Both the position numbers and the translations under genes were made by a program. From the sequence record MH359124: a stretch of DNA of 64,000 bases; one strand, given 5' to 3'. How positions within the stretch are numbered: position 1 is the first letter of the stretch; each line of letters opens with the position of its first letter. Origin of the DNA: Escherichia phage SF. Below are positions 1 through 64,000 of the stretch, in pieces. The notes under the pieces are model-generated. The model ran no database searches. It saw only the letters and a program-made list of their open reading frames with translations, and had not been told where the DNA came from.

Positions 1-312
1 GCCGAGTTCACCTCTAGCAACAGTAACAATAACACCACCGGTAGAAGCATCTATGTCATGTCTACTTCCTACTGGAACAGGGGTGAAATAATCAGTAGGG
101 CCTCCTTTTTGGTAGTATCCAGTGGCATGGATTATTTGTCCATTTGGTCCTGTCCCATTAGCAGTTGCCATTTTTCGTTGGTCACCAAACGCATTGTAAA
201 TAGCATTTATATCATTGTTTATTTTAACACCGCCGTCAAAAAGGATATCGCCTGTAGAAGCGTTACCAATTTCGCCAACGTCAATCAATTGTTTTGGAGT
301 TTGAATATACAT
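1..312 (-). CDS. 9: baseplate wedge protein gp9, N-terminal part (gene runs off the window start)
   Basis: Complement ATG at 310-312 after AAGGA; reverse translation MYIQTPKQLIDVGEIGNASTGDILFDGGVKINNDINAIYNAFGDQRKMA resembles T4 gp9 N-terminus; downstream of gene 8 as in T4; not in ORF track because no stop in window. Confidence 0.8.
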   Translation of the reverse strand, partial: MYIQTPKQLIDVGEIGNASTGDILFDGGVKINNDINAIYNAFGDQRKMATANGTGPNGQIIHATGYYQKGGPTDYFTPVPVGSRHDIDASTGGVIVTVARGELG

Positions 313-337
313 GTGGCTAATCCTTAATAGTTTATAC

Positions 338-345
338 TATTTATA
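338..345 (-). promoter_or_regulatory. T4-type late promoter TATAAATA upstream of gene 9
   Basis: Complement of tatttata reads TATAAATA about 25 nt upstream of gp9 ATG. Confidence 0.45.
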
Positions 346-352
346 CACGAAA

Positions 353-370
353 GGGAGACCGAAGTCTCCC
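353..370 (-). terminator. stem-loop GGGAGAC-CGAA-GTCTCCC between genes 8 and 9
   Basis: Perfect 7 bp inverted repeat with 4 nt loop just after gp8 stop, followed by U-rich stretch on minus strand. Confidence 0.4.
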
Positions 371-374
371 TAAA

Positions 375-1379
375 TTAGAACATAAACAAAATATTGATCT
401 CTTCGGTTTGGTCCATTGCCATAATAATAGGTGGACGGTTTTCCATATAAATCATTTCACCAGAATGACGCTGTAAATCTCTGGGGTCATAATAATCCTT
501 TTCAGCCTTTATATTAGGGTCATTAGGACGGAGTTTAGCTTCCAAGGGGTTTGTGATAATAGAAATTTGTCTAAATCCTTTATTACCAGGCAGTGCTGCA
601 TTAGGGAAATAAACTGAGTCTAAATAGGCTTTAAAACGAATTATGTTTGCTTTAACTCTATACACAAGGCCAAAATCATCTTGTTGCCAGGTTAGATTGT
701 TTTCATATCCCCAACGAGCAGGGTCTTCTTTAACTTCTTCCGGCCATGGAACGACTATATATTCATTAGTACATCGGTTTATAGACACATCAGGTGGAAT
801 CTCATAAAGATACTCCCATATATATCCGTCACCAACTTCGATAATCCCTTCAGCATCTCCACGGCCTTCAGGAGGGGTTAAAGACCTAACAGACGGAGTC
901 CATTTACCACCTAATTTAAGACATTCTTCTTTGTTGTCGAGAGACTCAATAGAACACATCCCAACATCAGGAACATCTACGCAACGGTATACTAACCATC
1001 CGGCCCCGACTTCAGTGGCATTATATGGGGCTGTATTACATACGACTATATCATTTATTTTGAATGTATAAGGGTCTGGATAACGAATATCTCCCCAGTC
1101 ACGTCTAGGAATAACCGAGTCTAACATAGATGGGATAACTTTAACTAAACCCATCATGTTAGTCCACATATCTGTTACACCTAAAACCGAGTCTGTTGGA
1201 TACGGTGGGGCGAAGCCCACCTCATTTTCATTAGCAGCCCATGGTTCAGACCGACCAAACGTTATAAAGATGGTGTTTTTATTATCACCATCACCTATTG
1301 AATTGTAGAAATTCAACATTTTTTCAGTTCTAAATTTTGAAGTAACTATCGCACGATAGACAACACTTGAATCATTCAT
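375..1379 (-). CDS. 8: baseplate wedge protein gp8
   Basis: 334 aa, same length as T4 gp8, position between gp7 and gp9. Confidence 0.85.
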   Translation of the reverse strand: MNDSSVVYRAIVTSKFRTEKMLNFYNSIGDGDNKNTIFITFGRSEPWAANENEVGFAPPYPTDSVLGVTDMWTNMMGLVKVIPSMLDSVIPRRDWGDIRYPDPYTFKINDIVVCNTAPYNATEVGAGWLVYRCVDVPDVGMCSIESLDNKEECLKLGGKWTPSVRSLTPPEGRGDAEGIIEVGDGYIWEYLYEIPPDVSINRCTNEYIVVPWPEEVKEDPARWGYENNLTWQQDDFGLVYRVKANIIRFKAYLDSVYFPNAALPGNKGFRQISIITNPLEAKLRPNDPNIKAEKDYYDPRDLQRHSGEMIYMENRPPIIMAMDQTEEINILFMF

Positions 1380-4300
1380 CTAATTTAACCTGTGGTGGAT
1401 TAATCGGGTCTCTAGGATTTCCCACGTTATCTAACAATCTTTCATTAACAAGCTCTCTAAATCTAGAGAACGTTGTACCTGATGCATCAAATAATGGGCT
1501 CATTGGCTTGCGTCGTTCGGACGGTAATTGTCCTTGGAAAATAGAATTATCATTTTCTTCGTCATAATTTGCAGGTAAAGGGTATTCGATACCGGCATAA
1601 GGACCGGCATCATAAATTACTTCACCTGTAACAGGATTGAATTCTACATTACCTTGAGGGTCTAAACGAGCGACGCGGTCTGCATATTCCGTAGGCAGTC
1701 CGGAATCCCACTTATAATTTTTATATTTATTAATAATAGTTTCAACATGTTTAAGCGTTAATCCTGTGTTAATAAACATTGTTAATAAGGTTATTGCAAT
1801 AAATCCAAATCCTACCGGATGTACAAAACGTAGTACGTCAGATTTCCAACGAGAGGATGGAAGATTTGACTTTATTTTCATGACGTAATAAGCTCTACCA
1901 CGATTAAAATAATCAATAGTGTTTTGGGCAAGTTCTTTACCTTTAATACCGCGAACTATTTCACCTTCAAAATCTGCTAGTCTTTCGGCTTTTACTTCTT
2001 GACCGACTAAAAGCCTACCTAAAAGGTTATGAATAGTCACAGTCCATTGTAATTTACCTTTAGAATAGCTTCTTTCTAAATATGTAACATTACATCTACC
2101 TGTAGCGGTGTATATAGTTTGTCCAACCAAATCTTCACTTATAGAATCAGATTGAATTATGATATCGTACTCTGTTCCAGCAGATGACTCAATTTCCACT
2201 TCAACGTCTTCGTTATAAAGAACTTTAAACAAAAACTTATACGACGCTTCAGTTCCTTTAGTAGAATAAAAATCGTAACTTCTGGACTCAAAGAACCTAG
2301 AAACTAGATCACGTTTCTCAGCATTCAAATAAATGTTCCGTTTATAAATTTCAGACCAAAGATATTCCCATGCGTGTTCTTCTCGTGGGTATTTATTTTT
2401 AATCAAATTCAATAAGTTATTATAATGAGTCCCGTATCCATCAGAAAGATATTGAATATACGCTTCACAAAATGCTTCAAAGTTTGTATTATCCAACAGA
2501 TAAGACTCTGGCATCATTGTAGTGAGTAATGGGCGTAAATCCGGGTCAGCTAGACCTGTTTCTTCAACAGGAACCCAAGAAGTTTCTTTTTCTTGGTTTT
2601 GTAATGAGGAGGTCAAAAATACGTTAGTGGGCTTCCAAATTATAGAAACATTATCTCTAACACGATAACTAAAATCGTAATATGAAATTATTTCACCTGA
2701 TGATTTATAAAACAACATACCAGATGCGTATTTTTTAAATCCAGTGAATTCTATATTCGGCATAACAATCTTACAATCACCATCATTCCAGTATTCATGA
2801 ACTTTACGATCAGGTGAAGTGCTAGGGTGGCTTTCCACTACCTTTGTGTAAAGCAAATCAGAATAAATCACTACCGCTCTATCAGAGTTATTAATCCAAG
2901 AACGTGTGCCTGATTTTCTAGAATAACTAAAGAAAGGTTCTGCATAATACTGCATAGGAGTTGGTGAAAAAGTTTCCCAATTACTTTCTTCGTTTGATGC
3001 GAAAATCATCATATGGTAATGTTTATCTGCGAGCCATTCTCTAGGATATTCATACTTAACTGCTTCTAAAAGTCCATACTTAGATTGCGTTTCTGGGTCG
3101 TCAACAATATCAGATTCTAAAAATTTAAAATTACTAGAGGAGATATAAAGCTCAACACCATCAGTAGACATATTGGTGAAAGCCGGTTCTATACGACGGC
3201 GTTCTTCTTCGGTATTACCAAATATCCTTTTAAATGTTCCAGCGTCATGGTCTAAAACGTATACACCTTTATCAACGGAATCCAAAATAGGCTTTGTTCT
3301 TGGGTCGTCATTAACGTTTTCGACTTCACCAATAATAAGAGCGAATATTCTTCCACCAACAGAATCCATTTTATAACAAACTGCTTTAGGGTTGCCTGTT
3401 ATTGTAAACGTCTCGGGTTCAAACAACCGTTCGGAATAGGTCGGAGATAATGGATCTGAATCAATAGGAGCGTTACTGGTTTTAACGAAGCGAACTTTAT
3501 CTCTGGCCGCAATATAAACATAGTCATCATTACAAGTAATAGCTTCTGCAATACGTGATACGTTTCCTGGTAATGACGCGTATGTACCGAAAATCTCTAC
3601 ATCAAAACCTAAATTTAATCGGTCCCCGATTTTAGCAAACGTTACATCTTGTGAACTGAAACGAACATCATTAGCAGACCAACGAATATCGGATGATTTA
3701 CGCCCGTAAAAAATCTTATCATAGCCGAGCAAATACGTCGTATATTCTGATTGGTAATATACGGTTCGTGAAAGTGGATATCCTACACGGTCATTAAGCA
3801 ATTTAACCGCTTTCCATGTTTGGCCTTTATCATTAGACACTTTTACAATAGGTTGGAATCTTTCAAAAAGGTAAAGAATTCCTTCAGATTCCATTAGATA
3901 TACTCGATTTATATCTTTACATACGTCCTGGATATGCCCCTGGATTTCATGATACTGATTTTCGCCAATTATAAAATTTCTAATCGATGACACATCGGTG
4001 TATGCAGGACTAAATTGGAACGACTCGCTCATCAGCGCTGCCATGATCGTGTCATTATTAAAATCAACGTAGTTGGTATTATTTTTTGTAAATTTTTCAG
4101 AAATAAACTCATTAGCTAATTGCATTTCAATCATATGTTGGAATGTATAAGCGTTTATTTCAAATGTTTCAAACTCTTCGGTGTATCTCCAATCAGACTG
4201 CTCAAATCCCTCCGCTGCTGTAGCCACACGCATCATATATGTTGTTAATGAATTTAAACCAGACTCAAAGAAATTGTTATCAGCGGTATATCCTAAATTA

Positions 4301-4470
4301 GTCCATCTATAGCTATTACGGGGAATTGCTTCCCCATTAGCTGTTTTGGTCTCAGCTATTTCCACAAAATAGTAGAAATTAGCGCCAACCTCATCCCAGC
4401 GAATTTGAACTTGGTTTGCGGACAATTTAGATAATCTGAGACTCGTGACTGCTGGCGCTTTTACTGTCAT
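1372..4470 (-). CDS. 7: baseplate wedge initiator gp7
   Basis: 1032 aa, same length as T4 gp7; synteny 6-7-8; stop overlaps gp8 start. Confidence 0.85.
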   Translation of the reverse strand: MTVKAPAVTSLRLSKLSANQVQIRWDEVGANFYYFVEIAETKTANGEAIPRNSYRWTNLGYTADNNFFESGLNSLTTYMMRVATAAEGFEQSDWRYTEEFETFEINAYTFQHMIEMQLANEFISEKFTKNNTNYVDFNNDTIMAALMSESFQFSPAYTDVSSIRNFIIGENQYHEIQGHIQDVCKDINRVYLMESEGILYLFERFQPIVKVSNDKGQTWKAVKLLNDRVGYPLSRTVYYQSEYTTYLLGYDKIFYGRKSSDIRWSANDVRFSSQDVTFAKIGDRLNLGFDVEIFGTYASLPGNVSRIAEAITCNDDYVYIAARDKVRFVKTSNAPIDSDPLSPTYSERLFEPETFTITGNPKAVCYKMDSVGGRIFALIIGEVENVNDDPRTKPILDSVDKGVYVLDHDAGTFKRIFGNTEEERRRIEPAFTNMSTDGVELYISSSNFKFLESDIVDDPETQSKYGLLEAVKYEYPREWLADKHYHMMIFASNEESNWETFSPTPMQYYAEPFFSYSRKSGTRSWINNSDRAVVIYSDLLYTKVVESHPSTSPDRKVHEYWNDGDCKIVMPNIEFTGFKKYASGMLFYKSSGEIISYYDFSYRVRDNVSIIWKPTNVFLTSSLQNQEKETSWVPVEETGLADPDLRPLLTTMMPESYLLDNTNFEAFCEAYIQYLSDGYGTHYNNLLNLIKNKYPREEHAWEYLWSEIYKRNIYLNAEKRDLVSRFFESRSYDFYSTKGTEASYKFLFKVLYNEDVEVEIESSAGTEYDIIIQSDSISEDLVGQTIYTATGRCNVTYLERSYSKGKLQWTVTIHNLLGRLLVGQEVKAERLADFEGEIVRGIKGKELAQNTIDYFNRGRAYYVMKIKSNLPSSRWKSDVLRFVHPVGFGFIAITLLTMFINTGLTLKHVETIINKYKNYKWDSGLPTEYADRVARLDPQGNVEFNPVTGEVIYDAGPYAGIEYPLPANYDEENDNSIFQGQLPSERRKPMSPLFDASGTTFSRFRELVNERLLDNVGNPRDPINPPQVKLDE

Positions 4471-6437
4471 TGTGAAATAGGCTCCAAATCTATGGTTAAA
4501 TATTGCGGACGTAAGTCATTTTCAAATACAATTAACGACCCGTCTTTAGTAAAGATAACATCATCAGCTGGGTCTGAATAGAGTTCAATAGTTTGAACTT
4601 CAAACCTATCAGAAGTTAAATCAATTTTAGCTATATTCCAATAAATTGAATCAGCCGGATAATTTACTTCACCTATAGAGTAATATTTGTTTCTTCCGTC
4701 CTTAACATTAAGTTTATTAAAATCGTCACCAGTATATGGTTGAATATAAGCGTTTTCTATAACGTCGCCATCTGCAAACGGGCCAATAATAACTTGTCCA
4801 ATGCCGCGGTCATTTCTATCTGAACCTACAATGCGAACGTCGTATTTAATAGTAACTTCCGTTTCAGGGTCAACGCGTAAACTATCAAATGAAAACACGT
4901 TAGATTCTAATGTTCTATCTTTAATCTGGTTATTGTATTTAATACCTGTTTCAGGTGTTTTGTAGAAGTTCTGTACCTCGCGAACCATTTGAATAGTCGC
5001 AGACGAACCAATGATAGAAATATCTGCGTCATCGACATACGTTAGCATTTTAGATTTTGCGAATGACGAGTTAAAAATTTCCACGTCTTCAATATAATAA
5101 CGGTCGATTTTATTAATAATTTGGCCTTCTAACCATTGTTCAGATTCCTGTAATTTGTTCAATGCATACGTAACGCGAATATTCATTTTAATAAACAAAT
5201 AATCAGGAGAAATAACAACAGGAGTTATCGTCCCTAAGTTATACTCATTAAGATAATTTTTAATATCGTCTCGTTGGACGGAAGTCAAATATAACCCAGA
5301 CTTAGGTTTAGCAGCAATAAATGCGTACCCAGGCTTAGATGAATCCGTAAATGTCTGAACCGCTTGAATAATAGAACCAAATCGCTCAGAGACGAATGTG
5401 TCGTAATCAGTCGCGGTCACACATCGTTGTTGAGTTTCGCGTTTAATTGTACCTAATTCACGGATACGTTCAATATCTTCAGGGTCGCCGCCGCCATCCG
5501 CGCCAACGAAGTCAGGGTTATTACTTGGGTTTTCATTAATTCCAATAACCGTGATATTAGCTAATGTATCAGCATAAGAAAATCCTACTGCACCATTTGC
5601 TTCAGCACCATTAGTAGAAATATATTCAATTACGATTTTAGAACCCTGAACAGGTTTAAGGCCACCAATATAGTTAGATGTTAACGCACCTTCTGATGTG
5701 TTAATAGAGATTTCGCCTTCACCAAAATAAAATTCAGTGTTCCCATCAACTGTTTCACGCATATAATAGATTGTTGACGTAGAACCAGCGTGAACCATCG
5801 ACTTACGAGTCCAGTTAATCCATTCTGCTCCGTCAACATACAACTTAACCAAATTACGGTCAATATTCTTATCACGAATAATGATAGGTTTTAATCTATC
5901 AAATGTTAATTCAGTGCGAACAATACGTCCTTGAGCTAATCGAAGACGTGGAAAATATTGGTTATTTTTGTCTTTAACTACAATGACATCTTCAGTAGAA
6001 ACAAAGTTATACGGGTTAACAGAAGTATCTTTAGCGTATGCTAAGAAACGAGTGCCACGTGGAATGGTGATATAGTTTCTATTTAATGCATCCGTACATG
6101 TGAGCATAATTTCTGTTTGTGCTGCTGATTTAGATGAAGGCAGATATCCGTTATCTTGAGCCGCTTGTACAACAGAACTACGCAAGTTTGCAGTACGCAT
6201 AAAACTTTCATACACTGCACTATTACTGAACTGTTGGATGTAAAGAGTGTTATATGCTAAAAGGTCACACAATACGTTTAAACGTGAACCTTCAAAATCA
6301 TAATCAAGAAATTCATTCTGTCCGTTGAGCCATTCGATAATGTTCTGTTTGATTTCGGCAAATGTGCCCCCGATAAAAATCTCGGGAATAGCATTCGCTG
6401 TTCGGGTTAATTGATAATTTACAGGAGTGTTTGCCAT
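4467..6437 (-). CDS. 6: baseplate wedge protein gp6
   Basis: Start moved to internal Met (MANTPVNYQLTRTANAIPEIF, matches T4 gp6 N-terminus); 656 aa. Confidence 0.85.
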   Translation of the reverse strand: MANTPVNYQLTRTANAIPEIFIGGTFAEIKQNIIEWLNGQNEFLDYDFEGSRLNVLCDLLAYNTLYIQQFSNSAVYESFMRTANLRSSVVQAAQDNGYLPSSKSAAQTEIMLTCTDALNRNYITIPRGTRFLAYAKDTSVNPYNFVSTEDVIVVKDKNNQYFPRLRLAQGRIVRTELTFDRLKPIIIRDKNIDRNLVKLYVDGAEWINWTRKSMVHAGSTSTIYYMRETVDGNTEFYFGEGEISINTSEGALTSNYIGGLKPVQGSKIVIEYISTNGAEANGAVGFSYADTLANITVIGINENPSNNPDFVGADGGGDPEDIERIRELGTIKRETQQRCVTATDYDTFVSERFGSIIQAVQTFTDSSKPGYAFIAAKPKSGLYLTSVQRDDIKNYLNEYNLGTITPVVISPDYLFIKMNIRVTYALNKLQESEQWLEGQIINKIDRYYIEDVEIFNSSFAKSKMLTYVDDADISIIGSSATIQMVREVQNFYKTPETGIKYNNQIKDRTLESNVFSFDSLRVDPETEVTIKYDVRIVGSDRNDRGIGQVIIGPFADGDVIENAYIQPYTGDDFNKLNVKDGRNKYYSIGEVNYPADSIYWNIAKIDLTSDRFEVQTIELYSDPADDVIFTKDGSLIVFENDLRPQYLTIDLEPISQ

Positions 6438-6445
6438 TTTAATTC

Positions 6446-6739
6446 CTATTTTATAAAGACTTTTGACGAGGCCTGAGAAACAGTATCCCCGCATGAAATT
6501 GGGTCGGCCATTTGAACGGCCTTTTTACCGGTGACGTATACTTTAGATGTACGAGGTTCAGTAACACCTCCATGAGTCTCGTATGGTTTTTTAATTTCTG
6601 TATGAGGTGTTATTTGGTCTCCTGCCACAAGAACAGGAATACCGCCGGTGAACACTTTAGATTGGGAAGCATTTATTACAGTAGGAGGCCATGCTTCATG
6701 ACCTGATGTAACGCACTTGTCGTAACTTAAGCCAGACAT
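6446..6739 (-). CDS. 5.4: PAAR-repeat spike tip protein gp5.4
   Basis: Internal Met start [21 protein letters not shown]; 97 aa; matches T4 gp5.4. Confidence 0.8.
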
Positions 6740-6741
6740 TT

Positions 6742-7257
6742 TCACGGCCTCACATAAACATAGTTTCGTAATTGTTGAGCCCATTTGCTCCAATTTCCTA
6801 CTATAGTTTTTGTATAAACCTTAGTAAGAGTTTTTTGTACTGGAGCCGGTGGAGGTTCCGTACCAGAGTCACTTCTAGAACCGCCTGATGAACTTTCTTC
6901 TTGGTAATTATAAATCATTTCAACCGTATAACTAAACACTTTACGAAGATTCTGAGGAGCTCTCCACAAATATAACTGTGTGGATTCATCTTTTGGTAAA
7001 TCGTCCCATGAAGATGCGGTTTTAAAATCGTCATTTAATCGGTATTTCAATGCATCCGAAGAAAAGCTAAACACACTTTCATATGTTCCATATAAACGAT
7101 TACCATCTACCGTAATGCCTTGTGTCGGTTCATAATCTGTTATATTTATTGACACTAAAGTTTCGGTTGTTTCTAACTGTGGAGTAAAAAGGACGTCAAT
7201 AGACGCCCCTTCCATGTCTTCTCCTAAGTCGGTATTTAAAGGAAGTATTTGTGCCAT
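6742..7257 (-). CDS. 5.1: gp5.1-like baseplate-associated protein
   Basis: 171 aa ORF between gp5 and gp5.4 as in T4; name by position. Confidence 0.55.
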
Positions 7258-7260
7258 ATA

Positions 7261-8994
7261 TTACCCAATATCAATACGAGATCCGTCAACAGTGTATTGT
7301 CCTGAAGCTATTGAGCTCATTGTAGACATTGTCTCTGACCAATCCCCGGCAACAGTCATATCAACATTACCATTAACAGTCCATTTAACGTTTCCGTTGA
7401 CGGTGTAATCATGATTCCCTTCGACCTGAGTTTTAGCATCGCCTTTAACAAGAATATCTGCGTTTCCATCAACAACTATTTTGATATTGCCCTTAACGTA
7501 AAGAGTTCCATCGCCTTCAACAGTTTTAGATTGGTTACCACGAATAAAGATTGTGTCATTGCCGTCTATTTGATGGAGGCGGTCTGCCATGTTATAATAT
7601 ATTTCGTTAGCACCAACGTTAACAAGTTTATCACCGGAAATCAAGAAGTTCCCATCACCATTAGTGATGTCAAAAAGGTCTTCTACAGTTTTACGAGTGC
7701 GACGACCGGACGGAGAAACTTCCTCATATGACCCTGTTGGATGAACTAAGCGATAACGTTCGTTACCTGGAGTGTCGTCAAACTCTTGGATATGACCGCT
7801 TTCTGTTTCCATAGCGTGAACATACGGGTATTCACCACGATAACTTGATTCCGGTTCTTTAAAAAGGATACGCGAATCTAACGGAACAGGAGGACCGGCT
7901 GGGTCTTCTGGATCTGTATTTCTAGTAACTAAATCGGCACCAACTCCCGGTGAAGGCGGTGTTTTAACAGGAACACCATATGATTCCATGTTACCAGTTA
8001 AAATAATTGTTGTTACACGTGAAGCACGCCCTTTAGTCTGTTGGAACCATAACGAATCGCGTCCAGATTTGTATGCGGTTTTCCAATCACCTGCGGCCAT
8101 TGCTTTAAGCATAGTATTGAATTTTGCTACACCACCAACGCCCATCTGGAAGCACATGTTTTCTAATGCCATTTGGCGAGATCTGTTCATTTTAGCATAA
8201 ACAGGACCTACTTTAGAATTAGAACGAATGTCTTTCTGCATCTTAGCAAGGTCCTTCTCAAATAACGCTGTTGCTTCTTCTAACGTAATAGTTCCCGGAT
8301 TTCCTGTTACTTCACGCCCTACTTGATCAGATAACAATTTATTAATCCGAGACATATCTCGGGTTTTTTCCATTACGATAAGGTGTCCAATACCTACTGT
8401 AGGATATCCGAGATGGTCCCAATACACTTTATCACGAAGACCTTCGTCACGACGTAACATTTCTGTTATTGTAAAATTAGGGTCATCATCTTCTGGAATA
8501 TTTGCTAAATCTGTATCATCTGGGTTTATACCATAATCTAAGTTGTTATCTTGAATTACGTTAGAGTTCGAATAATAACCAGCTTCACCACCTTGGTTTA
8601 GTACGTTCGTATCATTACCTAAACGTCGCGGATACTGACCTGTCGGGTCTGAAAAACCTTCAAGTCTATTAGGCTTTTCACGTACTATTCCGCCGTATGT
8701 ACCAAGTACAATCCCGTTTGTTTTCCATTTGTCTAAGAAATGACCATATACTCGAGTTCCTTCAACAGGACCTGTAACAGAACCACCAATACCAGACATT
8801 GATGCAGACGTAATAGGTTGAATAACAGTCATCCATGGAAGTTTTTCTGTAGGAATACCTTGTACGTCACCTTGTGCTCTCTGTGCTGGATGAAGACCAA
8901 CGACTCGAACTCGAACTCGCCCTTGTTTTAATGGGTCCATTCTGTCCTCGACAACGCCCACGAACCAATTAAGGCTACTGCTAATCATTTCCAT
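7261..8994 (-). CDS. 5: baseplate hub subunit and tail lysozyme gp5
   Basis: 577 aa; N-terminus MEMISSSLNWFVGVVEDRMDP and central T4-lysozyme-like domain (LRDKVYWDHLGYPTVGIGH); C-terminal beta-helix VxGxxxx repeats. Confidence 0.95.
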   Translation of the reverse strand: MEMISSSLNWFVGVVEDRMDPLKQGRVRVRVVGLHPAQRAQGDVQGIPTEKLPWMTVIQPITSASMSGIGGSVTGPVEGTRVYGHFLDKWKTNGIVLGTYGGIVREKPNRLEGFSDPTGQYPRRLGNDTNVLNQGGEAGYYSNSNVIQDNNLDYGINPDDTDLANIPEDDDPNFTITEMLRRDEGLRDKVYWDHLGYPTVGIGHLIVMEKTRDMSRINKLLSDQVGREVTGNPGTITLEEATALFEKDLAKMQKDIRSNSKVGPVYAKMNRSRQMALENMCFQMGVGGVAKFNTMLKAMAAGDWKTAYKSGRDSLWFQQTKGRASRVTTIILTGNMESYGVPVKTPPSPGVGADLVTRNTDPEDPAGPPVPLDSRILFKEPESSYRGEYPYVHAMETESGHIQEFDDTPGNERYRLVHPTGSYEEVSPSGRRTRKTVEDLFDITNGDGNFLISGDKLVNVGANEIYYNMADRLHQIDGNDTIFIRGNQSKTVEGDGTLYVKGNIKIVVDGNADILVKGDAKTQVEGNHDYTVNGNVKWTVNGNVDMTVAGDWSETMSTMSSIASGQYTVDGSRIDIG

Positions 8995-9569
8995 TATGCA
9001 ATCTCCATCTCACGAATCAAATCTGTTATAAACGAGTTTATATCTTCTTTTGCAACGATTTTTATTTTACGAAGTTTTTCATTATCTAATACTGCCGCTT
9101 CATAAGTATCTACTGCAGCTAAAGGTCCTTTATATTGTGGATACTTACGAGCTTTATCGCCTTTATCATACCATACTAATGGCTCATCTGGATATGAAAC
9201 TAAGTTATAAAATTTCTCGCGTTTTTCGTTAATATGATAAAGAACTTGGTCTCCGCCAGCATTTGCATATTTCTGAATAGAAGCTTGATACGCTGCTTCC
9301 TGAGATGTAATCCAACCATAATACGGATCATAGTTATCATTACACATCAAAAGGACCCAGTATAATTGAGGGTTGCCATAAATTATGTTTGCTAGTTCTT
9401 CAGGACGCGGAGAGCCTTTAATGTAATAAGAACGTAATCTATAATTGGCAGCAACACGCTTAAAGTACTCTTTATAGTTACGAAATATGTCTGTCATAGG
9501 AATAGTAGGTGCGTTCTTATTAACTGTTTTAGCACTATATCCTATTGGGTCGAAGAATGTAAATAACAA
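8994..9569 (-). CDS. 53: baseplate wedge protein gp53
   Basis: 191 aa, MLFTFFDPIGYSAKTVNKNAPTIPMTDIFRNY; apparent TTG start 6 nt after AAGGAG; stop overlaps gp5 start. Confidence 0.75.
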   Translation of the reverse strand: MLFTFFDPIGYSAKTVNKNAPTIPMTDIFRNYKEYFKRVAANYRLRSYYIKGSPRPEELANIIYGNPQLYWVLLMCNDNYDPYYGWITSQEAAYQASIQKYANAGGDQVLYHINEKREKFYNLVSYPDEPLVWYDKGDKARKYPQYKGPLAAVDTYEAAVLDNEKLRKIKIVAKEDINSFITDLIREMEIA

Positions 9570-9596
9570 GATAGTCTCCTTCCAATATGAAATTGG

Positions 9597-9604
9597 TATA
9601 AATA
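9597..9604 (+). promoter_or_regulatory. late promoter TATAAATA for genes 4-2-3
   Basis: Exact TATAAATA about 27 nt upstream of gp4 ATG, followed by GGAGGA RBS. Confidence 0.55.
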
Positions 9605-9611
9605 ATAATAC

Positions 9612-9619
9612 TATTTATA
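9612..9619 (-). promoter_or_regulatory. late promoter TATAAATA (minus strand) for gene 53 block
   Basis: Complement of tatttata; divergent from the plus-strand late promoter. Confidence 0.45.
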
Positions 9620-9630
9620 AGGAGGACAAC

Positions 9631-10080
9631 ATGGCCTACTCTGGTAAATGGGTCCCAAAAAATTTAAAAAAATACCGTGGAGACCATACCAAAATAACGT
9701 ATCGTTCAAACTGGGAAAAATTCTTTTTCGAATGGTTGGATAAAAATCCAGAAATTATTGCATGGGGTAGTGAAACAGCAGTAATTCCATATTTTTGTAA
9801 TGCTGAAGGTAAGAAACGTCGATACTATATGGACATATGGATGAAAGATGCATCAGGTCAAGAGTTCTTTGTAGAAATAAAACCAAAGAAAGAAACTCAG
9901 CCGCCTATTAAGCCTGTAAATCTTACGACCGCAGCAAAGAAACGTTATATGAACGAGATCTACGTGTGGTCTGTGAACTGTGATAAATGGAAAGCTGCTT
10001 CTGCTGTCGCAGAAAAGAGAAATATAAAATTTCGAGTTCTAACCGAAGATGGACTTAGGAAACTCGGATACAAGGGGTAA
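9631..10080 (+). CDS. 4: head completion protein gp4
   Basis: Start at internal ATG after GGAGGA ([18 protein letters not shown]); 149 aa vs T4 gp4 150 aa; position before gene 2. Confidence 0.8.
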
Positions 10081-10082
10081 TT

Positions 10083-10904
10083 ATGAGCATATTCCAAATT
10101 ATATCTGAAGGCGTACAAGCCCCTAAGATTGCTCAGTCTATGAATGAAAGAAAATGGATTGAGATAGGATTAGAATACAAGAAAGCTAAAGAGAAAGGAA
10201 TCACTGCAAAAGCATTTGCAGAATCAAAAGGAATAAAATACTCGTCGTTTACATCTGCAATGTCTAGATATGCATCATCTATTAAGACTGCACAGAAAAT
10301 TGAAACGCTTGAATCTAAACCTAAAAATAAACTCAATAAGCAAGAACGTCAACTTCTGATGATAAACTCGTTTCGCAGTTCAATACGAGAAAAGATTAGA
10401 AATGAAGGCGCAGCAGTAAACAACAAATCATCTAAGTGGTTTGTTGAAACAATTAAGAAAAGTGTAAAAGGTCATAAAGTAGTCAAGCCTACGCCAGGCA
10501 AAATTTATACTTACGTGTATGATGCTAAACATAAAGATACTCTGCCATATTGGGACCGATATCCTTTGATTATTTATTTAGGATTAGGTAAACATAATTT
10601 GATGTATGGGCTAAACTTGCACTATATCCCACCTAAAGCACGTCAACAGTTTCTTGAAGAATTGCTGAAGCAATATGCTAGCACAACTACTATTACTAAT
10701 AACACAAAGTTGAAGATAGACTGGAGCAAGGTGAAAGGATTTCAAGGTGCTGACAAAATGATTAAAGCATACCTGCCAGGCCACATTAGAGGAACAATAA
10801 CAGAAATAGCTCCTAAAGACTGGGCTAACATAATCATGTTACCTACTCAGCAGTTTATGTCAAAAGGAAAACGTTTCTCTGCGAATACTGTTTGGAAATC
10901 TTAA
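10083..10904 (+). CDS. 2: DNA end protector protein gp2
   Basis: 273 aa vs T4 gp2 274 aa; synteny 4-2-3. Confidence 0.8.
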
Positions 10905-11006
10905 TTCTATTCTCTTCCGTTCTTCTGATATTCTGTTGAACCAGATTAATGGAAGAGACCTAAAACCATTATACTGCATTTTTATTAAAGCGTTTTTGAG
11001 GTGCTT

Positions 11007-11591
11007 ATGACTCGTCCAGCGAGACAGATTTTTAACCAAACAAATATAACAAACTTTGTTGTGGATATCCCGGATAGTACACGAACTTCAGGTTTTGTGC
11101 TCAATGCCCAAACGGCTCCACTACCAGGTGTGAGAATTCCTGTTGTTGAAACTGTGACTGGCACAATGGGGTTAGGACGTGCAATGCGTGCAGGCACCAC
11201 ATTTGAATATGACCCTTTTGTTGTACGATTTATAGTTGATGAAGACATGACGTCCTGGATGAACATGTATAAATGGATGCTCAGCACTAATAACTATATA
11301 ACCGGGCATAATACTGCACACTCCGATGGTCCTGAGTTTGTTACTTTGCACATTTTAAACAACAATAAGACAGAAGTAGTTTTGACGGCAAATTTCTATA
11401 AACCATGGATTTCCGATTTGAGTGAAATTGAATTTAGTTACACTGAAGACTCTGACCCTGCCGTTACGTGCGTAGCAACTATTCACTACGCGTATATGAC
11501 GATAGAAAAGGATGGCGAAGTCATTGTATCTCAACAACCACGTCAAGCTGCCGAATCTAAATCCATTTCTAGACACCCTTCCTTGCGCTAA
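11007..11591 (+). CDS. 3: tail completion / sheath stabilizer gp3
   Basis: MTRPARQIFNQTNITNF; synteny between gene 2 and gene 1. Confidence 0.7.
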   Translation: MTRPARQIFNQTNITNFVVDIPDSTRTSGFVLNAQTAPLPGVRIPVVETVTGTMGLGRAMRAGTTFEYDPFVVRFIVDEDMTSWMNMYKWMLSTNNYITGHNTAHSDGPEFVTLHILNNNKTEVVLTANFYKPWISDLSEIEFSYTEDSDPAVTCVATIHYAYMTIEKDGEVIVSQQPRQAAESKSISRHPSLR

Positions 11592-11645
11592 TCGCTTCTA
11601 GCTCCATATGTTATAATCGTTCATAAATTATATGAGGAAAATCCT

Positions 11646-12380
11646 ATGGAGCTAATCTTTTTAAGCGGCATCAAACGTAGTGGTAAAGACACTACTGCTG
11701 ATTACATCAATTCAAACTTTAAATCCATAAAATATCAATTAGCATATCCAATTAAAGACGCTCTAGCAATAGCTTGGGAACGTAAACACGCCGAAAACCC
11801 AGATGTATTCACTGAGTTGAAATATGAATACTTTGAAGGCATTGGATACGACCGTGAAACGCCATTAAATCTCAATAAATTGGATGTTATTGAATTATTG
11901 GAAGAAACGCTAATTTATTTACAACGACAATACCTGCCAATTAATGGTGTTAACGTATTATCATCACTAGAAGGTGGATACTCATATCTAGATATTAAAC
12001 CGTACGAAGCCCTGCGTGAAGCTATAAATAATATCAACGACACGTGGTCGATCCGCCGTCTTATGCAAGCCCTCGGTACGGATGTTGTCGTTAATTTATT
12101 TGACCGTATGTATTGGGTTAAGCTTTTTGCATTAAACTATATGGATTATATTGGAAGTGATTTCGATTACTACGTTGTGACCGATACACGCCAAGTCCAT
12201 GAAATGGAAACCGCTAGAGCGATGGGTGCTACAGTTATTCATGTGGTTCGCTCTGGTACGGAATCCACTGATAAACATATTACAGAAGCTGGGTTGCCTA
12301 TTGAAGAAGGCGACTTAGTTATTACAAACGACGGCTCTTTAGAAGAGCTTTATTCTAAAATTGAAAAAATCTTAAGGTAA
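11646..12380 (+). CDS. 1: deoxynucleoside monophosphate kinase gp1
   Basis: 244 aa, MELIFLSGIKRSGKDTTADYI P-loop; matches T4 gene 1 product. Confidence 0.9.
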   Translation: MELIFLSGIKRSGKDTTADYINSNFKSIKYQLAYPIKDALAIAWERKHAENPDVFTELKYEYFEGIGYDRETPLNLNKLDVIELLEETLIYLQRQYLPINGVNVLSSLEGGYSYLDIKPYEALREAINNINDTWSIRRLMQALGTDVVVNLFDRMYWVKLFALNYMDYIGSDFDYYVVTDTRQVHEMETARAMGATVIHVVRSGTESTDKHITEAGLPIEEGDLVITNDGSLEELYSKIEKILR

Positions 12381-12384
12381 TAAA

Positions 12385-13070
<686 letters not shown>

Positions 13071-13083
13071 TTTTCAAAAACAG

Positions 13084-13125
13084 TTTACATAAGGATGATG
13101 GCGTGTTACTATCATCCTATCAAAT
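13084..13125 (+). promoter_or_regulatory. early promoter with stem-loop (PeSL-like): GTTTAC -35, TACTAT -10 inside inverted repeat GGATGAT/ATCATCC
   Basis: Sequence cagTTTACataaGGATGATggcgtgtTACTATCATCCtatcaaa upstream of ATG 13147. Confidence 0.6.
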
Positions 13126-13146
13126 AAACAACCTCAAGGAAATAAA

Positions 13147-13458
13147 ATGAAAACCTATCAAGAGTTTATCGCTGAAGCTACTAAAGCCGATAAAAATTTT
13201 ATTATTAACACCACCGGTCCGTTAGATGATGAATACGCTAATGCTATTATTAAGTCAATTTCTAATCAAGGCGTTGAAGTAACAAATTTCGAATATAAGA
13301 AAAATGATACTTATATGATAATTAGTATCAAAAAAGGTTCAAAAGCCAAAATTAAATCCGCATTTGGTGTTATGCGAGTTGACCAAATCGATAACCACGA
13401 TTTTTCACAAACAGGGGCCAAACGCCAAAATACCATTTCTTCTAAAGGCATAAAATAA
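13147..13458 (+). CDS. internal-protein-like injected protein with capsid targeting sequence
   Basis: N-terminus MKTYQEFIAEA equals T4 IP capsid-targeting sequence; 103 aa. Confidence 0.7.
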   Translation: MKTYQEFIAEATKADKNFIINTTGPLDDEYANAIIKSISNQGVEVTNFEYKKNDTYMIISIKKGSKAKIKSAFGVMRVDQIDNHDFSQTGAKRQNTISSKGIK

Positions 13459-13500
13459 TTTACAACACGATAGGACTATGTTATAATAGTCCTATCAAAA
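13458..13500 (+). promoter_or_regulatory. PeSL-like early promoter: TATAAT flanked by GATAGGACTA / TAGTCCTATC
   Basis: aatttacaacacGATAGGACTAtgtTATAATAGTCCTATCaaaac. Confidence 0.6.
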
Positions 13501-13519
13501 CAACCAAATGGAACCTAAA

Positions 13520-13783
13520 ATGAAAACTTTCAACGAATTCATCTCAGAATCGTCTGGTGTGAAAATTAACAAAGCGGTCAATCAGGTTATTGCTGATATT
13601 CTTAATTTGTATAACATTGACTTAACTCCGCATATCACGCTTGGTAACAAACGAAACTTTTTCATATTTGACACATCCGAACTTGATGAAAATCAGTTCA
13701 ATAACATTCAACGTTTTGCGAATGATAAAGGTCTTCGACACGAGCCTGGCGGCTATAAAAAATACGCAATATATTTGAAATAA
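13520..13783 (+). CDS. internal-protein-like protein (CTS variant MKTFNEFISE)
   Basis: Start at internal ATG; CTS-like N-terminus; 87 aa. Confidence 0.6.
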   Translation: MKTFNEFISESSGVKINKAVNQVIADILNLYNIDLTPHITLGNKRNFFIFDTSELDENQFNNIQRFANDKGLRHEPGGYKKYAIYLK

Positions 13784-13785
13784 AG

Positions 13786-13828
13786 GTATACAAGCCTATA
13801 GGGATATGTTATAGTAGTCCTATCAAAA
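13786..13828 (+). promoter_or_regulatory. PeSL-like early promoter (GTATAC -35, TATAGT -10 in imperfect inverted repeat)
   Basis: gtatacaagcctatagggatatgtTATAGTAGTCCTATCaaaacaa. Confidence 0.5.
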
Positions 13829-13852
13829 CAAATGAGTAAATGGAGAAATAAA

Positions 13853-14038
13853 ATGAAACGCGCTGAACTGATTCGTAATGTTGCTATAGTAATTGCTTCA
13901 ATGGCTTTTAGTTTTTCGATGTTTGTAGGATTCATTTGTGGACTACTGACAACAACTGAAAACTCTATCTCATTGGTAGTAGCATTTCTAATCGGCTTAA
14001 TCGCTATCGTTATGGATAAAATTGCAAAAGGTGAGTAA
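13853..14038 (+). CDS. small membrane protein (2 predicted TM helices)
   Basis: MKRAELIRNVAIVIASMAFSFSMFVGFICGLL; ATG after GGAG. Confidence 0.55.
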   Translation: MKRAELIRNVAIVIASMAFSFSMFVGFICGLLTTTENSISLVVAFLIGLIAIVMDKIAKGE

Positions 14039-14039
14039 A

Positions 14040-14402
14040 ATGAAATATCATGTATATGCGGATTTTGAAGCAAATCCTTCTAAAGACCATGATTGTCGTT
14101 TGATACGCAGACCATTTGATTCAGCAGCTCAAGCATGGGCTTGGATTAAAACTTGTACTCCTTCTTACACTTTCTTTGAAGTGGTAGATGATAACGGTGT
14201 TCTACATCCAGAACCTACAGAAACTATTAATTTCCTTCTGTTTGCTGGTTACGACTGTTATCCTCTTGGCGGTATTGACGATCTTGTTGCTACAGGAAAA
14301 ACTGTTGAAGCTCTTCGTGAAATCTATAAAAATGCTGAAGAAAATTTTGACTGGTACCAGATTGTCAGTGCACATACTTTTGAAGTGGTGGAACACTCAT
14401 GA
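14040..14402 (+). CDS. hypothetical protein
   Basis: ORF with internal ATG start MKYHVYADFE, phage-typical codon usage. Confidence 0.55.
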   Translation: MKYHVYADFEANPSKDHDCRLIRRPFDSAAQAWAWIKTCTPSYTFFEVVDDNGVLHPEPTETINFLLFAGYDCYPLGGIDDLVATGKTVEALREIYKNAEENFDWYQIVSAHTFEVVEHS

Positions 14403-14689
14403 TTCTTTATGCTAAAGTAAAATCTGTCGAGAATGGATATGAAAGCGATCAACGTGCAGCTAAAGCACTAGTCGATGACTATGGTATTTTGACTAATTTT
14501 GAAGTTGAAAAGGTTTACATCGACCGTTCGTCTTCACAGGTTAAATTGCTCTGTGAAGATGATAAATTTAACACAGTTAACTTTGATTTCTTTATTGAAA
14601 CAGAAAAAGGCCCTCTTGAATATGATATTTTCAAGAATCCTTTGAAATTACGTTGCATTGAATATAATTACATTAATATGGTACGGTGA
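14399..14689 (+). CDS. hypothetical protein
   Basis: 96 aa ORF, ATGA start/stop overlap with upstream gene. Confidence 0.55.
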   Translation: MILYAKVKSVENGYESDQRAAKALVDDYGILTNFEVEKVYIDRSSSQVKLLCEDDKFNTVNFDFFIETEKGPLEYDIFKNPLKLRCIEYNYINMVR

Positions 14690-14693
14690 TTAA

Positions 14694-15209
14694 ATGAATA
14701 TTTGTTTAGGCAGTACAATTCCTAAAGGTTACGTAATTGATGTCACTACCTATGAAAGTGATGGCGACAATTATAAAACCAAAACATTGTTTGAAGTGGA
14801 AGAGCATGAGCTCCAACAGTTTAAATATCTCTTGAAGAAATTTAAGAGCCGTCATTCTAGCACCAAAGCCGAACGTTATTGCGGTAATACACCATTCGGT
14901 CGTTGTTCGCTTATTATCTACGAATATCTGGTTGAAGGACTGTTCTCAGACCAACTCCAACCGGAATTTATTAAAAAGGTCTTTGGCATCGAAGTAGACC
15001 TTGGTGATAAATCTGAAGAAGACGAAGCCCGCGTATTCGACCTGTTCTTTGTGAAAGGCGGTGAGATATCTCAAGGACTTATTTATATTCTTGGCTATGC
15101 TTCTGAATACTATGATTACGATTTCTTGCGTGTAGTTGAACGTGTCGAATTTGCTTATATTGAAGAAGAAATCGTTTTGCCAACCGTTAAAATGATTGAT
15201 TTGCTTTAA
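14694..15209 (+). CDS. hypothetical protein
   Basis: 171 aa ORF. Confidence 0.55.
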   Translation: MNICLGSTIPKGYVIDVTTYESDGDNYKTKTLFEVEEHELQQFKYLLKKFKSRHSSTKAERYCGNTPFGRCSLIIYEYLVEGLFSDQLQPEFIKKVFGIEVDLGDKSEEDEARVFDLFFVKGGEISQGLIYILGYASEYYDYDFLRVVERVEFAYIEEEIVLPTVKMIDLL

Positions 15210-15288
15210 GAATTATGTGTTATTATTAATTCATACCATCTATTACCAAAGGTGCTCTAAAGTGCCTTTCATAATAGAAAGTTATTTA

Positions 15289-15362
15289 GGCCCTGTAGCT
15301 CAACGGTTAGCAGCAGTCCCCTCATAAGGGAAAGGTTACCAGTTCGAATCTGGTCTGGGTCA
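15289..15362 (+). tRNA. tRNA with anticodon CAT (Met or lysidine-modified Ile)
   Basis: Hand fold: acceptor GGCCCTG/CTGGGTC (one mismatch, one GU), D-loop with GG, anticodon loop CTCATAA, T-arm ACCAG-TTCGAAT-CTGGT. Confidence 0.7.
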
Positions 15363-15368
15363 TATATT

Positions 15369-15445
<77 letters not shown>

Positions 15446-15463
15446 ACTTTAAGTGAGGAAAAT

Positions 15464-15808
15464 ATGAAAGGCAACATTTATCTGGTAGTTCATGATTTAA
15501 CGTTTTATTTTAACGAATATGATACAGTTATTTCTCATCGATTGATTAATTCGCTGTATCAGCATGCCGATTACATCTATGTTCAAAATGAATTTGGTCA
15601 TTGGAAGTTCATTAAAAATCGTTCTGGGTTAACTAGTTTTGAATACTTTGACCGTAAAGACCTTTTAAACGAAATCCCATTGCAACATCGGTTCCAGAAA
15701 CGTGAATCATTATATTATTGCCGCCATATACCAAACGCCGAATGTGTTAATGAAGCGATTAATCTATGGCGTCGGCGTCGAGAGCAAATTGATGATATGC
15801 CAAAATAA
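15464..15808 (+). CDS. hypothetical protein
   Basis: Start moved to ATG after GAGGAAAA (MKGNIYLVVHD); track ORF N-terminal extension overlaps tRNA-Arg. Confidence 0.55.
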   Translation: MKGNIYLVVHDLTFYFNEYDTVISHRLINSLYQHADYIYVQNEFGHWKFIKNRSGLTSFEYFDRKDLLNEIPLQHRFQKRESLYYCRHIPNAECVNEAINLWRRRREQIDDMPK

Positions 15809-15809
15809 G

Positions 15810-16120
15810 AAGCCGGGTCGCTACCGGTAAGTCGTCGGACTGATGTTCCCTGCGTAAGGACTGGTCTTAAATAAATCTTTATGATTTGTTAATATCCCCT
15901 TACATCACAGCAGAAACGGCGCACAGAATTATCGATTCGAGGAAATATCTTTGCCGTAAGCCGAGTAGCGTTTTTGACGGAACGTTCGGATATGGTCGAG
16001 ATATGGCCTTTTAAAAATATTGAGTAGCGTCAACTGCTTAATAACCGGGTTCGAATCCCGGCGTTTCGTACAAACACTTGCCTTAGCAGGTGGAACCCCG
16101 ACAAGGTTGCCGCAAGGCAT
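15810..16120 (+). ncRNA. tRNA-like structured small RNA region (possible rnaC/rnaD-type stable RNAs)
   Basis: No convincing protein ORF; canonical T-arm CCGGG-TTCGAAT-CCCGG at 16045-16061 with possible acceptor pairing CGGAACG/CGTTTCG; multiple hairpins; ends at strong terminator. Confidence 0.35.
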
Positions 16121-16149
16121 AGCCCCTTCCGAAAGGTTGGGGCTTTTTG
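16121..16149 (+). terminator. rho-independent terminator AGCCCC-TTCCGAAAGGTT-GGGGCT-TTTTT (repeat copy 1)
   Basis: GC stem plus T-run. Confidence 0.7.
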
Positions 16150-16193
16150 GCATAATAATAAATAGATAAGTTAATTAACTTAGGAAAAGCAAA

Positions 16194-16658
16194 ATGAAAT
16201 CATACGCCGAATTTTTGACTGAACAATCTAGTTCAGATGTAAAAGCCGCTGCGATTGCAGCAATTCAAGCAGGTAAATATTCTTACAAAGACGCCTCTGA
16301 TGAAGAACGTTTCCGTTTTATTAGAGATTTTAAAGCCGAAGGTTTTACTAATGCTAATACTGTTAGCCGAGTTTTTAAAAGCCTAGCTGCATCAGGTGAA
16401 TTGTTCCAGAAAGCTACAGGTAAAGCACCTGCGCCAAAAGCGGACCCTAAAGCCGCTCAAGAAAAAAATATCGCCAAAGGAATTATTTCTAAGTATGAAG
16501 CAATTCTTAAAGAGCTTTTAGTAATCAAAACAGAAGGCCAGAAACTGGCACGAGCACATAGCTTCAAAGATAATCCTCACGCTCATAGCCTTGAGTATGT
16601 TGAAGATATCCAAAAACTTATTAAAGACCGTATCTGGTCTGCTAAACAAATTAAATAA
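16194..16658 (+). CDS. internal-protein-like protein (CTS variant MKSYAEFLTE)
   Basis: 154 aa, N-terminal CTS-like motif, Ala/Lys-rich. Confidence 0.6.
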   Translation: MKSYAEFLTEQSSSDVKAAAIAAIQAGKYSYKDASDEERFRFIRDFKAEGFTNANTVSRVFKSLAASGELFQKATGKAPAPKADPKAAQEKNIAKGIISKYEAILKELLVIKTEGQKLARAHSFKDNPHAHSLEYVEDIQKLIKDRIWSAKQIK

Positions 16659-16664
16659 TAGAAT

Positions 16665-16691
16665 GCCCCTTCCTTACGGTTGGGGCTTTTT
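16665..16691 (+). terminator. rho-independent terminator GCCCC-TTCCTTACGGTT-GGGGC-TTTTT (repeat copy 2)
   Basis: Near-identical to hairpin at 16121 and 32092. Confidence 0.7.
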
Positions 16692-16804
16692 GGTATCTAG
16701 GCCTTTCCGGGAATCTCTAGGCATCATTTAGTTTATACCCTTTATAATAATATATTATCCTACCTTTTAATTGCCTCTCTCTGCCCTAGAATTCCCCGGA
16801 ACTT

Positions 16805-16862
16805 TTTAAAAATTTTTTTTCACAAAACTGTTTACATCCCTGTTCTTCCGTGGTACTATACA
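16805..16862 (+). promoter_or_regulatory. early promoter with upstream A/T tract (GTTTAC -35, TACTAT -10)
   Basis: aaaaatttttttt...ctGTTTACatccctgttcttccgtggTACTATac. Confidence 0.5.
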
Positions 16863-16901
16863 ACTATCAACTACCGATACAGAAAAAACTTGGAGAATGA
16901 A

Positions 16902-17165
16902 ATGGATAATTACGGCGAACTGTTCAACTTCTTTATGAAATGTGTTCCAGAAGATTTCGGACGTACGGTGAATGATATTAAAGTTATCGGTCCTGAACAC
17001 CCTGTGTATGAAACCTATGCAGTAATGGGTAATGAAGACGGACAGTGGTATACAATTAAAGTTGTGATTAATATGTTCTCGGCCGAAGGCTACGCCAAAT
17101 CGTCTACCAAAGTTTACCATGATAACGATTTTGATGCGGAAGATTATTTCAATAATATGAAATAA
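16902..17165 (+). CDS. hypothetical protein
   Basis: ATG after GGAG; MDNYGELFNFFMKC. Confidence 0.5.
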   Translation: MDNYGELFNFFMKCVPEDFGRTVNDIKVIGPEHPVYETYAVMGNEDGQWYTIKVVINMFSAEGYAKSSTKVYHDNDFDAEDYFNNMK

Positions 17166-17167
17166 AT

Positions 17168-17205
17168 GTGTACATGGGCTCATGATTAAGATATTATGAG
17201 CCCTA
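17168..17205 (+). promoter_or_regulatory. PeSL-like promoter (TGTACA -35; TATTAT -10 inside GGGCTCAT / ATGAGCCC)
   Basis: gTGTACAtGGGCTCATgattaagaTATTATGAGCCCtatt. Confidence 0.55.
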
Positions 17206-17223
17206 TTAATGAGAAAGAATGTT

Positions 17224-17529
17224 ATGAGTCTTTATACTGAACTGAATAAAAAATCTGAAGAATCTGCTGAAACTATTTTTAAAAACGTGCAAAAGCGTAT
17301 TTTAGAAAAGATGTATAACACTGCAGCTAAAGGTGAAAAATCTTGCCGGTTTCCGATGAGGTGTTCTTCTGATTTATGCGCAAATACTATTGAATGGCTG
17401 GAAAGTGAAGGTCTTACGGTAGAGAAAAACCCGGCGACTTCTATTGACAGTGAATCATATATTAGTATTTCTTGGGATAAACCACGTATTAATGAAGGAC
17501 ACTACAAGTTGTTGAGTTGGAAAAATTAA
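17224..17529 (+). CDS. hypothetical protein
   Basis: MSLYTELNKKSEESAETIF; ATG after GAGAAAG. Confidence 0.5.
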   Translation: MSLYTELNKKSEESAETIFKNVQKRILEKMYNTAAKGEKSCRFPMRCSSDLCANTIEWLESEGLTVEKNPATSIDSESYISISWDKPRINEGHYKLLSWKN

Positions 17530-17595
17530 AATAATGATGTACAAGCACCAAAGATGGTGATACTATAGACTTATCAACTACAGAGGAGAAACAAA

Positions 17596-17823
17596 ATGGC
17601 TACAGTTAGTATTGATGTCGTTGATTATGAATACACTGAAGAAGTTATTCGCAACCGTCACCCTGAAGTTCGTATCGATTCAGTCCAAGATTCCAAGTTC
17701 TGGACAACTGAGCTTAATCTGAGTGGTCCTTATGAAGCTGTTAAGAAGTTCATGGTTGAAGAATACTGTGAAGGCATGCACCCGGAAGACGCCGAGTTTT
17801 ATGTCAATTTGATTAAAAAATAA
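17596..17823 (+). CDS. hypothetical protein
   Basis: 75 aa ORF with GGAG RBS. Confidence 0.55.
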   Translation: MATVSIDVVDYEYTEEVIRNRHPEVRIDSVQDSKFWTTELNLSGPYEAVKKFMVEEYCEGMHPEDAEFYVNLIKK

Positions 17824-17868
17824 TTTACAAACTCTTGAGAGCAGAGTATAATGCTCTCATTGGATAAT
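17823..17868 (+). promoter_or_regulatory. PeSL-like promoter (TTTACA -35; TATAAT -10 inside GAGAGCA / TGCTCTC)
   Basis: aatTTACAaactcttGAGAGCAgagTATAATGCTCTCattggataataaa; paralogous to element at 47951. Confidence 0.6.
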
Positions 17869-17893
17869 AAACCACCAATTGAAAGGTAATAAT

Positions 17894-18487
17894 ATGAACA
17901 CACTGAAGAAACTTGTTGAATTCATCCGCACTAAACTGGGTACTGCTATGGCTAAAAATCTAACTGTCGAAGAACAGTATAACGCAGCTGCAGATAAGTT
18001 GATTACCCAAATCAAAGAACTAAAAACGGCTTCTGTTAAATCTATTAATGAAGAAAAACGTATTCGCGAACTTGTTATTGAAAAGAATAAGCAAGCCGCT
18101 TCTAAGGAACGTGAAATTCGTAAGCTCCTGGCTGAAGGACAAGATGTTACCATGCATGCTAAGCTTGGTCTTCTGTATCGTCGAACTGCCGAACAACTTA
18201 ATACAAAAGCTGATGGGTATGCCGCTATGCGAATTGAAATTGCTCGTAAGGTGGTTGAACTTGACGACGCTCGTCAGAATCTGGCAATCAAACTCGAATA
18301 CATTCGTGAAACTCGAGCAGCTAATGCCCTTGGTATCTCTACGGCCGATGATGTAATTGAAATCGCTGCACTGACTAAGGTTGATATCGAAGACACTCTG
18401 ACTCGTGTTGAAACGTTCAATGGCACTCCAACCGGTGTCGAAACCACTTCTGCTGATGTACAAGAATATATTAACTCTTTGAAATAA
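17894..18487 (+). CDS. coiled-coil protein, possibly PspA/IM30-like
   Basis: 198 aa, heptad-rich, Lys/Glu-rich helices; family assignment tentative. Confidence 0.5.
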
Positions 18488-18495
18488 AATAATAC

Positions 18496-18517
18496 GGAGG
18501 ACTCCGGTCCTCCTTTT
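18496..18517 (+). terminator. rho-independent terminator GGAGGAC-TCCG-GTCCTCC-TTTT
   Basis: Perfect 7 bp GC stem, tetraloop, T-run. Confidence 0.7.
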
Positions 18518-18536
18518 GGATAATAAAGGAGTTAAC

Positions 18537-19133
18537 ATGCGAAACCAAAATAATGATATTGACTCGATGTTCGAAGAGTTCCGAAATAAGGTAAATCCAC
18601 CTACGTCTTTAGTTGATTCATTACGATATGTTGCAACTGGACGTAAATGGTACTGGTCGTCTTCTTATGAGACAACTGAATATGCAAATAACCGAAAATC
18701 TTTATTAGCCCCAGGTATTATGATTCATGATATCGGAGCTATTGCTAAACTAGTTGCAGACCATGATATTAGATTCACCGATTTCGTTGCTCCTACGTGG
18801 TCTGTTTGTTGTTTAAACACTGAATGGGAATATATCAGCGAACGCTCTGAAGATTATTATGGTTTTAGAGACAAGCTTTTAAGGTCTAACATGTTTTATA
18901 TTGATACAGAAGTTCTGGTCAATAATAAAAAATACTATTTCACTTTAATAGTCGATTCTGAAACTATGTATGAAGGCAAGCCTTTGCTTAAAAGAGTTGA
19001 TGCTTTAAGTGCTATTGATGCGCTTTATGAAACCATGGTTGTTAGTCCTAATTTCACTAACAATTTAATCCTTGAGCAATTTATTATGGAATGTAGAGAA
19101 TATGTCAAAGCCAACCCTATACATGCCAAGTAA
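18537..19133 (+). CDS. hypothetical protein with C-terminal FIMECR motif
   Basis: ATG after AAGGAG; MRNQNNDIDSMFEEF. Confidence 0.55.
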   Translation: MRNQNNDIDSMFEEFRNKVNPPTSLVDSLRYVATGRKWYWSSSYETTEYANNRKSLLAPGIMIHDIGAIAKLVADHDIRFTDFVAPTWSVCCLNTEWEYISERSEDYYGFRDKLLRSNMFYIDTEVLVNNKKYYFTLIVDSETMYEGKPLLKRVDALSAIDALYETMVVSPNFTNNLILEQFIMECREYVKANPIHAK

Positions 19134-19497
19134 GCCCTGGGCGTATGAATACAAGCGTAAATTAATCCCAAATGAAGTACTATTTGGCCCTATTTTAGCT
19201 TTAGCATTTTTAATCTTTATGATTATAGGAGCTGTTTTAGATTCTAGTGAAGTTATATCGTCTGATGCAGTGTTTTTACTTATTATAGTCGGGTCGTTTA
19301 TTGTACCATTTTTATTAATGCCTATTAACTGGGTAGGATATTGGCACCAAGGCCGTCATCACAGAGCCCGATTAAGAGAATGGAAAGTTCAGTGCGCAAA
19401 AGCCCAAGCTCAGTATGATGAAGCTGTTAAAAAGTACGAATATGAAGAAGCTATGGAATTCGTTAAGGAAATAAGATGCAAAAGCCTCAACTCTTAA
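19102..19497 (+). CDS. small membrane protein (2 TM helices)
   Basis: Start uncertain (ATG 19102 or 19123); LFGPILALAFLIFMIIGAVL and FLLIIVGSFIVPFLL. Confidence 0.5.
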   Translation: MSKPTLYMPSKPWAYEYKRKLIPNEVLFGPILALAFLIFMIIGAVLDSSEVISSDAVFLLIIVGSFIVPFLLMPINWVGYWHQGRHHRARLREWKVQCAKAQAQYDEAVKKYEYEEAMEFVKEIRCKSLNS

Positions 19498-19835
19498 CCG
19501 TATGGCCTTCTCTTGGTGAGAACATTCTAATTTTTATTATGAGTATTGGCGTGGGATTTGCCTTTGGATTAGTTGGATTTCTTATTGACGGCGTTGTGTT
19601 AGGATTTATAGGGAACACTGGTGGATTCACAGACCAATGGCAGGACTTACGGTATACCCAAGCCTTTGCATCCATCGCATCATTTTGTACTGTAGTCTAT
19701 TTTTACTATGATTTTATAAACCATAACAAGAAAAATAAAAAGGTTTACGCTTCTCAAATGATTAGTTATAATGAACTCCTAGCTAGACGTGAAAATGAAA
19801 CAATAGAAAACTTTATTAAGGAATGTAGAAAATGA
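19476..19835 (+). CDS. membrane protein with C-terminal ENFIKECRK tail
   Basis: 119 aa; hydrophobic segments; conserved C-terminal motif shared with 21982 and 22975 genes. Confidence 0.55.
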   Translation: MQKPQLLTVWPSLGENILIFIMSIGVGFAFGLVGFLIDGVVLGFIGNTGGFTDQWQDLRYTQAFASIASFCTVVYFYYDFINHNKKNKKVYASQMISYNELLARRENETIENFIKECRK

Positions 19836-20137
19836 GTAAGATTATTGAAATTAAAGTACCAGAGTTTAATGATGCCAAATCCGCTTCAGATGCAATTTAT
19901 AAACTTCTGAATCAAGCTGAACGTATCGAAGAAGAAGCAACAAAGATCGCAGACCAATATGCCGTATCATTTTCTGTAGGTGATTATGGTAGCGGTCGTA
20001 CTTATTATCCTAAGGGTGAAATCGTATCCCAGTGGATGAAAAATGAAATTGAAAATAATGGTGGCGATGTTAAGCGTGAAGGTAATGGTTACGTTATTAC
20101 TGAAGGTGCTTGGGTTTCGTCTTCTGCGTTGTGCTAA
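19832..20137 (+). CDS. small protein, tandem paralog A (C-terminus GAWVSSSALC)
   Basis: 101 aa; ATGA overlap with upstream stop. Confidence 0.55.
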   Translation: MSKIIEIKVPEFNDAKSASDAIYKLLNQAERIEEEATKIADQYAVSFSVGDYGSGRTYYPKGEIVSQWMKNEIENNGGDVKREGNGYVITEGAWVSSSALC

Positions 20138-20146
20138 GGAACCACT

Positions 20147-20419
20147 ATGTCTAAAGAACAAACCGAACTGGCTGAAGCCGTAGCAAAAATCTATGCAGCT
20201 ATTGAGGCTGCCAAAGAAATTGCTGATAAACAAAACACAACATTCGACTTGTATCCAGCTTATGGTATGGGTGGAACATATCATTCACCCGGACAGCTTA
20301 AAGCCGATCTTGAACGTTGTACAAAAAACGGCTATGCTGAATGGGCTGACGTTTACCAATACGACTACAACCTGAGCCTCGAAACTGGTGGTTGGATCGC
20401 ATCTTCTCACACTTGCTAA
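20147..20419 (+). CDS. small protein, tandem paralog B (C-terminus GGWIASSHTC)
   Basis: 90 aa; junction TGCTAAGGAACCACTATGTCT conserved with next paralog. Confidence 0.55.
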   Translation: MSKEQTELAEAVAKIYAAIEAAKEIADKQNTTFDLYPAYGMGGTYHSPGQLKADLERCTKNGYAEWADVYQYDYNLSLETGGWIASSHTC

Positions 20420-20428
20420 GGAAACCAT

Positions 20429-20626
20429 ATGTCTCGTGAATTAGATTGTGCTGTACGTACTGCAGTAGCTGCCCTGGAAAACCTGTTCCAAATTGCAACA
20501 GAAGAACGCGAAGAAGTTACATTATGGATTGAAGATAACGCAGGTCTGAATCTCCAGGACGCGATCTCATTATCCCACAATAGTATCACTGTTCAAGGCT
20601 GGGTATCGTCTAGTTATTCTTGCTAA
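20429..20626 (+). CDS. small protein, tandem paralog C (C-terminus QGWVSSSYSC)
   Basis: 65 aa. Confidence 0.55.
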   Translation: MSRELDCAVRTAVAALENLFQIATEEREEVTLWIEDNAGLNLQDAISLSHNSITVQGWVSSSYSC

Positions 20627-20628
20627 AA

Positions 20629-20672
20629 CAGTTTACAACAAGATAGGGCTATGTTATAGTAGTCCTATCAAA
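20629..20672 (+). promoter_or_regulatory. PeSL-like promoter (GTTTAC; TATAGT inside GATAGGGCTA / TAGTCCTATC)
   Basis: caGTTTACaacaaGATAGGGCTAtgtTATAGTAGTCCTATCaaa. Confidence 0.6.
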
Positions 20673-20688
20673 TTAAATGGAGTCCACA

Positions 20689-20928
20689 ATGATTTATTAC
20701 GAAAGTATTGGAACCGAAGTGGTTGCTAAAACCATTACTCGTGAAAAGTTTGCAAAGATATTCGATATGCGTTATAAAAAATCTGAACACAAAGGCATTC
20801 GATTCGAAGATGCGCACTGTACAATTTGCCCTTATAATGAAGACATAAATGGTACAATCGTTCCATTGGTAGAGGCTTCACATGATGACCTCTGGGATGA
20901 ATATAATATCGCATGTCGCGAAATTTAA
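20689..20928 (+). CDS. hypothetical protein
   Basis: ATG after GGAG; MIYYESIGTEVVAK. Confidence 0.5.
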   Translation: MIYYESIGTEVVAKTITREKFAKIFDMRYKKSEHKGIRFEDAHCTICPYNEDINGTIVPLVEASHDDLWDEYNIACREI

Positions 20929-20953
20929 GTAATCTAAATTCGAGGAAATTATT

Positions 20954-21910
20954 ATGATGTTAGTTATTGGTTCTCGTGCACTTCACTATCATGGACTTAT
21001 TGATTCTAATGCTATCAAAAATAGTGACTGGGACTTTATTGCAGACCAAGGTTCTTGGAATGCATTCAAAAATCAAATGATGGGTGTATATGTTCATCAA
21101 GATAACCCTGATGTCCAAGTTTTCAAATGCTTCCATAATGGACGCGAAACTCATTTTGAAGCATATATTGTTCCGGCAATCACTAATGTCCGTGAATTAG
21201 TCGGTGAACTCACTCCTGAAGATTTCACATCTTCTTACGACCTTTTAAAATACGCCAAGAAAAATTTGACCAAAGACCGTTTGAACGGGTTTTACTGGGC
21301 AACTCCTGAGATATGTCTTGCAATTAAGATGTCTCATCGTTTCAAGAAAAATAATCCATTCTTTTTAAAGACTATGAACCATATTCAGTATCTTCGTGGT
21401 AAAGGTGTTACACTGAACGACGAACTTACTGAAATTATGCTGAAACGCCAGAAAGAAACCTTGAACTATGCTCACCCAGTTCTTGACACTTCTAAAAGTG
21501 CGTTCTTTAAAGATGACATCTATACATATGACCATGATACTATTCATGAAGCCATTGCACTAACAGACCGCCCGGCTTATACATTTTACATGAAAGATGG
21601 TTCTGAAGTCATGACCTCACGCGAGAAGTTTGAATCATTACCAGAAATGGTAAAATTGGCTGGTGTATACGAAGAATCATGTGTACTAGCATTAGAACGT
21701 TCTCAGATTCCTAACGACTTTAAAATTAACCCTGAAGCCAGTTTTATGATGGCATTGGAAAAAGTCTGTACAAGCATCACCTCTGGTTGGTTCCGTGAGT
21801 ATGCCTGGGAAAACTATAGCAAAGTAGTAAGTATGTACCAAAGCTTAGGACATGATGATTACGTCAAACGTTTCAAACAAAATTTCCATATGGTAAAACC
21901 TTTCAAATAA
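20954..21910 (+). CDS. hypothetical protein, possible nucleotidyltransferase-fold N-terminus
   Basis: 318 aa; N-terminal LVIGSRALHYHG...SDWDF loosely resembles GS...DxD NTase motif. Confidence 0.55.
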   Translation: MMLVIGSRALHYHGLIDSNAIKNSDWDFIADQGSWNAFKNQMMGVYVHQDNPDVQVFKCFHNGRETHFEAYIVPAITNVRELVGELTPEDFTSSYDLLKYAKKNLTKDRLNGFYWATPEICLAIKMSHRFKKNNPFFLKTMNHIQYLRGKGVTLNDELTEIMLKRQKETLNYAHPVLDTSKSAFFKDDIYTYDHDTIHEAIALTDRPAYTFYMKDGSEVMTSREKFESLPEMVKLAGVYEESCVLALERSQIPNDFKINPEASFMMALEKVCTSITSGWFREYAWENYSKVVSMYQSLGHDDYVKRFKQNFHMVKPFK

Positions 21911-21920
21911 CTTCACAAAA

Positions 21921-21966
21921 CTGTTTACATAATTATAGGGACTATGTTATAGTAGTCCTATTAAAA
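21921..21966 (+). promoter_or_regulatory. PeSL-like promoter (GTTTAC; TATAGT inside ATAGGGACTA / TAGTCCTAT)
   Basis: ctGTTTACataattATAGGGACTAtgtTATAGTAGTCCTATtaaaac. Confidence 0.6.
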
Positions 21967-21981
21967 CATGAGGAGAATATT

Positions 21982-22287
21982 ATGAAATTAACAGAAACCA
22001 ATCGAATCGGTCTTTTAACAATATTTGCATCACCTTTTTACGCAGCTCTTTCTGTTGCAGTATTACAAAAGGCCTACGATATGGATGGAGTTACTGGTTT
22101 TGTATTCTTATCGCCGTTTTTGCTATTCGTTGGAGCATTGTTATTATACGCCACGACTAGTTTCGACCATAATGTCTGGGTCAATTATAAATGTAAATTG
22201 TCTGAAGAAGAACACGCAGAAGCTCGTAAAAAAGCTATTGAATCTACCAATCTAGAAAATTTCATTAAAGAATGTCGAGGAAAATAA
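21982..22287 (+). CDS. membrane protein with C-terminal ENFIKECRGK tail
   Basis: 101 aa; 2 hydrophobic helices. Confidence 0.55.
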   Translation: MKLTETNRIGLLTIFASPFYAALSVAVLQKAYDMDGVTGFVFLSPFLLFVGALLLYATTSFDHNVWVNYKCKLSEEEHAEARKKAIESTNLENFIKECRGK

Positions 22288-22288
22288 T

Positions 22289-22975
22289 ATGAATAGTTCT
22301 AAAGTGTTTAATAGTCAAGCTCGTGCAGTAGGTGGTTTTGCTCATGCGATTAAAAACGAGCAGATTAAAAACGAGCCTATGTTCTTTAACTGCGATTTGA
22401 ATTTTGCTTTTGATAATGGCGGTCCAATTACTCGTAGCTTTATCCAAAATCTTCCTGACGATTGGAAAGACTCGGATGTAGTATTTGATTCACGAGTCCA
22501 CATGCTGATGCCTGGTTGGTATCCTGCTATTCCTGGATATCACCATGATGATGTTCCTCGCCCTGATATTCCAGTTGGTCAACACTTTATTACTGCAGGA
22601 CAACCTGATTATGACAATCCTCGCTATTTGTCTGAACATATTCTTGGTCTTGTTAACGCTGATGTGTGTCCTACTCATTTTGCAACAGGAGCTGCAGAGT
22701 TCAGTCAGATTCCTGATGGCGAACTTATCTATCGCCAGTGGCACAAAGAAGTCCTCGAAAAAATTGAAAAAGGCGAACTAGAGAAATGGGAAGCTCCAGA
22801 TCGTACTCTTCTTCAGTTTGATTGGCAAACATGGCACACTGGTTCTCGTGCAATTAGTAATGGATGGCGTTGGTTCGGACGTGTATCTCGTAATACAGGC
22901 CGAGTTAAAAAGATTACCAATGAAATTCGTGTCAATGCTCAAGTTTATCTGGAATTCCCTATGGAAGGCTGGTAA
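22289..22975 (+). CDS. hypothetical protein, possible metal-dependent oxygenase-like (HHDD ... H ... R)
   Basis: 228 aa; YHHDD then CPTHF about 57 aa later then Arg; assignment speculative. Confidence 0.5.
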   Translation: MNSSKVFNSQARAVGGFAHAIKNEQIKNEPMFFNCDLNFAFDNGGPITRSFIQNLPDDWKDSDVVFDSRVHMLMPGWYPAIPGYHHDDVPRPDIPVGQHFITAGQPDYDNPRYLSEHILGLVNADVCPTHFATGAAEFSQIPDGELIYRQWHKEVLEKIEKGELEKWEAPDRTLLQFDWQTWHTGSRAISNGWRWFGRVSRNTGRVKKITNEIRVNAQVYLEFPMEGW

Positions 22976-23466
22976 TGATACATAAAATTCACTGGACAAA
23001 CATGGACGATGGCGACGAAGGTATTTCATATTATTCTATAGATTGGACAGGATGTCCATCCTACTTAGTGAAACATATTTGCCAAGAATTTAAAATCGAC
23101 CAGCCAGCAGGTATTATCGTGAACAGATACATTAATGGATATCAACCTATCGATGAAGTAATACGAACAACTCAAGCTGAGCTTGAAAGGTTTTTCAATA
23201 AGTGTCAATGGATAACAGGATGGATTATATTTGTACCGTCTATATGGTTTTTCAGTACTAAGGTGAGTTCTTTCGGTTTTGTTGATATTATTGCTATCTT
23301 ATTAGCATCTAGTATCATAAGTGTTGTTGGTGGCATCATTGGCGGCGGTACCGCCGCCATCATTATTAATCTTATTAAAAGTAGTTTACAAGAACATAAA
23401 GACAAGATAAAGGCCAAGAATAATGAAGTTGAACGTTTTATTACCGAATGCAGGAATTTGAGATGA
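22975..23466 (+). CDS. membrane protein with C-terminal ERFITECRNLR tail
   Basis: 163 aa; C-terminal hydrophobic and Gly-rich segment. Confidence 0.55.
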   Translation: MIHKIHWTNMDDGDEGISYYSIDWTGCPSYLVKHICQEFKIDQPAGIIVNRYINGYQPIDEVIRTTQAELERFFNKCQWITGWIIFVPSIWFFSTKVSSFGFVDIIAILLASSIISVVGGIIGGGTAAIIINLIKSSLQEHKDKIKAKNNEVERFITECRNLR

Positions 23467-23699
23467 GTATAGCAATTTACATTAAATCAGAATCATGTGA
23501 TTCTTATCTGTACACATACGATAAAGATGTGTCAGAAGAAAAAATCAAAGACGACCTTAATATGGACCTTGATTTGTTCCGTCCTATTTCAGATTACAAA
23601 CTAGCATTCTCCGATAGCGAGCGTCCTGATAAAGAAACTCGCATTGAAGAATTTATGTCCGAATTAATGGCCAAATCATGGGACCGAGATGATGAGTAA
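23463..23699 (+). CDS. hypothetical protein
   Basis: ATGA overlap start MSIAIYIKSES; start could also be 23448. Confidence 0.5.
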   Translation: MSIAIYIKSESCDSYLYTYDKDVSEEKIKDDLNMDLDLFRPISDYKLAFSDSERPDKETRIEEFMSELMAKSWDRDDE

Positions 23700-24147
23700 G
23701 AAAAATAAAGTGAAAGAACTATCAGCCGGTATTATTTTCATGACAAAAGATAAAGAGTTATTCATGGGCCGTGTGACTGGTTCTCGTCCTAAAGGTTCTT
23801 TAACTCATCGGTGGGATATTCCTAAAGGCCGTGTCGAACCTGGCGAATCTCCTATTGAAGCCGCTATTCGTGAATGCGAAGAAGAAACTGGGTTTACACA
23901 ATATGACCCTGCCTTCCTGAAAGACCTAGGTGAACATCATTACTCAGACAATAAGAATATTCATCTGTTCCTATATACCATCCCTGTAGAGCACGAGCAA
24001 TTCAGAAACAGTGTTTGTAATTCCTATCATACATTCCCAGACGGACGACAGATTCCTGAATTTGATGCATTCGCTTTAATTAAACCTTCTCAATGGGAAT
24101 ATGTAATGGGCAAATCATTATATAAGGTGCTCACTACCCTCCTATAA
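23689..24147 (+). CDS. nudE: Nudix hydrolase (NudE-like)
   Basis: Nudix box GRVEPGESPIEAAIRECEEETGF; immediately upstream of lysozyme gene as T4 nudE (e.1). Confidence 0.85.
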   Translation: MMSKKNKVKELSAGIIFMTKDKELFMGRVTGSRPKGSLTHRWDIPKGRVEPGESPIEAAIRECEEETGFTQYDPAFLKDLGEHHYSDNKNIHLFLYTIPVEHEQFRNSVCNSYHTFPDGRQIPEFDAFALIKPSQWEYVMGKSLYKVLTTLL

Positions 24148-24155
24148 GTAATAAA

Positions 24156-24179
24156 TACCTCCTATAAACGTGGGAGGTA
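24156..24179 (+). promoter_or_regulatory. RBS-sequestering hairpin with late-promoter-like TATAAACG in loop, upstream of gene e
   Basis: TACCTCC-tataaacgtg-GGAGGTA; right arm is the lysozyme Shine-Dalgarno; mirrors T4 gene e early/late translational control. Confidence 0.5.
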
Positions 24180-24181
24180 TT

Positions 24182-24670
24182 ATGAATATATTTGAAATGC
24201 TTCGTAATGACGAAGGTCTTAGACTGACTTTATACAAAGACACTGAAGGCTTTTGGACGATTGGCATAGGCCATTTAGTAGCAAAGAACCCATCTTTAGC
24301 CGTAGCTAAAGCTGAACTTGACAGAATGATCGGACGTAAATGCGACGGTACAATTACCCTTGATGAGGCTGAAAAGCTATTTAATGAAGACGTTGATAAA
24401 GCTGTTCGCGGAATCTTGGGTAATGCTAAACTTAAACCGGTATATGATTCTTTAGATGCAGTTCGTCGATGTGCGTTGGTCAATATGGTCTTCCAAATGG
24501 GTGTAGCAGGCGTCGCTGGTTTTACTAATTCTCTTCGTATGCTTCAACAGAAACGTTGGGACGAAGCGGCAGTAAATCTAGCCCAATCTAAATGGTATCG
24601 TCAGACACCTAATCGCGCGAAACGCGTAATCTCAACATTTAAAACAGGAACTTGGAAAGCGTATATATGA
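24182..24670 (+). CDS. e: endolysin (T4 lysozyme, gene e)
   Basis: [32 protein letters not shown]...; near-identical to T4 lysozyme over full length (162 aa). Confidence 0.97.
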
Positions 24671-24948
24671 AAACATATAGTGAATTTTTATCAGAATCTA
24701 TTCTTAACGAAGCTACTGACACCTTTGCAACTAAGCTAGGTGCAGCTTTGGTTGAAGCCGAAAGTCTATTAGCACGTATTTCTGAACTTGCTAGTAAGAT
24801 AGATACTCGCAAATTTGAACGTACAAGCGATATCGTTAAGCTTGAAGCCTTGTTGCGTATGTGCGATAAACCGGAAGAAATCGCCAAGAACGGTTCGCTG
24901 ATGAAACAACGTCTTGAAAAATATATTTCAGGCGCTTCAGAAAAATAG
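24667..24948 (+). CDS. internal-protein-like protein ([13 protein letters not shown])
   Basis: ATG overlaps lysozyme stop (ATATGA); adjacent to e like T4 ipIII/ipII. Confidence 0.6.
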
Positions 24949-25004
24949 TGTTTACTTCCTCCAAGGGTTTTGATACTATACATTCATCAACTACTTGGAG
25001 GAAA
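24947..25004 (+). promoter_or_regulatory. early promoter (GTTTAC, TACTAT) with arms TTCCTCCAAG / CTTGGAGGAA pairing upstream region to the denV RBS
   Basis: gtGTTTACTTCCTCCAAGggttttgaTACTATacattcatcaactaCTTGGAGGAAattATG. Confidence 0.5.
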
Positions 25005-25006
25005 TT

Positions 25007-25420
25007 ATGACTCGTATCAATTTAACACTTGTTTCTGAACTGACCGACCAACATCTTATGGCTGAGTATCGTGAATTACCACGCGTATTTGGTGCAGTCC
25101 GTAAACATGTTCAAAACGGTAAACGTGTAAAGGATTTTAAAATCTCTCCAACATTTATCTTAGGCACAGGTCACGTAACATTCTTTTACGACAAACTCGA
25201 ATTTTTACGTTTACGTCAAATCGAGCTAATCGCTGAATGCTTGAAACGTGGTTTCAAAATCAAGGACACAACTGTCCAGGATATTTCCGACATCCCTGCC
25301 GAATTTCGTAATAATTATATCCCGACTGAAGCGTCCATTGCGATAAGTCAAGCACGCTTAGACGAAAAAATTGCCCAACGTCCTACTTGGTACAAATACT
25401 ATGGTAAATCAATTTACTAA
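25007..25420 (+). CDS. denV: endonuclease V, pyrimidine dimer DNA glycosylase (DenV)
   Basis: [35 protein letters not shown]...; matches T4 DenV (137 aa). Confidence 0.95.
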
Positions 25421-25449
25421 GGAAAAAGGTGGCGATGGTAAAGCTTAAA

Positions 25450-25500
25450 CAGTTTACGCTTAAGTATTAATATGGTATAATTACTCTATCAAAACAAACA
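25450..25500 (+). promoter_or_regulatory. early promoter (GTTTAC -35, TATAAT -10)
   Basis: caGTTTACgcttaagtattaatatggTATAATtactctatcaaaacaa. Confidence 0.55.
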
Positions 25501-25511
25501 AGGAAACAAAA

Positions 25512-25814
25512 ATGAAAACATATCAAGAATTTATTACCGAAGCGCGAGTGAGTGCAGGTAAATTAGAAGCCGCTATAAATAAAAAGGCCCATTCATTTCA
25601 CGATTTGTCCGATAAAGACCGTAAGAAACTTGTAAGCCTTTATATTGACAAAGAGCGTATTCTCGCTCTTCCTGGCGCTAATGAAGGTAAACAGGCCAAG
25701 CCTTTGAATGCTGTCGAAAAGAAAATTGATAACTTTGCTTCTAAATTCGGTATGTCTATGGATGACCTTCAGCAAGCGGCTATCGAAGCAGCTAAAGTAA
25801 TTAAAGGTAAATAA
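25512..25814 (+). CDS. ipII: internal protein II-like (CTS MKTYQEFITEA)
   Basis: 100 aa; N-terminal CTS; resembles recalled T4 IPII; next to denV as in T4. Confidence 0.65.
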   Translation: MKTYQEFITEARVSAGKLEAAINKKAHSFHDLSDKDRKKLVSLYIDKERILALPGANEGKQAKPLNAVEKKIDNFASKFGMSMDDLQQAAIEAAKVIKGK

Positions 25815-25868
25815 CAGTTTACTTTCTCCTAGAATTGTGATAGTATATTCATAATTACTTGGAGAGGT
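25814..25868 (+). promoter_or_regulatory. PeSL-like early promoter (GTTTAC; TAGTAT) with CTCC/GGAG arms
   Basis: caGTTTACtttctcctagaattgtgaTAGTATattcataattacttGGAGAGG. Confidence 0.45.
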
Positions 25869-25986
25869 AAAATGACTCAATGAAAAAATTTTAATGAAGC
25901 CACACTGGTATAAGTATTAAGGCAAAAATATTTACATTCAAATAACATGGGAACAAGCTGGACCTCATGATTCTATGAGGGATTCC

Positions 25987-26085
25987 CGCCAACCTGTAAT
26001 AAGGTCGAGCCCAAGTGCGGTAATGGGTAATACAGAAATGGACAATTCGCGTGCCATGGAATGGCACAAACCTAGAGAGAACAAA
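25987..26085 (+). repeat. about 100 nt repeated leader element, copy A (upstream of CTS gene 26086)
   Basis: CCAACCTGTAATAAGGTCGAGCCCAAGTGCGGTAATGGGT...CGTGCCATGGAATGGCAC...AGAGAACAAAATG; second copy at 26485. Confidence 0.6.
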
Positions 26086-26415
26086 ATGAAAACATATCAA
26101 GAGTTTATCACTGAAGTTACATTATCTGCGGAACAGAAAGCTGCTATCGAAGAAGGTAAAAATCCCAAAGTAACATATAAAGTAAATAGTAAAGGCGTTT
26201 TTGATGGCTTGGTTCAAGACCCTGAATTGAAAAAAGCTCTTTCTAAAACTAATGCGTACTTTGCTCCTAAATTTAACACAGCCGGTGTACTTATTGGATT
26301 GGATGTATTCAACTCTAAAGGTGTTCTATCTAATGCCTTTGGTTATGCCGCTAACAAAATTACTAAAGCCGCATGGGAATCCAATACCAAACAAGCTCAA
26401 AAGCCTAGAGTATAA
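26086..26415 (+). CDS. internal-protein-like protein (CTS MKTYQEFITEV)
   Basis: Start at internal ATG; track N-terminal extension covers the repeated leader; 109 aa. Confidence 0.65.
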   Translation: MKTYQEFITEVTLSAEQKAAIEEGKNPKVTYKVNSKGVFDGLVQDPELKKALSKTNAYFAPKFNTAGVLIGLDVFNSKGVLSNAFGYAANKITKAAWESNTKQAQKPRV

Positions 26416-26484
26416 TTCTTGCCTAATAAAGGGAAACGCAACCTCTCCTTATGAACGTCGAGTCCTCTGAGTGATGTACCTTTT

Positions 26485-26587
26485 CCAACCTGTAATAAGG
26501 TCGAGCGCAATGCGGTAATGGGTTTACATAGCGAGTCGAAGGACATAACACGTGCCACGGAATGGCCCAACCTAAAAGAGAAACTAA
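26485..26587 (+). repeat. repeated leader element, copy B (upstream of gene 26588)
   Basis: CCAACCTGTAATAAGGTCGAGCGCAATGCGGTAATGGGT...CGTGCCACGGAATGGCCC...AAGAGAAACTAAATG. Confidence 0.6.
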
Positions 26588-27127
26588 ATGAGAACATTTT
26601 TAACTGGACCTTATCTATCCCTGATGAATGCTTTTACACACCATTCTGATGCTAGAGTAGAAGAAATTTGTAAGAATGGTTATATCCCGCCATTTGAAGA
26701 CGTACTCAAGCAGTACTGTACACTTCGTTTAGACGGCGGCAGACAATCAGGTAAATCAACTGCAGTAACTAATTTTGCGGCTAATTGGCTGCACGACGGT
26801 GGAACAGTTATTGTTCTTTCTAATACTTCAGCTTATGCTAAAATTTCTGCTGGCAACATTAAAAAAGAATTTTCTCGTTATTCTAGCGATGATATTCGAT
26901 TCCGTTTATTTACTGATTCTGTCCGTAGTTTTATTGGCAATGAAGGTTCTAAATTCCGTGGATTAACGCTTTCTCGTATTCTGTATATAATTGACGAGCC
27001 TATTAAAGCTCCTGATATGGATAAGATTTACAATGTCCATATTAAATCAGTACAGCACTGCTGCAAAAGCAAATATTGCATCAGCGGTACTGCTCGTCCT
27101 CAATTTTTTGTGATTGGACTGCAATGA
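26588..27127 (+). CDS. small P-loop NTPase
   Basis: Walker A GGRQSGKST and Walker B-like LYIIDEP; 179 aa. Confidence 0.6.
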   Translation: MRTFLTGPYLSLMNAFTHHSDARVEEICKNGYIPPFEDVLKQYCTLRLDGGRQSGKSTAVTNFAANWLHDGGTVIVLSNTSAYAKISAGNIKKEFSRYSSDDIRFRLFTDSVRSFIGNEGSKFRGLTLSRILYIIDEPIKAPDMDKIYNVHIKSVQHCCKSKYCISGTARPQFFVIGLQ

Positions 27128-27432
27128 TGACCACTATTGAAGTTTTTGAGTATTGTTATAACAGCCCAGTATGCAATAAAAGGGCTCTTGTAGAAAATTA
27201 CGAGATTTACCATTTTAAACCTAAACGATACCGTTTGACTAAAGGTCCGTTCGCAGGGCAGCAGGTTCTTTGTACTGCTCCTAATGCACGGTTGATGACT
27301 AGTATTCCGCATTTCAAAATGGAATTTATTGATGGGCCATTTAAGGGATTAATCACTCAAAGTTTAATGGCGTTTAATTCCGACCCATTTTTGATTAAAG
27401 AAAAATCTTGGATAAATTTATTTTCTAATTGA
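27124..27432 (+). CDS. hypothetical protein
   Basis: ATG overlapping upstream stop; MMTTIEVFEYCYNSPVCNKR. Confidence 0.5.
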   Translation: MMTTIEVFEYCYNSPVCNKRALVENYEIYHFKPKRYRLTKGPFAGQQVLCTAPNARLMTSIPHFKMEFIDGPFKGLITQSLMAFNSDPFLIKEKSWINLFSN

Positions 27433-27438
27433 GGTTAT

Positions 27439-27801
27439 ATGAAAGCATATCAAATTCTTGAAGGTGCACATAAAGGCACTATTTATTTTGAAGACGGTAC
27501 TCAAGCCCGGATTATCGTCTCTAAGACTTTTAAAGAAGACGCTATTGTAGACCCGGAAATTTTCTACGGTTTGAATGCCCGTGAAATTGAAATTGAACAT
27601 CAACCTAAAGTTAAAATTGAAGGTGGTCAACACCTGAACGTTAACGTTCTGCGTCGTGAAACTTTGGAAGATGCAGTTAAGCATCCAGAAAAATATCCGC
27701 AGCTGACCATCCGTGTATCCGGTTATGCAGTTCGCTTTAACTCTCTGACTCCGGAACAGCAGCGCGACGTTATCGCTCGTACCTTTACTGAGAGTCTATA
27801 A
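27439..27801 (+). CDS. grcA: autonomous glycyl radical cofactor (GrcA/YfiD-like; T4 Y06I-type)
   Basis: C-terminal RVSGYAVRF glycyl radical motif; C-terminal 60 aa appear identical to E. coli GrcA as recalled; E. coli-like codons in 3' half. Confidence 0.85.
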
Positions 27802-28025
27802 TGGCTAAATTGATTATAGAAGGGTCTGAAGATGTTTTAAAATGTTTTGCCGCCTGGTTTAGTTGCTCAGGCGAGCAATCATTCATTGAAGCATTTAGAA
27901 CGTGTGATATTACTGGAAAATATCCGTCAACCGATATCACCGTACGCGGATATGGTATTAATGAGCCTATCCAATTGGTCGAATATGACCTTGCCACAGA
28001 TGAGGAAATTCCTTATGTCGATTGA
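27801..28025 (+). CDS. hypothetical protein
   Basis: 74 aa ORF starting at grcA stop. Confidence 0.5.
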   Translation: MAKLIIEGSEDVLKCFAAWFSCSGEQSFIEAFRTCDITGKYPSTDITVRGYGINEPIQLVEYDLATDEEIPYVD

Positions 28026-28281
28026 AGACATCAAAGGCTACAAGCCGCATACCGATGATAAAATCAGTAAAGTGAACGCTATTAAAGATGCAGAAGTCCG
28101 TCTTGGATTGTTGTTTGATGCTCTGATTGAAGAAGCATATATCTTGAAAGAAAATGAAACAGAGCAACAAACCAAAGAAGATATGGATGCAGTGCAGGCT
28201 CTTAAGTATGCTAAGCAACATCTAAAAGAGGCCAGCATGTGGGCATGTCGTGCAGTATTTCGACCTGAGGAAAAATACTAA
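28015..28281 (+). CDS. hypothetical protein
   Basis: Internal ATG start MSIEDIKGYKPHTDDK. Confidence 0.5.
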   Translation: MSIEDIKGYKPHTDDKISKVNAIKDAEVRLGLLFDALIEEAYILKENETEQQTKEDMDAVQALKYAKQHLKEASMWACRAVFRPEEKY

Positions 28282-28496
28282 TGGCTTCTACTATTACCGG
28301 GTTATTAGACTTTCAAGAAAAGGTCAACAAAATTTGTAGTGAATACTTAAAGTATCTTGAAGAAGACCTTGAAGATTGTAAGGAAGAAGGCGAAGAAGAC
28401 TATGCTGACCAGCGTAGTCGCCAAATCGAAGAGATGAGGCATTTCGCCGATATGGTATCTAAAGAATCTTGGGCTTTAACTCCATTTTATCAATAA
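28281..28496 (+). CDS. hypothetical acidic protein
   Basis: 71 aa. Confidence 0.5.
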   Translation: MASTITGLLDFQEKVNKICSEYLKYLEEDLEDCKEEGEEDYADQRSRQIEEMRHFADMVSKESWALTPFYQ

Positions 28497-28498
28497 AG

Positions 28499-28552
28499 TT
28501 GTTTACTTCTCCTCTAGATGTGTTACTATAGACCTGTCAACTAGAGGAGAAA
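28499..28552 (+). promoter_or_regulatory. PeSL-like early promoter with SD-containing stem (TCTCCTCTAG / CTAGAGGAGA, TACTAT -10 in loop)
   Basis: GTTTACTTCTCCTCTAGatgtgtTACTATagacctgtcaaCTAGAGGAGAaatcaaaATG. Confidence 0.6.
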
Positions 28553-28557
28553 TCAAA

Positions 28558-29016
28558 ATGACTATCAATTCAGACGTTTTTATCCGCCGTAATAAACTCC
28601 GTCGAATCTTTGAAACGGAGTTCCGCAAAATAAATGCTGGTATAAAAGATGCTGCAAAGTCTCTTGGACTACCAGGCTTTCATATCAAGTATTCTCAACA
28701 TCTCTTAGATCGTGCTATCCAGAGAGAAATAGATGAGAATTACGTTTTTGAATTATTTCGTAAAGTAAAAAATCATGTTAAAGAAGTTGCAGAATTTTTA
28801 TCAATGCCTGCACGTCCAGATGTTGATGAAGATTTTGTCGAAGGTGTCGAATATCGCCCAGGCCGTTTAGAAATAACTGACGGAAATCTTTGGTTAGGAC
28901 TTACAGTTTGTCGCGAAAATCCGGCATTCAAAATGAAGACTCTCCAATGCAGAATGGCTATTATTAACAGTAAACGACTACCAGGAAAAGCTTCTAAAGC
29001 AGTGATTAAAATCTAG
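28558..29016 (+). CDS. regB: RegB site-specific endoribonuclease
   Basis: MTINSDVFIRRNKLRR...YSQHLLDRAIQREIDE...; matches T4 RegB (152 aa). Confidence 0.9.
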   Translation: MTINSDVFIRRNKLRRIFETEFRKINAGIKDAAKSLGLPGFHIKYSQHLLDRAIQREIDENYVFELFRKVKNHVKEVAEFLSMPARPDVDEDFVEGVEYRPGRLEITDGNLWLGLTVCRENPAFKMKTLQCRMAIINSKRLPGKASKAVIKI

Positions 29017-29024
29017 AGGTAAAC

Positions 29025-29567
29025 ATGAGAAAAGCACTACTCGCTGGTCTATTTGCTCTTTCATTATCAGCACATAGCTCCGAGCATACTTTTAGTAATG
29101 TCCAACTCGATAACTTGAATTATGCTTATCAGTTTGGGGAACAGTTTTCTAAGGACGGAAAATTTAAAACGCATGAAAATATGCATAAGAAAGGACTTGG
29201 ATACATAATGGCCGCAATACTATGGCAGGAATCATCTGCCGGTATTAATCTTAAAGATAAGAAAGGTCACCATGCGTATGGAATGTTCCAAAATTATCTA
29301 CCAACAATGAAGGCAAGAATTAACCAGCTTGGTTATAATATGTCTGATGCCCAAATTAAGAAAATGCTATCTAAGCGGTCTAATTCAGCCAGATGGGCTT
29401 ATATCGAATTTTCTTATTGGTTAAATATACATAACGGGGATATAAGAAAAGCTATATCCTCATATAATGCGGGATGGAAGACAAGTGCTGGAAGTAAATA
29501 TGCTTCTGAAGTCCTAGAAAAGGCTAATTACCTTAAATCAAATAAACTACTGGAAATAAAAGAATGA
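29025..29567 (+). CDS. secreted SLT-domain lytic transglycosylase-like protein
   Basis: N-terminal signal peptide MRKALLAGLFALSLSAHS; ES...GMFQ and SYNAGW motifs. Confidence 0.6.
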   Translation: MRKALLAGLFALSLSAHSSEHTFSNVQLDNLNYAYQFGEQFSKDGKFKTHENMHKKGLGYIMAAILWQESSAGINLKDKKGHHAYGMFQNYLPTMKARINQLGYNMSDAQIKKMLSKRSNSARWAYIEFSYWLNIHNGDIRKAISSYNAGWKTSAGSKYASEVLEKANYLKSNKLLEIKE

Positions 29568-29911
29568 CCAAAATGTTGGCTTTAATAGTTGGCTTGGTTT
29601 CATTTAACACTCTTGCTAATACTACATATACTGATGTAACGGAGTATACAAACAGAACGGCGTCTGATTATTGTGGTAAAAGTCAAGAGTGTAAAGTAGA
29701 TTTTTCACAAAAATTGTTATATGCATATAAAGACGGAGAAAAAGATGGGGCGTCTAGTAGGTTCAAGGCGTCTACCTTAATTAAAAGATACTATAAAAAA
29801 TGGCAAATATTAGAATGCTCGGTGGCGGAACCTAAAGATAAGGCAGCATGCAATTCTATGGTGGACCGTCTAGTTGACTCTTATACTAGAGGACTTGCAG
29901 CAAGTGATTAA
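29564..29911 (+). CDS. small secreted/periplasmic protein
   Basis: Signal peptide MTKMLALIVGLVSFNTLA; 115 aa. Confidence 0.55.
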   Translation: MTKMLALIVGLVSFNTLANTTYTDVTEYTNRTASDYCGKSQECKVDFSQKLLYAYKDGEKDGASSRFKASTLIKRYYKKWQILECSVAEPKDKAACNSMVDRLVDSYTRGLAASD

Positions 29912-30371
29912 AAACTATATCAAGGGCGATATTGTCGCCCTGTTTTCTAAAGGTAATAATATCGCTCACGGGTGTAATTGTTTTCATACAATGGGCGCTG
30001 GTGTGGCAGGACAATTAGCAAAGGCTTATCCAAAAATTCTGGAAGCCGATAAACTTCAAACCGAATTCGGAGACGAGTCTAAACTCGGGACTTATTCGGT
30101 TTATGAAAAATATTTTAAGACACATAAAGCTTATTGCTTTAATCTTTATACACAGTTTGAGCCTGGACCTAATTTTGAGTACTCTGCTTTAATGAATTGT
30201 ATAATAGAATTAAATGAATTCGGAAAGAATAAGATAACAAAACCTGTAATTTATATGCCAAGAATTGGTGCAGGTATCGGTGGTGGAAACTGGGATGTCA
30301 TCGAAGAGATTTTAGATACGTATTCCACTAAACTAGAAATTGTGATTGTTGATTGGGAACCATTATTATGA
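29874..30371 (+). CDS. macrodomain protein, TARG1/DarG-like putative ADP-ribosyl hydrolase
   Basis: IAHGCNCFHTMGAGVAGQ and PRIGAGIGGGNW resemble TARG1 motifs (AHCISEDCRMGAGIA, PRIGCGLDRL); start uncertain (TTG 29874 or GTG 29904). Confidence 0.6.
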   Translation: MTLILEDLQQVIKNYIKGDIVALFSKGNNIAHGCNCFHTMGAGVAGQLAKAYPKILEADKLQTEFGDESKLGTYSVYEKYFKTHKAYCFNLYTQFEPGPNFEYSALMNCIIELNEFGKNKITKPVIYMPRIGAGIGGGNWDVIEEILDTYSTKLEIVIVDWEPLL

Positions 30372-30580
30372 ATATACATTATCCACATCCATATGACCCA
30401 AAGAATAAGGCAGTAATTATTCGTCAATGGGAACGCATTTGTCGTACTAAATGTCCAATTAATAGTCCGCATGATGTAGATAAAGACTACATTGGAACAT
30501 TCGTTGAATATACCTTTATTGATAAGAAAGGTCGTAAACAACACGTAGAAGAATATTGCTTAAAGGTGACATGGTTATGA
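30368..30580 (+). CDS. hypothetical protein
   Basis: ATGA overlap start MNIHYPHPYD. Confidence 0.5.
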   Translation: MNIHYPHPYDPKNKAVIIRQWERICRTKCPINSPHDVDKDYIGTFVEYTFIDKKGRKQHVEEYCLKVTWL

Positions 30581-30762
30581 GTTTAAGTAAAGAACAAAAA
30601 GACCGACTGTTTTCTCTTATTCATGAAGTTATGGATAAAAACAATGAATTGGAAAAAGTTTGTGATGAATGCGGTCCTTTTAATACCGATGAATATGAAG
30701 AACTGTGTAAAGATTTCGACGATAAAGAACAAGAACTTATTGATTATATAAATTCCTTATGA
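30577..30762 (+). CDS. hypothetical acidic protein
   Basis: MSLSKEQKDRLFSLIHEV; paralog-like to next ORF. Confidence 0.5.
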   Translation: MSLSKEQKDRLFSLIHEVMDKNNELEKVCDECGPFNTDEYEELCKDFDDKEQELIDYINSL

Positions 30763-30947
30763 TTACTCGCGAACAAAAGAATGAAATACGATTTTTAATC
30801 AGCGAAATTATTAGTTTAGAACGAGATTTATCTTTTGAATTGGCTTCGGATTATGGAGATGCTGAAACATACTACGAATTAGTAAAATCTATCGATAAAG
30901 CTGAAAATGATTTAGAAACATATTTAGAAAATTTAACTAAGGACTAA
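30759..30947 (+). CDS. hypothetical acidic protein
   Basis: MITREQKNEIRFLISEII; similar pattern to previous ORF. Confidence 0.5.
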   Translation: MITREQKNEIRFLISEIISLERDLSFELASDYGDAETYYELVKSIDKAENDLETYLENLTKD

Positions 30948-30948
30948 G

Positions 30949-31530
30949 ATGGCGAGTTTAATTTTTACTTATGCAGCAATGAATGCTGGAAAATCTGCTT
31001 CTCTTTTGACTGCTGCACATAATTATAAAGAACGTGGCATGGGTGTATTAGTTCTTAAACCGGCTATTGATACTCGCGATTCAAAAGGTGAAATAGTCTC
31101 TCGTATTGGTATTCGTCAAGACGCCAATATAATTACAAAAGACATGGATATCTTTGAATTCTATAAATGGGCTGCAGCACAAAAGGATATTCATTGTGTA
31201 TTTGTTGACGAAGCTCAGTTCTTAACCACTGAAAAGGTGTATCAACTTAGTCGTATTGTTGACGTATACAATGTGCCGGTAATGGCATATGGACTACGAA
31301 CAGATTTTAAAGGTAATCTATTTGAAGGTTCTCAAGCATTAATGGCTATTGCCGATAAGCTTGTTGAACTTAAAGGTGTCTGTCATTGTGGTAAAAAGGC
31401 CACAATGGTAGCTAGAGTCACGGAAGACGGACTTCCAATTACAGATGGCAGTCAAATTGAAATTGGTGATACCGATAGATATGTGTCATTATGCCGGAAG
31501 CATTGGAATGATTTGACAGGGTTGTTATAA
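30949..31530 (+). CDS. tk: thymidine kinase
   Basis: 193 aa; P-loop AAMNAGKSA; C-terminal CHCGKKA zinc motif; matches T4 Tk. Confidence 0.92.
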   Translation: MASLIFTYAAMNAGKSASLLTAAHNYKERGMGVLVLKPAIDTRDSKGEIVSRIGIRQDANIITKDMDIFEFYKWAAAQKDIHCVFVDEAQFLTTEKVYQLSRIVDVYNVPVMAYGLRTDFKGNLFEGSQALMAIADKLVELKGVCHCGKKATMVARVTEDGLPITDGSQIEIGDTDRYVSLCRKHWNDLTGLL

Positions 31531-31557
31531 ATACTAATATCTAACCAAGAGGTATAT

Positions 31558-31770
31558 ATGCAGCAATTAAACGAAAGACAACTTCGTAATCTTACTGTAA
31601 CCCAATTGGATGAAATCCGAAGAGAATTAGGACATTCTATTTCTCATTTAAACGAGGATATCCGTCAAACTGGTTCTAAAGCTGATTATACACGCAAGCG
31701 CAAGCTGGAAAAATACCTCACAGATGTTAAGGCCGTCCAAAGGCGAAAAATAAATACTGGCCAAAATTAA
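31558..31770 (+). CDS. hypothetical protein
   Basis: 70 aa basic ORF. Confidence 0.5.
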
Positions 31771-31782
31771 CAGGAGGCCTAT

Positions 31783-32085
31783 ATGGCCTTAAGAGCGATA
31801 GCCATTGCGGCGATGCTGGGGTTTTTTGCAGCAACAACTCCTATCGTTGGCACTGCATATGTCGACCCATACTTTGACAACTTTATGGAATCAGGGATTA
31901 AAAACGTATATACTTTGTTCGAAATTCAAAATGTTGAGAATTCCGAAAAATTTTATAAGTATATGGCAAAGCATTACAAAAATAGCCCCTGTGATGATGC
32001 ATTTGAATGTCATGAACAAGGCATAAAAACTGCCAGACAATTTGCCGAGTTCATGAAAATAAAATTAGAGCCTACATCTATCTAA
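31783..32085 (+). CDS. small secreted protein
   Basis: Signal peptide MALRAIAIAAMLGFFAATTPIVGTA. Confidence 0.55.
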   Translation: MALRAIAIAAMLGFFAATTPIVGTAYVDPYFDNFMESGIKNVYTLFEIQNVENSEKFYKYMAKHYKNSPCDDAFECHEQGIKTARQFAEFMKIKLEPTSI

Positions 32086-32091
32086 TTTACT

Positions 32092-32121
32092 AGCCCCTTC
32101 CGAAAGGTTGGGGCTTTTTTG
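32092..32121 (+). terminator. rho-independent terminator AGCCCC-TTCCGAAAGGTT-GGGGCT-TTTTTT (repeat copy 3)
   Basis: Identical stem-loop to 16121 copy. Confidence 0.7.
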
Positions 32122-32128
32122 CATTTAG

Positions 32129-32184
32129 CAGTTTACTTCTCCTCAGGTTGTGTTATAGTAGACCTTACTTACTAGAGGAGAACG
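32129..32184 (+). promoter_or_regulatory. PeSL-like early promoter with SD-containing stem (TTCTCCTC / GAGGAGAA; TATAGT in loop)
   Basis: caGTTTACTTCTCCTCaggttgtgtTATAGTagaccttacttactaGAGGAGAAcgttATG. Confidence 0.6.
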
Positions 32185-32186
32185 TT

Positions 32187-32366
32187 ATGTCACGTAAAGA
32201 AAAAATTTCTAAGTTAATGTTTTTAATTGAAGAGTACGCTAACGCTGTATCCGATTGGGAAAATGCCCACGGGTGTGAAGACGGTGATATCGATATCAAT
32301 AAGGCAATGAAAAAGATGGCTGAAGCCCACACCGAATTGCAAATGTATGTTAACGAGATTATGTGA
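32187..32366 (+). CDS. hypothetical protein
   Basis: MSRKEKISKLMFLIEEYANAV. Confidence 0.5.
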   Translation: MSRKEKISKLMFLIEEYANAVSDWENAHGCEDGDIDINKAMKKMAEAHTELQMYVNEIM

Positions 32367-32373
32367 GGACATT

Positions 32374-32580
32374 ATGCTTTACGATTATACCGGAAAATCT
32401 GAAGACGGTGTACTTGAACTTTTACCTGAAAGCGCTGAAGATGATGATATGGTGGTGATGTTTTGTAAAAATGGTCCTGGGGATAAGGGATGGATTTATC
32501 TTCGCCAAGAAAATGACTTAATTGTTTTGGACCCTAAACAAGTTGAAGAACTTTATCAACATTTAAAACACAATCGGTAG
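32374..32580 (+). CDS. hypothetical protein
   Basis: ATG after GAGG; MLYDYTGKSEDG. Confidence 0.5.
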   Translation: MLYDYTGKSEDGVLELLPESAEDDDMVVMFCKNGPGDKGWIYLRQENDLIVLDPKQVEELYQHLKHNR

Positions 32581-32626
32581 TTTACGACTTGGTAGGACTA
32601 TGATATAGTAATCCTACCAAAACAAA
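32578..32626 (+). promoter_or_regulatory. PeSL-like promoter (GTTTAC; TATAGT inside GGTAGGACTA / TAATCCTACC)
   Basis: aGTTTACgacttGGTAGGActatgaTATAGTaaTCCTACCaaaacaa. Confidence 0.6.
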
Positions 32627-32637
32627 TGGAGAACAAA

Positions 32638-32748
32638 ATGAAACTTTTGCTTATCGCTTATGTTGTAGTACAATACAATTATCCGATGTTTACTTATAAC
32701 ATGGTAAACAGCATAGTGAATCTTATTGAAACGAGTATGGTAAAATGA
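32638..32748 (+). CDS. small hydrophobic peptide (36 aa)
   Basis: ATG after GGAG; MKLLLIAYVVVQYNYPMF; below track length cutoff. Confidence 0.3.
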   Translation: MKLLLIAYVVVQYNYPMFTYNMVNSIVNLIETSMVK

Positions 32749-32924
32749 CACGTGAACAAGCTAATAAATTGATGGACCTTATCCGTGACTTACGTGAAGC
32801 TGATTCAGATTTGAATGATGTAGCTTATCATGCGGTAAATGATAGCGGAGACTTTTACGAAAATCAGGTTGATGCTTGCCAGAATGCTTTGGTGAATTTT
32901 GTTGAAACTTTAATTGGTGAATAA
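32745..32924 (+). CDS. small hypothetical protein (59 aa)
   Basis: ATGA-coupled start MTREQANKLMDLIRDLREAD; below track length cutoff. Confidence 0.4.
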   Translation: MTREQANKLMDLIRDLREADSDLNDVAYHAVNDSGDFYENQVDACQNALVNFVETLIGE

Positions 32925-32925
32925 T

Positions 32926-33456
32926 ATGAAAACTGTAATTGAAACAACCGAGTTGTTTGGTGATTTATGTATTGAAAAACGTGGTTATGCTTACGTTCTG
33001 ACACAAGAAGACGATGCGGTTACTATTCTTCCTATGGAACTCGACAAGATTTTGAAACTCAATCCACCCGGCCATGCATCTGTAATTAACATTAACGAAG
33101 ACCTTCAAGTTCGTTTTTATCATGGACTTTATAGTGGGGTTAATATCGAAACTGAAGACGAATGTTTTTCTATTAATAATTGGAAAACATTCGTCACTAA
33201 GGTGAAAGAATTAATGGAATCTGAAACAGCCAAAAAGGCCAAACTTCAATGGGCTAAATGCCGTAATGCTTTTATTACAAATCAGGACCGCCCTGACTAT
33301 ACAACAGTCCTAGGCGTTAATCCTTCTTATGAAGATGGTGATGTCGTAGTTATTCGTCAAATTGATGACCTTCGTCAACATATCATTACATTAGACAAAG
33401 ATGAAGCAGTTGCTCTTAAAGCTTATCTTGATTCTATTATCCCGACTTTGAAATAA
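32926..33456 (+). CDS. hypothetical protein
   Basis: MKTVIETTELFGDL; 176 aa. Confidence 0.55.
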   Translation: MKTVIETTELFGDLCIEKRGYAYVLTQEDDAVTILPMELDKILKLNPPGHASVININEDLQVRFYHGLYSGVNIETEDECFSINNWKTFVTKVKELMESETAKKAKLQWAKCRNAFITNQDRPDYTTVLGVNPSYEDGDVVVIRQIDDLRQHIITLDKDEAVALKAYLDSIIPTLK

Positions 33457-33465
33457 GGAATTATT

Positions 33466-33939
33466 ATGATTATCAATGAAAACTCTTGGCACTTTAAAAT
33501 TTATGCCGCGTTCAATAGTACATGGAATCGCCCGAAAACGTTGTGTGCTTATTTTTGGAAAACGTTAATCCCGGTATTGTCTGTTTCAATTATCGGATTT
33601 GCGATTTTAGCAGCAGTCGTAATCATTGGCCAGGAAATTTTAACTAAATTCTTTGTTTTTAGCAGTTTATGGACATTAGTTCCAGCCTCAATTGGCGTAG
33701 GCGTTTTAATGGTAGCAGTCATGGCTTTTATTGCTACCGGGTTGGTAATTGGTCCGTCTTGGTTGTTAGACAAATATAACGACAGAAAATATTATAAAGA
33801 AATTGAGTTCATTGCGCAAAACCAAGAACGAATTAAAAATGGACTTGAGCCTATTGAACGTAAGAAATCATTAATAGGCGAATACCTTAAAGCTCGTAAA
33901 GAAAAAGTCTGTCCTACTCTTGAATATAAGGCTAAATGA
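33466..33939 (+). CDS. membrane protein (about 3 TM helices)
   Basis: LIPVLSVSIIGFAILAAVVIIG and LWTLVPASIGVGVLMVAVMAFIATGLVIG. Confidence 0.55.
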   Translation: MIINENSWHFKIYAAFNSTWNRPKTLCAYFWKTLIPVLSVSIIGFAILAAVVIIGQEILTKFFVFSSLWTLVPASIGVGVLMVAVMAFIATGLVIGPSWLLDKYNDRKYYKEIEFIAQNQERIKNGLEPIERKKSLIGEYLKARKEKVCPTLEYKAK

Positions 33940-34925
33940 TGAAAACAATTATGAAAGGCTACTTTGGTAGCCACCTTTATGGAACGTCTACTCCTGAATC
34001 TGACGTCGATTTTAAAGAAATTTATGTCCCTCATGCTCGTGATATCTTGACCGGTAACGTTAAAGAACACATGAGCAAGAACACGAATAACACATCTTCT
34101 AAGAACACAAAAGACGACGTGGACCACGAGTTGTATAGTCTCAAATATTTCTTTAAACTAGCTATGGATGGTGAAACTGTCGCATTAGATATGCTTCACA
34201 CTCCGCAAAGTCTAGTAGTTAAATCTGATTTGCCTGACATGTGGAAGTATATTCAAGACAACAGGTCTCGTTTCTATACCACTAACATGAAATCTTATTT
34301 AGGGTATGTCCGTAAGCAAGCTTCTAAATACGGTGTCAAGGGTTCTCGACTGGCTATTCTTCGTCAAGCCCTTAAACGTTCTAATGAATGGGGTCAATAC
34401 TTTGATAATGGTGCAGTAATTCGTTTATCACATATGAAGAATGTTCTGCCCGTAGGTGAATTTGCTTCGTGGGTTGAAACCGAAAACGAGAAAACAGGTA
34501 AGCAAACGTTCTATAATCTGTTAGACCGTAAATTCCAAGACACATTAACCAATAAAGAGTTCAATGCCATCCTGGTTAAACTGGAAGAGAACTATGGCGA
34601 ACGTGCTCGTAAGGCAGAAGCTAACGAAGGTATTGACTGGAAAGCATTGAGTCATGCATGTCGTGGTGGACTTCAACTATTAGAAATTTATAAAACCGGC
34701 GACCTGGTTTACCCACTTCGGGATGCTCCATTTATTCTAGATGTTAAGCTTGGTAAACATACGTTTAAAACTGTACAAGAATTCCTAGAAGATATCGTTG
34801 ACCAAGTTGAACAAGCATCAGAACAAGCTGCCAAGAACGGTATGCAACAAAAAGTAGATATGAGTTTCTGGGATGATTTCCTTGAGCAAGTCTACTTAGA
34901 AAACCACAATTCGTACTATAAATGA
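33936..34925 (+). CDS. nucleotidyltransferase-fold protein (pol-beta superfamily GS...DxD motif)
   Basis: N-terminus YFGSHLYGTSTPESDVDF; 329 aa. Confidence 0.6.
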   Translation: MMKTIMKGYFGSHLYGTSTPESDVDFKEIYVPHARDILTGNVKEHMSKNTNNTSSKNTKDDVDHELYSLKYFFKLAMDGETVALDMLHTPQSLVVKSDLPDMWKYIQDNRSRFYTTNMKSYLGYVRKQASKYGVKGSRLAILRQALKRSNEWGQYFDNGAVIRLSHMKNVLPVGEFASWVETENEKTGKQTFYNLLDRKFQDTLTNKEFNAILVKLEENYGERARKAEANEGIDWKALSHACRGGLQLLEIYKTGDLVYPLRDAPFILDVKLGKHTFKTVQEFLEDIVDQVEQASEQAAKNGMQQKVDMSFWDDFLEQVYLENHNSYYK

Positions 34926-34926
34926 T

Positions 34927-34944
34927 AAGGGCCTTCGGGCCCTT
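34927..34944 (+). terminator. stem-loop AAGGGCC-TTCG-GGCCCTT
   Basis: Perfect GC-rich hairpin right after stop; weak T tract. Confidence 0.45.
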
Positions 34945-34971
34945 TAGGGGGTCAAAATATTTTTAAAAAGT

Positions 34972-35016
34972 AGTGTACATGCTTTTAGGATATGTTATTA
35001 TAGACATATCAAAACA
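34972..35016 (+). promoter_or_regulatory. PeSL-like promoter (GTGTAC; TATTAT inside GGATATG / CATATC)
   Basis: taGTGTACatgcttttaGGATATGttatTATAGACATATCaaaacaa. Confidence 0.5.
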
Positions 35017-35031
35017 AGAGGAGAAAACAAA

Positions 35032-35250
35032 ATGAAAACCAAAATGTTAGAAATGATTCGTGAAGCTGGTGATAAAGGTCTTATGGTTAACACTCGTGAT
35101 GCAGACCAACGTCAAGCATTCGGTGAACTGAAATCCAAAGGTCTGGTTAAAGCATCCTTGGGAATCGGTAATGCATTACGAGTCACTTTGACTCCTGCTG
35201 GTAAAGCAGTGTTCTTTCAACCTCTTACCAAAAAATCTCGTCGCAAATAA
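35032..35250 (+). CDS. small basic protein, possible DNA-binding
   Basis: 72 aa, Lys/Arg-rich C-terminus. Confidence 0.5.
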   Translation: MKTKMLEMIREAGDKGLMVNTRDADQRQAFGELKSKGLVKASLGIGNALRVTLTPAGKAVFFQPLTKKSRRK

Positions 35251-35251
35251 T

Positions 35252-35296
35252 TGTTTACTTTTGCTTTAAACGTGTTATTATAGACCTATCGAAACG
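35252..35296 (+). promoter_or_regulatory. PeSL-like promoter (GTTTAC; TATTATAGACCTATC)
   Basis: ttGTTTACttttgctttaaacgtgtTATTATAGACCTATCgaaac. Confidence 0.5.
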
Positions 35297-35320
35297 AAAT
35301 GAGTAAATTTGGAGAATAAA

Positions 35321-36301
35321 ATGTTCAACGTTCAAATCAAAAAAGGTATCTATCGTAATAACGAAATCTCTGGTTCTTATGTTGCCACAAAGACCTGGTT
35401 CCCGGCAAAGCTTAATCCTGAATGTTCCCACTTAGGTGATGGTAAAATTTTCGTTATGATTGATGGTTCTGAACGTGGAGTATGGGTCTTCAAATCAGAC
35501 ATCGTAATGGAAGGAGCTGAGACATCACCAGTTGCAGTTGTTGAAAGCACTGAAGATATGAAAACTCGTATCAACAAACGCTTTAAAGTAATGAGCATGA
35601 TGACGAATGGCATTATCGATGGCAAAATTCGTTCACTCATTATTTCAGGTGCAGCTGGTATTGGTAAGACGTATTCTCTGGATAAAGCACTTAATAATGC
35701 TAATGATAACGGTTTCATCAAATACAAAAGCATTAATGGTAAAATCTCTGGTATTGGCCTTTACGAACAACTTTGGCTCAACCGTGATGCAGACAGCGTT
35801 CTCTTAATCGACGACGTTGATGTATTCTCGGATATGGACATCTTGAACCTTCTTAAAGCAGCATTAGATACCGGTGATAAACGCAAAGTTTGTTGGAGCA
35901 CTGCGTCATCTTATCTCGATGATAAGGGTATTGATAAAGAATTTGAGTTTGAAGGTACTATCGTTTTCATTACAAACGTTGATATCGATAAAGAGTTAGA
36001 ACGCGGTTCGAAACTTGCTCCGCACCTTCAAGCTTTAGTATCTCGTTCAGTGTATCTCGACCTTGGAGTACACTCTAATGAAGAGATTATGGTTCGAGTT
36101 GAAGATGTAATATTATCTACTGACATGATGCAGAAACGTGGTCTGACGGATGCAGAAACGTATAAAGCATTGTCCTGGATGAAGGCTAACGTATCTCGTC
36201 TTCGCAATGTATCATTACGTACGGCTCTTTATGTAGCAGATTTTATTTCAACTGATAAAGACGGTTGGGAGGAAATCTCTGAAGTTACACTTCTGAAATA
36301 A
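35321..36301 (+). CDS. AAA-type ATPase
   Basis: Walker A GAAGIGKTYS, Walker B VLLIDDVD; 326 aa. Confidence 0.65.
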   Translation: MFNVQIKKGIYRNNEISGSYVATKTWFPAKLNPECSHLGDGKIFVMIDGSERGVWVFKSDIVMEGAETSPVAVVESTEDMKTRINKRFKVMSMMTNGIIDGKIRSLIISGAAGIGKTYSLDKALNNANDNGFIKYKSINGKISGIGLYEQLWLNRDADSVLLIDDVDVFSDMDILNLLKAALDTGDKRKVCWSTASSYLDDKGIDKEFEFEGTIVFITNVDIDKELERGSKLAPHLQALVSRSVYLDLGVHSNEEIMVRVEDVILSTDMMQKRGLTDAETYKALSWMKANVSRLRNVSLRTALYVADFISTDKDGWEEISEVTLLK

Positions 36302-36311
36302 AGGTGAAATT

Positions 36312-36653
36312 ATGTTTGAACAATTTATTTACAATCTTTATAACGCAGGTCAGACTTTTTCCAAAGCTATGAAACAATCCGTCGAGGACTATGATAAAGA
36401 AGTTATCAACGGATATACCAATAGAGTTTATAAAACCGATTGTGAAGAAGGAGACTACAAGAGACTGCTCTTGGCCGCGAAGACTCAGGCCTTAATAAAT
36501 CTAGACCGAAAGCAGGTAAAGTTGGCAGGCGACTTCCGAGGTGAACTCTGCGCCATCAGGAATGAATATCGCATTCGTATCGAACACCAACGGAAAAATA
36601 CTACCCAATCCGCTTGGTTCAGTGGAAAAAATACCGAAAAAAGTTTCTTTTAG
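36312..36653 (+). CDS. hypothetical protein
   Basis: 113 aa. Confidence 0.5.
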   Translation: MFEQFIYNLYNAGQTFSKAMKQSVEDYDKEVINGYTNRVYKTDCEEGDYKRLLLAAKTQALINLDRKQVKLAGDFRGELCAIRNEYRIRIEHQRKNTTQSAWFSGKNTEKSFF

Positions 36654-36696
36654 TTGTTTACAAGGTCTATGGTTATGTTATTATAGACCTATCAAC
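36654..36696 (+). promoter_or_regulatory. PeSL-like promoter (GTTTAC; TATTAT inside AGGTCTAT / ATAGACCT)
   Basis: ttGTTTACaAGGTCTATggttatgtTATTATAGACCTatcaac. Confidence 0.6.
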
Positions 36697-36711
36697 TACT
36701 GGAGGTAAAAC

Positions 36712-37239
36712 ATGAACGCTAAAGATATTTTCAACCTGGTAAATTATAACGACGGTAAATTTAAATCTGAAGCACAAAGCAAGTTCTTTAATGACGTTGC
36801 TTATGGTAACGAGATTACCGTGGACGGAGGTCAGATTTTCAAATCTCGTTGGAATTGGATTGCTATCATCGATTCAGTTGGAATTGTGGAAGTCTACAAA
36901 AACACTAACAAAAAACGTACATTATTCTGGTCTCGTGAAACTAACGAGCAGTACAAAAAGGATAAAGCATCTCGTTTATCCAAAGTAACCCAGGAAGATA
37001 TCGAGTTTATCAAGAAAGATATCGAGATGTACGAAAATTTAATCGCTGAAGACCAGGCAGTACTCGATAAGTTTGATGAAATTAAAGCTTCTCGTGAAAT
37101 CCCTGACTTCATGAAAGAAACAGTAAACGAACGATACGCTCTCACTTCAGAACGTATTGCAAACTATACAAAACAGAAAGCAGAACGTATTAGTACTCTT
37201 CGGAAATTTGAAGAACGTTTAAAGACGGTTCACGCATAA
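36712..37239 (+). CDS. hypothetical protein
   Basis: 175 aa. Confidence 0.55.
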   Translation: MNAKDIFNLVNYNDGKFKSEAQSKFFNDVAYGNEITVDGGQIFKSRWNWIAIIDSVGIVEVYKNTNKKRTLFWSRETNEQYKKDKASRLSKVTQEDIEFIKKDIEMYENLIAEDQAVLDKFDEIKASREIPDFMKETVNERYALTSERIANYTKQKAERISTLRKFEERLKTVHA

Positions 37240-37240
37240 A

Positions 37241-37268
37241 CGCTTTACCCAAGGACGGGTTATAATGG
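37241..37268 (+). promoter_or_regulatory. promoter family member (CCAAGGACGGGT-TATAAT)
   Basis: ctttacCCAAGGACGGGTTATAATgg; paralogous to 38297 and 39315. Confidence 0.5.
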
Positions 37269-37301
37269 TTTTGAGTTCTAATTCAATCTGAGGAAATAGT
37301 T

Positions 37302-38297
37302 ATGAGCATTACATCTGATGCGGTAAAACATGAAATTAACGGTTTATGTGCTTCACAGATTAAAGTGTGGTTTAAAGACCATAATGATCGCAGAGCACTT
37401 AATTATGAGCAAATTGCTATCCAAGTTCATCAATTACTGACTAGTAAATTTGATTTTCATATGCCGTCTGAAATCTATACTAATCTGCCGCGAGCACTTA
37501 TTAAAGCGTGTAAAGGTTACGGAAAATCAATGGCCGATGGAATCTTCAGCGCGCTGAATAAACTTAACGTTCTGTCGATGATTAACTCTAACAACATTCT
37601 GCGTAATCTAGGACGTACCGATTTGTTCGGTCGTGAACAGTGTAAAATGCCTTTGAAATGGATTGTTGCTCATCTTAACGAGAACCAAACACGTTTTATG
37701 GCCGTATCAGCACGCTTACAAATGGGCCTAGATCGTCAGATGAACTTTAAAACTCATCCACGTTATTCAGGTTCAACAGACTTTTATAAATGTGAGCTTC
37801 AAAAGGTTGGTGGCAAAACTGTCTTAGTAGTTCGTGTAACGTTTGAAGGACGACGTCAAGGATATTTTGACATAATCGGCTCTGGACTTAAACATTGTGG
37901 ATTTATCGACGAAGTTGATATCAAGCGAGACGGCATTGGATACCGTATTGGATATGTTTGTACTCTTAAAGAAGAGATTTCAGGGCCAGCACCAGGACTA
38001 AAAGACGTTAGATATAAAGACGAGCTCGTTGAAGAAATAAAAGAAGTTGAATATGATATCAACCAAGAAGATGCTCTTAAAGACCTTATTGATGAACTGA
38101 ACCAAGACGTTATTCCTGTTCAGAAATTTGAATCAAAACATGCTGAGCAAATCAAATATTTTGAAGCTTTGATTAACGAACTTAATGTAACTATTCAACA
38201 GACTGACGATGAAATCTCACGATTAGCAGGCTTAAACGGTAAAAATAAAACAGAACGAGCTAATCTTATTCAAGTAGTAAAACTTCTTAAGGAATGA
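37302..38297 (+). CDS. hypothetical protein with C-terminal coiled coil (tandem gene 1 of 3)
   Basis: 331 aa. Confidence 0.55.
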   Translation: MSITSDAVKHEINGLCASQIKVWFKDHNDRRALNYEQIAIQVHQLLTSKFDFHMPSEIYTNLPRALIKACKGYGKSMADGIFSALNKLNVLSMINSNNILRNLGRTDLFGREQCKMPLKWIVAHLNENQTRFMAVSARLQMGLDRQMNFKTHPRYSGSTDFYKCELQKVGGKTVLVVRVTFEGRRQGYFDIIGSGLKHCGFIDEVDIKRDGIGYRIGYVCTLKEEISGPAPGLKDVRYKDELVEEIKEVEYDINQEDALKDLIDELNQDVIPVQKFESKHAEQIKYFEALINELNVTIQQTDDEISRLAGLNGKNKTERANLIQVVKLLKE

Positions 38298-38328
38298 TGT
38301 ACAACCAAGGATGGTTAGAGTATAATAA
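38297..38328 (+). promoter_or_regulatory. promoter family member (TGTACAACCAAGGATGGTTAGAGTATAAT)
   Basis: Near-identical to 39315 element. Confidence 0.55.
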
Positions 38329-38352
38329 ATTTTTCAACATGAGGAATATAAA

Positions 38353-39312
38353 ATGGCTTCTATTACACGTAGAGAACTTATCAAAGAATTTACCTCGAAC
38401 GCATATACCCCAGGTCCTAATCCTATCCGTATGCCTGTAAAGACTCCTGAAGAGATTGAGGAAGTCTGTTCATATTATGGGATTACTTCTCGTAAGTTTA
38501 CTCAATTTGAATGCGTTACTAACACACCCGTTAAAGAGTTCATTAAAAATGGTGAGTTCAGCCGTTTATTAGCCAAACAGAAACTTCGTAATTTTTGTAT
38601 CGGCGGCTACGGACAATATTTTGCTAAACAGTTCAGAAATAACCTTAACAATCTGATGGCCATTGCTTCTCGTATTCGTCCTCAAGCAATTAACATGAAA
38701 CGTTTGAAATATACTTACGATAAGTTAGAAATCATGGTTATCAGCGAGAACGAGTTCACTCTTACGTATAAACCTAAGAATGATAACGTTGCTCGTGTAT
38801 TCCACCAAGCGTTGGAAGTGTTAGGTGATAATATCCACCAGATTAAAGCAATTTATTCTCGTGAGCTTAATATTATCGACCCTATCAAGAATAAGGGCCA
38901 TATCGCTATCCAGGCTCGTGTATCTATTGGTAAAAAGGTTCCTGCGCCATGGTGGCACAAAGACTCTGAATACTATCAAAATCTTAAAAAGGAAAATGCA
39001 TTGTTTGAAGCATCGCTTACTGGGACCCCAATTGAACAGGCCGAAGTCCTAAGTGCTTATTCTACTTCGGGTAAATCAATGTTTAAAGGTTTGCCAAATG
39101 TGTGCAAACTGTCTGCAGTAAAACTAAATGTTTCTAATGACCTTCTTCCGGCCGAAGATTACCATTACAATCAAATCAAGGCCACTGTGGGCCAACTGTC
39201 TGTTGAACTTGACAAAGCACAAGCTAAGCTTCGTGATGCTCAACAAGTAGTTACCAAGCTCCAGTTGCAGTACTCTAAACTTTTTAACGCAATGAATGCA
39301 TTAAAATCATAA
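38353..39312 (+). CDS. hypothetical protein with C-terminal coiled coil (tandem gene 2 of 3)
   Basis: 319 aa. Confidence 0.55.
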   Translation: MASITRRELIKEFTSNAYTPGPNPIRMPVKTPEEIEEVCSYYGITSRKFTQFECVTNTPVKEFIKNGEFSRLLAKQKLRNFCIGGYGQYFAKQFRNNLNNLMAIASRIRPQAINMKRLKYTYDKLEIMVISENEFTLTYKPKNDNVARVFHQALEVLGDNIHQIKAIYSRELNIIDPIKNKGHIAIQARVSIGKKVPAPWWHKDSEYYQNLKKENALFEASLTGTPIEQAEVLSAYSTSGKSMFKGLPNVCKLSAVKLNVSNDLLPAEDYHYNQIKATVGQLSVELDKAQAKLRDAQQVVTKLQLQYSKLFNAMNALKS

Positions 39313-39314
39313 AT

Positions 39315-39348
39315 CAGTTTACAACCAAGGACGGTTGGAGTATAATCT
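39315..39348 (+). promoter_or_regulatory. promoter family member (GTTTACAACCAAGGACGGTTGGAGTATAAT)
   Basis: GTTTAC -35 and TATAAT -10 with 18 nt spacer. Confidence 0.55.
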
Positions 39349-39374
39349 TTCTATCTTAACGAGAGGAAAATATT

Positions 39375-40319
39375 ATGACACGTTCACATTACATTGATTA
39401 TTTTGCAGGTCTTATCGCTAACGTTCATGCCCAACGTGCTTCTGGTTCATTAGGATTTGATGTTCCACACAGAGTTGTAGTAAGTGACATTCTTCGCGAT
39501 TTTGGTACATACACAGGCCAAGAAAATCATATCTGTAAAGATACTCAGAATGCATATTCTCATTCATTAGGGACACTGCTTCAATGGTTTAAACGTTCTC
39601 GTTTATTATCTTCTACTGTAGCTCGTGATAACATTAAAAACTTTATGAAGCCGAGCTTTATTAAATCTGTGACATCTAAAATTGATTTAGTTGAATTTAC
39701 TATTATTAACGATGTTAAAAAGACTCATTTGGCTGATTGGTTATCTACCATTCCTGAAACTAAATTTGCTGATAAATTTGCTTGTGAATTCAATAACCAA
39801 GTGAATATGCTTTTTAAACATTCACGTAAATTATTCACAGGCGGTGATGGACGCACAAATAAAGTTCATGTTAAAGATTGGGTTACTGCAGTATTCAAAC
39901 CAACTGGTAATGGTAACGCATCATTGTCAATTGATATCCAGGTTCCTTATTACTACTCACGTAATCTCGGTACCATGAAAGCCGAAGAAATTAATAAGCA
40001 CAACAAAACTATTCGTTCGTTGTCTTATAAACTTCGTATGATGTTACAGACTATGGATGTTGTTGAAATGTTCAGCGAAACCGAAGATAACGGTTCAATG
40101 TTATTCAGTTCTCGTATTCAAATTAAGCTGAAGAACCCTAATGTGTTTAAGCCTATTAAAGAACCTAAAGCAGAAAAGGTTGATATCATGGCTGAAGAAC
40201 GTGAGTACCTCAAATCTCGTCTGAAAGAAGTCGAAGCCCAGATTGCAGAACAAACTAAATCGTTAAAAGCTCTGAATGCGAAAGCGGACGGTTTACGAAA
40301 TGCCATTGAGGTTTTATAA
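39375..40319 (+). CDS. hypothetical protein with C-terminal coiled coil (tandem gene 3 of 3)
   Basis: 314 aa. Confidence 0.55.
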   Translation: MTRSHYIDYFAGLIANVHAQRASGSLGFDVPHRVVVSDILRDFGTYTGQENHICKDTQNAYSHSLGTLLQWFKRSRLLSSTVARDNIKNFMKPSFIKSVTSKIDLVEFTIINDVKKTHLADWLSTIPETKFADKFACEFNNQVNMLFKHSRKLFTGGDGRTNKVHVKDWVTAVFKPTGNGNASLSIDIQVPYYYSRNLGTMKAEEINKHNKTIRSLSYKLRMMLQTMDVVEMFSETEDNGSMLFSSRIQIKLKNPNVFKPIKEPKAEKVDIMAEEREYLKSRLKEVEAQIAEQTKSLKALNAKADGLRNAIEVL

Positions 40320-40624
40320 TGAAACTACGTCTTTTAGAGGATATTGACATGAGCACTAATCATGGCTTGGTTAAGTTTATTGACGATAGTTCAAAGATTG
40401 AATTTGTTCAGCGAGATAAAATCCACGGTGAAGAAGAGTTCGTTCCTCCGGCATGGAACGAAATAATGAAAATGGTTGAACGACGTGAAAATGCTGCCAA
40501 ATCGGCAGCAAAACATCCATGCCCGGAATGTGGAACTATCCAAGTCCAACTGGTTAACTGGACCACTGATAACTTGAAATTGAAATGCCGTAAATGCTTC
40601 CACAAATTTGAGAGAACATTATAA
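40319..40624 (+). CDS. zinc-ribbon protein
   Basis: CPECG ... CRKC four-cysteine motif at C-terminus. Confidence 0.55.
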   Translation: MKLRLLEDIDMSTNHGLVKFIDDSSKIEFVQRDKIHGEEEFVPPAWNEIMKMVERRENAAKSAAKHPCPECGTIQVQLVNWTTDNLKLKCRKCFHKFERTL

Positions 40625-41037
40625 TGAGATATAGCCTTCGTTGTTTTATTATAGCTTTAGTTTTTGCCATCATTCCATTCATTTGGAACAGCCAGAATAC
40701 TTACATGGAAACTAAAGTAATTCCTGTGGAGGTAGTGGAATTAATTTCAGGACAATCTACAGGAAAATATTCTAAATTAGAATTTATTGCCGTCTATAAA
40801 GATGAGCAAGGACGAGTTTTTGACAGGCATGTATCACCGTCGTTTTATACGCTTCTGAATAAAGGTGATACGATAGCTATAGAAATTCGTGAGATGGATA
40901 TCAAACAAACTACTAAAAATAACTTAATTTGGTTCTTTGGTACAGTGTTGTTGGTTTCTATCTGTATCACAGGTTTTATTACATGTATTGTATTTGGCGT
41001 TGCATATTTAATCGATGAAAGGAAAAATAATGTTTAA
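40624..41037 (+). CDS. membrane protein
   Basis: N- and C-terminal hydrophobic helices. Confidence 0.55.
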   Translation: MRYSLRCFIIALVFAIIPFIWNSQNTYMETKVIPVEVVELISGQSTGKYSKLEFIAVYKDEQGRVFDRHVSPSFYTLLNKGDTIAIEIREMDIKQTTKNNLIWFFGTVLLVSICITGFITCIVFGVAYLIDERKNNV

Positions 41038-41293
41038 AGTGTACGGGTATGACTCTACTATTCATAAATGCATTTATTGTGATAATGCGAAACGATTGCT
41101 GACTGTTAAGAAACAACCATTCGAATTCATTAATGTTATGCCGGAAAAAGGTGTGTTCGATGATGAGAAAATTGCTGAGCTTCTGGTTAAGCTTGGACGT
41201 GAATCACAAGTCGGATTGACTATGCCTCAAGTGTTTGCTCCTGATGGAAGTCACATTGGTGGATTTGACCAACTACGAGAATATTTTAAATGA
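41030..41293 (+). CDS. nrdC: thioredoxin/glutaredoxin NrdC
   Basis: MFKVYGYDSTIHKCIYCDNAKRLL; 87 aa; matches T4 NrdC. Confidence 0.9.
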   Translation: MFKVYGYDSTIHKCIYCDNAKRLLTVKKQPFEFINVMPEKGVFDDEKIAELLVKLGRESQVGLTMPQVFAPDGSHIGGFDQLREYFK

Positions 41294-41586
41294 ATATCGA
41301 TTTAACTTTCCCAGGCCCTTATGACCGGAACGAATTAGAAACTTTGTTATATCAAGAAATGTGCTCTCGTGCTAAGAACGATATTCAGTATGCTATTGAT
41401 AATCCATGGGGCGAATTTCGGGTAATGATGGGTAATAGAATCATCGGTGTCCAATGGCGATTCGTTGGCCTTGAGCCTGAGGACTATGAAGAAAACGAGC
41501 ATGGTGACTGGATTCCTGTTGGTGAATACCACTGGGAATACGGTGGTCCTGACTTCGAAGTTTCCTGTGCATGGGTAGAACAATAA
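41290..41586 (+). CDS. hypothetical protein
   Basis: 98 aa, ATGA coupling. Confidence 0.5.
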   Translation: MNIDLTFPGPYDRNELETLLYQEMCSRAKNDIQYAIDNPWGEFRVMMGNRIIGVQWRFVGLEPEDYEENEHGDWIPVGEYHWEYGGPDFEVSCAWVEQ

Positions 41587-41604
41587 CCTGCGAGAATATT
41601 TTAA

Positions 41605-41961
41605 ATGACATATTCATTAAATCTTAAAGATTTCCAAGATGTATACGAAGTTTGTGCCAATGAACTTGGTCCTGATGCTCCAACTATTATTGAAGTTTTA
41701 AATGTGCTCCCTTCATCATTAGCTTACGAAGCCAAATCATGGGGTTGGAACGACACTGTCGTTCGTGATGACCTTTACGTCCTGATGAACGATATGATGG
41801 TTAAAAAGGCAGAACCGGTTGCACCAATGGTTACCATTACCGTTGAAGAATATAATCGCCTGCAAGCCATTGAAGAGCTTCTGTGGAACATTGAATGTGA
41901 CCTGCCGTCAGGGCTAGAATCCTGGATTGATTATGAAGAGCTCAATAAACTCCGGGGTTAA
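41605..41961 (+). CDS. hypothetical protein
   Basis: 118 aa. Confidence 0.5.
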   Translation: MTYSLNLKDFQDVYEVCANELGPDAPTIIEVLNVLPSSLAYEAKSWGWNDTVVRDDLYVLMNDMMVKKAEPVAPMVTITVEEYNRLQAIEELLWNIECDLPSGLESWIDYEELNKLRG

Positions 41962-42008
41962 ACCGTGGTATTCGGCTCGATGGGAGACAGTCGAGCCAGA
42001 CGTCGAAA

Positions 42009-42042
42009 CAGTTTACAATGACGAAGAAACGTGTTATGATGA
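42009..42042 (+). promoter_or_regulatory. early promoter (GTTTAC -35, TATGAT -10) preceded by hairpin GGCTCGA/TCGAGCC
   Basis: caGTTTACaatgacgaagaaacgtgtTATGATg. Confidence 0.4.
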
Positions 42043-42080
42043 ACCTTCAATAAATGAATTAATTGATATGGAGTATGGTT

Positions 42081-42491
42081 ATGAATATTTCTGAAACTCG
42101 CGGTAAATGGTTCAAGATCGTTAAAGAAGATGAAGAACTACAAGTCAAGTTTCCTGAATTAAAGAAAGGAACAATCATCAAGGTAATTGGTATTTCAACA
42201 ACGGCTGACCTGGCGAGCGGCATCGTTGAAGTGATGCTGTCTACCGGCGAGAAACTTTGCATCCACGACCGTGATATTGGTTTTTGGTGTTTCTGGGAAT
42301 CCAATTCAATAGATGAACTCGAAGAAATTGACCAAGTAGTTTGTGGCAGTGAACTTGGTGAATTCGAAGGGGAACGTATTTCTTATGCTTTAGCTAAATT
42401 AGCCGCACAAGAAAATAATGACGGCTATGAAGGTAATCTGATGCAAGCCGCAGCTGAATACATTGAATATTTAGAAAGACGTTTAAGTTAA
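42081..42491 (+). CDS. hypothetical acidic protein (position of T4 pin)
   Basis: ORF between nrdC and 49; start uncertain (42063-42081). Confidence 0.5.
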   Translation: MNISETRGKWFKIVKEDEELQVKFPELKKGTIIKVIGISTTADLASGIVEVMLSTGEKLCIHDRDIGFWCFWESNSIDELEEIDQVVCGSELGEFEGERISYALAKLAAQENNDGYEGNLMQAAAEYIEYLERRLS

Positions 42492-42500
42492 AGGTTTATT

Positions 42501-42680
42501 ATGAAAACTGAATTATTTTATGGCGAAAGAACAAACGGCCAAAAATCTTGGAAATTTGTTATAATTGGCGCTCCAAACAATCCGAACATGAGGACTTCAA
42601 TCATTTCGGTAACACGTCCTACTAAAAGAATGATTCGCCAATACAAACGTTTCCATCGTGACTTTTATAACGTTTACTAA
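42501..42680 (+). CDS. small basic protein (59 aa)
   Basis: MKTELFYGERTNGQKSWKFVIIG; below track cutoff. Confidence 0.4.
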   Translation: MKTELFYGERTNGQKSWKFVIIGAPNNPNMRTSIISVTRPTKRMIRQYKRFHRDFYNVY

Positions 42681-42682
42681 AT

Positions 42683-42713
42683 TATAAATACCCTTATCTA
42701 TTTAAGGTAAGGG
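42683..42713 (+). promoter_or_regulatory. late promoter TATAAATA plus hairpin CCCTTA/TAAGGG upstream of gene 49
   Basis: atTATAAATACCCTTAtctatttaaggTAAGGGtttatcATG. Confidence 0.5.
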
Positions 42714-42719
42714 TTTATC

Positions 42720-43193
42720 ATGTTATTATCAGGCGCAAAATACAAAGAAGAAAAACAAAAATTTTATGATGCACAGAATGGTAAGTGTCCTATTTGCCAC
42801 CGTGAATTAGACCCTGATGTTCAAGGTAACCATCTTGACCACGACCACGAATTAAACGGGCCAAAAGCAGGTAGAGTTCGTGGGTTACTCTGTAATCTGT
42901 GCAACGCAGCAGAAGGCCAAATGAAGCATAAGTTCAACCGTTCCGGTCTTAAAGGACGTGATGTCGACTACCTCGAATGGCTTGAAGCTCTTCTTGCTTA
43001 TTTGAAACAAGATTATTCTGATAATAATATCCATCCTAATTTTGTTCCAGACAAAACTAAAGAGTTCTCAAGACTAGGTAAAGAGGAAATGATGGCTGAG
43101 ATGCTTCAAAGAGGATTTGAATATAATGAATCTGATACCAAAACACAATTAATAGCTTCATTCAAAAAGCAGCTTAGAAAGAGTTTAAAATGA
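42720..43193 (+). CDS. 49: endonuclease VII (Holliday junction resolvase gp49)
   Basis: MLLSGAKYKEEKQKFYDAQNGKCPICHREL...; 157 aa; matches T4 gp49. Confidence 0.95.
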   Translation: MLLSGAKYKEEKQKFYDAQNGKCPICHRELDPDVQGNHLDHDHELNGPKAGRVRGLLCNLCNAAEGQMKHKFNRSGLKGRDVDYLEWLEALLAYLKQDYSDNNIHPNFVPDKTKEFSRLGKEEMMAEMLQRGFEYNESDTKTQLIASFKKQLRKSLK

Positions 43194-45007
43194 AAATTGA
43201 AAAAGAAATTGAAGGATTAATTCATAAAACTAATAAAGATCTTTTGAACGAGAATGCTAATAAAGATTCTCGTGTTTTTCCAACTCAACGGGACCTTATG
43301 GCTGGTATTGTGTCTAAGCACATTGCCAAAAATATGGTCCCGTCTTTTATTATGAAAGCACATGAAAGCGGAATTATCCATTTCCATGATATTGATTATT
43401 CCCCTGCACTTCCATTTACTAATTGCTGTTTAGTAGATTTAAAAGGAATGCTTGAAAACGGATTTAAGCTAGGTAACGCTCAAATTGAAACGCCTAAATC
43501 GATCGGTGTTGCTACTGCAATTATGGCACAAATTACTGCACAGGTTGCTTCTCATCAATATGGCGGAACGACTTTTGCGAATGTAGATAAAGTACTTTCT
43601 CCTTATGTTAAACGCACCTATGCAAAACATATTGAGGATGCAGAAAAATGGCAAATCGCTGATGCGTTGAATTATGCTCAATCCAAAACAGAAAAAGATG
43701 TCTATGACGCGTTCCAAGCTTATGAATATGAAGTAAATACTCTCTTTAGTTCAAACGGACAAACGCCTTTTGTAACAATTACATTTGGTACTGGAACTGA
43801 CTGGACTGAACGAATTATTCAGAAGGCAATTCTTAAAAACCGCATTAAAGGCCTTGGTCGTGATGGAATAACTCCTATTTTCCCTAAGCTTGTTATGTTC
43901 GTTGAAGAAGGCGTTAATCTTTATAAAGATGATCCAAACTATGATATTAAACAACTTGCGTTAGAATGTGCAAGCAAAAGAATGTATCCTGACATTATTT
44001 CGGTTAAGAATAATAAAGCTATTACCGGTTCTTCAGTTCCTGTTTCTCCAATGGGTTGCCGTAGTTTCTTGAGCGTATGGAAAGATTCGACTGGTAATGA
44101 AATTCTTGATGGACGTAATAATCTCGGTGTTGTAACACTGAATCTTCCTCGTATCGCATTAGATTCTTATATTGGAACACAGTTCAATGAACAGAAATTT
44201 ATTGAATTGTTCAATGAACGAATGGATTTGTGTTTTGAAGCATTGATGTGTAGAATTAGTTCTTTAAAGGGTGTTAAAGCGACTGTTGCTCCTATTCTTT
44301 ACCAAGAAGGTGCATTTGGGGTTCGTCTTAAACCTGACGATGATATAATTGAGTTATTTAAAAACGGTAGAAGTTCAGTGTCTTTAGGATACATTGGTAT
44401 TCACGAATTGAATATTCTTGTCGGTCGTGATATTGGACAAGAAATTTTGACTAAAATGAATGCTCGTCTTAAGCAGTGGACTGAAAGAACTGGATTTGCT
44501 TTTAGTTTATACTCTACTCCTGCTGAAAACCTTTGTTATCGCTTCTGTAAACTTGATACTGAAAAATATGGAAGTGTAAAGGATGTTACTGATAAAGGCT
44601 GGTACACTAATAGTTTCCATGTTTCAGTAGAAGAAAATATCACTCCGTTTGAAAAGATTTCTCGCGAAGCCCCATATCATTTCATTGCGACAGGCGGTCA
44701 CATTTCTTATGTTGAACTTCCTGATATGAAAAATAACTTAAAAGGTCTTGAGGCTGTCTGGGATTACGCTGCACAACATTTAGATTATTTTGGTGTTAAT
44801 ATGCCAGTAGATAAATGTTTTACATGTGGAAGTACACATGAAATGACTCCTACTGAAAACGGATTTGTTTGTTCTATTTGTGGAGAAACTGATCCTAAAA
44901 AGATGAACACCATAAGAAGAACATGCGGTTATCTTGGAAATCCGAACGAACGTGGATTTAATCTCGGCAAAAATAAAGAAATCATGCATAGGGTTAAACA
45001 CCAATGA
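43190..45007 (+). CDS. nrdD: anaerobic ribonucleoside-triphosphate reductase NrdD
   Basis: 605 aa as T4 NrdD; C-terminal CxxC...CxxC and glycyl radical motif RRTCGYLG; uninterrupted (no intron). Confidence 0.95.
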   Translation: MKIEKEIEGLIHKTNKDLLNENANKDSRVFPTQRDLMAGIVSKHIAKNMVPSFIMKAHESGIIHFHDIDYSPALPFTNCCLVDLKGMLENGFKLGNAQIETPKSIGVATAIMAQITAQVASHQYGGTTFANVDKVLSPYVKRTYAKHIEDAEKWQIADALNYAQSKTEKDVYDAFQAYEYEVNTLFSSNGQTPFVTITFGTGTDWTERIIQKAILKNRIKGLGRDGITPIFPKLVMFVEEGVNLYKDDPNYDIKQLALECASKRMYPDIISVKNNKAITGSSVPVSPMGCRSFLSVWKDSTGNEILDGRNNLGVVTLNLPRIALDSYIGTQFNEQKFIELFNERMDLCFEALMCRISSLKGVKATVAPILYQEGAFGVRLKPDDDIIELFKNGRSSVSLGYIGIHELNILVGRDIGQEILTKMNARLKQWTERTGFAFSLYSTPAENLCYRFCKLDTEKYGSVKDVTDKGWYTNSFHVSVEENITPFEKISREAPYHFIATGGHISYVELPDMKNNLKGLEAVWDYAAQHLDYFGVNMPVDKCFTCGSTHEMTPTENGFVCSICGETDPKKMNTIRRTCGYLGNPNERGFNLGKNKEIMHRVKHQ

Positions 45008-45474
45008 ATTATGATAGATTTTATCCTTGCGATTTTGTGAATGGCCCTGGATGCAGGGTCGTTCTTTTCGTTACAGGTTGTTTGCATAAATGCGAGGGGT
45101 GTTATAATAAATCAACATGGAATGCTAGAAACGGTATTCCATTCACTGGTGAAACACTAGAACAATTAATTGAATGTTTGAATAATGATTATATAGAAGG
45201 ATTAACTATAACTGGAGGAGACCCTCTCTATCCTGATAACCGAGATGTTATTCACTCTGTAGTTCAAACAGTAAAAAATCTTTATCCCAATAAAAGCATT
45301 TGGTTGTGGACAGGATATAAGTTTGAAGATATTAAACAACTAGAAATGCTTAAATATGTTGATGTTATTATTGATGGGAAGTATGAGAAAAATCTTCCGA
45401 CTAAAAAACTGTGGCGAGGATCAGATAATCAGCGACTTTGGTCAAATACCGATGGGGTGTGGAAACATGATTAA
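45004..45474 (+). CDS. nrdG: anaerobic RNR activating protein NrdG (radical SAM)
   Basis: CDFVNGPGCRVVLFVTGCLHKCEGC; 156 aa. Confidence 0.9.
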   Translation: MNYDRFYPCDFVNGPGCRVVLFVTGCLHKCEGCYNKSTWNARNGIPFTGETLEQLIECLNNDYIEGLTITGGDPLYPDNRDVIHSVVQTVKNLYPNKSIWLWTGYKFEDIKQLEMLKYVDVIIDGKYEKNLPTKKLWRGSDNQRLWSNTDGVWKHD

Positions 45475-45588
45475 ATTGAATTATATTATGGATACTATAA
45501 ATGATATGATTTTTCATTTTGGTCCAGAATTTTATTCCCAATATAGCTTAGTGTTTATCAATGTTTGGTTAATTAATTAAGGGTAAAT

Positions 45589-45804
45589 ATGTATAAATTT
45601 CGTAAAGGTTTAGCTGATTTTCTTACAACTGTAACGTTCTTTTTGTTTATGGCAGTTGGAGCTATTTTTCTTATTCCTTTTACTGTTGTATTTTTCGTGA
45701 TTAGTTTAATTTCTCCTGAAAAGGGTTTATCCTCCAGCGAATTCAACGAACGTTTGGACAAAATTACTAATAAACTGAATTCTGTTCTTGATAAAAAGGC
45801 TTAA
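45589..45804 (+). CDS. small membrane protein
   Basis: FLTTVTFFLFMAVGAIFLIPFTVVFFVISLI. Confidence 0.5.
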   Translation: MYKFRKGLADFLTTVTFFLFMAVGAIFLIPFTVVFFVISLISPEKGLSSSEFNERLDKITNKLNSVLDKKA

Positions 45805-45806
45805 TT

Positions 45807-46124
45807 ATGATTAGTTTTGAGCAGTATGTGGTAGAGAGTTGGAAGGGGTTTGATATGTTCGGTAATGACTATTATTTTTACGAATGTGATCTAAATCCTA
45901 GTTTTTGGGCTGGACGTGAACGAGATCTCGAAGAAATTAATGCTCGTGCCGAATTGTTAGGTGAATTACCTACGGTTTATTTTACCTTTGATGCATCCGG
46001 ATTTGTTATCCAGGTTTATTTTCCTGAAGAAAATTCTGGTGATGATTCTGTTAACCCGCCATATTGGGCTTACCAAGGAATTATTTCTCGTGGAACAAAA
46101 CTCGAACTTAAAGAACAAGATTGA
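45807..46124 (+). CDS. hypothetical protein
   Basis: 105 aa. Confidence 0.5.
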   Translation: MISFEQYVVESWKGFDMFGNDYYFYECDLNPSFWAGRERDLEEINARAELLGELPTVYFTFDASGFVIQVYFPEENSGDDSVNPPYWAYQGIISRGTKLELKEQD

Positions 46125-46413
46125 AATTTATGGCATCCCTGAAGAAGTAGGACGTTGTCCAGGATGTTATACTGTTACAAAACTTTTAAAGGAGCTCAAT
46201 GCTCCTTATACATTTTATAAAGTCCTCACTAATAATGGTAAGATTGAATATGACCGTCCTTTAATCGTATCTCTTGCTAAACGTGCAGGATTCACTTCAC
46301 TTAATATTCGTTATCCTGTCATATTTTTAAATGGTAAGAAACAAAAGAATATTGCAGAGTTTAAAAAGTCCTTGATTTCATTAGGATACGACTCTGATAT
46401 CATAGAAGATTGA
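46090..46413 (+). CDS. glutaredoxin-like protein (NrdH-like), start codon unclear
   Basis: KIEIYGIPEEVGRCPGCY thioredoxin-fold start with CPGC; no in-frame ATG near the fold start (candidates GTG 46090, ATT 46120). Confidence 0.5.
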   Translation: MEQNSNLKNKIEIYGIPEEVGRCPGCYTVTKLLKELNAPYTFYKVLTNNGKIEYDRPLIVSLAKRAGFTSLNIRYPVIFLNGKKQKNIAEFKKSLISLGYDSDIIED

Positions 46414-46436
46414 CCAGGTGCCGCCTGGTCTTCTTT
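46412..46436 (+). terminator. rho-independent terminator GACCAGG-TGCCG-CCTGGTC-TTCTTT
   Basis: 7 bp stem plus T-rich tail directly after stop. Confidence 0.6.
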
Positions 46437-46519
46437 ATCCCATTTCTAATATAATCTATTGGAATCTTTACTTCACCATCTCCTTGTGCCCCTCTCAAAT
46501 CAAAAATATTTTCATAAAA

Positions 46520-46572
46520 CAGTTTACATCCTCAATAGATGTGTTAAGATTAAACCATCTTCTACTATAGAG
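46520..46572 (+). promoter_or_regulatory. early promoter (GTTTAC) with imperfect CCTCAATAG / CTATAGAGG arms
   Basis: caGTTTACatCCTCAATAGatgtgttaagattaaaccatcttctaCTATAGAGGaaaataaaATG. Confidence 0.45.
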
Positions 46573-46581
46573 GAAAATAAA

Positions 46582-46764
46582 ATGACAATTGAAGATAAAG
46601 AAATTAAGGTCGACCAGTACTATTCTGTCAACGGTAATGCCGTACAGATAACCAGAGTTTCAAGCCTGGATGTTTGGTACCGTTCAATCAAATATCCAGA
46701 AATTGGTGAAATGCTTTGTGACCGTGGTATCTTCTGTTCAATTGCGAAGGAAATTAAGCCATGA
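46582..46764 (+). CDS. hypothetical protein
   Basis: MTIEDKEIKVDQYYSVNGN. Confidence 0.5.
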   Translation: MTIEDKEIKVDQYYSVNGNAVQITRVSSLDVWYRSIKYPEIGEMLCDRGIFCSIAKEIKP

Positions 46765-47009
46765 TTAGTTTAGATTCAAAGAAAGTTGTTCTAACCCTTA
46801 AAGTTAATGACGAGCGACTGGTATTCATTACCATTTCCGATTTGCATGTTGAAATTGCTAATGGCGTTCGTACTTATCAAGCAAATAAAACTCAATGGGA
46901 TTATATCCCGATGTTGACGCTTACTCAGCGTTTAGAATCAATCGGTCTTAAAGACCTTTCAGTAAGTGAAGTGAATTTTATCAAACGCATTGTATCAATC
47001 AATCTCTGA
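46761..47009 (+). CDS. hypothetical protein
   Basis: 82 aa. Confidence 0.5.
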   Translation: MISLDSKKVVLTLKVNDERLVFITISDLHVEIANGVRTYQANKTQWDYIPMLTLTQRLESIGLKDLSVSEVNFIKRIVSINL

Positions 47010-47016
47010 GGTACTT

Positions 47017-47310
47017 ATGGGTAAAACATATCGTCGTAAAGATTTGAAAGTTCGTGATTACGACTATTTTGGTAAACGTAAAGCTCCTGACGGTGTTAGC
47101 CACAAAGACATGGTTGAAAATATTTTCCGCTCAGATAAATGGAAACGTATGAAAGGCGTTGATTCTGAAGTCAAGAATGAAATGAATCGACAACTCCGCA
47201 AAGAAGTTCGTAAGTTGAAAAAAGATGTTTACAGTAAAGAAGATTATGATTATAATACTTCTCATACTGAAGCCAAACGTAAAGCTAACGAATGTTATCG
47301 TTACAGTTGA
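47017..47310 (+). CDS. hypothetical basic protein
   Basis: MGKTYRRKDLKVRDYDYFGKRK. Confidence 0.5.
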   Translation: MGKTYRRKDLKVRDYDYFGKRKAPDGVSHKDMVENIFRSDKWKRMKGVDSEVKNEMNRQLRKEVRKLKKDVYSKEDYDYNTSHTEAKRKANECYRYS

Positions 47311-47317
47311 GGAAATT

Positions 47318-47452
47318 ATGAATATCAAACGAATGCTTTTTAAGCAGGGATTATATACTTTAAATGTTAATCCAAAGGGTGATACAACTAAATGGTCTGT
47401 AAATGACTGGATTAAGTTCATCGATGAAAATGGGGCGTGGAACACAAAATGA
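47318..47452 (+). CDS. small hypothetical protein (44 aa)
   Basis: ATG after GAGGAAAT; MNIKRMLFKQGLYTLN. Confidence 0.4.
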   Translation: MNIKRMLFKQGLYTLNVNPKGDTTKWSVNDWIKFIDENGAWNTK

Positions 47453-47649
47453 ATCCTGAAAATATTGTGTCATGGCAACTTCGTGAAGAACGTGCCGAAT
47501 TCTTTGCCAATATGAAACTCAACGGTATTGAGGACGAAGACTTTTTACGTTGGTTCTGGATTTACAAATACAAAGAATGCCAACATGCTGTGCTATTGAC
47601 TTGCGCAGTTATGTACGAAGGCTGGAAAGGTGCCAAAAAGTTCGGTTAA
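47449..47649 (+). CDS. hypothetical protein
   Basis: MNPENIVSWQLREERAEFF. Confidence 0.45.
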   Translation: MNPENIVSWQLREERAEFFANMKLNGIEDEDFLRWFWIYKYKECQHAVLLTCAVMYEGWKGAKKFG

Positions 47650-47692
47650 TAGTTTACGATGGTAGGAAGATAATAACAGGTCTTCCTATCGT
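47650..47692 (+). promoter_or_regulatory. PeSL-like promoter (GTTTAC; TAGGAAGA / TCTTCCTA arms)
   Basis: taGTTTACgatggTAGGAAGAtaataacaggTCTTCCTAtcg. Confidence 0.55.
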
Positions 47693-47712
47693 CTTAAAAT
47701 GAGGAAAATATC

Positions 47713-47952
47713 ATGGCCCAAGAATTAGATTTTATCAAATTCAAAAAACACCTCGACGTTAAAATTGGTGATTCAATTGTTAGGATTGAGTATGACATTT
47801 TAACAGATGCTATTACTGTTAGATGTGATGGAAATAGTTTCAGCTTCGATACAACCGAAAACAAATACCCGATCTATAAAGGCATTTTTGATATGGGTGT
47901 TGATATTACTCCACGTGATACAAATTACTTACTTTTCATGCTTAAAAAATAG
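47713..47952 (+). CDS. hypothetical protein
   Basis: 79 aa. Confidence 0.5.
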   Translation: MAQELDFIKFKKHLDVKIGDSIVRIEYDILTDAITVRCDGNSFSFDTTENKYPIYKGIFDMGVDITPRDTNYLLFMLKK

Positions 47953-47995
47953 TATACAAACTCTTGAGAGTATAATTCTCTCATTGGATAATAAA
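47951..47995 (+). promoter_or_regulatory. PeSL-like promoter (GTATAC; TATAAT between GAGAG / CTCTC)
   Basis: aGTATACaaactcttGAGAGTATAATTCTCTCattggataataaa; paralog of 17823 element. Confidence 0.6.
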
Positions 47996-48013
47996 ATAAC
48001 CGAGGAAAATAAT

Positions 48014-48346
48014 ATGTCTACTAAAATCAAAAACGTAGTTAATTCTTTCGCTTTCGATAAAGTTGTTGCTCTTCTGGAATCTGGCAATATTGTTACTCCT
48101 CAAGTTCTTGACGCGTGGGAATTCCGTCTTTATGAAATCATGCAAAAACACGACCAGAAAATTGGACGTAATTCTATTCGTGAAATTCTAGTACAATATA
48201 TTCTTTCTGAATTTGACGTTGCCGCATTTGGTGTTGAATCTAAAGCTTATCAGAAACATGAAATCTCTGAAAAGACTATCCGTCGTATGAAAAAACAACG
48301 TAAGAAAAAATTTGTTGACCTGAAAATTGTTAAGGCGGTAAAATGA
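48014..48346 (+). CDS. hypothetical protein
   Basis: MSTKIKNVVNSFAFDK; ATG after GAGG. Confidence 0.55.
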   Translation: MSTKIKNVVNSFAFDKVVALLESGNIVTPQVLDAWEFRLYEIMQKHDQKIGRNSIREILVQYILSEFDVAAFGVESKAYQKHEISEKTIRRMKKQRKKKFVDLKIVKAVK

Positions 48347-48570
48347 GCGTATTAACAGAAACTTTGATTAATGACCTGCGTCTAGCTGGTTACGAAGTTG
48401 GTACAAATAGTCTAGGTCTTCCTCAGATTGAAGGGCCTGGATTTATTTTGGAATACGAATTCAAACAATGGTGGTTATATGCTACGGTTGACGATGCGTT
48501 GAATATTGATTTCGTTGACCAATTTGATTCGCTGGATGCTGCTCTTGAAGCAGCAAAGGAACTAGAATGA
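48343..48570 (+). CDS. hypothetical protein
   Basis: 75 aa. Confidence 0.5.
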   Translation: MSVLTETLINDLRLAGYEVGTNSLGLPQIEGPGFILEYEFKQWWLYATVDDALNIDFVDQFDSLDAALEAAKELE

Positions 48571-48836
48571 AATTAACTCGAATCAGTATAACTGAAGAAA
48601 AGCTGGGCGAATTTTATGTTGACGAATACATGAAAGTCACGTATTTTCCATTCGTTAAAGGTGTTGGTTTTTGGGAAACTCATGTATCTCAATTAAACGA
48701 AGGCGACTATAACGAAACACATGAGAACTTTTTAGATTTTCTTTATAATGCCGGTCTTACTGAGCTTTATATCGATATCCATGAGTTCAAACGTTTAATG
48801 GAAAAAGTGTTTCAGGCTTATTGTTTGCTCCGATAG
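48567..48836 (+). CDS. hypothetical protein
   Basis: 89 aa. Confidence 0.5.
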   Translation: MKLTRISITEEKLGEFYVDEYMKVTYFPFVKGVGFWETHVSQLNEGDYNETHENFLDFLYNAGLTELYIDIHEFKRLMEKVFQAYCLLR

Positions 48837-48839
48837 TAT

Positions 48840-48890
48840 CTCGTGCTTTAAGATAGGTCTCTAAATATTATGATATAATAGACCTATGAA
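48840..48890 (+). promoter_or_regulatory. promoter with stem-loop upstream of gene 55 (TATAAT between ATAGGTCT / AGACCTAT)
   Basis: gtgctttaagATAGGTCTctaaatattatgaTATAATAGACCTATgaa. Confidence 0.5.
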
Positions 48891-48908
48891 TTGAGCTAAG
48901 AGGTACTT

Positions 48909-49466
48909 ATGACTGAACAAAAACCTAAAAATAACTATGTGAATAATAAAGAGCTTCTCGCCGCTATAATCGAGTGGAAAAAGGAGCTCTTAAATAATAA
49001 AGACCCAAACAAAATTATTCGTCAGAATGATACCATCGGTTTAGCAATTATGCTTATCGCCGAAGGCCTATCCAAACGTTTCAACTTTTCAGGATATACC
49101 CAATCTTGGAAGCAGGAGATGATTGCAGATGGGATTGAAGCCTCTATTAAGGGACTTCATAATTTCGACGAAACCAAGTACAATAACCCACATGCATACA
49201 TAACTCGAGCTTGTTTTAATGCTTTTGTCCAACGTATCAAAAAAGAACGTAAGGAAGTTGCAAAGAAATATAGTTACTTCGTTCATAACGTCTACGACAG
49301 TCATGACGATGATATGGTAGCGTTGGTAGATGAAACGTTTATTCAAGACATCTACGATAAAATGACGCATTATGAAGAATCCGCTTATAAAGCTCCTGGG
49401 GCTGAAAAGAAGGAAGTTGTTAGCGATTCGCCTAGTTTGGATTTTTTATATGAGGATGACAATTGA
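48909..49466 (+). CDS. 55: late-transcription sigma factor gp55
   Basis: 185 aa; [49 protein letters not shown]; matches T4 gp55. Confidence 0.95.
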
Positions 49467-49665
49467 CATCTCTAACTACTTAGAAGAACCTTTTGACGAA
49501 GCAATCCCTTATTTGGTAAAACTGTTGGGTCGTGAATTTAAAATTAATTTTGACATCGACCCTTTGAACCCACATGACGTGTCATTTTCGATAAATGGGA
49601 CTCCGGTTGAGTATGAGTTCTGTATTGAAGAGGATGGACGTTTTTATTTTAATTTAATGAGATAA
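49456..49665 (+). CDS. hypothetical protein
   Basis: Internal ATG start [13 protein letters not shown]. Confidence 0.5.
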
Positions 49666-49666
49666 T

Positions 49667-49990
49667 ATGACTACCGAGATTATTGAAAATAAAGAAGCGG
49701 AAGATGCAGTAGCTAAAATGCTACAAGAAATCCAAAAGAAAAATGAAGCTGAAGCACGTAAAAAATCCGAAAAGATTCTTAAAAAGAATCGTTTTGAACT
49801 AAACCGTCTTTATGCTCATGCTCAAGAAGCAGCAATTCAAAACAACTTCGAAGCTTATGAATATGCTATTAAGAAATCTCGGGATATTCTACGACAACCA
49901 TATAATGACAAGTTAATTAAAATCCAGTGGGTTACTACTCGTCAGGCTATTGAGGACATCATTAATGGCGCTAGTTCAAACAAAGTTTAA
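49667..49990 (+). CDS. hypothetical protein
   Basis: 107 aa. Confidence 0.5.
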   Translation: MTTEIIENKEAEDAVAKMLQEIQKKNEAEARKKSEKILKKNRFELNRLYAHAQEAAIQNNFEAYEYAIKKSRDILRQPYNDKLIKIQWVTTRQAIEDIINGASSNKV

Positions 49991-50171
49991 ACGTCTTAAT
50001 CTGAACGCAGGATTCACCCTTAAATTGGGAGGTCCTCTTTGTGTTAAAATTTCCGAAAAGGAATATCACGACGGTTCTATTACAGAAATTTGTCCGCCTA
50101 TTGTAAAGGCAGACCCAAAACAACTCGTGTGGGTTGATTCATTTCAAGTTAAGAAATGGTGGAAACGATGA
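49965..50171 (+). CDS. hypothetical protein
   Basis: MALVQTKFKRLNL. Confidence 0.4.
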   Translation: MALVQTKFKRLNLNAGFTLKLGGPLCVKISEKEYHDGSITEICPPIVKADPKQLVWVDSFQVKKWWKR

Positions 50172-50210
50172 GAGAAATCGATTTAGGTATTTTCTGAGAG
50201 GTGATTATGC

Positions 50211-50384
50211 ATGACGAACGACCCGACCTCTGAAAATTTCGATAAAATCCGTAAAGGCAAAGCAGAAAGAATGAGACGTTTTAAAGAGTCTTATGATAAA
50301 GCTAAAGCCGAAGGAACTATTACATACAAGCCCATTCGATTTAAAAGTTCAAATGAGCCTCTGTACGGTGTACTATGTGGATAG
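50211..50384 (+). CDS. small basic protein (57 aa)
   Basis: ATG after GAGGTGATT; MTNDPTSENFDKIRKGKAERMRRFK; followed by terminator. Confidence 0.45.
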   Translation: MTNDPTSENFDKIRKGKAERMRRFKESYDKAKAEGTITYKPIRFKSSNEPLYGVLCG

Positions 50385-50410
50385 GAACTCTTCGGAGTTC
50401 CTTTTTTTTT
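50383..50410 (+). terminator. rho-independent terminator AGGAACTC-TTCG-GAGTTCCT-T9
   Basis: 8 bp stem, tetraloop, nine Ts. Confidence 0.8.
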
Positions 50411-50456
50411 GCTTTATAAACGGATGATAGAATGAATTAACTAATGAGGAAATAAT

Positions 50457-51476
50457 ATGAAAATTTTGCACTTAGGCGACTTCCATATCGGAGTCAAACA
50501 AGACGACCCATGGGTTCAAGATATTCAACGTGATGGTATTCGTCAAGCAATTGAATACTCTAAGAAACACGGGATTAAAACTTGGATTCAATACGGTGAC
50601 TGGTTTGACGTCCGTAAAGCAATAACACATCGTACAATGGAATTCAATCGTGAAATCGTTGATATGATTTCTAAAGCAGGCATTCACGTTCATGTCACGA
50701 TAGGAAACCATGACATGGCGTTTAAGAATACAATAACACCTAACACTGTTTCCGAATTGTTAACTCAATTTGAAAACTTTACTATTTACGAGCATCCAAC
50801 TACTGTAGATTTTGACGGATGTCTGATTGATATCGTTCCATGGATGTGTGAAGAAAATACAGGTGAAATCTTAGAGCACATCAAGACTTCTTCCGCAGCG
50901 TATTGTGTTGGGCACTGGGAACTGAATGGCTTTTATTTCTATAAAGGAATGAAGTCTCATGGGCTTGAACCTGATTTCTTAAAGACTTATAAACAAGTCT
51001 GGTCCGGCCACTTCCACACAATCTCTGAAGCTGCTAACGTCAAATATATTGGGACACCATGGACCCTTACTGCAGGTGATGAGAACGACCCGCGCGGATT
51101 CTGGGTATTTGACACTGATGTTGAACGTATGGAATTTATTCCTAATGAAACAACATGGCATCGACGAATCACTTATCCGTTTAAAGGCAAAATCAATTAT
51201 TCTGATTATACTAATATAGCCTTACGTGTTATAGTATCAGAAATTGATTCAGAGTTGACTAAGTTTGAATCTGAACTTGAAAAAGTAGTTCACTCTCTTC
51301 GTATGGTTTCTAAAGTTGATAACAGTGTTGAATCTGATGACGACCAGGAAATCGAGATTAAATCACTTCAAGATATCATTAAAGAATATATTGACGCGAT
51401 TCCAGATATCTCAGACGAAGACAGAGAAGTGCTGGTCAAATATTCCAACGAACTTTATATTGAGGCAACACAATGA
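50457..51476 (+). CDS. 47: recombination endonuclease subunit gp47 (Mre11-like)
   Basis: 339 aa; MKILHLGDFHIG and GNHD phosphoesterase motifs; matches T4 gp47. Confidence 0.95.
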   Translation: MKILHLGDFHIGVKQDDPWVQDIQRDGIRQAIEYSKKHGIKTWIQYGDWFDVRKAITHRTMEFNREIVDMISKAGIHVHVTIGNHDMAFKNTITPNTVSELLTQFENFTIYEHPTTVDFDGCLIDIVPWMCEENTGEILEHIKTSSAAYCVGHWELNGFYFYKGMKSHGLEPDFLKTYKQVWSGHFHTISEAANVKYIGTPWTLTAGDENDPRGFWVFDTDVERMEFIPNETTWHRRITYPFKGKINYSDYTNIALRVIVSEIDSELTKFESELEKVVHSLRMVSKVDNSVESDDDQEIEIKSLQDIIKEYIDAIPDISDEDREVLVKYSNELYIEATQ

Positions 51477-51730
51477 CTTTAGATGAATTTAACAATGCTG
51501 GGCTTGGGCTTGAAGTTGAAATGGACGTTAAAGATGATGATGGATTCGAGAACACTATCAAGTATTGGATTGAGCCATTACGCGTTGAAGGCAATGAAGT
51601 TAAAGCAGTTCATGTCTGCACCGACTGGGCTATTGAATTTAGCTTTAATATAATGGACAACGATACTCCTGGCTCTATTCTTAAAATGGCTGAAGCGTGT
51701 ATTGAGGATGCGTATAATGACGAAGACTGA
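51473..51730 (+). CDS. hypothetical protein
   Basis: 85 aa acidic. Confidence 0.5.
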   Translation: MTLDEFNNAGLGLEVEMDVKDDDGFENTIKYWIEPLRVEGNEVKAVHVCTDWAIEFSFNIMDNDTPGSILKMAEACIEDAYNDED

Positions 51731-51956
51731 TTATGAAATCCATCGTCATGAATTTAGTATTGGTGACGGTTATATTGGTATTGTTGAATGGACTGAGAAT
51801 TACGAGGAATCAACTCCTCGTTTCTTTGGAACAATGTATGTTACCTGTGAGTACGCGCCGGGTGTTGTTATGTATGCAGAACTAGATGAATATTTTGCTG
51901 ATAGAGATGACATGTTAAAATATGTAGAGGACTTCATTCGAAGAGAATACATATGA
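51717..51956 (+). CDS. hypothetical protein
   Basis: MTKTDYEIHRHEF. Confidence 0.5.
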   Translation: MTKTDYEIHRHEFSIGDGYIGIVEWTENYEESTPRFFGTMYVTCEYAPGVVMYAELDEYFADRDDMLKYVEDFIRREYI

Positions 51957-53641
51957 AATCATTTAAATTAAATCGTGTTCGTTATCAAAACATCATGTCG
52001 GTAGGTGGGAATCCTATTGACATCCAATTAGATAAAGTCCAAAAGACATTAATCACTGGTAAAAATGGTGGTGGTAAATCTACGATGTTAGAAGCCATTA
52101 CTTTCGGACTTTTCGGTAAACCATTTCGTGATGTTAAGAAAGGACAAATCATTAATAGCACGAACAAGAAAGAGCTCTTAGTTGAGCTTTGGATGGAATT
52201 CGATGGTAAAAAATACTTCATTAAACGCGGCCAAAAGCCCAATATTTTCGAAATCTCCGTTGACGGTGTTCGTCTTGATGAATCTGCCAGCAGTCGTGAC
52301 TTCCAAGAAGAATTTGAACGTAGCATCGGAATGTCATACGCGTCTTTTAAACAAATCGTTGTGCTTGGGACGGCAGGGTATACCCCTTTCATGGCTCTTA
52401 GCACCCCTGCTCGTAGAAAACTTGTCGAAGACCTTTTAGAAGTCGGCACACTCGCTGAAATGGATAAAATCAATAAGTCTCTAGTTCGAGAACTTAATTC
52501 CCAGGGGCAAGTTCTCGATGCCAAGAAAGATGGTGTTATCCAACAAATTAAGATTTATAACGAGAATATCGAACGTCAAAAGAAATTATCTGGCGATAAT
52601 GTAGCGCGTCTACAGAATATGTATGACGACCTAGCCAAAGAAGCTCGTTCATTAAAAGCAGAAATTGAAGAAGCTAACGAGCGTCTACTTAATATCGTTC
52701 TTGATGAAGACCCTACTGAGGCATTCAACAAGATCGGACAAGAAGCATTCTTGATTAAATCTAAAATCGACTCATATAACAAAGTTATTAAGATGTATCA
52801 TGACGGTGGTACATGTCCTACTTGTGCATCACAGTTGCACCAGGGTGATCCTATTGTCTCTAAGATTACCAATAAGCTTCAAGAATGTAATCACTCATTC
52901 GAGCAACTTACATGTCACAGAGATAATCTGAGTGTCCTAGTGGACGAATATAGAGCTAATGTTAAGACTAAACAGGACCTTGCATCTGATATTCGTACCA
53001 AGAAACAAGCAATGATTGCCACTATTGATAAAGCTAAGAAAGTTAAAGCTGCAATAGAACAAGCCTCAGCTGAATTTATCGACCATGCTGATGAGATAGC
53101 TTTGCTTCAAAAAGAACTTGATAAAATCATTAAAACAAAATCGGATATCGTTCTTGAAAAATACCATCGTGGTATTATCACAGATATGTTAAAAGATTCT
53201 GGTATTAAAGGTGCTATCATTAAAAAATATGTGCCTCTGTTCAACAAGCAGATTAACCATTATCTTAAAATCATGGAAGCTGATTATGTGTTTTCTATTG
53301 ACGAAGAATTCAATGAATCTATAAAATCACGTGGTCGTGAAGATTTTAGTTATGCTTCATTTAGTCAAGGTGAAAAGGCCCGTATCGATATCGCGTTGTT
53401 GTTTACATGGCGAGATATTGCTGAAAAGGTCTCTGGTGTTAAAATCAACACTCTGATTCTTGATGAGGTTTTTGATGGTGCTGTCGATTCTGAGGCTGTT
53501 AAGGCTATAGATACCATTCTTGGAAGTTTACAAAATACTAATGTGTTCATTATCTCTCATCGAGACCATGACCCTCAACGTTATGGACAACATCTTCAGA
53601 TGAGCAAAGTTGGACGATTTACTGTAATGACCGTTTCATAA
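51953..53641 (+). CDS. 46: recombination endonuclease subunit gp46 (Rad50-like ATPase)
   Basis: 562 aa; Walker A GKNGGGKST, coiled coil, CPTC zinc hook, D-loop LILDEVFDG. Confidence 0.95.
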   Translation: MKSFKLNRVRYQNIMSVGGNPIDIQLDKVQKTLITGKNGGGKSTMLEAITFGLFGKPFRDVKKGQIINSTNKKELLVELWMEFDGKKYFIKRGQKPNIFEISVDGVRLDESASSRDFQEEFERSIGMSYASFKQIVVLGTAGYTPFMALSTPARRKLVEDLLEVGTLAEMDKINKSLVRELNSQGQVLDAKKDGVIQQIKIYNENIERQKKLSGDNVARLQNMYDDLAKEARSLKAEIEEANERLLNIVLDEDPTEAFNKIGQEAFLIKSKIDSYNKVIKMYHDGGTCPTCASQLHQGDPIVSKITNKLQECNHSFEQLTCHRDNLSVLVDEYRANVKTKQDLASDIRTKKQAMIATIDKAKKVKAAIEQASAEFIDHADEIALLQKELDKIIKTKSDIVLEKYHRGIITDMLKDSGIKGAIIKKYVPLFNKQINHYLKIMEADYVFSIDEEFNESIKSRGREDFSYASFSQGEKARIDIALLFTWRDIAEKVSGVKINTLILDEVFDGAVDSEAVKAIDTILGSLQNTNVFIISHRDHDPQRYGQHLQMSKVGRFTVMTVS

Positions 53642-53642
53642 A

Positions 53643-53680
53643 CGCTTTAACACGATGTGGTTATAATGACCACATCAAAT
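53643..53680 (+). promoter_or_regulatory. PeSL-like promoter (TATAAT between GATGTGGT / ACCACATC)
   Basis: gctttaacacGATGTGGTTATAATgACCACATCaaa. Confidence 0.55.
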
Positions 53681-53695
53681 TAAATGGAGAACAAC

Positions 53696-53884
53696 ATGGA
53701 GTATTCAACCGGTCAACATCTTCTCGTTGTCCCTGAAATTAAAAAATATGTTTTGACCAATACGTTTTCAGGTGAAGAACATATTGTTACTGAACAAATG
53801 CTCAAATCTGCTTTTAAAGATGAGTATAATAAAATAATGTCTAATCGCAATTCCGCATGGACAGTTACCGACTTCTACGAATAA
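53696..53884 (+). CDS. hypothetical protein
   Basis: ATG after GGAG; MEYSTGQHLLVVPEIKK. Confidence 0.5.
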   Translation: MEYSTGQHLLVVPEIKKYVLTNTFSGEEHIVTEQMLKSAFKDEYNKIMSNRNSAWTVTDFYE

Positions 53885-53896
53885 GAGAGAAATAAT

Positions 53897-54313
53897 ATGT
53901 TTACTACTGCTAAAGGTTTCACTGCTGCTGATCTGAAAGTTACTTCTATCCGTACTGACGCTAACCCACATAACCATAATCGTGTTCGTAAAGCATGGGT
54001 CCTGCATTGTGATGACGCAAGTGCTAAAAAACTCCAATCTTTGCCGCAAGAAACTCGTTTTATGATTTATGGTTTTATTGATAACGATGTATCTGATATG
54101 TGGATTCATCTGATGCGTAAGCACTATAAAGATTCTATTGAAGCCGGCGGAAAAATCGTTCTTGATAAAGATGGTTCTGAGCGTCTGGAAGATTTCTACT
54201 GTGTTGATGCCGACGAACAACTAATTGCAGCTGGCGAAATTGTTGCTTCTAAAATTCCAGAATATATTGAATCACTGCCTGAAGCTATTAAAAAGCAGAT
54301 GGTTTCTGCTTAA
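53897..54313 (+). CDS. hypothetical protein (position of T4 rpbA between 46 and 45)
   Basis: 138 aa; name by position only. Confidence 0.55.
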   Translation: MFTTAKGFTAADLKVTSIRTDANPHNHNRVRKAWVLHCDDASAKKLQSLPQETRFMIYGFIDNDVSDMWIHLMRKHYKDSIEAGGKIVLDKDGSERLEDFYCVDADEQLIAAGEIVASKIPEYIESLPEAIKKQMVSA

Positions 54314-54330
54314 TAAATTTGTTATAAACT
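54305..54330 (+). promoter_or_regulatory. middle-promoter-like element (MotA box TGCTTAA) upstream of gene 45
   Basis: ttcTGCTTAAtaaatttgtTATAAAct; T4 gene 45 has a middle promoter. Confidence 0.4.
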
Positions 54331-54355
54331 TTGAATTGTCTTGAAAGGAAATAAA

Positions 54356-55042
54356 ATGAAACTGTCTAAAGATACTATCGCTATTCTGAAAAACTTTGCC
54401 TCTATTAACTCCGGCATTCTGCTGAGTCAAGGTAAATTTATTATGACTCGTGCAGTTAATGGCACCACTTATGCGGAAGCAAATATCTCTGATGAAATTG
54501 ATTTTGACGTAGCACTTTACGATTTGAATAGCTTCTTAAGCATTTTGAGTCTAGTGTCTGATGATGCTGAAATTTCAATGCACACTGATGGCAATATTAA
54601 AATTGCAGACACACGTTCCACAGTTTATTGGCCTGCCGCTGACAAGAGCACCATTGTTTTTCCTAATAAGCCAATTCAATTCCCAGTGGCTTCTGTGATT
54701 ACTGAAATTAAAGCTGAAGACCTTCAACAATTGCTTCGAGTTTCACGTGGTCTTCAGATTGATACAATTGCTATTACAAATAAAGATGGTAAAATTGTTA
54801 TTAATGGCTATAATAAAGTTGAAGATTCTGGACTAACTCGTCCTAAGTATTCTTTGACTCTTACCGATTATGATGGTTCTAACAATTTTAACTTCGTAAT
54901 CAATATGGCTAATATGAAAATCCAGCCAGGTAACTATAAAGTAATGTTGTGGGGAGCTGGTGATAAAGTTGCAGCCAAGTTTGAAAGCCCTCAAGTAAGT
55001 TATGTTATTGCGATGGAAGCCGATTCTACTCACGACTTCTAA
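54356..55042 (+). CDS. 45: sliding clamp gp45
   Basis: MKLSKDTIAILKNFASINSGILL; 228 aa; matches T4 gp45. Confidence 0.95.
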   Translation: MKLSKDTIAILKNFASINSGILLSQGKFIMTRAVNGTTYAEANISDEIDFDVALYDLNSFLSILSLVSDDAEISMHTDGNIKIADTRSTVYWPAADKSTIVFPNKPIQFPVASVITEIKAEDLQQLLRVSRGLQIDTIAITNKDGKIVINGYNKVEDSGLTRPKYSLTLTDYDGSNNFNFVINMANMKIQPGNYKVMLWGAGDKVAAKFESPQVSYVIAMEADSTHDF

Positions 55043-55046
55043 GTCA

Positions 55047-55092
55047 AAGCTTTACGTTTAATGTAGTACTATTATGGAGGAGAAATCCTCCA
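55047..55092 (+). promoter_or_regulatory. promoter-like element plus hairpin GGAGGA-GAAA-TCCTCC upstream of gene 44
   Basis: gCTTTACgtttaatgtagTACTATtatGGAGGAgaaaTCCTCCag. Confidence 0.4.
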
Positions 55093-55117
55093 GTTTAATG
55101 ATAATGAGGAAAATTAC

Positions 55118-56080
55118 ATGATTACTATCAATTCCAAAGAACACATTCTAGAACAGAAATATCGTCCTTCTTCCATTGACGAATGTATTCTGCCTGCATA
55201 TGACCATGAAACATTCAAGTCTTTAGTATCTAAAGGAAAACTTCCTCATATTATTTTACACTCTCCATCTCCTGGTACCGGTAAAACAACCGTGGCAAAA
55301 GCATTATGTAACGATATCAACGCTGAAATGATGTTCGTCAACGGTTCTGATTGTAAAATTGATTTTGTACGCGGTCCGTTAACTGCATTTGCTCGTTCAG
55401 TCTCAATGGAAGGCAAGCCGAAAGTTATTGTTATCGATGAATTTGACCGTAGTGGCCTCGCCGAATCACAACGGCACCTTCGTACATTCATGGAAGAATT
55501 CTCTAGTAACTGTTCTATTATTATTACTGCTAACAACATCGATGGAATTATTGAACCATTACGTAGTCGTTGTCGAGTTATCGAATTCGGACGTCCAACT
55601 GAAGAAGATAAAATCTCGATGATGAAGAAAATGATTCATCGTATGGTTGAAATCTGTAAGAACGAAAATATCGAAATCGCCGATATGAAAGTTGTTGCAG
55701 CTCTGGTTAAAAAGAACTTCCCGGACTTTCGTCGTACAATTGGTCAATTAGACCAGTACTCGTCTAAAGGTGTTCTTGATGCAGGTATTTTGTCTATCGT
55801 AACTAATGACCGTGGCACAGTCTCTGATGTTATTGAAGCAATGAAGAACAAAGATATCAAACAGCTTCGTGCATTAGCTCCAAAATATGCCGCAGATTAT
55901 TCATGGTTCATCGATAAATTAGTTTCAGAATGTTATGACCAAGTTACACCTGGTAAAAGTATTATTTCGCTTTATGAAATTGCAGGCGAAAACAATAAGT
56001 TTCATGGATTAGCAAGTAATATTGAATTACATGTTATGTATATGCTTCTTCAACTGACCTGCGAACTGACTTGGAAATAA
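55118..56080 (+). CDS. 44: clamp loader large subunit gp44
   Basis: 320 aa; Walker [15 protein letters not shown] box. Confidence 0.95.
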
Positions 56081-56081
56081 T

Positions 56082-56645
56082 ATGAACTTATTCGATGATG
56101 ACGTCCGGCTTAACGAGCACCAAATTGCATGGAAGTCTAATGACGCTGATGCGATTCAAAAATGTGCTGATATGTTTAAAGAAAAACCCGAGAATGAATT
56201 CTTTAAAATCATTAATGCTATTAATGAAAAGAAATCTATGTCAATTGCTCAGGTCGACTACTCAAAATTTATGGTTGAGAACTCATTATCCCAGTTCCCA
56301 GAATGTATGCCAGCTGTTTACATGATGAACTTAGTCGGTTCTGAATTAAGTGATGAAGCGCATTTCAACTATATGATGGCGGCAATTCCGCGTGGTCGTC
56401 GATTCTCTAAATGGGCTAAACTAGTCGAAGACACTTCAGAGTTACTAGTTATCAAACTGTTGATGAAACATTACACAATCAACATGAATGATGCTACTGA
56501 GTATAAGCGGCTCCTTGAAAAAAATAACAAGTTGCCAATAGTCCTTAAAGAACTGAAGGCCATGGTCACTGATGAATTTCTCAAAGAAGTTACAAAAAAT
56601 GTGAAAGAACAAAAACAATTTAAAAAATTAGCATTGGAATGGTAA
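56082..56645 (+). CDS. 62: clamp loader small subunit gp62
   Basis: 187 aa; between 44 and regA. Confidence 0.9.
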
Positions 56646-56647
56646 AA

Positions 56648-57016
56648 ATGATTGAAATTAAATTGAAGAACCCTGAAGATTTTCTGAAAGTCAAAGAGAC
56701 TCTGACCCGTATGGGCATCGCTAATAACAAGGATAAAGTCCTTTACCAATCTTGTCATATCCTCCAAAAGCAAGGTAAGTACTATATCGTCCACTTTAAA
56801 GAAATGTTGCGTATGGATGGACGTCAGGTTGATATTGACGGTGAAGATTATCAGAGACGTGATTCGATTGCTCAGTTGCTTGAGGACTGGGGATTGATTG
56901 TTATTGAAGACTCTGCTCGTGAAGATCTATTTAGCCTGACTAATAACTTCCGAGTTATCTCTTTTAAACAGAAAGATGACTGGACTTTGAAAGCAAAATA
57001 TACAATTGGTAATTAA
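56648..57016 (+). CDS. regA: translational repressor RegA
   Basis: MIEIKLKNPEDFLKVKETLTRMGIANNKDKVLYQSCHILQK; 122 aa; matches T4 RegA. Confidence 0.92.
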   Translation: MIEIKLKNPEDFLKVKETLTRMGIANNKDKVLYQSCHILQKQGKYYIVHFKEMLRMDGRQVDIDGEDYQRRDSIAQLLEDWGLIVIEDSAREDLFSLTNNFRVISFKQKDDWTLKAKYTIGN

Positions 57017-57020
57017 AGCA

Positions 57021-57040
57021 ATGGGACTTCGGTCCCATTT
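57021..57040 (+). terminator. stem-loop ATGGGAC-TTCG-GTCCCAT
   Basis: Perfect hairpin after regA stop; short T tract; TATAAT follows at 57045. Confidence 0.45.
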
Positions 57041-57097
57041 GGAGTATAATAAGTTCATCAACAAACAAAAGACAATAACTCGTCTAAAGGAAATTAA

Positions 57098-59809
57098 ATG
57101 AAAGAATTTTACTTAACGGTTGAACAGATTGGTGATTCAATTTTCGAACGTTATATCGATTCTAACGGACGTGAACGTGTTCGTGAAGTAGAGTATAAGC
57201 CCTCGTTGTTTGCACATTGTCCAGAAAGTCAGGCCACGAAATATTTTGATATCTATGGTAAACCTTGTACTCGTAAACTGTTCGCTAACATGCGTGACGC
57301 GTCTCAATGGATTAAACGCATGGAAGATATCGGACTTGAAGCACTTGGCATGGACGATTTCAAATTGGCGTATTTGTCTGACACTTATAACTATGAAATC
57401 AAATATGACCATACAAAAATTCGTGTGGCTAACTTCGACATCGAAGTAACATCTCCGGACGGGTTCCCTGAGCCGTCACAAGCAAAACATCCGATTGATG
57501 CTATTACCCATTATGACTCAATTGACGACAGGTTCTACGTATTTGATCTATTGAATTCTCCATATGGTAATGTAGAAGAATGGTCTATCGAAATTGCGGC
57601 TAAGCTTCAAGAACAAGGTGGTGATGAAGTTCCGTCTGAAATTATCGATAAAATCATTTATATGCCGTTCGATAACGAAAAAGAATTGTTGATGGAATAT
57701 CTCAACTTCTGGCAACAGAAAACTCCTGTCATTTTGACTGGATGGAACGTTGAGTCATTTGATATTCCATATGTGTATAACCGAATCAAGAATATTTTTG
57801 GCGAATCTACCGCGAAACGTTTATCACCACATCGTAAAACTCGTGTTAAAGTTATCGAAAACATGTATGGTTCTCGTGAAATCATTACATTGTTCGGTAT
57901 CTCTGTTCTTGATTACATTGACCTTTACAAAAAATTCTCTTTTACCAATCAACCGTCATATTCTCTGGATTACATTTCAGAATTTGAATTGAACGTTGGT
58001 AAACTGAAATATGACGGCCCTATTTCTAAGCTTCGTGAAAGCAATCACCAACGATATATTTCTTATAACATTATCGACGTGTATCGTGTATTGCAAATTG
58101 ATGCTAAGCGTCAGTTCATCAACTTGAGTTTGGACATGGGTTATTATGCTAAGATACAGATTCAATCTGTGTTTAGTCCAATTAAAACATGGGATGCTAT
58201 TATTTTTAATAGCCTTAAAGAGCAGAACAAGGTGATTCCACAAGGTCGTTCTCACCCGGTTCAACCTTATCCTGGCGCTTTTGTTAAGGAACCTATTCCA
58301 AATCGATACAAATATGTAATGAGTTTCGACCTTACATCTCTGTATCCAAGTATTATTCGCCAAGTGAATATTAGCCCGGAAACAATAGCAGGAACGTTTA
58401 AAGTAGCTCCACTGCATGATTATATTAATGCAATCGCTGAACGTCCTTCTGATGTGTACAGTTGCTCTCCTAACGGCATGATGTATTATAAAGACCGTGA
58501 TGGTGTAGTTCCAACTGAAATCACTAAGGTCTTTAATCAACGTAAAGAACATAAAGGTTACATGCTTGCAGCTCAACGTAATGGTGAAATAATTAAAGAG
58601 GCATTGCATAATCCTAATCTTTCTGTTGACGAACCATTAGATGTTGATTATCGTTTCGACTTCAGCGATGAGATTAAAGAAAAGATTAAAAAGTTGTCTG
58701 CTAAATCTCTTAATGAAATGTTGTTTAGAGCTCAACGTACTGAAGTTGCAGGTATGACTGCACAGATTAACCGTAAATTGCTCATCAACTCGCTTTATGG
58801 TGCACTTGGAAACGTTTGGTTCCGTTATTACGATTTGCGTAATGCTACTGCAATCACAACATTTGGTCAAATGGCTTTACAGTGGATTGAACGTAAAGTT
58901 AATGAATATCTGAATGAAGTTTGTGGTACAGAAGGCGAAGCTTTCGTTCTATATGGTGATACAGACTCCATTTACGTATCTGCAGATAAAATTATTGATA
59001 AGGTTGGTGAATCTAAATTCCGTGATACCAACCATTGGGTAGACTTCTTAGATAAGTTTGCACGTGAACGTATGGAACCTGCTATTGATAGAGGTTTCCG
59101 TGAAATGTGCGAATACATGAATAATAAGCAACATTTGATGTTCATGGACCGAGAAGCTATCGCTGGGCCTCCACTCGGTTCTAAAGGTATTGGTGGATTC
59201 TGGACTGGTAAGAAACGTTATGCCTTAAACGTGTGGGATATGGAAGGTACTCGTTACGCTGAGCCTAAACTCAAAATCATGGGTCTAGAGACTCAGAAAT
59301 CTTCGACTCCTAAAGCAGTACAGAAAGCTCTTAAAGAATGTATTCGTCGTATGCTTCAAGAAGGTGAAGAATCATTACAAGAATATTTTAAAGAGTTTGA
59401 AAAAGAATTCCGTCGATTGAATTATATTAGCATCGCGTCGGTATCTTCTGCGAATAACATTGCTAAATATGATGTAGGTGGATTCCCTGGTCCCAAATGC
59501 CCGTTCCATATTCGTGGAATTCTGACGTATAACCGGGCTATCAAAGGTAATATCGATGCACCGCAAGTTGTAGAAGGTGAAAAAGTATATGTTCTGCCTT
59601 TACGTGAAGGAAACCCATTCGGTGATAAATGTATCGCATGGCCTTCTGGTACTGAAATCACAGATTTAATTAAAGACGACGTACTTCATTGGATGGACTA
59701 CACTGTTCTCCTTGAGAAGACATTTATTAAACCACTTGAAGGATTCACATCAGCAGCGAAACTCGATTATGAGAAGAAAGCATCTCTGTTCGATATGTTC
59801 GATTTTTGA
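57098..59809 (+). CDS. 43: DNA polymerase gp43 (family B)
   Basis: 903 aa; exonuclease FDIE, polymerase motifs SLYPS and YGDTDS; N-terminus MKEFYLTVEQIGDSIFERYID like T4 gp43. Confidence 0.97.
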   Translation: MKEFYLTVEQIGDSIFERYIDSNGRERVREVEYKPSLFAHCPESQATKYFDIYGKPCTRKLFANMRDASQWIKRMEDIGLEALGMDDFKLAYLSDTYNYEIKYDHTKIRVANFDIEVTSPDGFPEPSQAKHPIDAITHYDSIDDRFYVFDLLNSPYGNVEEWSIEIAAKLQEQGGDEVPSEIIDKIIYMPFDNEKELLMEYLNFWQQKTPVILTGWNVESFDIPYVYNRIKNIFGESTAKRLSPHRKTRVKVIENMYGSREIITLFGISVLDYIDLYKKFSFTNQPSYSLDYISEFELNVGKLKYDGPISKLRESNHQRYISYNIIDVYRVLQIDAKRQFINLSLDMGYYAKIQIQSVFSPIKTWDAIIFNSLKEQNKVIPQGRSHPVQPYPGAFVKEPIPNRYKYVMSFDLTSLYPSIIRQVNISPETIAGTFKVAPLHDYINAIAERPSDVYSCSPNGMMYYKDRDGVVPTEITKVFNQRKEHKGYMLAAQRNGEIIKEALHNPNLSVDEPLDVDYRFDFSDEIKEKIKKLSAKSLNEMLFRAQRTEVAGMTAQINRKLLINSLYGALGNVWFRYYDLRNATAITTFGQMALQWIERKVNEYLNEVCGTEGEAFVLYGDTDSIYVSADKIIDKVGESKFRDTNHWVDFLDKFARERMEPAIDRGFREMCEYMNNKQHLMFMDREAIAGPPLGSKGIGGFWTGKKRYALNVWDMEGTRYAEPKLKIMGLETQKSSTPKAVQKALKECIRRMLQEGEESLQEYFKEFEKEFRRLNYISIASVSSANNIAKYDVGGFPGPKCPFHIRGILTYNRAIKGNIDAPQVVEGEKVYVLPLREGNPFGDKCIAWPSGTEITDLIKDDVLHWMDYTVLLEKTFIKPLEGFTSAAKLDYEKKASLFDMFDF

Positions 59810-59849
59810 TATAATGACATGGACGGTAAACTAATTAAATGAGAGAAAT

Positions 59850-60485
59850 ATGAAAACTACTCCTATTACTATCGCTATTGACGCAATCATAAAACAAGCT
59901 TCTTCTTTGGCCGCTATGGCCAAAGTAATTAGTCAAAACCCTGCTCGTTATAATGCTATTTTAGAAACTCTTCGACGCCCGGGACTTAGTAATTATGAAA
60001 GCCGAGTAATTATTACAGGTGTTGGTAAGAACGCTAATATCGCAACTAAAGCTTCTGAGACTTTTGCTTCACTCGGTATACCGAGTATGTACTTGAACAC
60101 TGGGCATTATTCTCACGGTGATGCAGGATTCATTGCGCCTAATGATGTGTTGATTCATATTAGTCGTTCTGGTAAAACTGAAGAAATGATAGGTGTGGCT
60201 AAGCATCTTAAAATGATTCGTCCGAACGTCAAACAGATTCTGTTGCATTGTAACCCAGACATTCCGCAAGAAAATGAAGCCCTTTTTGATTACTCTTTCT
60301 GTACAGGCATCGCTGTAGAAGTTGACGAGAACTCTTTAGCTCCGACTATGTCCACTACATTGTTGTTAGCGCTTATCGATACGTTTGCTATCAACCTTTC
60401 GTCTGAACGTGGATTTACCTCTAATGACTTCCTTAAGTTCCACCCTGGTGGTGCACTAGGTGCCATGTTACGAGGCGAACAATGA
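59850..60485 (+). CDS. SIS-domain sugar-phosphate isomerase (GmhA/KdsD-like)
   Basis: ITGVGKNANIATKASETFASLGIPSMYLNTGHYSHGD matches SIS phosphosugar-binding fold; 211 aa, no CBS domains. Confidence 0.7.
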   Translation: MKTTPITIAIDAIIKQASSLAAMAKVISQNPARYNAILETLRRPGLSNYESRVIITGVGKNANIATKASETFASLGIPSMYLNTGHYSHGDAGFIAPNDVLIHISRSGKTEEMIGVAKHLKMIRPNVKQILLHCNPDIPQENEALFDYSFCTGIAVEVDENSLAPTMSTTLLLALIDTFAINLSSERGFTSNDFLKFHPGGALGAMLRGEQ

Positions 60486-60625
60486 AAGCAATAACAATAG
60501 GACTTTTACTATTGATGCTTGTCATGACTATCTACTGGAGCTTAACGGCTCCAGTAATGGTCCCGACTCTTATAATCGGATGGATTATGATTGGACTACA
60601 AGCAAAGTATGAATGCTTTAACTAG
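60482..60625 (+). CDS. small hydrophobic membrane peptide (47 aa)
   Basis: ATGA-coupled; MKAITIGLLLLMLVMTIYWSLTAPVMVPTLIIGWIMIGL; below track cutoff. Confidence 0.4.
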   Translation: MKAITIGLLLLMLVMTIYWSLTAPVMVPTLIIGWIMIGLQAKYECFN

Positions 60626-60666
60626 AATAGTGTACAATACTCCTACTTACCAATGAGGACCACAAC

Positions 60667-62352
60667 ATGAAAAAAGCTGTTATTCTTGGTGCTGGACTGG
60701 CAACTCGTTTGTATCCAATAACGCATCATATTCCTAAGGTGCTTGTTAACTATAAACAAGACACTATTCTGAGCAATTTGTATACAATCTATTCTGACCT
60801 TGGCGCAGATGAAATTATTGTAGTAGTTCATTCAAAATTTGCTGAAACCGTTCGAGCTTATTGTGAGCAAGAAGGGTTCAATGTGACTATTCGTACAGTT
60901 GATGAAGCGTATGGTTCTGCTTATGCTCTTGCTAAATTACACAAAGATTTAGACGGCCATAATGTAATTGTTAACTGGTGTGATATTATTCCCGATTTTG
61001 GTTCATGGTCTTGGAATGTTAACGCAATCTATGTTAAGGGTGACGAATGTCGATATAATTTCGACGGTGAAAATATCACTAACGTAGGTTCAACAGGTGG
61101 TAATGTTGTAGGAATTTATCAGTTCAAAGACTGGGAATTCTATATGGGTTCTACTGATGAGGAAATTCATGAATACTGCAAAGGACGCGATTTCGTAGAA
61201 TTCCTTTACGGCAGTGCATTCAATAAATCAGAGCTTATGAATCTAATTGATTTAGGTGATATGCCTAAACTTGAAAAAGCTCATGAAGTTCGTGAACTTA
61301 ATCGTAGTTTTAATGCAGTTGAAATTGGTGAAGAAACTGTAACTAAATTCGCATTAACCGAACAGGGTCGAGCTCTTCAGAAAGATGAGATTTCGTGGTA
61401 TCTTAAAGTGAAATCAGATTCAGTTCCTCAGTTAGTTTCTGTTAATGAAAATAACTTTGAAATGGAACGCATTAAAGGTAAGCCGGCATTTGAATATATT
61501 AAATCCAAATCAAGTCTTGCTCGACCACAAATTGTTGATGCAATCTTAGATGCACTGAAATTCAGCACAGACACTTATTTTGTAAGTCCTGAAACTGTTC
61601 GTCGTGATTTCACTAAAGAATTCTATACTAAAGTTATTGATCGTTGCGAAAGTATTCAACCATTGATTGATTCATTTGGTAAAATCACACATGTGAACTA
61701 CACTAAGATCGGACGTCTGAAGCCAATGTTGAAACAAGCTTTAGAACACCTTATTCGTTATCATAACCGTTCTCAGGGACAGTACTCTGTTATTCATGGC
61801 GACCCGAACTTCAGTAATACTATGATTACTGATAATGGTGAAGTCAAGTTTATCGACCCTCGTGGATATTTTGGCGAAACCAAGATTTACGGACCAAAAT
61901 TGTATGATGAAGCTAAAGTGCTTTACGCCGTTTCAGGTTATGATGAATTCAACGCTAATCCGACCTGGGGGCAGTTTACTATTGATGAAACAACTTGTAA
62001 TGTGACTATTAACATCAATCCATTAGTTTACAAATATGGAAAGATGAGTTCGTTTAACGAGTATCATCATTTGGCAGTGGCAATTATCTGGATTGCATTA
62101 GGTGGTTATTTCAAGAATAATCCACTTAAAGCGGTAGCCGCATATTATAAAGGTATGGAACTTCTGACTAAGCAATTACGTAACATGGGCCGTGTACTTC
62201 AGGACGGCTCTATTAGTTACGACGTAGCAGAACCTGTAACGGCTACTCTGATTACAAAAAATCCTGGTAAATGGGTACTAACTGATAAAGAAACTGGTGT
62301 TTCTTATCGTCCAATCGGTGGCGATATCACTCATCAATGGGAACGAATCTAA
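60667..62352 (+). CDS. bifunctional sugar-1-phosphate nucleotidyltransferase / APH-type sugar kinase
   Basis: N-terminal AVILGAGLATRLYPIT...PKVLV (RmlA/GlmU-type NTase signature); C-terminal VIHGDPNFSNTMIT and IDPRGYFG (aminoglycoside/choline/anomeric kinase motifs); 561 aa. Confidence 0.7.
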   Translation: MKKAVILGAGLATRLYPITHHIPKVLVNYKQDTILSNLYTIYSDLGADEIIVVVHSKFAETVRAYCEQEGFNVTIRTVDEAYGSAYALAKLHKDLDGHNVIVNWCDIIPDFGSWSWNVNAIYVKGDECRYNFDGENITNVGSTGGNVVGIYQFKDWEFYMGSTDEEIHEYCKGRDFVEFLYGSAFNKSELMNLIDLGDMPKLEKAHEVRELNRSFNAVEIGEETVTKFALTEQGRALQKDEISWYLKVKSDSVPQLVSVNENNFEMERIKGKPAFEYIKSKSSLARPQIVDAILDALKFSTDTYFVSPETVRRDFTKEFYTKVIDRCESIQPLIDSFGKITHVNYTKIGRLKPMLKQALEHLIRYHNRSQGQYSVIHGDPNFSNTMITDNGEVKFIDPRGYFGETKIYGPKLYDEAKVLYAVSGYDEFNANPTWGQFTIDETTCNVTININPLVYKYGKMSSFNEYHHLAVAIIWIALGGYFKNNPLKAVAAYYKGMELLTKQLRNMGRVLQDGSISYDVAEPVTATLITKNPGKWVLTDKETGVSYRPIGGDITHQWERI

Positions 62353-62738
62353 TGCACCGTGTAGAAAACATGCTTAATCTTTGTTTTGATGTCGATGATT
62401 GTATAACAGAGTGGAATAACAATCGTGATTACGTGAACTTCAAACCAGACGTCGAAATGGTGTCTGCCATTAATGCCCTGTATGATGCAGGGCATACCAT
62501 AACGCTTTACACTGCTCGCGGTATGAAGTCAGTCGGTCCTGGTCGTATAGCAATTGACATTCTCCCAAGTCTGATTCAGAACTTGTCAAACATTGGATTG
62601 AAGTACCATAATTTGCTAACACATAAACCAGTATATGATTGGATTATCGACGACAAAGCTATGCGTCCTGACGAATTCAAAGCTCTTATGAATAAAGGCG
62701 AATTCGAAACATTTAAATCATATAAACCGAATCTATAA
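62352..62738 (+). CDS. HAD-superfamily phosphatase-like protein
   Basis: Motif I LCFDVDDCIT (atypical), motif IV DWIIDDK; start may be 62337. Confidence 0.55.
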   Translation: MHRVENMLNLCFDVDDCITEWNNNRDYVNFKPDVEMVSAINALYDAGHTITLYTARGMKSVGPGRIAIDILPSLIQNLSNIGLKYHNLLTHKPVYDWIIDDKAMRPDEFKALMNKGEFETFKSYKPNL

Positions 62739-62798
62739 TAATTTAAGTAAGACCTGCAAAAACCATCGCGTCAATTAACGTGAGATGCAAAAAAAAAA

Positions 62799-63959
62799 AT
62801 GAATACTTTTAAAATCGGAACGAATTTTGATTTAGCTCTTCTTGATAAAATCGTAGAGCTCAATAAAACTTATCCTAATAGCTTGATAAACGAAGTATAC
62901 GGCTCTACAAGAGAAATGGCTTTTGTAGCAGCCAGACCTGATTTTAGGCTTCCTGACGTTGACAAAAAGATGTTAGAAGATTACGTTAAACGTTGTAACG
63001 AATTGGGTATTTGCTTTAACTATACACTCAACACGATAAATCCTGGTTCAAAAAGAGAACTAGTTGAGTGGAAGAAGAAAGCTATTCAGGATTATGTTCA
63101 GTATCTTTGGTCAATAGGTGTATGGCGTATTACTATCGCTAACCCTGTTGTTATGGAAATTGTTCGTGAAGTCAATAAAGACATTGAGATTGAAGTTTCA
63201 ACAATTCTACATGTCGATGCTGTAACTCAAATCAAATACTTGCATGACCAATATAATATCAAAAAGGTCTGCTGTGGAATTCATAAGAACCGTTCAGTTT
63301 CTTTCCTGAAGCGTGCAGCAGAGTTTTGTAATAAGAACAATATAATATTTGAAGTTCTCGTAAATGAATTCTGCTCTAATGCTGGTAAAGGGTATACAAC
63401 ACATTGTAGCTATCGTGACTCTTGCTATATTTTCCATAGCACCGATGTTACAGTAGATGATGCCAAATCCTTAAATGGATATCCAATGCAACACTGTATT
63501 AAAGCTCGTGATACAGATCCATTTAACTGGTTGAGAACTCGTTTTGTTCGTCCTCAAGATTTGAAACTTTATAATGATATTGGTATCACTCAATTTAAAG
63601 TTTCGGGACGTACAGGTAGCACAGACTACATTTTGAAAGTTCTTGAAGCTTATGCTTCTGAAAAGTTTGAAGGTAATTTGTTAGAACTGTGGAAGCCTTT
63701 AGAGACCATTTTCACTCTTGAAAATGAGACCGAGTTTTCACATACGGTAAATATTGAAACCTCTTTGTTAGATGGCTTTTTAGAAAAAAGGTGGTTCAAA
63801 CATCCGGATTTCGATTGTGCTAATGAAATCTGCGGGACGACGTGTACATATTGTGAAAGATATTATAAACGTCAGTTATCTAAAAATGGGTTATCAGAAA
63901 ACTCTATATCTATTATTGATATAACTAACTCTGATGACGCTTTGAGGTACCCAGAATGA
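62799..63959 (+). CDS. U32-family (peptidase U32 / RlhA-TrhP-UbiU-like) protein with CxxxCxxC cluster
   Basis: EVLVNEFCSNAGKGYTTHCSYRDSC resembles U32 signature EVFAFGSLC..GRCYLS; FKVSGRTGS resembles U32 KIEGR; C-terminal CANEICGTTCTYC. Confidence 0.55.
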   Translation: MNTFKIGTNFDLALLDKIVELNKTYPNSLINEVYGSTREMAFVAARPDFRLPDVDKKMLEDYVKRCNELGICFNYTLNTINPGSKRELVEWKKKAIQDYVQYLWSIGVWRITIANPVVMEIVREVNKDIEIEVSTILHVDAVTQIKYLHDQYNIKKVCCGIHKNRSVSFLKRAAEFCNKNNIIFEVLVNEFCSNAGKGYTTHCSYRDSCYIFHSTDVTVDDAKSLNGYPMQHCIKARDTDPFNWLRTRFVRPQDLKLYNDIGITQFKVSGRTGSTDYILKVLEAYASEKFEGNLLELWKPLETIFTLENETEFSHTVNIETSLLDGFLEKRWFKHPDFDCANEICGTTCTYCERYYKRQLSKNGLSENSISIIDITNSDDALRYPE

Positions 63960-64000
63960 TTTCTAGAAAAAACTTTTAACCACCAACTTAACGAAGAGAT

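Follow-up and report, generated by a model that had tools for sequence, protein, structure and literature searches.

The Mosigvirus orthologue of T4 tk.4 encodes a predicted ALC1-like macrodomain protein with a glutamine-type active site

Macrodomain proteins that counter DNA ADP-ribosylation

Phage-encoded macrodomain proteins that counter the host DarTG2 system have been described in T4 and in PhiKZ, and both carry the name AdfM. In T4, the HIDEN-SEQ preprint reported tk.4 as the sole significant transposon match on a DarTG2-expressing host, and a clean knock-out of tk.4 makes T4 DarTG2-sensitive (bioRxiv 10.1101/2025.11.20.689424). The sensitisation of T4 delta-adfM was seen at 30 C in M9 glucose, and in the T4 screens described tk.4 was reported as significant with DarTG2 only. 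The same authors, who gave Tk.4 the name AdfM, point out that it resembles the M. tuberculosis DarG macrodomain, and on enzymatic removal of ADP-ribose by Tk.4 they go no further than 'seems likely'. T2 and T4 without adfA and adfN are still DarTG2-resistant, which predicts an additional (third) factor, and T5 is DarTG2-sensitive (PMC11825919). The PhiKZ protein gp104 is, like Tk.4, an orphan macrodomain that counters DarTG2; it removes ADP-ribose from TNTC DNA in vitro and is imported into the phage nucleus (Cell Rep 2026, PMC13309987). The Thoeris preprint and the CmdTAC paper mention macrodomains in unrelated contexts only.

Among cellular macrodomain proteins, SCO6735 of Streptomyces coelicolor acts on DNA modified by DarT, from which it removes thymidine-linked ADP-ribose more quickly than DarG or TARG1 do; it also rescues E. 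coli from DarT, and it is inactive on guanosine-linked ADP-ribose (PMC9411070). Its activity is abolished by the substitution Q85A and nearly so by N27S. The mechanism proposed is water-mediated, with the Gln positioning the distal ribose, and the authors tie the high activity on DNA to a mobile loop that is five residues longer. A Gln at the position of the catalytic Lys is also found in ALC1 homologues (PMC9411070).

Both the gene described here and its role against DarTG2 were known before from T4, through the T4 annotation, the label 'macro domain protein' in GenBank and the preprint of November 2025. The points added by our analysis are a corrected start codon and an apparently Gln-type, SCO6735-like active site in the Tk.4 family.

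The tk.4 locus and its start codon

The window, that is, the whole 64-kb stretch of DNA analysed, comes from a phage that by sequence belongs to Mosigvirus, the RB69-like group of T-even phages: over 29000-31600 it shares 98.6% identity with Escherichia phage HY126 and 98.5% with Shigella phage phi25-307. The original prediction placed a macrodomain gene in the regB-tk region, and the neighbours agree with this. Upstream are regB (28558-29016), vs.1 (29025-29567) and vs, annotated as valyl-tRNA synthetase modifier (29564-29911, + strand), the final 8 nt of which overlap the start of tk.4. Downstream are tk.3 (30368-30580, + strand; DUF7202), the ATG of which overlaps the tk.4 stop (ATGA), and tk (30949-31530). 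The tk.4 (adfM) coding sequence occupies 29904-30371 on the + strand, from a GTG start to a TGA stop at 30369-30371, and encodes a protein of 155 aa with a single predicted macrodomain. The order of the local gene string, regB-vs.1-vs-tk.4-tk.3-tk.2-tk.1-tk, is identical in T4. Between 29025 and 31530, vs.1, vs, tk.4, tk.3, tk.2 and tk.1 are linked by overlaps of 4 nt (ATGA) or 8 nt, and the gap between tk.1 and tk is 1 nt; judged from this layout, the vs.1-to-tk string is tightly translationally coupled. The T4 string has the same layout except at the start of tk.4, which in T4 is an ATG in a 4-nt ATGA overlap with vs and in the source phage a GTG in an 8-nt overlap. Scans for promoters and terminators around tk.4 gave a number of sites not above that in shuffled sequence.

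The original prediction gave the gene a non-ATG start, TTG or GTG, overlapping the upstream gene. The ORF listing does contain a + strand ORF at 29874-30371 that starts with TTG, encodes 165 aa and overlaps the upstream ORF at 29564-29911. Its translation includes NNIAHGCNCFHTMGAGVAGQLAKAY and VIYMPRIGAGIGGGNWDVIEE, and the two motifs to which the prediction drew attention, IAHGCNCFHTMGAGVAGQ and PRIGAGIGGGNW, are present in it. The functional start is nevertheless almost certainly GTG 29904 (155 aa) rather than TTG 29874. GenBank relatives annotate the coding sequence from the codon homologous to this GTG, and in T4 the homologous codon is an ATG with an in-frame stop directly 5' of it, so that the T4 ORF cannot extend upstream. 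On these grounds the TTG was dropped as a start, while the non-ATG start in an overlap with vs was retained, as GTG with 8 nt, GTGATTAA. A Shine-Dalgarno-like GAGGA lies on the + strand at 29889-29893, 10 nt 5' of the GTG and within the 3' end of vs, and it aligns with a GAGGA in T4, T6, PYps32T and teqdroes.

The beginning of tk.4 also contains a perfect 8-bp hairpin, AGGGCGAT-ATT-GTCGCCCT, at 29923-29941, which lies 19 nt inside the coding sequence, with a T-run after it. In the predicted RNA fold of 29887-29949 the GAGGA pairs with GUUUUCU just 3' of the hairpin (dG -19.3, z -2.3). T4, T6, PYps32T and teqdroes have an identical inner hairpin, which is common to Tequatrovirus and Mosigvirus; the Kanagawavirus and Karamvirus homologues lack it, and there is therefore no covariation to support it. 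The hairpin could serve translational coupling or attenuation, or could be a coincidence of the coding sequence, and we do not count it as a demonstrated element.

Some features of the surrounding genes may be recorded here. The N-terminus of the vs product resembles a Sec-type signal peptide, MTKMLALIVGLVSFNTLA/NT, and the protein has four cysteines in common with T4 Vs, so that Vs looks like an exported, disulfide-bonded protein. Such predicted export fits poorly with the textbook role of Vs as the partner of a cytoplasmic enzyme. In T4, vs is conditionally required in minimal medium (bioRxiv 10.1101/2025.11.20.689424). The vs.1 product (29025-29567) also has a signal-like N-terminal sequence, MRKALLAGLFALSLSAHS, and its match to the SLT lytic transglycosylase domain is weak, with 18.5 bits lying below the threshold of 21.3; in one relative it is annotated as 'lytic transglycosylase protein'. 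The 64-kb window has only two tRNA genes, Met-CAT and Arg-TCT, at 15289-15445. RB69-like phages have few tRNA genes, and the T4 tRNA cluster is larger.

Fold class and active-site residues

The prediction of a macrodomain was borne out by profile, predicted structure and fold search, which agree. The protein matches Pfam Macro (PF01661) at 28.1 bits, against a gathering cut-off of 22, with residues 32-146 of the longer ORF covering profile positions 2-117 of 118, and it matches phrog_335, labelled 'phosphatase', with an E-value of 7e-67. Within the 64-kb window the family profile has exactly one match, at 216 bits. An AlphaFold2 model built from an alignment of 58 homologues, with the T4 sequence left out, has a pLDDT of 95.4 and a pTM of 0.90, and the predicted structure has the three-layer alpha/beta/alpha macro fold. 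Foldseek matches in the PDB were TARG1, Poa1p, DarG and BT1257, and a sequence-profile search of the PDB found BT1257 (4e-17), TARG1 (1.8e-16), SCO6735 (6e-15), Mtb DarG (9e-14) and Poa1p (8e-13). The nearest structural neighbours thus belong to the ALC1-like/TARG1-like class, apart from the MacroD, viral and PARG classes, and sequence and model together place the protein among the ALC1-like macrodomains (TARG1/DarG/Poa1p/BT1257). By tblastn it is found in 2,798 of 50,697 phage records from many genera, including T-even, Pseudomonas PAK_P-like, Vibrio, Acinetobacter, Erwinia and jumbo phages. Against T4 the gene has a dN/dS of 0.07, which shows strong purifying selection. Taken together, the Pfam and PHROG matches, the number of phage records and this dN/dS go far beyond chance.

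Active-site residues were compared in a MAFFT alignment of the source protein, T4 Tk.4, family members, BT1257, SCO6735, TARG1, two DarG macrodomains and PhiKZ gp104, beside HMMER profile alignments to TARG1 and BT1257. The TARG1 sequence in the MAFFT alignment agrees with the one printed in the HMMER alignment. An hhalign comparison of the family with PhiKZ gp104 had an unreliable gap around the catalytic strand, and the MAFFT and HMMER alignments were used instead. Conservation was counted over 58 family members. Loop 1, with the motif IAHGCNCFHTMGAGVAGQ (29961-30014, + strand, residues 20-37), contains H22, N25 (codon 29976-29978) and a G31-A32-G33 turn. H22 and N25 are each present in 57/58 members, and C26, G33 and A35 in all 58; N25 aligns with N27 of SCO6735 and with the conserved Asn of DarG. 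The strand 75-84 of the AlphaFold2 model ends in N80-L-Y82-T83-Q84 (30141-30155, + strand; Q84 codon 30153-30155), in which N80, Y82 and Q84 are invariant (58/58). The position of Q84 is that of K84 in TARG1, K80 in DarG (NFPTK), Q85 in SCO6735, a Gln in BT1257 and a Lys in gp104 (FPTK). Loop 2, the diphosphate-binding loop, has the motif PRIGAGIGGGNW (30258-30293, + strand, residues 119-130), with P119, I121, G122 and G124 invariant among the 58 members, and its G126 aligns with D125 of TARG1 and is Ala in 34 members and Gly in 24. From these alignments the active site appears to be Gln-type (Asn25/Gln84) and not Lys-type as in DarG and TARG1.

The description 'TARG1/DarG-like' in the original prediction therefore holds for the fold class and fails for family membership, given that an invariant Gln stands in place of the Lys and a Gly in place of the TARG1 Asp. 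Human TARG1 (OARD1/C6orf130) is the top Foldseek match (E 7e-10) and shares a PRIG-x-G...W loop with our protein. Its K84/D125 dyad corresponds here to Q84/G126 and the Ser of its loop 1 to the family Asn, and in the absence of the dyad the protein is not TARG1. The DarG macrodomain (T. aquaticus 5M31/5M3E, M. tuberculosis 5M3I) has the catalytic Lys80 where our protein has Gln. DarG also has a C-terminal DarT-binding domain and an adjacent darT, and the source protein, with its 155 aa and its neighbours vs and tk.3, has neither. The NCBIfam DarG model NF048014 gives it 31.9 bits against a cut-off of 250 bits, over profile positions 4-146 of 338, which is the macrodomain part only. A DarT neighbour was also sought beside two metagenomic relatives; none was found and the contexts look phage-like. 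On sequence, then, the protein is not a DarG, since it lacks the catalytic Lys, the DarT-binding domain and a darT neighbour and scores below the cut-off. The PADLOC DarG model scores gp104 at 132.9 bits, with the FPTK lysine, and the source protein at 33.2 bits, with TQ, which places the two proteins named AdfM, T4 Tk.4 and PhiKZ gp104, in different subfamilies, with gp104 as the genuinely DarG-like one by sequence.

The closer fit is to the Gln-type ALC1-like proteins SCO6735 (PDB 5E3B) and Bacteroides BT1257 (2FG1/2AFC), which are chromosomal, whereas the protein described here is phage-encoded. The N25/Q84 pair of the Tk.4 family matches N27/Q85 of SCO6735. The extra segment that follows the Gln in BT1257 and SCO6735 (GIYKD/GMKTG) is missing from the Tk.4 family, which thus has no five-residue longer mobile loop, and Gly23 stands here where SCO6735 has Val25. 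By these residues the fit to the SCO6735/BT1257 subclass is partial only, with the Asn/Gln pair and without the long loop. By analogy SCO6735 is nevertheless the best mechanistic precedent for Tk.4.

Anti-DarTG2 function and alternative readings

T4 Tk.4 (NP_049723, annotated as 'contains A1pp phosphatase motif') is 85% identical to the source protein over all 155 residues without gaps. The T4 gene lies at the same site between vs and tk.3 and encodes the same motifs, N25 and Q84 included; at residue 127 the source phage has Gly, which is the family consensus, and T4 has Lys. On this evidence the gene is the Mosigvirus orthologue of T4 tk.4 (adfM). The original prediction proposed that the protein could reverse the action of DarT, and this idea is both supported and already published, because deletion of the T4 orthologue results in DarTG2 sensitivity. 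A search of the first 86 kb of T5 with the family profile gave no Tk.4-family match; as a consistency check, this agrees with an anti-DarTG2 role, T5 being DarTG2-sensitive.

Further observations concern variation among the relatives of these phages. Some Tequatrovirus phages (PYps32T, teqdroes) have a tk.4 allele with about 58% protein identity to the source-phage/T4 type. In the comparison with T4 (locus positions 261-345), the first approximately 45 nt of their tk.4 and the end of vs are identical to T4, which suggests a recombination boundary inside tk.4, that is, mosaic macrodomain alleles. In the T4 clone T4_7t1 (OL964745.1), a lab-evolved mutant, tk.4 is annotated as two fragments of 62 and 59 codons (locus 373-748), which fits a gene that is dispensable where the host lacks DarTG2 but would also fit sequencing errors. 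The early region of T5 (locus 6648-8295) has two genes annotated as 'Sir2 (NAD-dependent deacetylase)', T5.102 and T5.105, which are NAD/ADP-ribose-linked genes in a phage that has no Tk.4-type macrodomain match in the 86 kb searched.

We consider it probable that the product of tk.4 is a single-domain macrodomain protein, made early and by coupled translation, that hydrolyses thymidine-linked ADP-ribose and so protects the phage from host DarTG2. Upon infection, DarT2 would modify single-stranded phage DNA, using NAD+ to add ADP-ribose to the thymidines of TNTC motifs, and this modification would block replication. The predicted macrodomain cleft of Tk.4, formed by loops 20-37 and 119-130, would bind the ADP-ribose, and the enzyme would then hydrolyse the bond between thymine and ribose, so that ADP-ribose is set free and the base is restored. 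This reaction probably needs no lysine and resembles that of SCO6735, unlike the Lys-dependent chemistry of DarG and TARG1, with Gln84, held by Asn25, placing the distal ribose for water-mediated cleavage. Both the hydrolysis of thymidine-linked ADP-ribose by the source-phage protein and the roles given to Q84 and N25 are drawn by analogy with SCO6735, and the DarTG2 phenotype is that of T4 and not of a Mosigvirus. The argument combines the T4 knock-out phenotype and the enzymology and mutagenesis of SCO6735, which come from the literature, with what is established here: the gene, its start, fold, class and residue pattern, its orthology to T4 tk.4 in a syntenic position, and the purifying selection on it. 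Against it are the absence of the DarG/TARG1 Lys, the absence of the five-residue longer mobile loop and the Gly in place of Val25 of SCO6735. The ALC1 macrodomain is a non-catalytic binder. Since ALC1 homologues also have Gln, the Gln alone is no proof of catalysis.

A broader role as an ADP-ribose eraser is rather unlikely, though plausible by analogy with SCO6735 and TARG1. Such an enzyme would remove ADP-ribose not only from thymidines of DNA but also from RNA uracils, Glu/Asp-modified proteins or ADP-ribose-based immune signals, and DarTG2 would be one target among several. SCO6735 and TARG1 do also act on Glu/Asp-ADP-ribosylated proteins and on uracil-linked ADP-ribose in RNA, and the spread of the family over very diverse phages fits a widely useful function. 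The T4 screens point the other way, tk.4 having been reported as significant with DarTG2 alone.

That Tk.4 neutralises DarT2 mainly by binding DarT2 or ADP-ribosylated DNA, with catalysis unneeded, seems to us improbable. The catalytically dead variants SCO6735 Q85A, DarG K80A and TARG1 K84A do inhibit DarT in vitro, SCO6735 most strongly (PMC9411070), the Tk.4 family has no Lys nucleophile, and the T4 phenotype is compatible with binding as well as with catalysis. However, the protein has no C-terminal DarT-binding domain, its 155 aa matching only the macrodomain part of the DarG profile, and N25 and Q84, the counterparts of residues essential in SCO6735, are nearly or fully invariant. Moreover, ADP-ribosylated DNA that is bound without removal of the adduct would leave the replication block in place.

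Very little favours a metabolic enzyme, either an ADP-ribose-1''-phosphate phosphatase or an O-acetyl-ADP-ribose deacetylase. The labels 'phosphatase', 'A1pp phosphatase motif' and 'O-acetyl-ADP-ribose deacetylase' are carried over from domain names and not from tests. Yeast Poa1p, an ADP-ribose-1''-phosphate phosphatase (6LFQ), acts on a different substrate and has T-S at the strand end where our protein has T-Q. At the residues probed in Poa1p, H22 is present (H23 in Poa1p), T29 aligns with S30 and G126 lies at F152; this last position, which carries the substitution in the Poa1p F152A structure, is occupied by Gly or Ala in the Tk.4 family. To our knowledge T-even tRNA repair yields no Appr>p, and there is thus no evident source of a phosphatase substrate. 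A metabolic role would also leave the DarTG2-specific phenotype of T4 tk.4 unexplained.

The other role put forward in the original prediction, reversal or tuning of the ADP-ribosylation of host proteins by the phage's own Alt, ModA and ModB, found no support beyond co-occurrence in T-even genomes and is close to negligible as an explanation: family members are frequent in phages that are not T-even, arginine is the residue modified by Alt and Mod while ALC1-like enzymes act on Glu/Asp esters and pyrimidine bases, and Arg-specific macrodomains such as MavL belong to another group.

We speculate, tentatively, that the Tk.4-type AdfM is not a captured DarG but an independent branch within the ALC1-like class, lysine-less and of the Asn/Gln type, whose mobile loop is short, whose cleavage of thymidine-linked ADP-ribose is water-mediated, and which perhaps, as SCO6735 and TARG1 do, also erases ADP-ribose from RNA uracils or Glu/Asp-modified proteins. 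To the known gene and role our results add little, and their residual value is mechanistic, lying in the Asn/Gln pair and the absence of the DarG/TARG1 lysine. The published statement that Tk.4 acts 'analogously' as a DarG homologue hides a different active site, as the family has no Lys and has instead the SCO6735-type Asn/Gln. T-even phages would have an orphan predicted ADP-ribose eraser against DarTG2 beside AdfA and AdfN against DarTG1, which would show how strongly these phages have been shaped by DNA ADP-ribosylation. If our speculation is true, a lysine-less branch with broad erasure would be a general counter to ADP-ribosylating toxins rather than one specific to DarT2, and T4 Tk.4 and PhiKZ gp104 would have reached the same counter-defence through different catalytic solutions.

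What the first reader, a model, noticed from the sequence alone, without database searches (positions are those of the whole stretch)
33936..36301. Nucleotidyltransferase-fold protein next to an AAA-type ATPase
The 329 aa protein begins with the pol-beta superfamily motif GS-x10-DVD. A 72 aa basic protein follows, then a 326 aa ATPase with Walker A GAAGIGKT and Walker B LLIDDVD. The NTase fold is typical of signalling and anti-defense enzymes, and a second loosely similar N-terminus occurs at 20954-21910.
Basis: inference. Interest (0 to 1): 0.5.

Follow-up and report, generated by a model that had tools for sequence, protein, structure and literature searches.

The report
T4 nrdC.11 RNA-repair nucleotidyltransferase, nrdC.10 ATPase
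These are the well-conserved T4-type phage genes nrdC.11, a nucleotidyltransferase of the RlaP family thought to add back lost nucleotides to cut RNA, and nrdC.10, an uncharacterised AAA+ ATPase; they are neighbours by shared ancestry rather than a demonstrable two-gene system, so the finding is real but ordinary.

Summary

The window is an RB69-like Mosigvirus (98.7% identical to phage PHB12). The genes are nrdC.11, RB69ORF102c and nrdC.10.

**NrdC.11** is a Pol-beta-fold nucleotidyltransferase.
- It matches Pfam RlaP (PF10127) at 48.6 bits against a cut-off of 23.
- G11, S12, D23, D25 and D63 are invariant across 65 homologs.
- A December 2025 preprint places T4 NrdC.11 in this family. It shows that two Pseudomonas RlaPs add 1-2 NMPs to RNA 3'-OH ends, and proposes repair of tRNAs trimmed by nucleases such as RloC.
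- RB69 also encodes pseT, rnlA and rnlB, elsewhere in its genome.

**The pairing looks like inherited gene order, not a module.**
- The two genes are adjacent in only about half of the related loci.
- They lie far apart in Aeromonas and Vibrio T4-like phages.
- No NrdC.10 homolog occurs in 80 bacterial loci that carry the nucleotidyltransferase.
- Phage VR20 lacks nrdC.10 entirely.
- A hairpin and separate promoter-like boxes lie between the genes.

The ORF at 20954-21910 shows no detectable relationship to NrdC.11.

Verdict: already known, low interest.

The parts
33466..33939 (+). 157 aa predicted membrane protein (homolog of RB69p104). Its stop overlaps the nucleotidyltransferase start (ATGA). 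It is context, not shown to be functionally linked.
   Evidence: ORF. phrog_944 'membrane protein' at 2e-52. RB69 annotation. A homolog lies upstream of the nucleotidyltransferase in 43 of 79 related loci.
33936..34925 (+). nrdC.11 ortholog: 329 aa RlaP-family (PF10127) Pol-beta-fold nucleotidyltransferase. It has an N-terminal catalytic domain (about residues 1-100) and a helical C-terminal half with a beta insertion at about 177-201.
33966..34124 (+). Catalytic signature of the nucleotidyltransferase: G11-S12, D23-x-D25 and the third carboxylate D63.
   Evidence: These residues are invariant in the 65-sequence alignment A2. They align with the G-S, D-Y-D and D positions of canonical bacterial RlaPs by hhalign.
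34927..34944 (+). GC-rich hairpin (AAGGGCC-UUCG-GGCCCUU) directly after the nucleotidyltransferase stop codon. It is terminator-like but lacks a clean U-run here.
   Evidence: T4 has GGGAGCC-UUCG-GGCUCCC followed by a T-run at the same place.
34974..35001 (+). Promoter-like box (TGTACA-16-TATTAT) upstream of the 72 aa ORF.
   Evidence: Consensus scan. It is nearly the same sequence as the box before nrdC.10. This is a consensus match only.
35032..35250 (+). 72 aa basic protein (homolog of RB69ORF102c, phrog_6001), function unknown. It is a small accessory gene inserted between nrdC.11 and nrdC.10 in this lineage.
   Evidence: pI 10.8. Found in only 136 phage records, and at other genome positions in JS98-like phages. 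Absent from T4.
35254..35281 (+). Promoter-like box (TTTACT-16-TATTAT) upstream of nrdC.10.
   Evidence: T4 has GTTTACA...TACTAT at the same place. This is a consensus match only.
35321..36301 (+). nrdC.10 ortholog: 326 aa AAA+ ATPase. It has an N-terminal beta-rich domain (1-64), a flexible linker (66-73), an AAA+ core and a helical C-terminal lid. Walker A is at residues 110-117 (nt 35648-35671) and Walker B at residues 161-167 (nt 35801-35821).

Best explanation
The window comes from an RB69-like T4-type phage. The finding covers its nrdC.11, RB69ORF102c and nrdC.10 genes.

**NrdC.11** is a member of the RlaP family of Pol-beta-fold nucleotidyltransferases. [quoted passage not shown] The probable targets are tRNA halves that a host anticodon nuclease has cut and then trimmed. 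The phage's own end-healing and sealing enzymes (PseT kinase-phosphatase, RNA ligases 1 and 2, encoded elsewhere in the genome) could then rejoin a full-length tRNA. That would make it an accessory counter-defence enzyme, not a signalling enzyme.

**NrdC.10** is a separate AAA+ ATPase of unknown role. It sits next to nrdC.11 because the ancestral gene order of Tevenvirinae and Acinetobacter T4-like phages placed it there.

**The 72 aa gene** is a lineage-specific insertion between the two.

*Shown here:* gene identities, folds, catalytic motifs, distribution and local signals. *Inferred:* the RNA substrate, the repair role and the independence of the ATPase.
For: **Identity**
- The region is 98.7% identical in DNA to phage PHB12 and 96.6% to RB69, where the genes are annotated nrdC.11, ORF102c and nrdC.10.
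- T4 has nrdC.11 and nrdC.10 adjacent.

**Family and fold of NrdC.11**
- Pfam RlaP match above its curated cut-off.
- hhalign against canonical bacterial RlaPs gives 93.6% probability, E=2e-7, over residues 3-139.
- G11, S12, D23, D25 and D63 are invariant.
- AF2 pLDDT is 93.9.

**Biochemistry of the family (PMC12776372)**
- The Pseudomonas RlaPs PfRlaP and PaRlaP add 1-2 NMPs to RNA 3'-OH ends.
- They prefer cleaved-tRNA mimics and Mn2+.
- They do not act on DNA or proteins.
- The same paper places T4 NrdC.11 in cluster 5 of its PF10127 sequence similarity network.
- PMC7824862 states that RlaP distribution in jumbo phages mirrors that of RNA ligases.

**Repair partners and dispensability**
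- RB69 encodes pseT, rnlA and rnlB.
- T4 mutants carrying a nrdC.11-mobD.3 deletion are viable, as expected for an accessory gene (PMC9825161).

**Independence of the ATPase**
- Only 37 of 79 nucleotidyltransferase-anchored loci and 39 of 79 ATPase-anchored loci hold both genes within 10 kb.
- The genes are about 100 kb apart in Aeromonas T4-like phages (contig ranges).
- They are about 60 kb apart in KVP40.
- No NrdC.10 homolog occurs in 80 bacterial NrdC.11-like loci.
- Phage VR20 keeps the nucleotidyltransferase, pseT, rnlA and rnlB but has no nrdC.10 anywhere in its genome.
- A hairpin and separate promoter-like boxes lie between the genes, here and in T4.
Against: - No activity of any phage NrdC.11 has been measured.
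- The biochemical data come from one preprint on two Pseudomonas enzymes of a different subfamily cluster.
- Only the N-terminal ~135 residues of NrdC.11 align with canonical RlaPs, by both Pfam (profile positions 23-143 of 249) and hhalign. The substrate-binding C-terminal half could therefore confer a different specificity.
- In this phage the nucleotidyltransferase is not next to any RNA ligase.
- Among 80 bacterial loci with close relatives, RNA-repair genes are only occasional neighbours: two Pfam hits each to RtcB, RtcA (RTC) and the Pnkp ligase domain, four to AAA_33, and one to a T4-type RNA ligase.
- The PfRlaP structure is not in the PDB copy searched, so no direct structural comparison was possible.
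- Absence of conserved adjacency does not prove that the ATPase never cooperates with the nucleotidyltransferase in phages that have both.
Confidence: 0.6

Rival explanations
1. NrdC.11 and NrdC.10, possibly with the 72 aa protein, work together as one counter-defence module. For example, the ATPase could remodel or deliver damaged RNA or ribosomes to the nucleotidyltransferase.
For: The two genes are adjacent, on the same strand and in the same order, in all 37 nucleotidyltransferase-anchored loci and all 39 ATPase-anchored loci that hold both. These span Tevenvirinae-like and Acinetobacter T4-like phages. Both genes are widespread: 1564 and 1310 phage records.
Against: - The spacing between them varies from 112 to 2284 bp, with unrelated insertions.
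- A terminator-like hairpin and separate promoter-like boxes lie between them.
- They are unlinked in Aeromonas, Vibrio, marine and jumbo phages.
- No NrdC.10 homolog lies beside bacterial NrdC.11-like genes.
- VR20 has lost only the ATPase.
- In marine T4-like contigs the conserved neighbour of the ATPase is a UvsW-like helicase.
Confidence: 0.12
2. NrdC.11 makes, caps or destroys a nucleotide second messenger. It would then interfere with nucleotide-signalling defences such as CBASS, Thoeris or Hailong.
Against: - The sequence family is RlaP, whose tested members act on RNA 3' ends.
- No CD-NTase or cGAS-type structure appears among the matches listed.
- There is no PADLOC hit.
- The HalB similarity covers only the shared 127-residue catalytic core at 15% identity.
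Confidence: 0.06
3. NrdC.11 nucleotidylylates a protein or small molecule, as the aminoglycoside nucleotidyltransferases and MNT antitoxins do, rather than RNA.
For: Structural neighbours include kanamycin nucleotidyltransferase, LinB, ANT(3'')(9), an MNT-type nucleotidyltransferase and the AMPylator DrrA. The C-terminal half cannot be aligned to canonical RlaPs.
Against: - The Pseudomonas RlaPs did not label E. coli proteins.
- The only NCBIfam MntA hit is far below its cut-off: 12.9 bits against 60.
- Family membership by HMM favours RlaP.
Confidence: 0.08
4. NrdC.11 does extend RNA 3' ends, but on a different target than trimmed anticodon loops. Candidates are the tRNA 3' CCA end or phage or host mRNA fragments.
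For: - The Pseudomonas RlaPs labelled rRNA-sized, tRNA-sized and fragment RNAs, and show little NTP specificity.
- The NrdC.11 subfamily has its own conserved C-terminal motif, D234-W235-K236 ... H240 ... R243.
- The gene is not linked to the ligase genes in this phage.
Against: There are no direct data either way. The published preference for the 5' half of a cleaved tRNA mimic favours the anticodon-loop model.
Confidence: 0.14

Closest known systems
T4 NrdC.11 / RB69 NrdC.11 (RefSeq 'nucleotidyltransferase'; Pfam PF10127)
   Same: It is the ortholog: 96-99% identical to RB69-group proteins and about 77% to T4-group proteins. It has the same length and the same position between the mobD.1/membrane-protein genes and nrdC.10.
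   Different: Nothing of substance differs. T4 has the homing endonuclease mobD upstream and lacks the 72 aa ORF downstream.
PfRlaP and PaRlaP, the Pseudomonas RlaPs encoded between rtcB and rtcA (PMC12776372)
   Same: Both belong to Pfam family PF10127. Both have the G-S / D-x-D / D catalytic signature and an N-terminal nucleotidyltransferase domain followed by a helical domain.
   Different: - They fall in a different cluster of the published sequence similarity network (cluster 5 versus 1a).
- NrdC.11 is longer, at 329 aa against about 250-280 aa for canonical members.
- Its C-terminal half cannot be aligned to them.
- It is not encoded beside an RNA ligase.
- Its activity has not been tested.
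Hailong HalB, kanamycin nucleotidyltransferase ANT(4') and PDB 3c18 (structural neighbours)
   Different: Identity is only 10-15%. They belong to different sequence families and use different substrates (dATP oligomerisation, aminoglycosides).
T4 NrdC.10 (uncharacterised AAA+ ATPase, phrog_1250)
   Same: It is the ortholog: 78% identical to T4-group proteins, with the same length, start context and position.
   Different: Nothing of substance differs. No function is known for any member.

Membership tests
RlaP (Pfam PF10127, RNA ligase-associating Pol-beta nucleotidyltransferase) | Match to the family HMM above the curated gathering score | tested here: met
   48.6 bits against a cut-off of 23, E=1.1e-12. 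The match covers residues 7-136 and profile positions 23-143 of 249. All 120 listed homologs carry precomputed PF10127.
RlaP (Pfam PF10127, RNA ligase-associating Pol-beta nucleotidyltransferase) | Pol-beta catalytic signature: G-[GS], then D-x-[DE] about 10 residues later, and a third carboxylate on a later strand | tested here: met
   G11, S12, D23, D25 and D63 are invariant in 65 homologs. They align to the same motifs in canonical RlaPs.
RlaP (Pfam PF10127, RNA ligase-associating Pol-beta nucleotidyltransferase) | Nucleotidyltransferase fold of the N-terminal domain | tested here: met
RlaP (Pfam PF10127, RNA ligase-associating Pol-beta nucleotidyltransferase) | C-terminal helical domain homologous to that of characterised RlaPs, forming the RNA-binding cleft | tested here: inconclusive
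   The model has a helical C-terminal half. However, Pfam and hhalign alignments stop at about residue 139, and the PfRlaP structure is not in the PDB copy.
RlaP (Pfam PF10127, RNA ligase-associating Pol-beta nucleotidyltransferase) | Gene encoded beside an RNA ligase or RNA-repair genes (the origin of the family name; true of some members only) | tested here: not met
   The neighbours here are a membrane protein, a 72 aa ORF and an ATPase. In RB69, pseT, rnlA and rnlB lie 55-83 kb away in the same genome. Among close bacterial relatives, RtcB, RtcA, Pnkp and Rnl genes are neighbours only occasionally.
RlaP (Pfam PF10127, RNA ligase-associating Pol-beta nucleotidyltransferase) | Mn2+-dependent addition of 1-2 NMPs to RNA 3'-OH ends | not testable with these tools
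   This has been shown only for the Pseudomonas RlaPs PfRlaP and PaRlaP (PMC12776372).
AAA+ ATPases | Walker A (GxxxxGK[ST]) and Walker B (hhhhD[DE]) motifs | tested here: met
   GAAGIGKT lies at residues 110-117 and LLIDDVD at 161-167. G110, G113, G115, K116, T117, D164 and D165 are invariant in 40 homologs.
AAA+ ATPases | AAA+ alpha-beta-alpha core plus helical lid fold | tested here: met
AAA+ ATPases | Assignment to a named AAA+ family or clade | tested here: inconclusive
MNT-HEPN type VII toxin-antitoxin nucleotidyltransferases | Match to MntA-type models and an adjacent HEPN partner | tested here: not met
   The NCBIfam MntA hit scores 12.9 bits against a cut-off of 60. No HEPN hit was found among the neighbouring ORFs scanned.

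The most novel reading that the evidence does not exclude
The NrdC.11 branch of RlaP has its own C-terminal half and the motif D-W-K-x-x-x-H-x-x-R. It could be a functionally distinct enzyme that, in Tevenvirinae and Acinetobacter T4-like phages, cooperates with the adjacent NrdC.10 AAA+ ATPase. Together they would form a previously unrecognised RNA-repair or counter-defence pair aimed at nucleotide-excising tRNA nucleases.
Probability: 0.1. Interest if true: 0.55.

Novelty: already known. Interest (0 to 1): 0.2.

Why it matters
Phage T4 was the first system in which RNA repair was found: PseT plus RNA ligase 1 undo tRNA-Lys cleavage by PrrC. Nucleases such as RloC evade that repair by also removing a nucleotide.

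If NrdC.11 restores the missing nucleotide, it would be the missing third enzyme of the T4 pathway. It would also explain why this gene is kept in more than 1500 sequenced T4-like phages.

That idea is already in the literature and only needs a wet-lab test. This window adds no new element to it.

The useful outcome here is negative. The ATPase next door should not be assumed to be part of the system, and the common 'thioredoxin' label on both genes in GenBank is a naming artefact.

Tried and rejected
**Direct PDB sequence searches.** I searched with the nucleotidyltransferase, the ATPase, and profiles of both RlaP groups. Only noise came back, and the PfRlaP structure is evidently not in the copy.

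**afdb50 fold search.** The library was not available.

**The original RlaP paper.** I could not read Burroughs & Aravind 2016 because it is not held. I cite it only through PMC12776372 and PMC7824862.

**A second nucleotidyltransferase at 20954-21910.** I rejected any relationship to NrdC.11: BLASTP E=6.4, hhalign 0.3%, no nucleotidyltransferase Pfam hit even at E<=10, and no PDB hit.

**Defence-system or toxin-antitoxin membership.** PADLOC and NCBIfam gave nothing for the nucleotidyltransferase and no match near a cut-off for any of the four proteins.

**A conserved bacterial partner for NrdC.11-like genes.** The only recurrent neighbour was a second, canonical RlaP gene. RNA-repair genes were sporadic, and no NrdC.10 homolog was present.

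**The 72 aa protein as a core part.** I rejected this. It occurs in only 136 phage records, is absent from T4, and lies elsewhere in JS98-like genomes.

Full report
**What is in the sequence**

The + strand between 33936 and 36301 carries three ORFs.
- A 329 aa protein at 33936-34925.
- A 72 aa protein at 35032-35250.
- An ATPase whose longest ORF starts at a TTG at 35309.

The likely start of the ATPase is the ATG at 35321, giving 326 aa. That ATG follows GGAG in the same context as the annotated T4 start.

- GS-x10-DVD lies at residues 11-25 of the first protein.
- GAAGIGKT lies at residue 110 of the ATPase and LLIDDVD at residue 161.
- The small protein is basic (pI 10.8).

**Where the window comes from**

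The region is 98.7% identical to Escherichia phage PHB12 and 96.6% to RB69. In the RB69 RefSeq record the genes are nrdC.11 ('nucleotidyltransferase'), RB69ORF102c and nrdC.10. They lie in the tk - rI - mobD.1 - nrdC.x - nrdC early region.

T4 has nrdC.11 and nrdC.10 adjacent with a 114-bp gap, and no 72 aa ORF. The finding is therefore the T4-type nrdC.11/nrdC.10 pair in a Mosigvirus.

**The nucleotidyltransferase: sequence family**

- It matches Pfam RlaP (PF10127, 'RNA repair pathway DNA polymerase beta family') at 48.6 bits against a curated cut-off of 23.
- It matches phrog_388 'nucleotidyltransferase' at 2e-125.
- A search of 1.84 billion cluster representatives found 3259 related clusters, 746 of them at E<1e-30.
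- In an alignment of 65 full-length relatives of 34-52% identity, G11, S12, S22, D23, D25, N57, D63, Y132, K236, R243 and G273 are invariant.
- G11/S12, D23/D25 and D63 are the classical Pol-beta signature: a glycine-serine turn, two metal-binding aspartates and a third carboxylate. That reading rests on general knowledge of the superfamily, as summarised in PMC12776372.

**The nucleotidyltransferase: fold**

- The AlphaFold2 model built from this alignment is confident (pLDDT 93.9, pTM 0.83).
- It shows an N-terminal alpha/beta domain and a helical C-terminal half with a beta insertion at about 177-201.
- The top nineteen Foldseek matches against the PDB are all nucleotidyltransferase-fold proteins, though the E-values are weak: 3c18, kanamycin nucleotidyltransferase, Hailong HalB and LinB.

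**What the family does**

Burroughs and Aravind named the family RlaP because some members are encoded beside RNA ligases. I know this through PMC12776372 and PMC7824862; the original paper is not held.

A December 2025 preprint (PMC12776372) characterised two Pseudomonas RlaPs encoded between rtcB and rtcA.
- They add one or two NMPs to the 3'-OH of RNA.
- They prefer the 5' half of a cleaved-tRNA mimic and prefer Mn2+.
- They accept all four NTPs and dATP.
- They do not act on DNA or proteins.
- When a tRNA lacking one anticodon-loop nucleotide is treated with RlaP before ligation, part of its aminoacylation is recovered.

The authors propose RlaP as an antidote to 'smart' ribotoxins such as RloC, which remove a nucleotide after cutting. 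The same paper places T4 NrdC.11 in cluster 5 of its PF10127 sequence similarity network.

The jumbo-phage survey PMC7824862 makes the same prediction and notes that RlaP distribution follows that of RNA ligases.

RB69 carries the whole T4 repair set in the same genome: pseT, rnlA and rnlB, 55-83 kb from nrdC.11.

Viable T4 mutants with a nrdC.11-mobD.3 deletion have been reported (PMC9825161). This fits an accessory role.

**Limits of that transfer**

- Only the first ~135 residues of NrdC.11 align with canonical RlaPs. The Pfam match covers profile positions 23-143 of 249.
- hhalign against 13 canonical bacterial RlaPs gives 93.6% probability and E=2e-7 for residues 3-139, and nothing beyond.
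- The C-terminal half has its own conserved positions: K131, Y132, R223, D234, W235, K236, H240, R243.
- The PfRlaP structure is not in the PDB copy, so the substrate cleft could not be compared.
- Among 80 bacterial loci encoding 33-52% identical relatives, RNA-repair genes are only occasional neighbours. Pfam gave two hits each to RtcA (RTC), RtcB and the Pnkp ligase domain, four to AAA_33, and one to a T4-type RNA ligase.
- The commonest neighbour there is a second, canonical RlaP gene immediately downstream: 14 of 116 flanking genes by Pfam, and a 15-locus cluster by BLAST.

Membership in RlaP is therefore solid for the catalytic domain. The RNA-repair mechanism is an inference by homology.

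**The ATPase**

- All Pfam AAA-type hits fall below their cut-offs.
- PHROGs places it in phrog_1250, of unknown function.
- Forty homologs of 52-82% identity conserve the Walker motifs and many other positions.
- The AF2 model (pLDDT 89.3) has a beta-rich N-terminal domain (1-64), a low-confidence linker (66-73), an AAA+ core and a helical C-terminal lid.
- NCBIfam gives no hit, and PADLOC gives only one weak SspF hit (E=0.023).
- I found no published function.

**Are the two genes a unit?**

Several lines say no.

- *Distribution.* tblastn finds the nucleotidyltransferase in 1564 phage records and the ATPase in 1310, with different spreads across host genera.
- *Adjacency.* In IMG/VR, 37 of 79 nucleotidyltransferase-anchored loci have the ATPase within 10 kb. 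It is always downstream on the same strand, with gaps of 112 to 2284 bp. Conversely, 39 of 79 ATPase-anchored loci have the nucleotidyltransferase nearby.
- *Which phages show adjacency.* The adjacent cases are Tevenvirinae-like and Acinetobacter T4-like phages.
- *Unlinked in other T4-like phages.* In Aeromonas T4-like phages the genes are about 100 kb apart on the same contig. In KVP40 they are about 60 kb apart.
- *Different neighbours elsewhere.* In Vibrio phages D528 and D525, in jumbo phages and in marine T4-like contigs, the ATPase has other neighbours. In 27 of 37 marine, Aeromonas and Vibrio loci a UvsW-like helicase follows it.
- *Bacteria.* None of the 80 bacterial NrdC.11-like loci has a NrdC.10 homolog.
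- *Natural loss.* Phage vB_EcoM_VR20 keeps the membrane protein, nrdC.11, the 72 aa ORF, nrdC.9, pseT, rnlA and rnlB. It has no nrdC.10 homolog anywhere in its 170,336 bp.
- *Local signals.* A GC-rich UUCG hairpin follows the nucleotidyltransferase stop. Near-identical promoter-like boxes precede the 72 aa ORF and the ATPase. T4 has a canonical hairpin plus T-run, then GTTTACA...TACTAT, in the same gap. These are consensus matches, not mapped signals.

Together this fits inherited gene order. It does not exclude cooperation in the phages that have both genes.

**The 72 aa ORF**

It is found in only 136 phage records, mostly Mosigvirus and relatives. In JS98-like phages it sits at a different genome position. 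It has no family hit apart from phrog_6001, of unknown function. I treat it as a small accessory insertion.

**The 'second N-terminus' at 20954-21910**

This is RB69ORF134c, made of Pfam DUF7277 and DUF7275. It shows no detectable relationship to NrdC.11.

Its family does keep G6, S7, A9, D25, D27 and E69 invariant. That pattern is compatible with a separate minimal nucleotidyltransferase.

**Verdict**

- The nucleotidyltransferase and ATPase calls are correct.
- The signalling reading and the two-gene reading are not supported.
- The genes are the known nrdC.11 and nrdC.10, and the best functional hypothesis for nrdC.11 is already published.
- Novelty: already known. Interest: low (0.2).

The most novel reading still open is a Tevenvirinae-specific nucleotidyltransferase-ATPase partnership built on a functionally distinct RlaP branch. 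I put it at about 10%.

Noticed in passing
window 20954-21910 (+): This 318 aa protein (RB69ORF134c; Pfam DUF7277 + DUF7275) belongs to a family that keeps G6, S7, A9, D25, D27 and E69 invariant. That is a G-S / D-x-D / acidic pattern like a minimal nucleotidyltransferase. No relationship to RlaP, to any Pfam nucleotidyltransferase family or to any PDB sequence was detectable. Its fold is untested.
   Followed up: partly
window 19832-20137, 20147-20419, 20429-20626 (+): Three tandem small paralogous ORFs of 101, 90 and 65 aa. All begin MS(K/R) and end with G-W-(V/I)-x-S-S-x-x-C, with the cysteine as the last residue.
   Followed up: partly
window 34974-35001 and 35254-35281 (+): Two nearly identical promoter-like boxes (..TAC(A/T)-16-TATTAT followed by AGAC(A/C)TATC) precede the 72 aa ORF and nrdC.10. 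This looks as if the small ORF was inserted together with a copy of the nrdC.10 upstream region.
   Followed up: partly
window 33466-33939 (+): The stop of the 157 aa membrane protein overlaps the nrdC.11 start (ATGA). This gene is more tightly packed against the nucleotidyltransferase than the ATPase is. A homolog lies upstream of nrdC.11 in 43 of 79 related loci.
   Followed up: partly
L165-L244 (bacterial genome contigs): Bacterial genes 33-52% identical to NrdC.11 often have a second, canonical RlaP gene (about 250-280 aa) immediately downstream on the same strand. Pfam found this in 14 flanking genes, and BLAST grouped a 15-locus cluster. This suggests tandem RlaP pairs.
   Followed up: partly
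L136-L164 (marine T4-like IMG/VR contigs), e.g. L141:11356-12903: A UvsW-like SF2 helicase directly follows the NrdC.10-like ATPase (about 33% identical) in 27 of the 37 ATPase-anchored loci L126-L164 that lack the nucleotidyltransferase nearby, most of them marine T4-like contigs. The helicase is 24% identical to RB69 UvsW, E=5e-29. A helicase also lies just downstream in Vibrio phage D528.
   Followed up: partly
L247-L250 (vB_EcoM_VR20, NC_028894); also L013, L018, L068: Gaprivervirus VR20 and relatives have the order membrane protein - nrdC.11 - 72 aa ORF - nrdC.9. The VR20 genome contains no nrdC.10 homolog at all, while pseT, rnlA and rnlB are present.
   Followed up: yes
public records matched: Many GenBank phage records label nrdC.10 and nrdC.11 homologs 'thioredoxin'. 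The name is apparently carried over from the nearby nrdC gene. No thioredoxin domain is detected in either protein.
   Followed up: yes

Follow-up and report, generated by a model that had tools for sequence, protein, structure and literature searches.

Do three tandem genes of similar size in the hyperplastic region of a T-even-type phage, each apparently preceded by the same promoter, constitute a co-regulated set of unknown function, as a first-pass annotation had proposed? The question is raised by positions 37,241 to 40,319 of the window, which is the entire 64,000 nucleotide stretch of the Escherichia phage SF genome (MH359124) analysed here. The three open reading frames are indeed present on the + strand, at 37302-38297 (g1, 331 aa), 38353-39312 (g2, 319 aa) and 39375-40319 (g3, 314 aa), and the spacers between the genes of the array measure 55-62 nt. 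The window is 97.6% identical at the DNA level to Mosigvirus S143_2, and the phage is an RB69-like Mosigvirus. The surrounding gene order (nrdC.10, nrdC.9-like, nrdC.8, g1, g2, g3, nrdC.2, nrdC.7-like, nrdC) bears out the hyperplastic-region location, as by synteny this is the T4 nrdC-mobD region, and the locus is the Mosigvirus counterpart of the T4 nrdC.6-nrdC.3 array. The T4 and window arrays have nrdC.8 upstream and nrdC.2 downstream as common flanks; however, the T4 array is headed by nrdC.7 and consists of four genes, whereas that of the window has three and the nrdC.7-like gene lies downstream of it. Gene number also varies more widely, with three genes in Mosigvirus and Dhakavirus and a single one in Kanagawavirus and Jiaodavirus, and in phage ACG-C40 a natural 3-kb deletion has its junction inside coding sequence, away from the promoter cassettes described below. 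The reference copies of T4 nrdC.6 and RB69 nrdC.5 have a truncated 3′ end. A thioredoxin or glutaredoxin identity was considered and rejected for g1, g2 and g3, as none has a thioredoxin or glutaredoxin match in Pfam or NCBIfam, unlike the true nrdC at 41015-41293, which matches Glutaredoxin; this label on many database homologs is a spread from the locus name 'nrdC.x'.

Each gene could be assigned to a family by profile and sequence comparison. The product of g1 belongs, on its phrog_2257 match (E = 2e-127; this PHROG is common to T4 NrdC.6) and on synteny, to the T4 NrdC.6 family: it follows nrdC.8, as expected for that family, is 29-31% identical to Tequatrovirus NrdC.6 proteins (31% over the full length, E = 8e-33, BLASTP), and has homologs with a precomputed PF26899 annotation. 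Its AF2 model (pLDDT 68.7) has a helical/beta head, a linker and a coiled-coil tail at approximately 281-330, the tail being a long terminal helix (281-330), and Foldseek searches with this model matched solely T4-like phage proteins of approximately 280-380 aa, ten in number at E < 1e-3, with hosts belonging to at least six genera. For g2, assignment to the NrdC.5/DUF7235 family is indicated by Pfam DUF7235 (E = 2e-122, 408.9 bits against a cutoff of 30), with residues 15-318 aligning to profile positions 1-307 of 307, that is, over the full length, and by phrog_2351, common to g2 and T4 NrdC.5; the two proteins are 23-24% identical (23% over 336 columns by BLASTP, E = 1.5e-8), and the coiled-coil tail of g2 comprises approximately the last 50 aa. 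The third protein, g3, is placed by phrog_1435 (E = 1e-101), the PHROG common to T4 NrdC.3 and NrdC.4, and by 58% identity to T4 NrdC.3, in the NrdC.3/NrdC.4 family; PF26897 is found on its homologs, its stop codon and the start of the directly following nrdC.2 homolog overlap, and its AF2 model is poor overall (pLDDT 49.2), with a C-terminal helix at 273-313 modelled at pLDDT 70-81. In T4, nrdC.3, nrdC.4 and nrdC.6 are early at both the RNA and the protein level, and nrdC.5 is early as RNA and middle as protein.

The C-terminal coiled coils were substantiated by heptad statistics for all three proteins and by the AF2 terminal helices of g1 and g3. Approximately six unbroken heptads end each protein, with LIVM residues at 67-75% of the a/d positions in the last 42 aa (shuffle p of 0.036 for g1 and <0.0005 for both g2 and g3), the ending [KR]L..A...L.K is common to the NrdC.3/4, NrdC.5 and NrdC.6 families, and the tail is more conserved than the head in six of seven compared pairs (e.g. 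58% versus 30-34%) and about equally conserved in the seventh. The N-terminal domains had been described as not obviously similar, and BLASTP of g1, g2 and g3 against one another indeed returned no match; profiles and predicted secondary structure nevertheless suggest that the heads are probably homologous. With a 338-aa Kanagawavirus (ZX14) homolog as a bridge, hhalign linked the NrdC.6 family at 2e-6, the NrdC.5 family at 2.4e-5 and the NrdC.3/4 family at 7e-5, the NrdC.5 and NrdC.3/4 families aligned with each other at 6e-5, and the NrdC.3/4 family aligned with a Jiaodavirus homolog at 4.7e-6, all of these alignments being near full length, although such scores may be inflated by coiled-coil composition. 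Sensitive profile comparison of the trio, which the first-pass annotation had suggested, thus yields bridged links of 1e-4 to 1e-6, whereas the NrdC.6 family, when compared directly, links weakly to the other two (E = 0.01-0.05), being tied to them via one bridging sequence. Upon removal of the last 75 aa most profile links persisted, at 1e-3 to 1e-6, and met at one central motif, xxLAxxSRL..G...FK. The AF2 models of g1 and g3 run parallel, with helices at approximately 3-23, 35-50, 56-70, 118-127 and 129-141 followed in both by a beta-hairpin at approximately 161-179, parallels that come from one moderate and one poor model (pLDDT 68.7 and 49.2). Because of the bridged profiles, the matching predicted secondary structure and the common tail, we infer a single superfamily with a variable head and a coiled-coil tail, in which the heads of g1, g2 and g3 would be of common descent and the tail would mediate oligomerisation.

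The promoters do not support a single regulatory element to the same extent. A 26-nt element, ACAACCAAGGAYGGTTRGAGTATAAT, occurs exactly twice in the window, at 38301-38326 and 39321-39346, before g2 and g3, and no third copy with up to three mismatches was found in the window, the chance expectation being 0. The near-identical element reported before each gene therefore holds for g2 and g3; g1 has only a shorter relative, CGCTTTACCCAAGGACGGGTTATAAT (37241-37266), which has CCAAGGACGG and TATAAT in common with the 26-nt element at a different spacing. The early promoters of g2 (38298-38326, + strand; -35 TGTACA at 38298-38303, -10 TATAAT at 38321-38326) and g3 (39318-39346, + strand; -35 TTTACA at 39318-39323, -10 TATAAT at 39341-39346) match the sigma70 consensus at 10 and 11 of 12 positions, respectively, that of g3 being the best in the region, and are identical at 24 of 26 positions. 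Their likeness exceeds a generic early-promoter consensus, the possibility that the first-pass annotation had raised against its own proposal, in that the spacers of the other sigma70-type promoters in the window are unrelated to theirs. By contrast, g1 has no -35 hexamer 17 nt upstream of its -10 (TATAAT, 37261-37266, + strand). When judged as a middle promoter, that is, by a MotA box (a/t)(a/t)(a/t)TGCTTtA centred near -30 together with a -10 and no -35, the g1 element shows aaaCGCTTTA at -35 to -26 ahead of TATAAT and lacks a -35; its box-like CGCTTTA (37241-37247, + strand, approximately -32 to -26) agrees with the TGCTTtA core at six of seven positions. Outside the window, the sister Mosigvirus ECO111 encodes a MotA homolog with 50% identity to a T4 MotA sequence. 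The g1 element is the positional and sequence ortholog of T4 PnrdC.7, in which the CGCTTTA box is likewise followed by a hairpin and then TATAAT, a mapped MotA-dependent middle promoter with its start site at 53325 (Table 1 in Hinton 2010, PMC2988021); this start is exactly +1 of the T4 copy, 7 nt past its -10. The two differ in the stem of the hairpin (ACCC/GGGT in the g1 copy, TTATACC/GGTATAA in T4) and in the TGn extended -10, present in T4 PnrdC.7 and absent from the g1 copy, and the window copy would drive g1 directly, whereas T4 PnrdC.7 drives nrdC.7 plus nrdC.6. Middle activity of the g1 promoter is thus suggested by orthology, and as read from their elements the three promoters fall into two classes, a MotA-type middle promoter for g1 and sigma70 early promoters for g2 and g3.

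What the three promoters have in common is a stem-loop of 14-16 nt between the -35 or MotA box and the -10. At g1 it is a perfect 4-bp stem, ACCC/GGGT, around the loop AAGGAC (37247-37260), at g2 AACC/GGTT around AAGGAT (38303-38316), and at g3 CAACC/GGTTG around AAGGAC (39322-39337), all on the + strand. The module, which consistently sits 2-9 nt from a -10, consists of a covarying stem, of 4-5 bp here and 4-7 bp across T-even copies, and the loop AAGGAY; predicted free energies are -4.4 to -7.4 kcal/mol and there is no U-tract. The exact 10-mer CCAAGGAYGG is confined to the sites upstream of g1, g2 and g3. A hairpin census found five to six copies per T-even genome, on the early strand only, and the copies in promoter context numbered 11 on early strands and none on late strands in two whole genomes. 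In sister phages the module also precedes alc, motB, a motB-like gene, rIIA.1 and a 54-aa ORF, with alc and motB carrying it in Mosigvirus and lacking it in T4, and in ECO111 5-P the 25-mer CAACCAAGGATGGTTGGAGTATAAT is identical at three sites, two before g2 and g3 and one before a motB-like gene 42 kb away, with a near copy before motB. The module is therefore no regulon mark for g1, g2 and g3; it is rather a cassette found across T-even genomes in prereplicative promoters. The census largely refutes the view of the first-pass annotation that the genes are a dedicated set controlled by one special early promoter, and we now consider that view very unlikely. It had in its favour the near-identity of the g2 and g3 promoters, the presence of CCAAGGAYGG and TATAAT upstream of all three genes, and the early RNA of all the T4 homologs; apart from the wider distribution of the module, it is contradicted by the different class of the g1 promoter, by T4 nrdC.5, which has no promoter of its own, and T4 nrdC.6, which shares that of nrdC.7, and by the search for a dedicated regulator, which found no candidate.

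It may also be that the hairpin is a relic devoid of function, having arisen by chance as a palindrome or been inherited with a duplicated stretch of intergenic DNA. Its stems are short, hairpins of at least 4 bp occur near TATAAT at about the same frequency on the two strands, and in some phages the copy before the T4-type nrdC.3 has degenerated along with its -10. A second recurrent hairpin type also exists near -10 elements. Such an origin is nevertheless very improbable in view of several observations. Only three of 61 AAGGAY sites in the window have at least three complementary flanking bases, and these are precisely the three hairpins, as compared to a background of 8/1218; the distribution of stem lengths near -10 elements has two modes, 0-2 and 4-7; and (A)AGGA(Y) is the most consistently recurring loop near the -10, at three to four per genome in both genomes and on the early strand only. 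In addition, orthologous stems stay paired through compensatory double changes (AACC/GGTT, ATCC/GGAT and AGCC/GGCT). At the g1 site the stem is TTATACC/GGTATAA in QL01 as in T4 and ACCT/GGGT, with a U.G wobble, in ECO111, relatives of the g2 hairpin have the 5-bp stem CAACC/GGTTG, and the g3-site stem is AGCC/GGCT in T4 and CATCC/GGATG in QL01. The promoters have also stayed near-identical beside flanking genes whose divergence is past BLAST detection.

Given its position ahead of +1, any action of the hairpin must be confined to the DNA or to read-through RNA, and it may be either a RegB or ribosome site on such RNA or homology for recombination. A terminator scan detected no + strand intrinsic terminator between g1, g2 and g3, and read-through transcripts must therefore also exist. 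On these the module might be a signal, either cut by RegB or serving, through its Shine-Dalgarno-like AAGGA, as a docking site for the 30S subunit or S1, a reading that we regard as rather doubtful. RegB cleaves early intergenic RNA at GG^AG/U and, when acting alone, needs GGA to be unpaired and the fourth base to be constrained (Uzan and Miller 2010, PMC3014915). In the predicted folds GGA falls within the hairpin loop, and with its fourth base held by the stem this would be the geometry for RegB without S1; upstream transcripts would be cut or marked, and transcripts from the proximal promoter would not contain the site, such that each gene would need its own promoter. The bias to the early strand, the covariation of the stem with its tolerance of U.G and G.U pairs, a RegB homolog within the window (28558-29010, 77% identical to T4 RegB) and a canonical GGAG directly after the stem in four hairpin types (GGTTGGAGTATAAT) are all consistent with such a signal. 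Against it, the loops read GGAC at g1, GGAU at g2 and GGAC at g3 (GGAU in all T4 copies), and thus in two of the three window loops, and also in S143_2 with GGAA, the sequence is not a documented RegB tetranucleotide (GGAG/GGAU); the A-rich sequence found on the 3′ side of strong RegB sites (GGAGRAYARAA) is missing; the stem mismatches include two of the C.A type, which is not wobble; and a purely RNA signal would not need this constant proximity to a -10, though spacers of this length leave little room.

The other possibility for the hairpin is shuffling by promoter-early stem-loops (PeSLs), in which promoter, hairpin and the conserved tail-coding DNA adjoining them would be mainly portable homology, such that recombination between cassettes could excise, insert or swap accessory genes; such shuffling was shown in RB49/phi1 and proposed for T4/PST (Arbiol 2010, PMC2839356; Comeau 2014, PMC4122927). 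We consider this on balance unlikely, yet a serious contender. It would accommodate the hyperplastic location, the identical ECO111 25-mers and the near copy before motB, the positions of the cassette at alc and motB that vary between genera, the variable copy number of the array with its deletion in ACG-C40, and the degraded PeSLs with intact stem-loops at approximately 50 kb in PST (Comeau 2014, PMC4122927). However, the published PeSL stem-loop is a terminator upstream of the promoter, which the hairpins of g1, g2 and g3 are not, being weak, within the spacer and free of a U-tract. A sigma70-like early promoter between accessory ORFs, a further PeSL feature, is present for g2 and g3 and absent at g1, which has no -35. 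Recombination homology, moreover, requires neither a conserved loop nor compensatory stem changes, and the ACG-C40 junction does not lie at the cassettes.

The explanation that we favour, with a confidence only a little above even, is that of an array of diverged paralogs with their own promoters and a counter-defence job, equipped with a genome-wide hairpin cassette. The three genes would be paralogs, diverged to an extreme degree, within a single protein superfamily of T-even phages. Each product has a fast-evolving head of approximately 250 aa (helices and a beta-hairpin) that a disordered linker joins to a C-terminal coiled coil of approximately six heptads, which is more strongly conserved and through which the protein presumably oligomerises. 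The genes would be transcribed before replication, each from its own promoter; the targets of their diversified heads would be different defence or sensor proteins of the host, and the array would grow, shrink and lose members as hosts change. Expression of T4 nrdC.5 restores plating on cells with Dsr1, a sirtuin defence which is countered by T4 NrdC.5 (Srikant, Guegler and Laub 2022, PMC9391042). The first-pass label of unknown function accordingly no longer fully applies to the family of g2, and still does to the sister families of g1 and g3; a diversified early counter-defence battery is our best functional guess for all three, and at its level of identity to T4 NrdC.5, g2 may not have retained anti-Dsr1 activity. 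A broader reading, which joins this family to the RNA signal and which we hold tentatively, as fairly improbable, envisages an undescribed promoter subclass of approximately five to six per genome, early and middle, before nrdC.3-7, rIIA.1, alc, motB and others. A free-sequence stem of 4-7 bp, closed by C-G, around the Shine-Dalgarno-like loop would form a site for ribosome docking or for S1-independent RegB action at which transcripts from upstream are inactivated or re-routed, whereby each downstream accessory gene would rely on its own promoter; the genes served at this locus would be head-diversified, tail-conserved oligomers, of which NrdC.5 with its anti-Dsr1 activity would be the first decoded.

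If there is one variable-head, common-tail superfamily, the NrdC.5-Dsr1 finding would provide a handle on a set of T-even accessory genes, and NrdC.3, NrdC.4 and NrdC.6 with their homologs, which are found in hundreds of therapeutic-type coliphages, would be good candidates for inhibitors of other defences and for host-range determinants. The hairpin bears on the wiring of compact early regions in T4-type phages: located inside early and middle promoters and expressed only in read-through RNA, it would add a new level of regulation, or alternatively be a recombination device distinct from published PeSLs. Should neither the superfamily nor the hairpin reading hold, the locus would be an ordinary piece of a known hyperplastic region.

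As regards known systems, the cassettes resemble PeSLs in being short, repeated, intergenic units of sigma70-like promoter and stem-loop that cluster between accessory ORFs of T4-type hyperplastic regions and are associated with indels, yet differ from them in the conserved AAGGAY loop and in the occurrence of the hairpin in a middle promoter. With RegB sites they share a sense-strand intergenic GGA, predicted to be unpaired in a loop and with a fourth base that would be constrained, and a regB gene in the same genome, any cleavage being putative. T4 NrdC.5 is the sole characterised member of the protein family, with g1 and g3 in sister families, and g2 resembles it in array position, length class and early expression as a gene, and in its coiled-coil ending (KLNNALNALN versus KLFNAMNALKS), with the difference that g2 has its own promoter whereas T4 nrdC.5 does not.

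The three tandem genes are plus-strand ORFs lying one behind another, as the first-pass annotation had described them: g1 (37302-38297, 331 aa), g2 (38353-39312, 319 aa) and g3 (39375-40319, 314 aa). All are known T4-type ORFs, as g1 shares phrog_2257 with T4 NrdC.6, g2 shares phrog_2351 with T4 NrdC.5 and is matched over its entire length by Pfam DUF7235 (E = 2e-122), and g3, which is 58% identical to T4 NrdC.3, shares phrog_1435 with both T4 NrdC.3 and T4 NrdC.4. Set against T4, the gene order is nrdC.10 homolog (77% identity), nrdC.9-like, nrdC.8 (83%), g1, g2, g3, nrdC.2 (51%), nrdC.7-like membrane protein and nrdC; the region is matched by 515 T4-type phage records and is 97.6% identical to that of the Mosigvirus S143_2. 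The g3 family is present in 652 phage records, nearly all from Escherichia, Shigella or Yersinia T-even phages, while the g1 family forms just 6 clusters at 50% identity in a representative library of 1.8 billion proteins, where a search from g1 did not reach the g2 and g3 families, and a related-locus search in IMG/VR retrieved only 7 loci. Many database homologs of g1-g3 are labelled 'thioredoxin', a label propagated from the locus name, since none of the three matches thioredoxin or glutaredoxin whereas the true nrdC does. An NCBIfam search with g1-g3 returned nothing, and a PDB sequence search with profiles of all three families returned coiled-coil noise only (E of at least 0.04). Upstream lie homologs of NrdC.10 (35309-36301), a P-loop protein (AAA/STAND-like) conserved across Straboviridae in 1310 phage records, and of NrdC.11 (33936-34925), annotated in T4 as a nucleotidyltransferase; no studies of either homolog were found.

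The C-terminal coiled coils that had been read from the sequence proved real. A single heptad register runs through the final 42 residues of all three proteins, with L, I, V or M at 67-75% of a/d positions (heptad shuffle p = 0.036 for g1 and <0.0005 for both g2 and g3), and AF2 models end in a helix at residues 281-330 of g1 and 273-313 of g3. The N-terminal domains are, as had been remarked, not obviously similar, pairwise BLASTP among g1-g3 finding nothing, and a first hhalign comparison of shallow alignments linked g1 to neither of the others and g2 to g3 at 46% probability only. Links by hhalign required wider families, to which homologs from other genera were added, namely three genes of the Dhakavirus QL01, one of the Kanagawavirus ZX14 (338 aa) and one of a Jiaodavirus (324 aa). 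The ZX14 protein was then matched by the NrdC.6 family at 2e-6, the NrdC.5 family at 2.4e-5 and the NrdC.3/NrdC.4 family at 7e-5, the last being also linked to the NrdC.5 family (6e-5) and to the Jiaodavirus protein (4.7e-6), and these links between families span near full length. Most links survive removal of the last 75 residues (1e-3 to 1e-6), and they converge on a single motif in which F/L-K follows a helix that ends ..A.SRL..G. The profile comparison proposed in the first-pass annotation hence connects the three by way of the ZX14 homolog, but the direct alignments of the NrdC.6 family to the other two are weak (E = 0.01-0.05). The coiled coil closes with the pattern [KR]L..A...L.K in all families, and in six of seven pairs compared conservation is higher in the tail than in the variable head of ~250 aa, the seventh being about equal; AF2 modelled the g3 head poorly (pLDDT 49) and Foldseek matches of the g3 model were uninformative. 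We infer, with moderate confidence, that g1-g3 constitute one superfamily of variable head and conserved tail that was produced by tandem duplication in T-even phages, a paralogy undescribed as far as the searchable literature shows.

The array varies in size, with four genes in T4, three in the window phage and QL01, and one in more distant genera. In ACG-C40 a natural deletion of ~3 kb (junction at 4805-5213 of locus L137) takes out nrdC.4 and most of both flanking paralogs, so that 71 codons from the start of nrdC.5 run directly into the final 70 of nrdC.3; as a deletion fusing these 5′ and 3′ ends, it is ruled out as a case of a tail swapped onto a new head. Tails have also been lost. In the T4 reference, a frame change cuts nrdC.6 short at the 3′ end (T4 51996-52065, minus strand; 9997-10066 of locus L001, which is T4 42000-58000); the frameshift belongs to either the lab strain or the record. 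Of the tail, the last 20 codons lie out of frame in the nrdC.6-nrdC.5 spacer, where the lost coil SSKAKSEREKLIKIVDLLKS is still readable, and relatives go on past the truncation point with ...NISIQQYDDEIFRLSGLSSKAKSEREKLIKIVDLLKS. The reference copy of NrdC.5 in RB69 matches g2 at 95% identity for 74% of its own length, after which an unrelated C-terminus follows, the tail being out of frame (alignment A2, columns ~340-432; protein P0022); this looks like a frameshift removing the coiled-coil tail and thus a second lab-strain paralog without one.

A T4 clone carrying a deletion no longer plates on Dsr1 cells and expression of nrdC.5, the sole family member with a phenotype, restores plating (PMC9391042). 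Time-resolved omics of T4 recorded early RNA and early protein for nrdC.3, nrdC.4 and nrdC.6, and early RNA with middle protein for nrdC.5 (PMC9697503 supplement). The anti-Dsr1 phenotype, the early expression and the plasticity of the array make a diversified early counter-defence battery the best-supported function, one that g1-g3 may share. The earlier description of the set as being of unknown function is to be amended to this extent, in that one of these known T4-type families has a published anti-defence role.

All three genes had been reported to stand behind a near-identical promoter element. This element, 26 nt long, exists in exactly two copies, at 38301-38326 and 39321-39346 before g2 and g3, with no further copy at ≤3 mismatches in the window (0 expected by chance), while g1 is preceded by a shorter variant (37241-37266, CGCTTTACCCAAGGACGGGTTATAAT) that has CCAAGGACGG and TATAAT in common with it, differs in spacing and lacks a -35 hexamer 17 nt upstream of its -10. 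The exact 10-mer CCAAGGAYGG is confined to these three sites in 64 kb, and as the spacers of the window's other sigma70-type promoters are unrelated, the likeness goes beyond a generic early-promoter consensus. The g2 and g3 promoters (TGTACA-17-TATAAT and TTTACA-17-TATAAT) are both good sigma70 promoters. The g1 element is the ortholog of T4 CGCTTTATACCAAGGATGGTATAAT upstream of nrdC.7, and PnrdC.7 is an identified T4 middle promoter with its start site at 53325 (Hinton Table 1, PMC2988021), a base located exactly 7 nt past the -10 TATAAT (53337-53332). CGCTTTA near -30 of the g1-type promoter would then be a MotA box (TGCTTtA), and a MotA homolog is encoded by the sister Mosigvirus ECO111 5-P. 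The trio so spans two promoter classes, sigma70 for g2 and g3 and the ortholog of a middle promoter for g1; since a scan found no plus-strand terminator between the genes, read-through RNA must also exist. A further TTTACG-17-TATAAT inside the last codons of g3 (40292-40320) merges with the start codon of the nrdC.2 homolog (TATAATG), probably by chance, as the T4 counterpart has no TATAAT.

Common to the three promoters is a stem with the loop AAGGAY, placed between the -35 or MotA box and the -10: ACCC[AAGGAC]GGGT before g1, AACC[AAGGAT]GGTT before g2 and CAACC[AAGGAC]GGTTG before g3. Among the 61 AAGGAY sites on both strands of the window, precisely these three have at least 3 flanking complementary bases, the background in unrelated viral DNA being 8 of 1218 sites from a loose pattern scan of viral contigs (TTTAC..AAGGAY..TATAAT), which itself yielded chance matches only. 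T4 has four copies, before nrdC.7 (TTATACC/GGTATAA), nrdC.4 (CCAC/GTGG), nrdC.3 (AGCC/GGCT) and rIIA.1 (TACCAC/GTGGTA), and other stems are CATCC/GGATG in QL01 and AACACC/GGTGTT and CACC/GGTG in other phages. In a set of 11 distinct versions, all four core positions pair throughout (100%, against 24-49% in slid controls) and three of them vary on both sides, a count biased by the choice of sequences by their stems. Unbiased evidence comes from four other observations. Double changes that keep pairing occur at orthologous positions, after nrdC.8 (TACC/GGTA, ACCC/GGGT, ACCU/GGGU) and before the last big gene (AACC/GGTT, ATCC/GGAT, AGCC/GGCT); stem length beside -10 elements is bimodal (0-2 or 4-7); promoter-context copies in two complete genomes number 11 on the early strand and 0 on the late strand; and among all small hairpins that adjoin TATAAT, (A)AGGA(Y) is the loop recurring most consistently, in both genomes and exclusively on the early strand. 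No copy of the module turned up at the Jiaodavirus and Kanagawavirus loci, and an Rfam search of 35000-42000 gave no match at E ≤ 1. In some Tequatroviruses the closing pair of the hairpin before nrdC.3 is a C.A mismatch and the -10 reads TACAAA (L128 7940-7975, L133 26120-26160); hairpin and promoter appear to decay together. A covarying promoter-embedded hairpin is, as far as we could search the literature, undescribed.

Several other identities were rejected. A mini-ORF starting at the ATG of loop AAGGATG is abolished by the C and A variants and would have zero SD spacing; a site for CRP-like or other dimeric proteins conflicts with a stem free in sequence while pairing is kept; an intrinsic terminator would need the missing U-tract, and the stems are weak; and a DNA cruciform seems unlikely for stems of 4-7 bp with loops of 4-6 nt. 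A MAFFT alignment of the nrdC.8 3′ end to the promoter element was treated as an artefact.

The module is not private to the trio. The 25-mer CAACCAAGGATGGTTGGAGTATAAT, identical in ECO111 5-P (OR844765.1, ~94% identity to window 36623-41297), also precedes a motB-like gene 42 kb off, and near variants stand before motB, alc and a 54-aa ORF of that phage, as the module does before rIIA.1 in T4. The first-pass annotation is partly confirmed: its genes and coiled coils stand, and what it took for one promoter is a hairpin module that the three have in common, that is more widely distributed and that is no private mark of the trio. In ECO111 5-P (145271-146312) motB and its motB-like paralog, ~160 aa each and in tandem, share the C-terminal ...DQW[IV]EDG..L.N[VI]V..GDF.VV and are each preceded by a hairpin promoter, which makes them another set of tandem paralogs with a hairpin cassette. 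A second recurrent promoter type, TTTACAAACTCT[TGAGAGC]AGAGTATAATGCTCTC, has a hairpin ACTCT[TGAGAGC]AGAGT ending at the -10, bracketed by a further inverted repeat GAGAGCA / TGCTCTC, with ~3 early-strand copies in each genome (window 17800-17880; ECO111 5-P 16957, 81506 and 157546; NIC06P2 87981).

Its position upstream of +1 limits the module's action to DNA or read-through RNA, and the loop-to--10 distance of 2 to 9 nt rules out a fixed-position contact with RNA polymerase. RNA folding predicts a stability of -4.4 to -7.4 kcal/mol. A testable idea is that RegB cuts the loop on read-through RNA. Its cleavage sites are GG^AG/U in the intergenic parts of early RNA, and in the absence of S1 it requires GGA to be unpaired and the next base, the fourth, to be constrained (PMC3014915), exactly the geometry that the loop gives; the window also encodes a regB homolog (28558-29010, +) with 77% identity to T4 RegB. 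Against the idea, GGAC stands in two of the three loops of the window. Alternatively, 30S or S1 may dock on the SD-like loop, or the module may serve as recombination homology. The nearest published parallel is the PeSL, a repeated unit of promoter and stem-loop that mediates shuffling in T4-type hyperplastic regions, and degraded PeSLs with intact stem-loops are reported at ~50 kb in PST (PMC2839356, PMC4122927). Long inverted repeats that bracket the -10 of other early promoters in the window, GATAGGACTAT..ATAGTCCTATC and AGGTCTAT..ATAGACCT (13437-13512 and 36654-36711), agree with the stem pattern AGNA-loop-TCNT that has been described in T4/PST PeSLs. In PeSLs, however, the stem-loop is a transcription terminator situated upstream of the promoter, whereas the module described here is a weak stem with a conserved loop within the promoter, and it is also found in a middle promoter.
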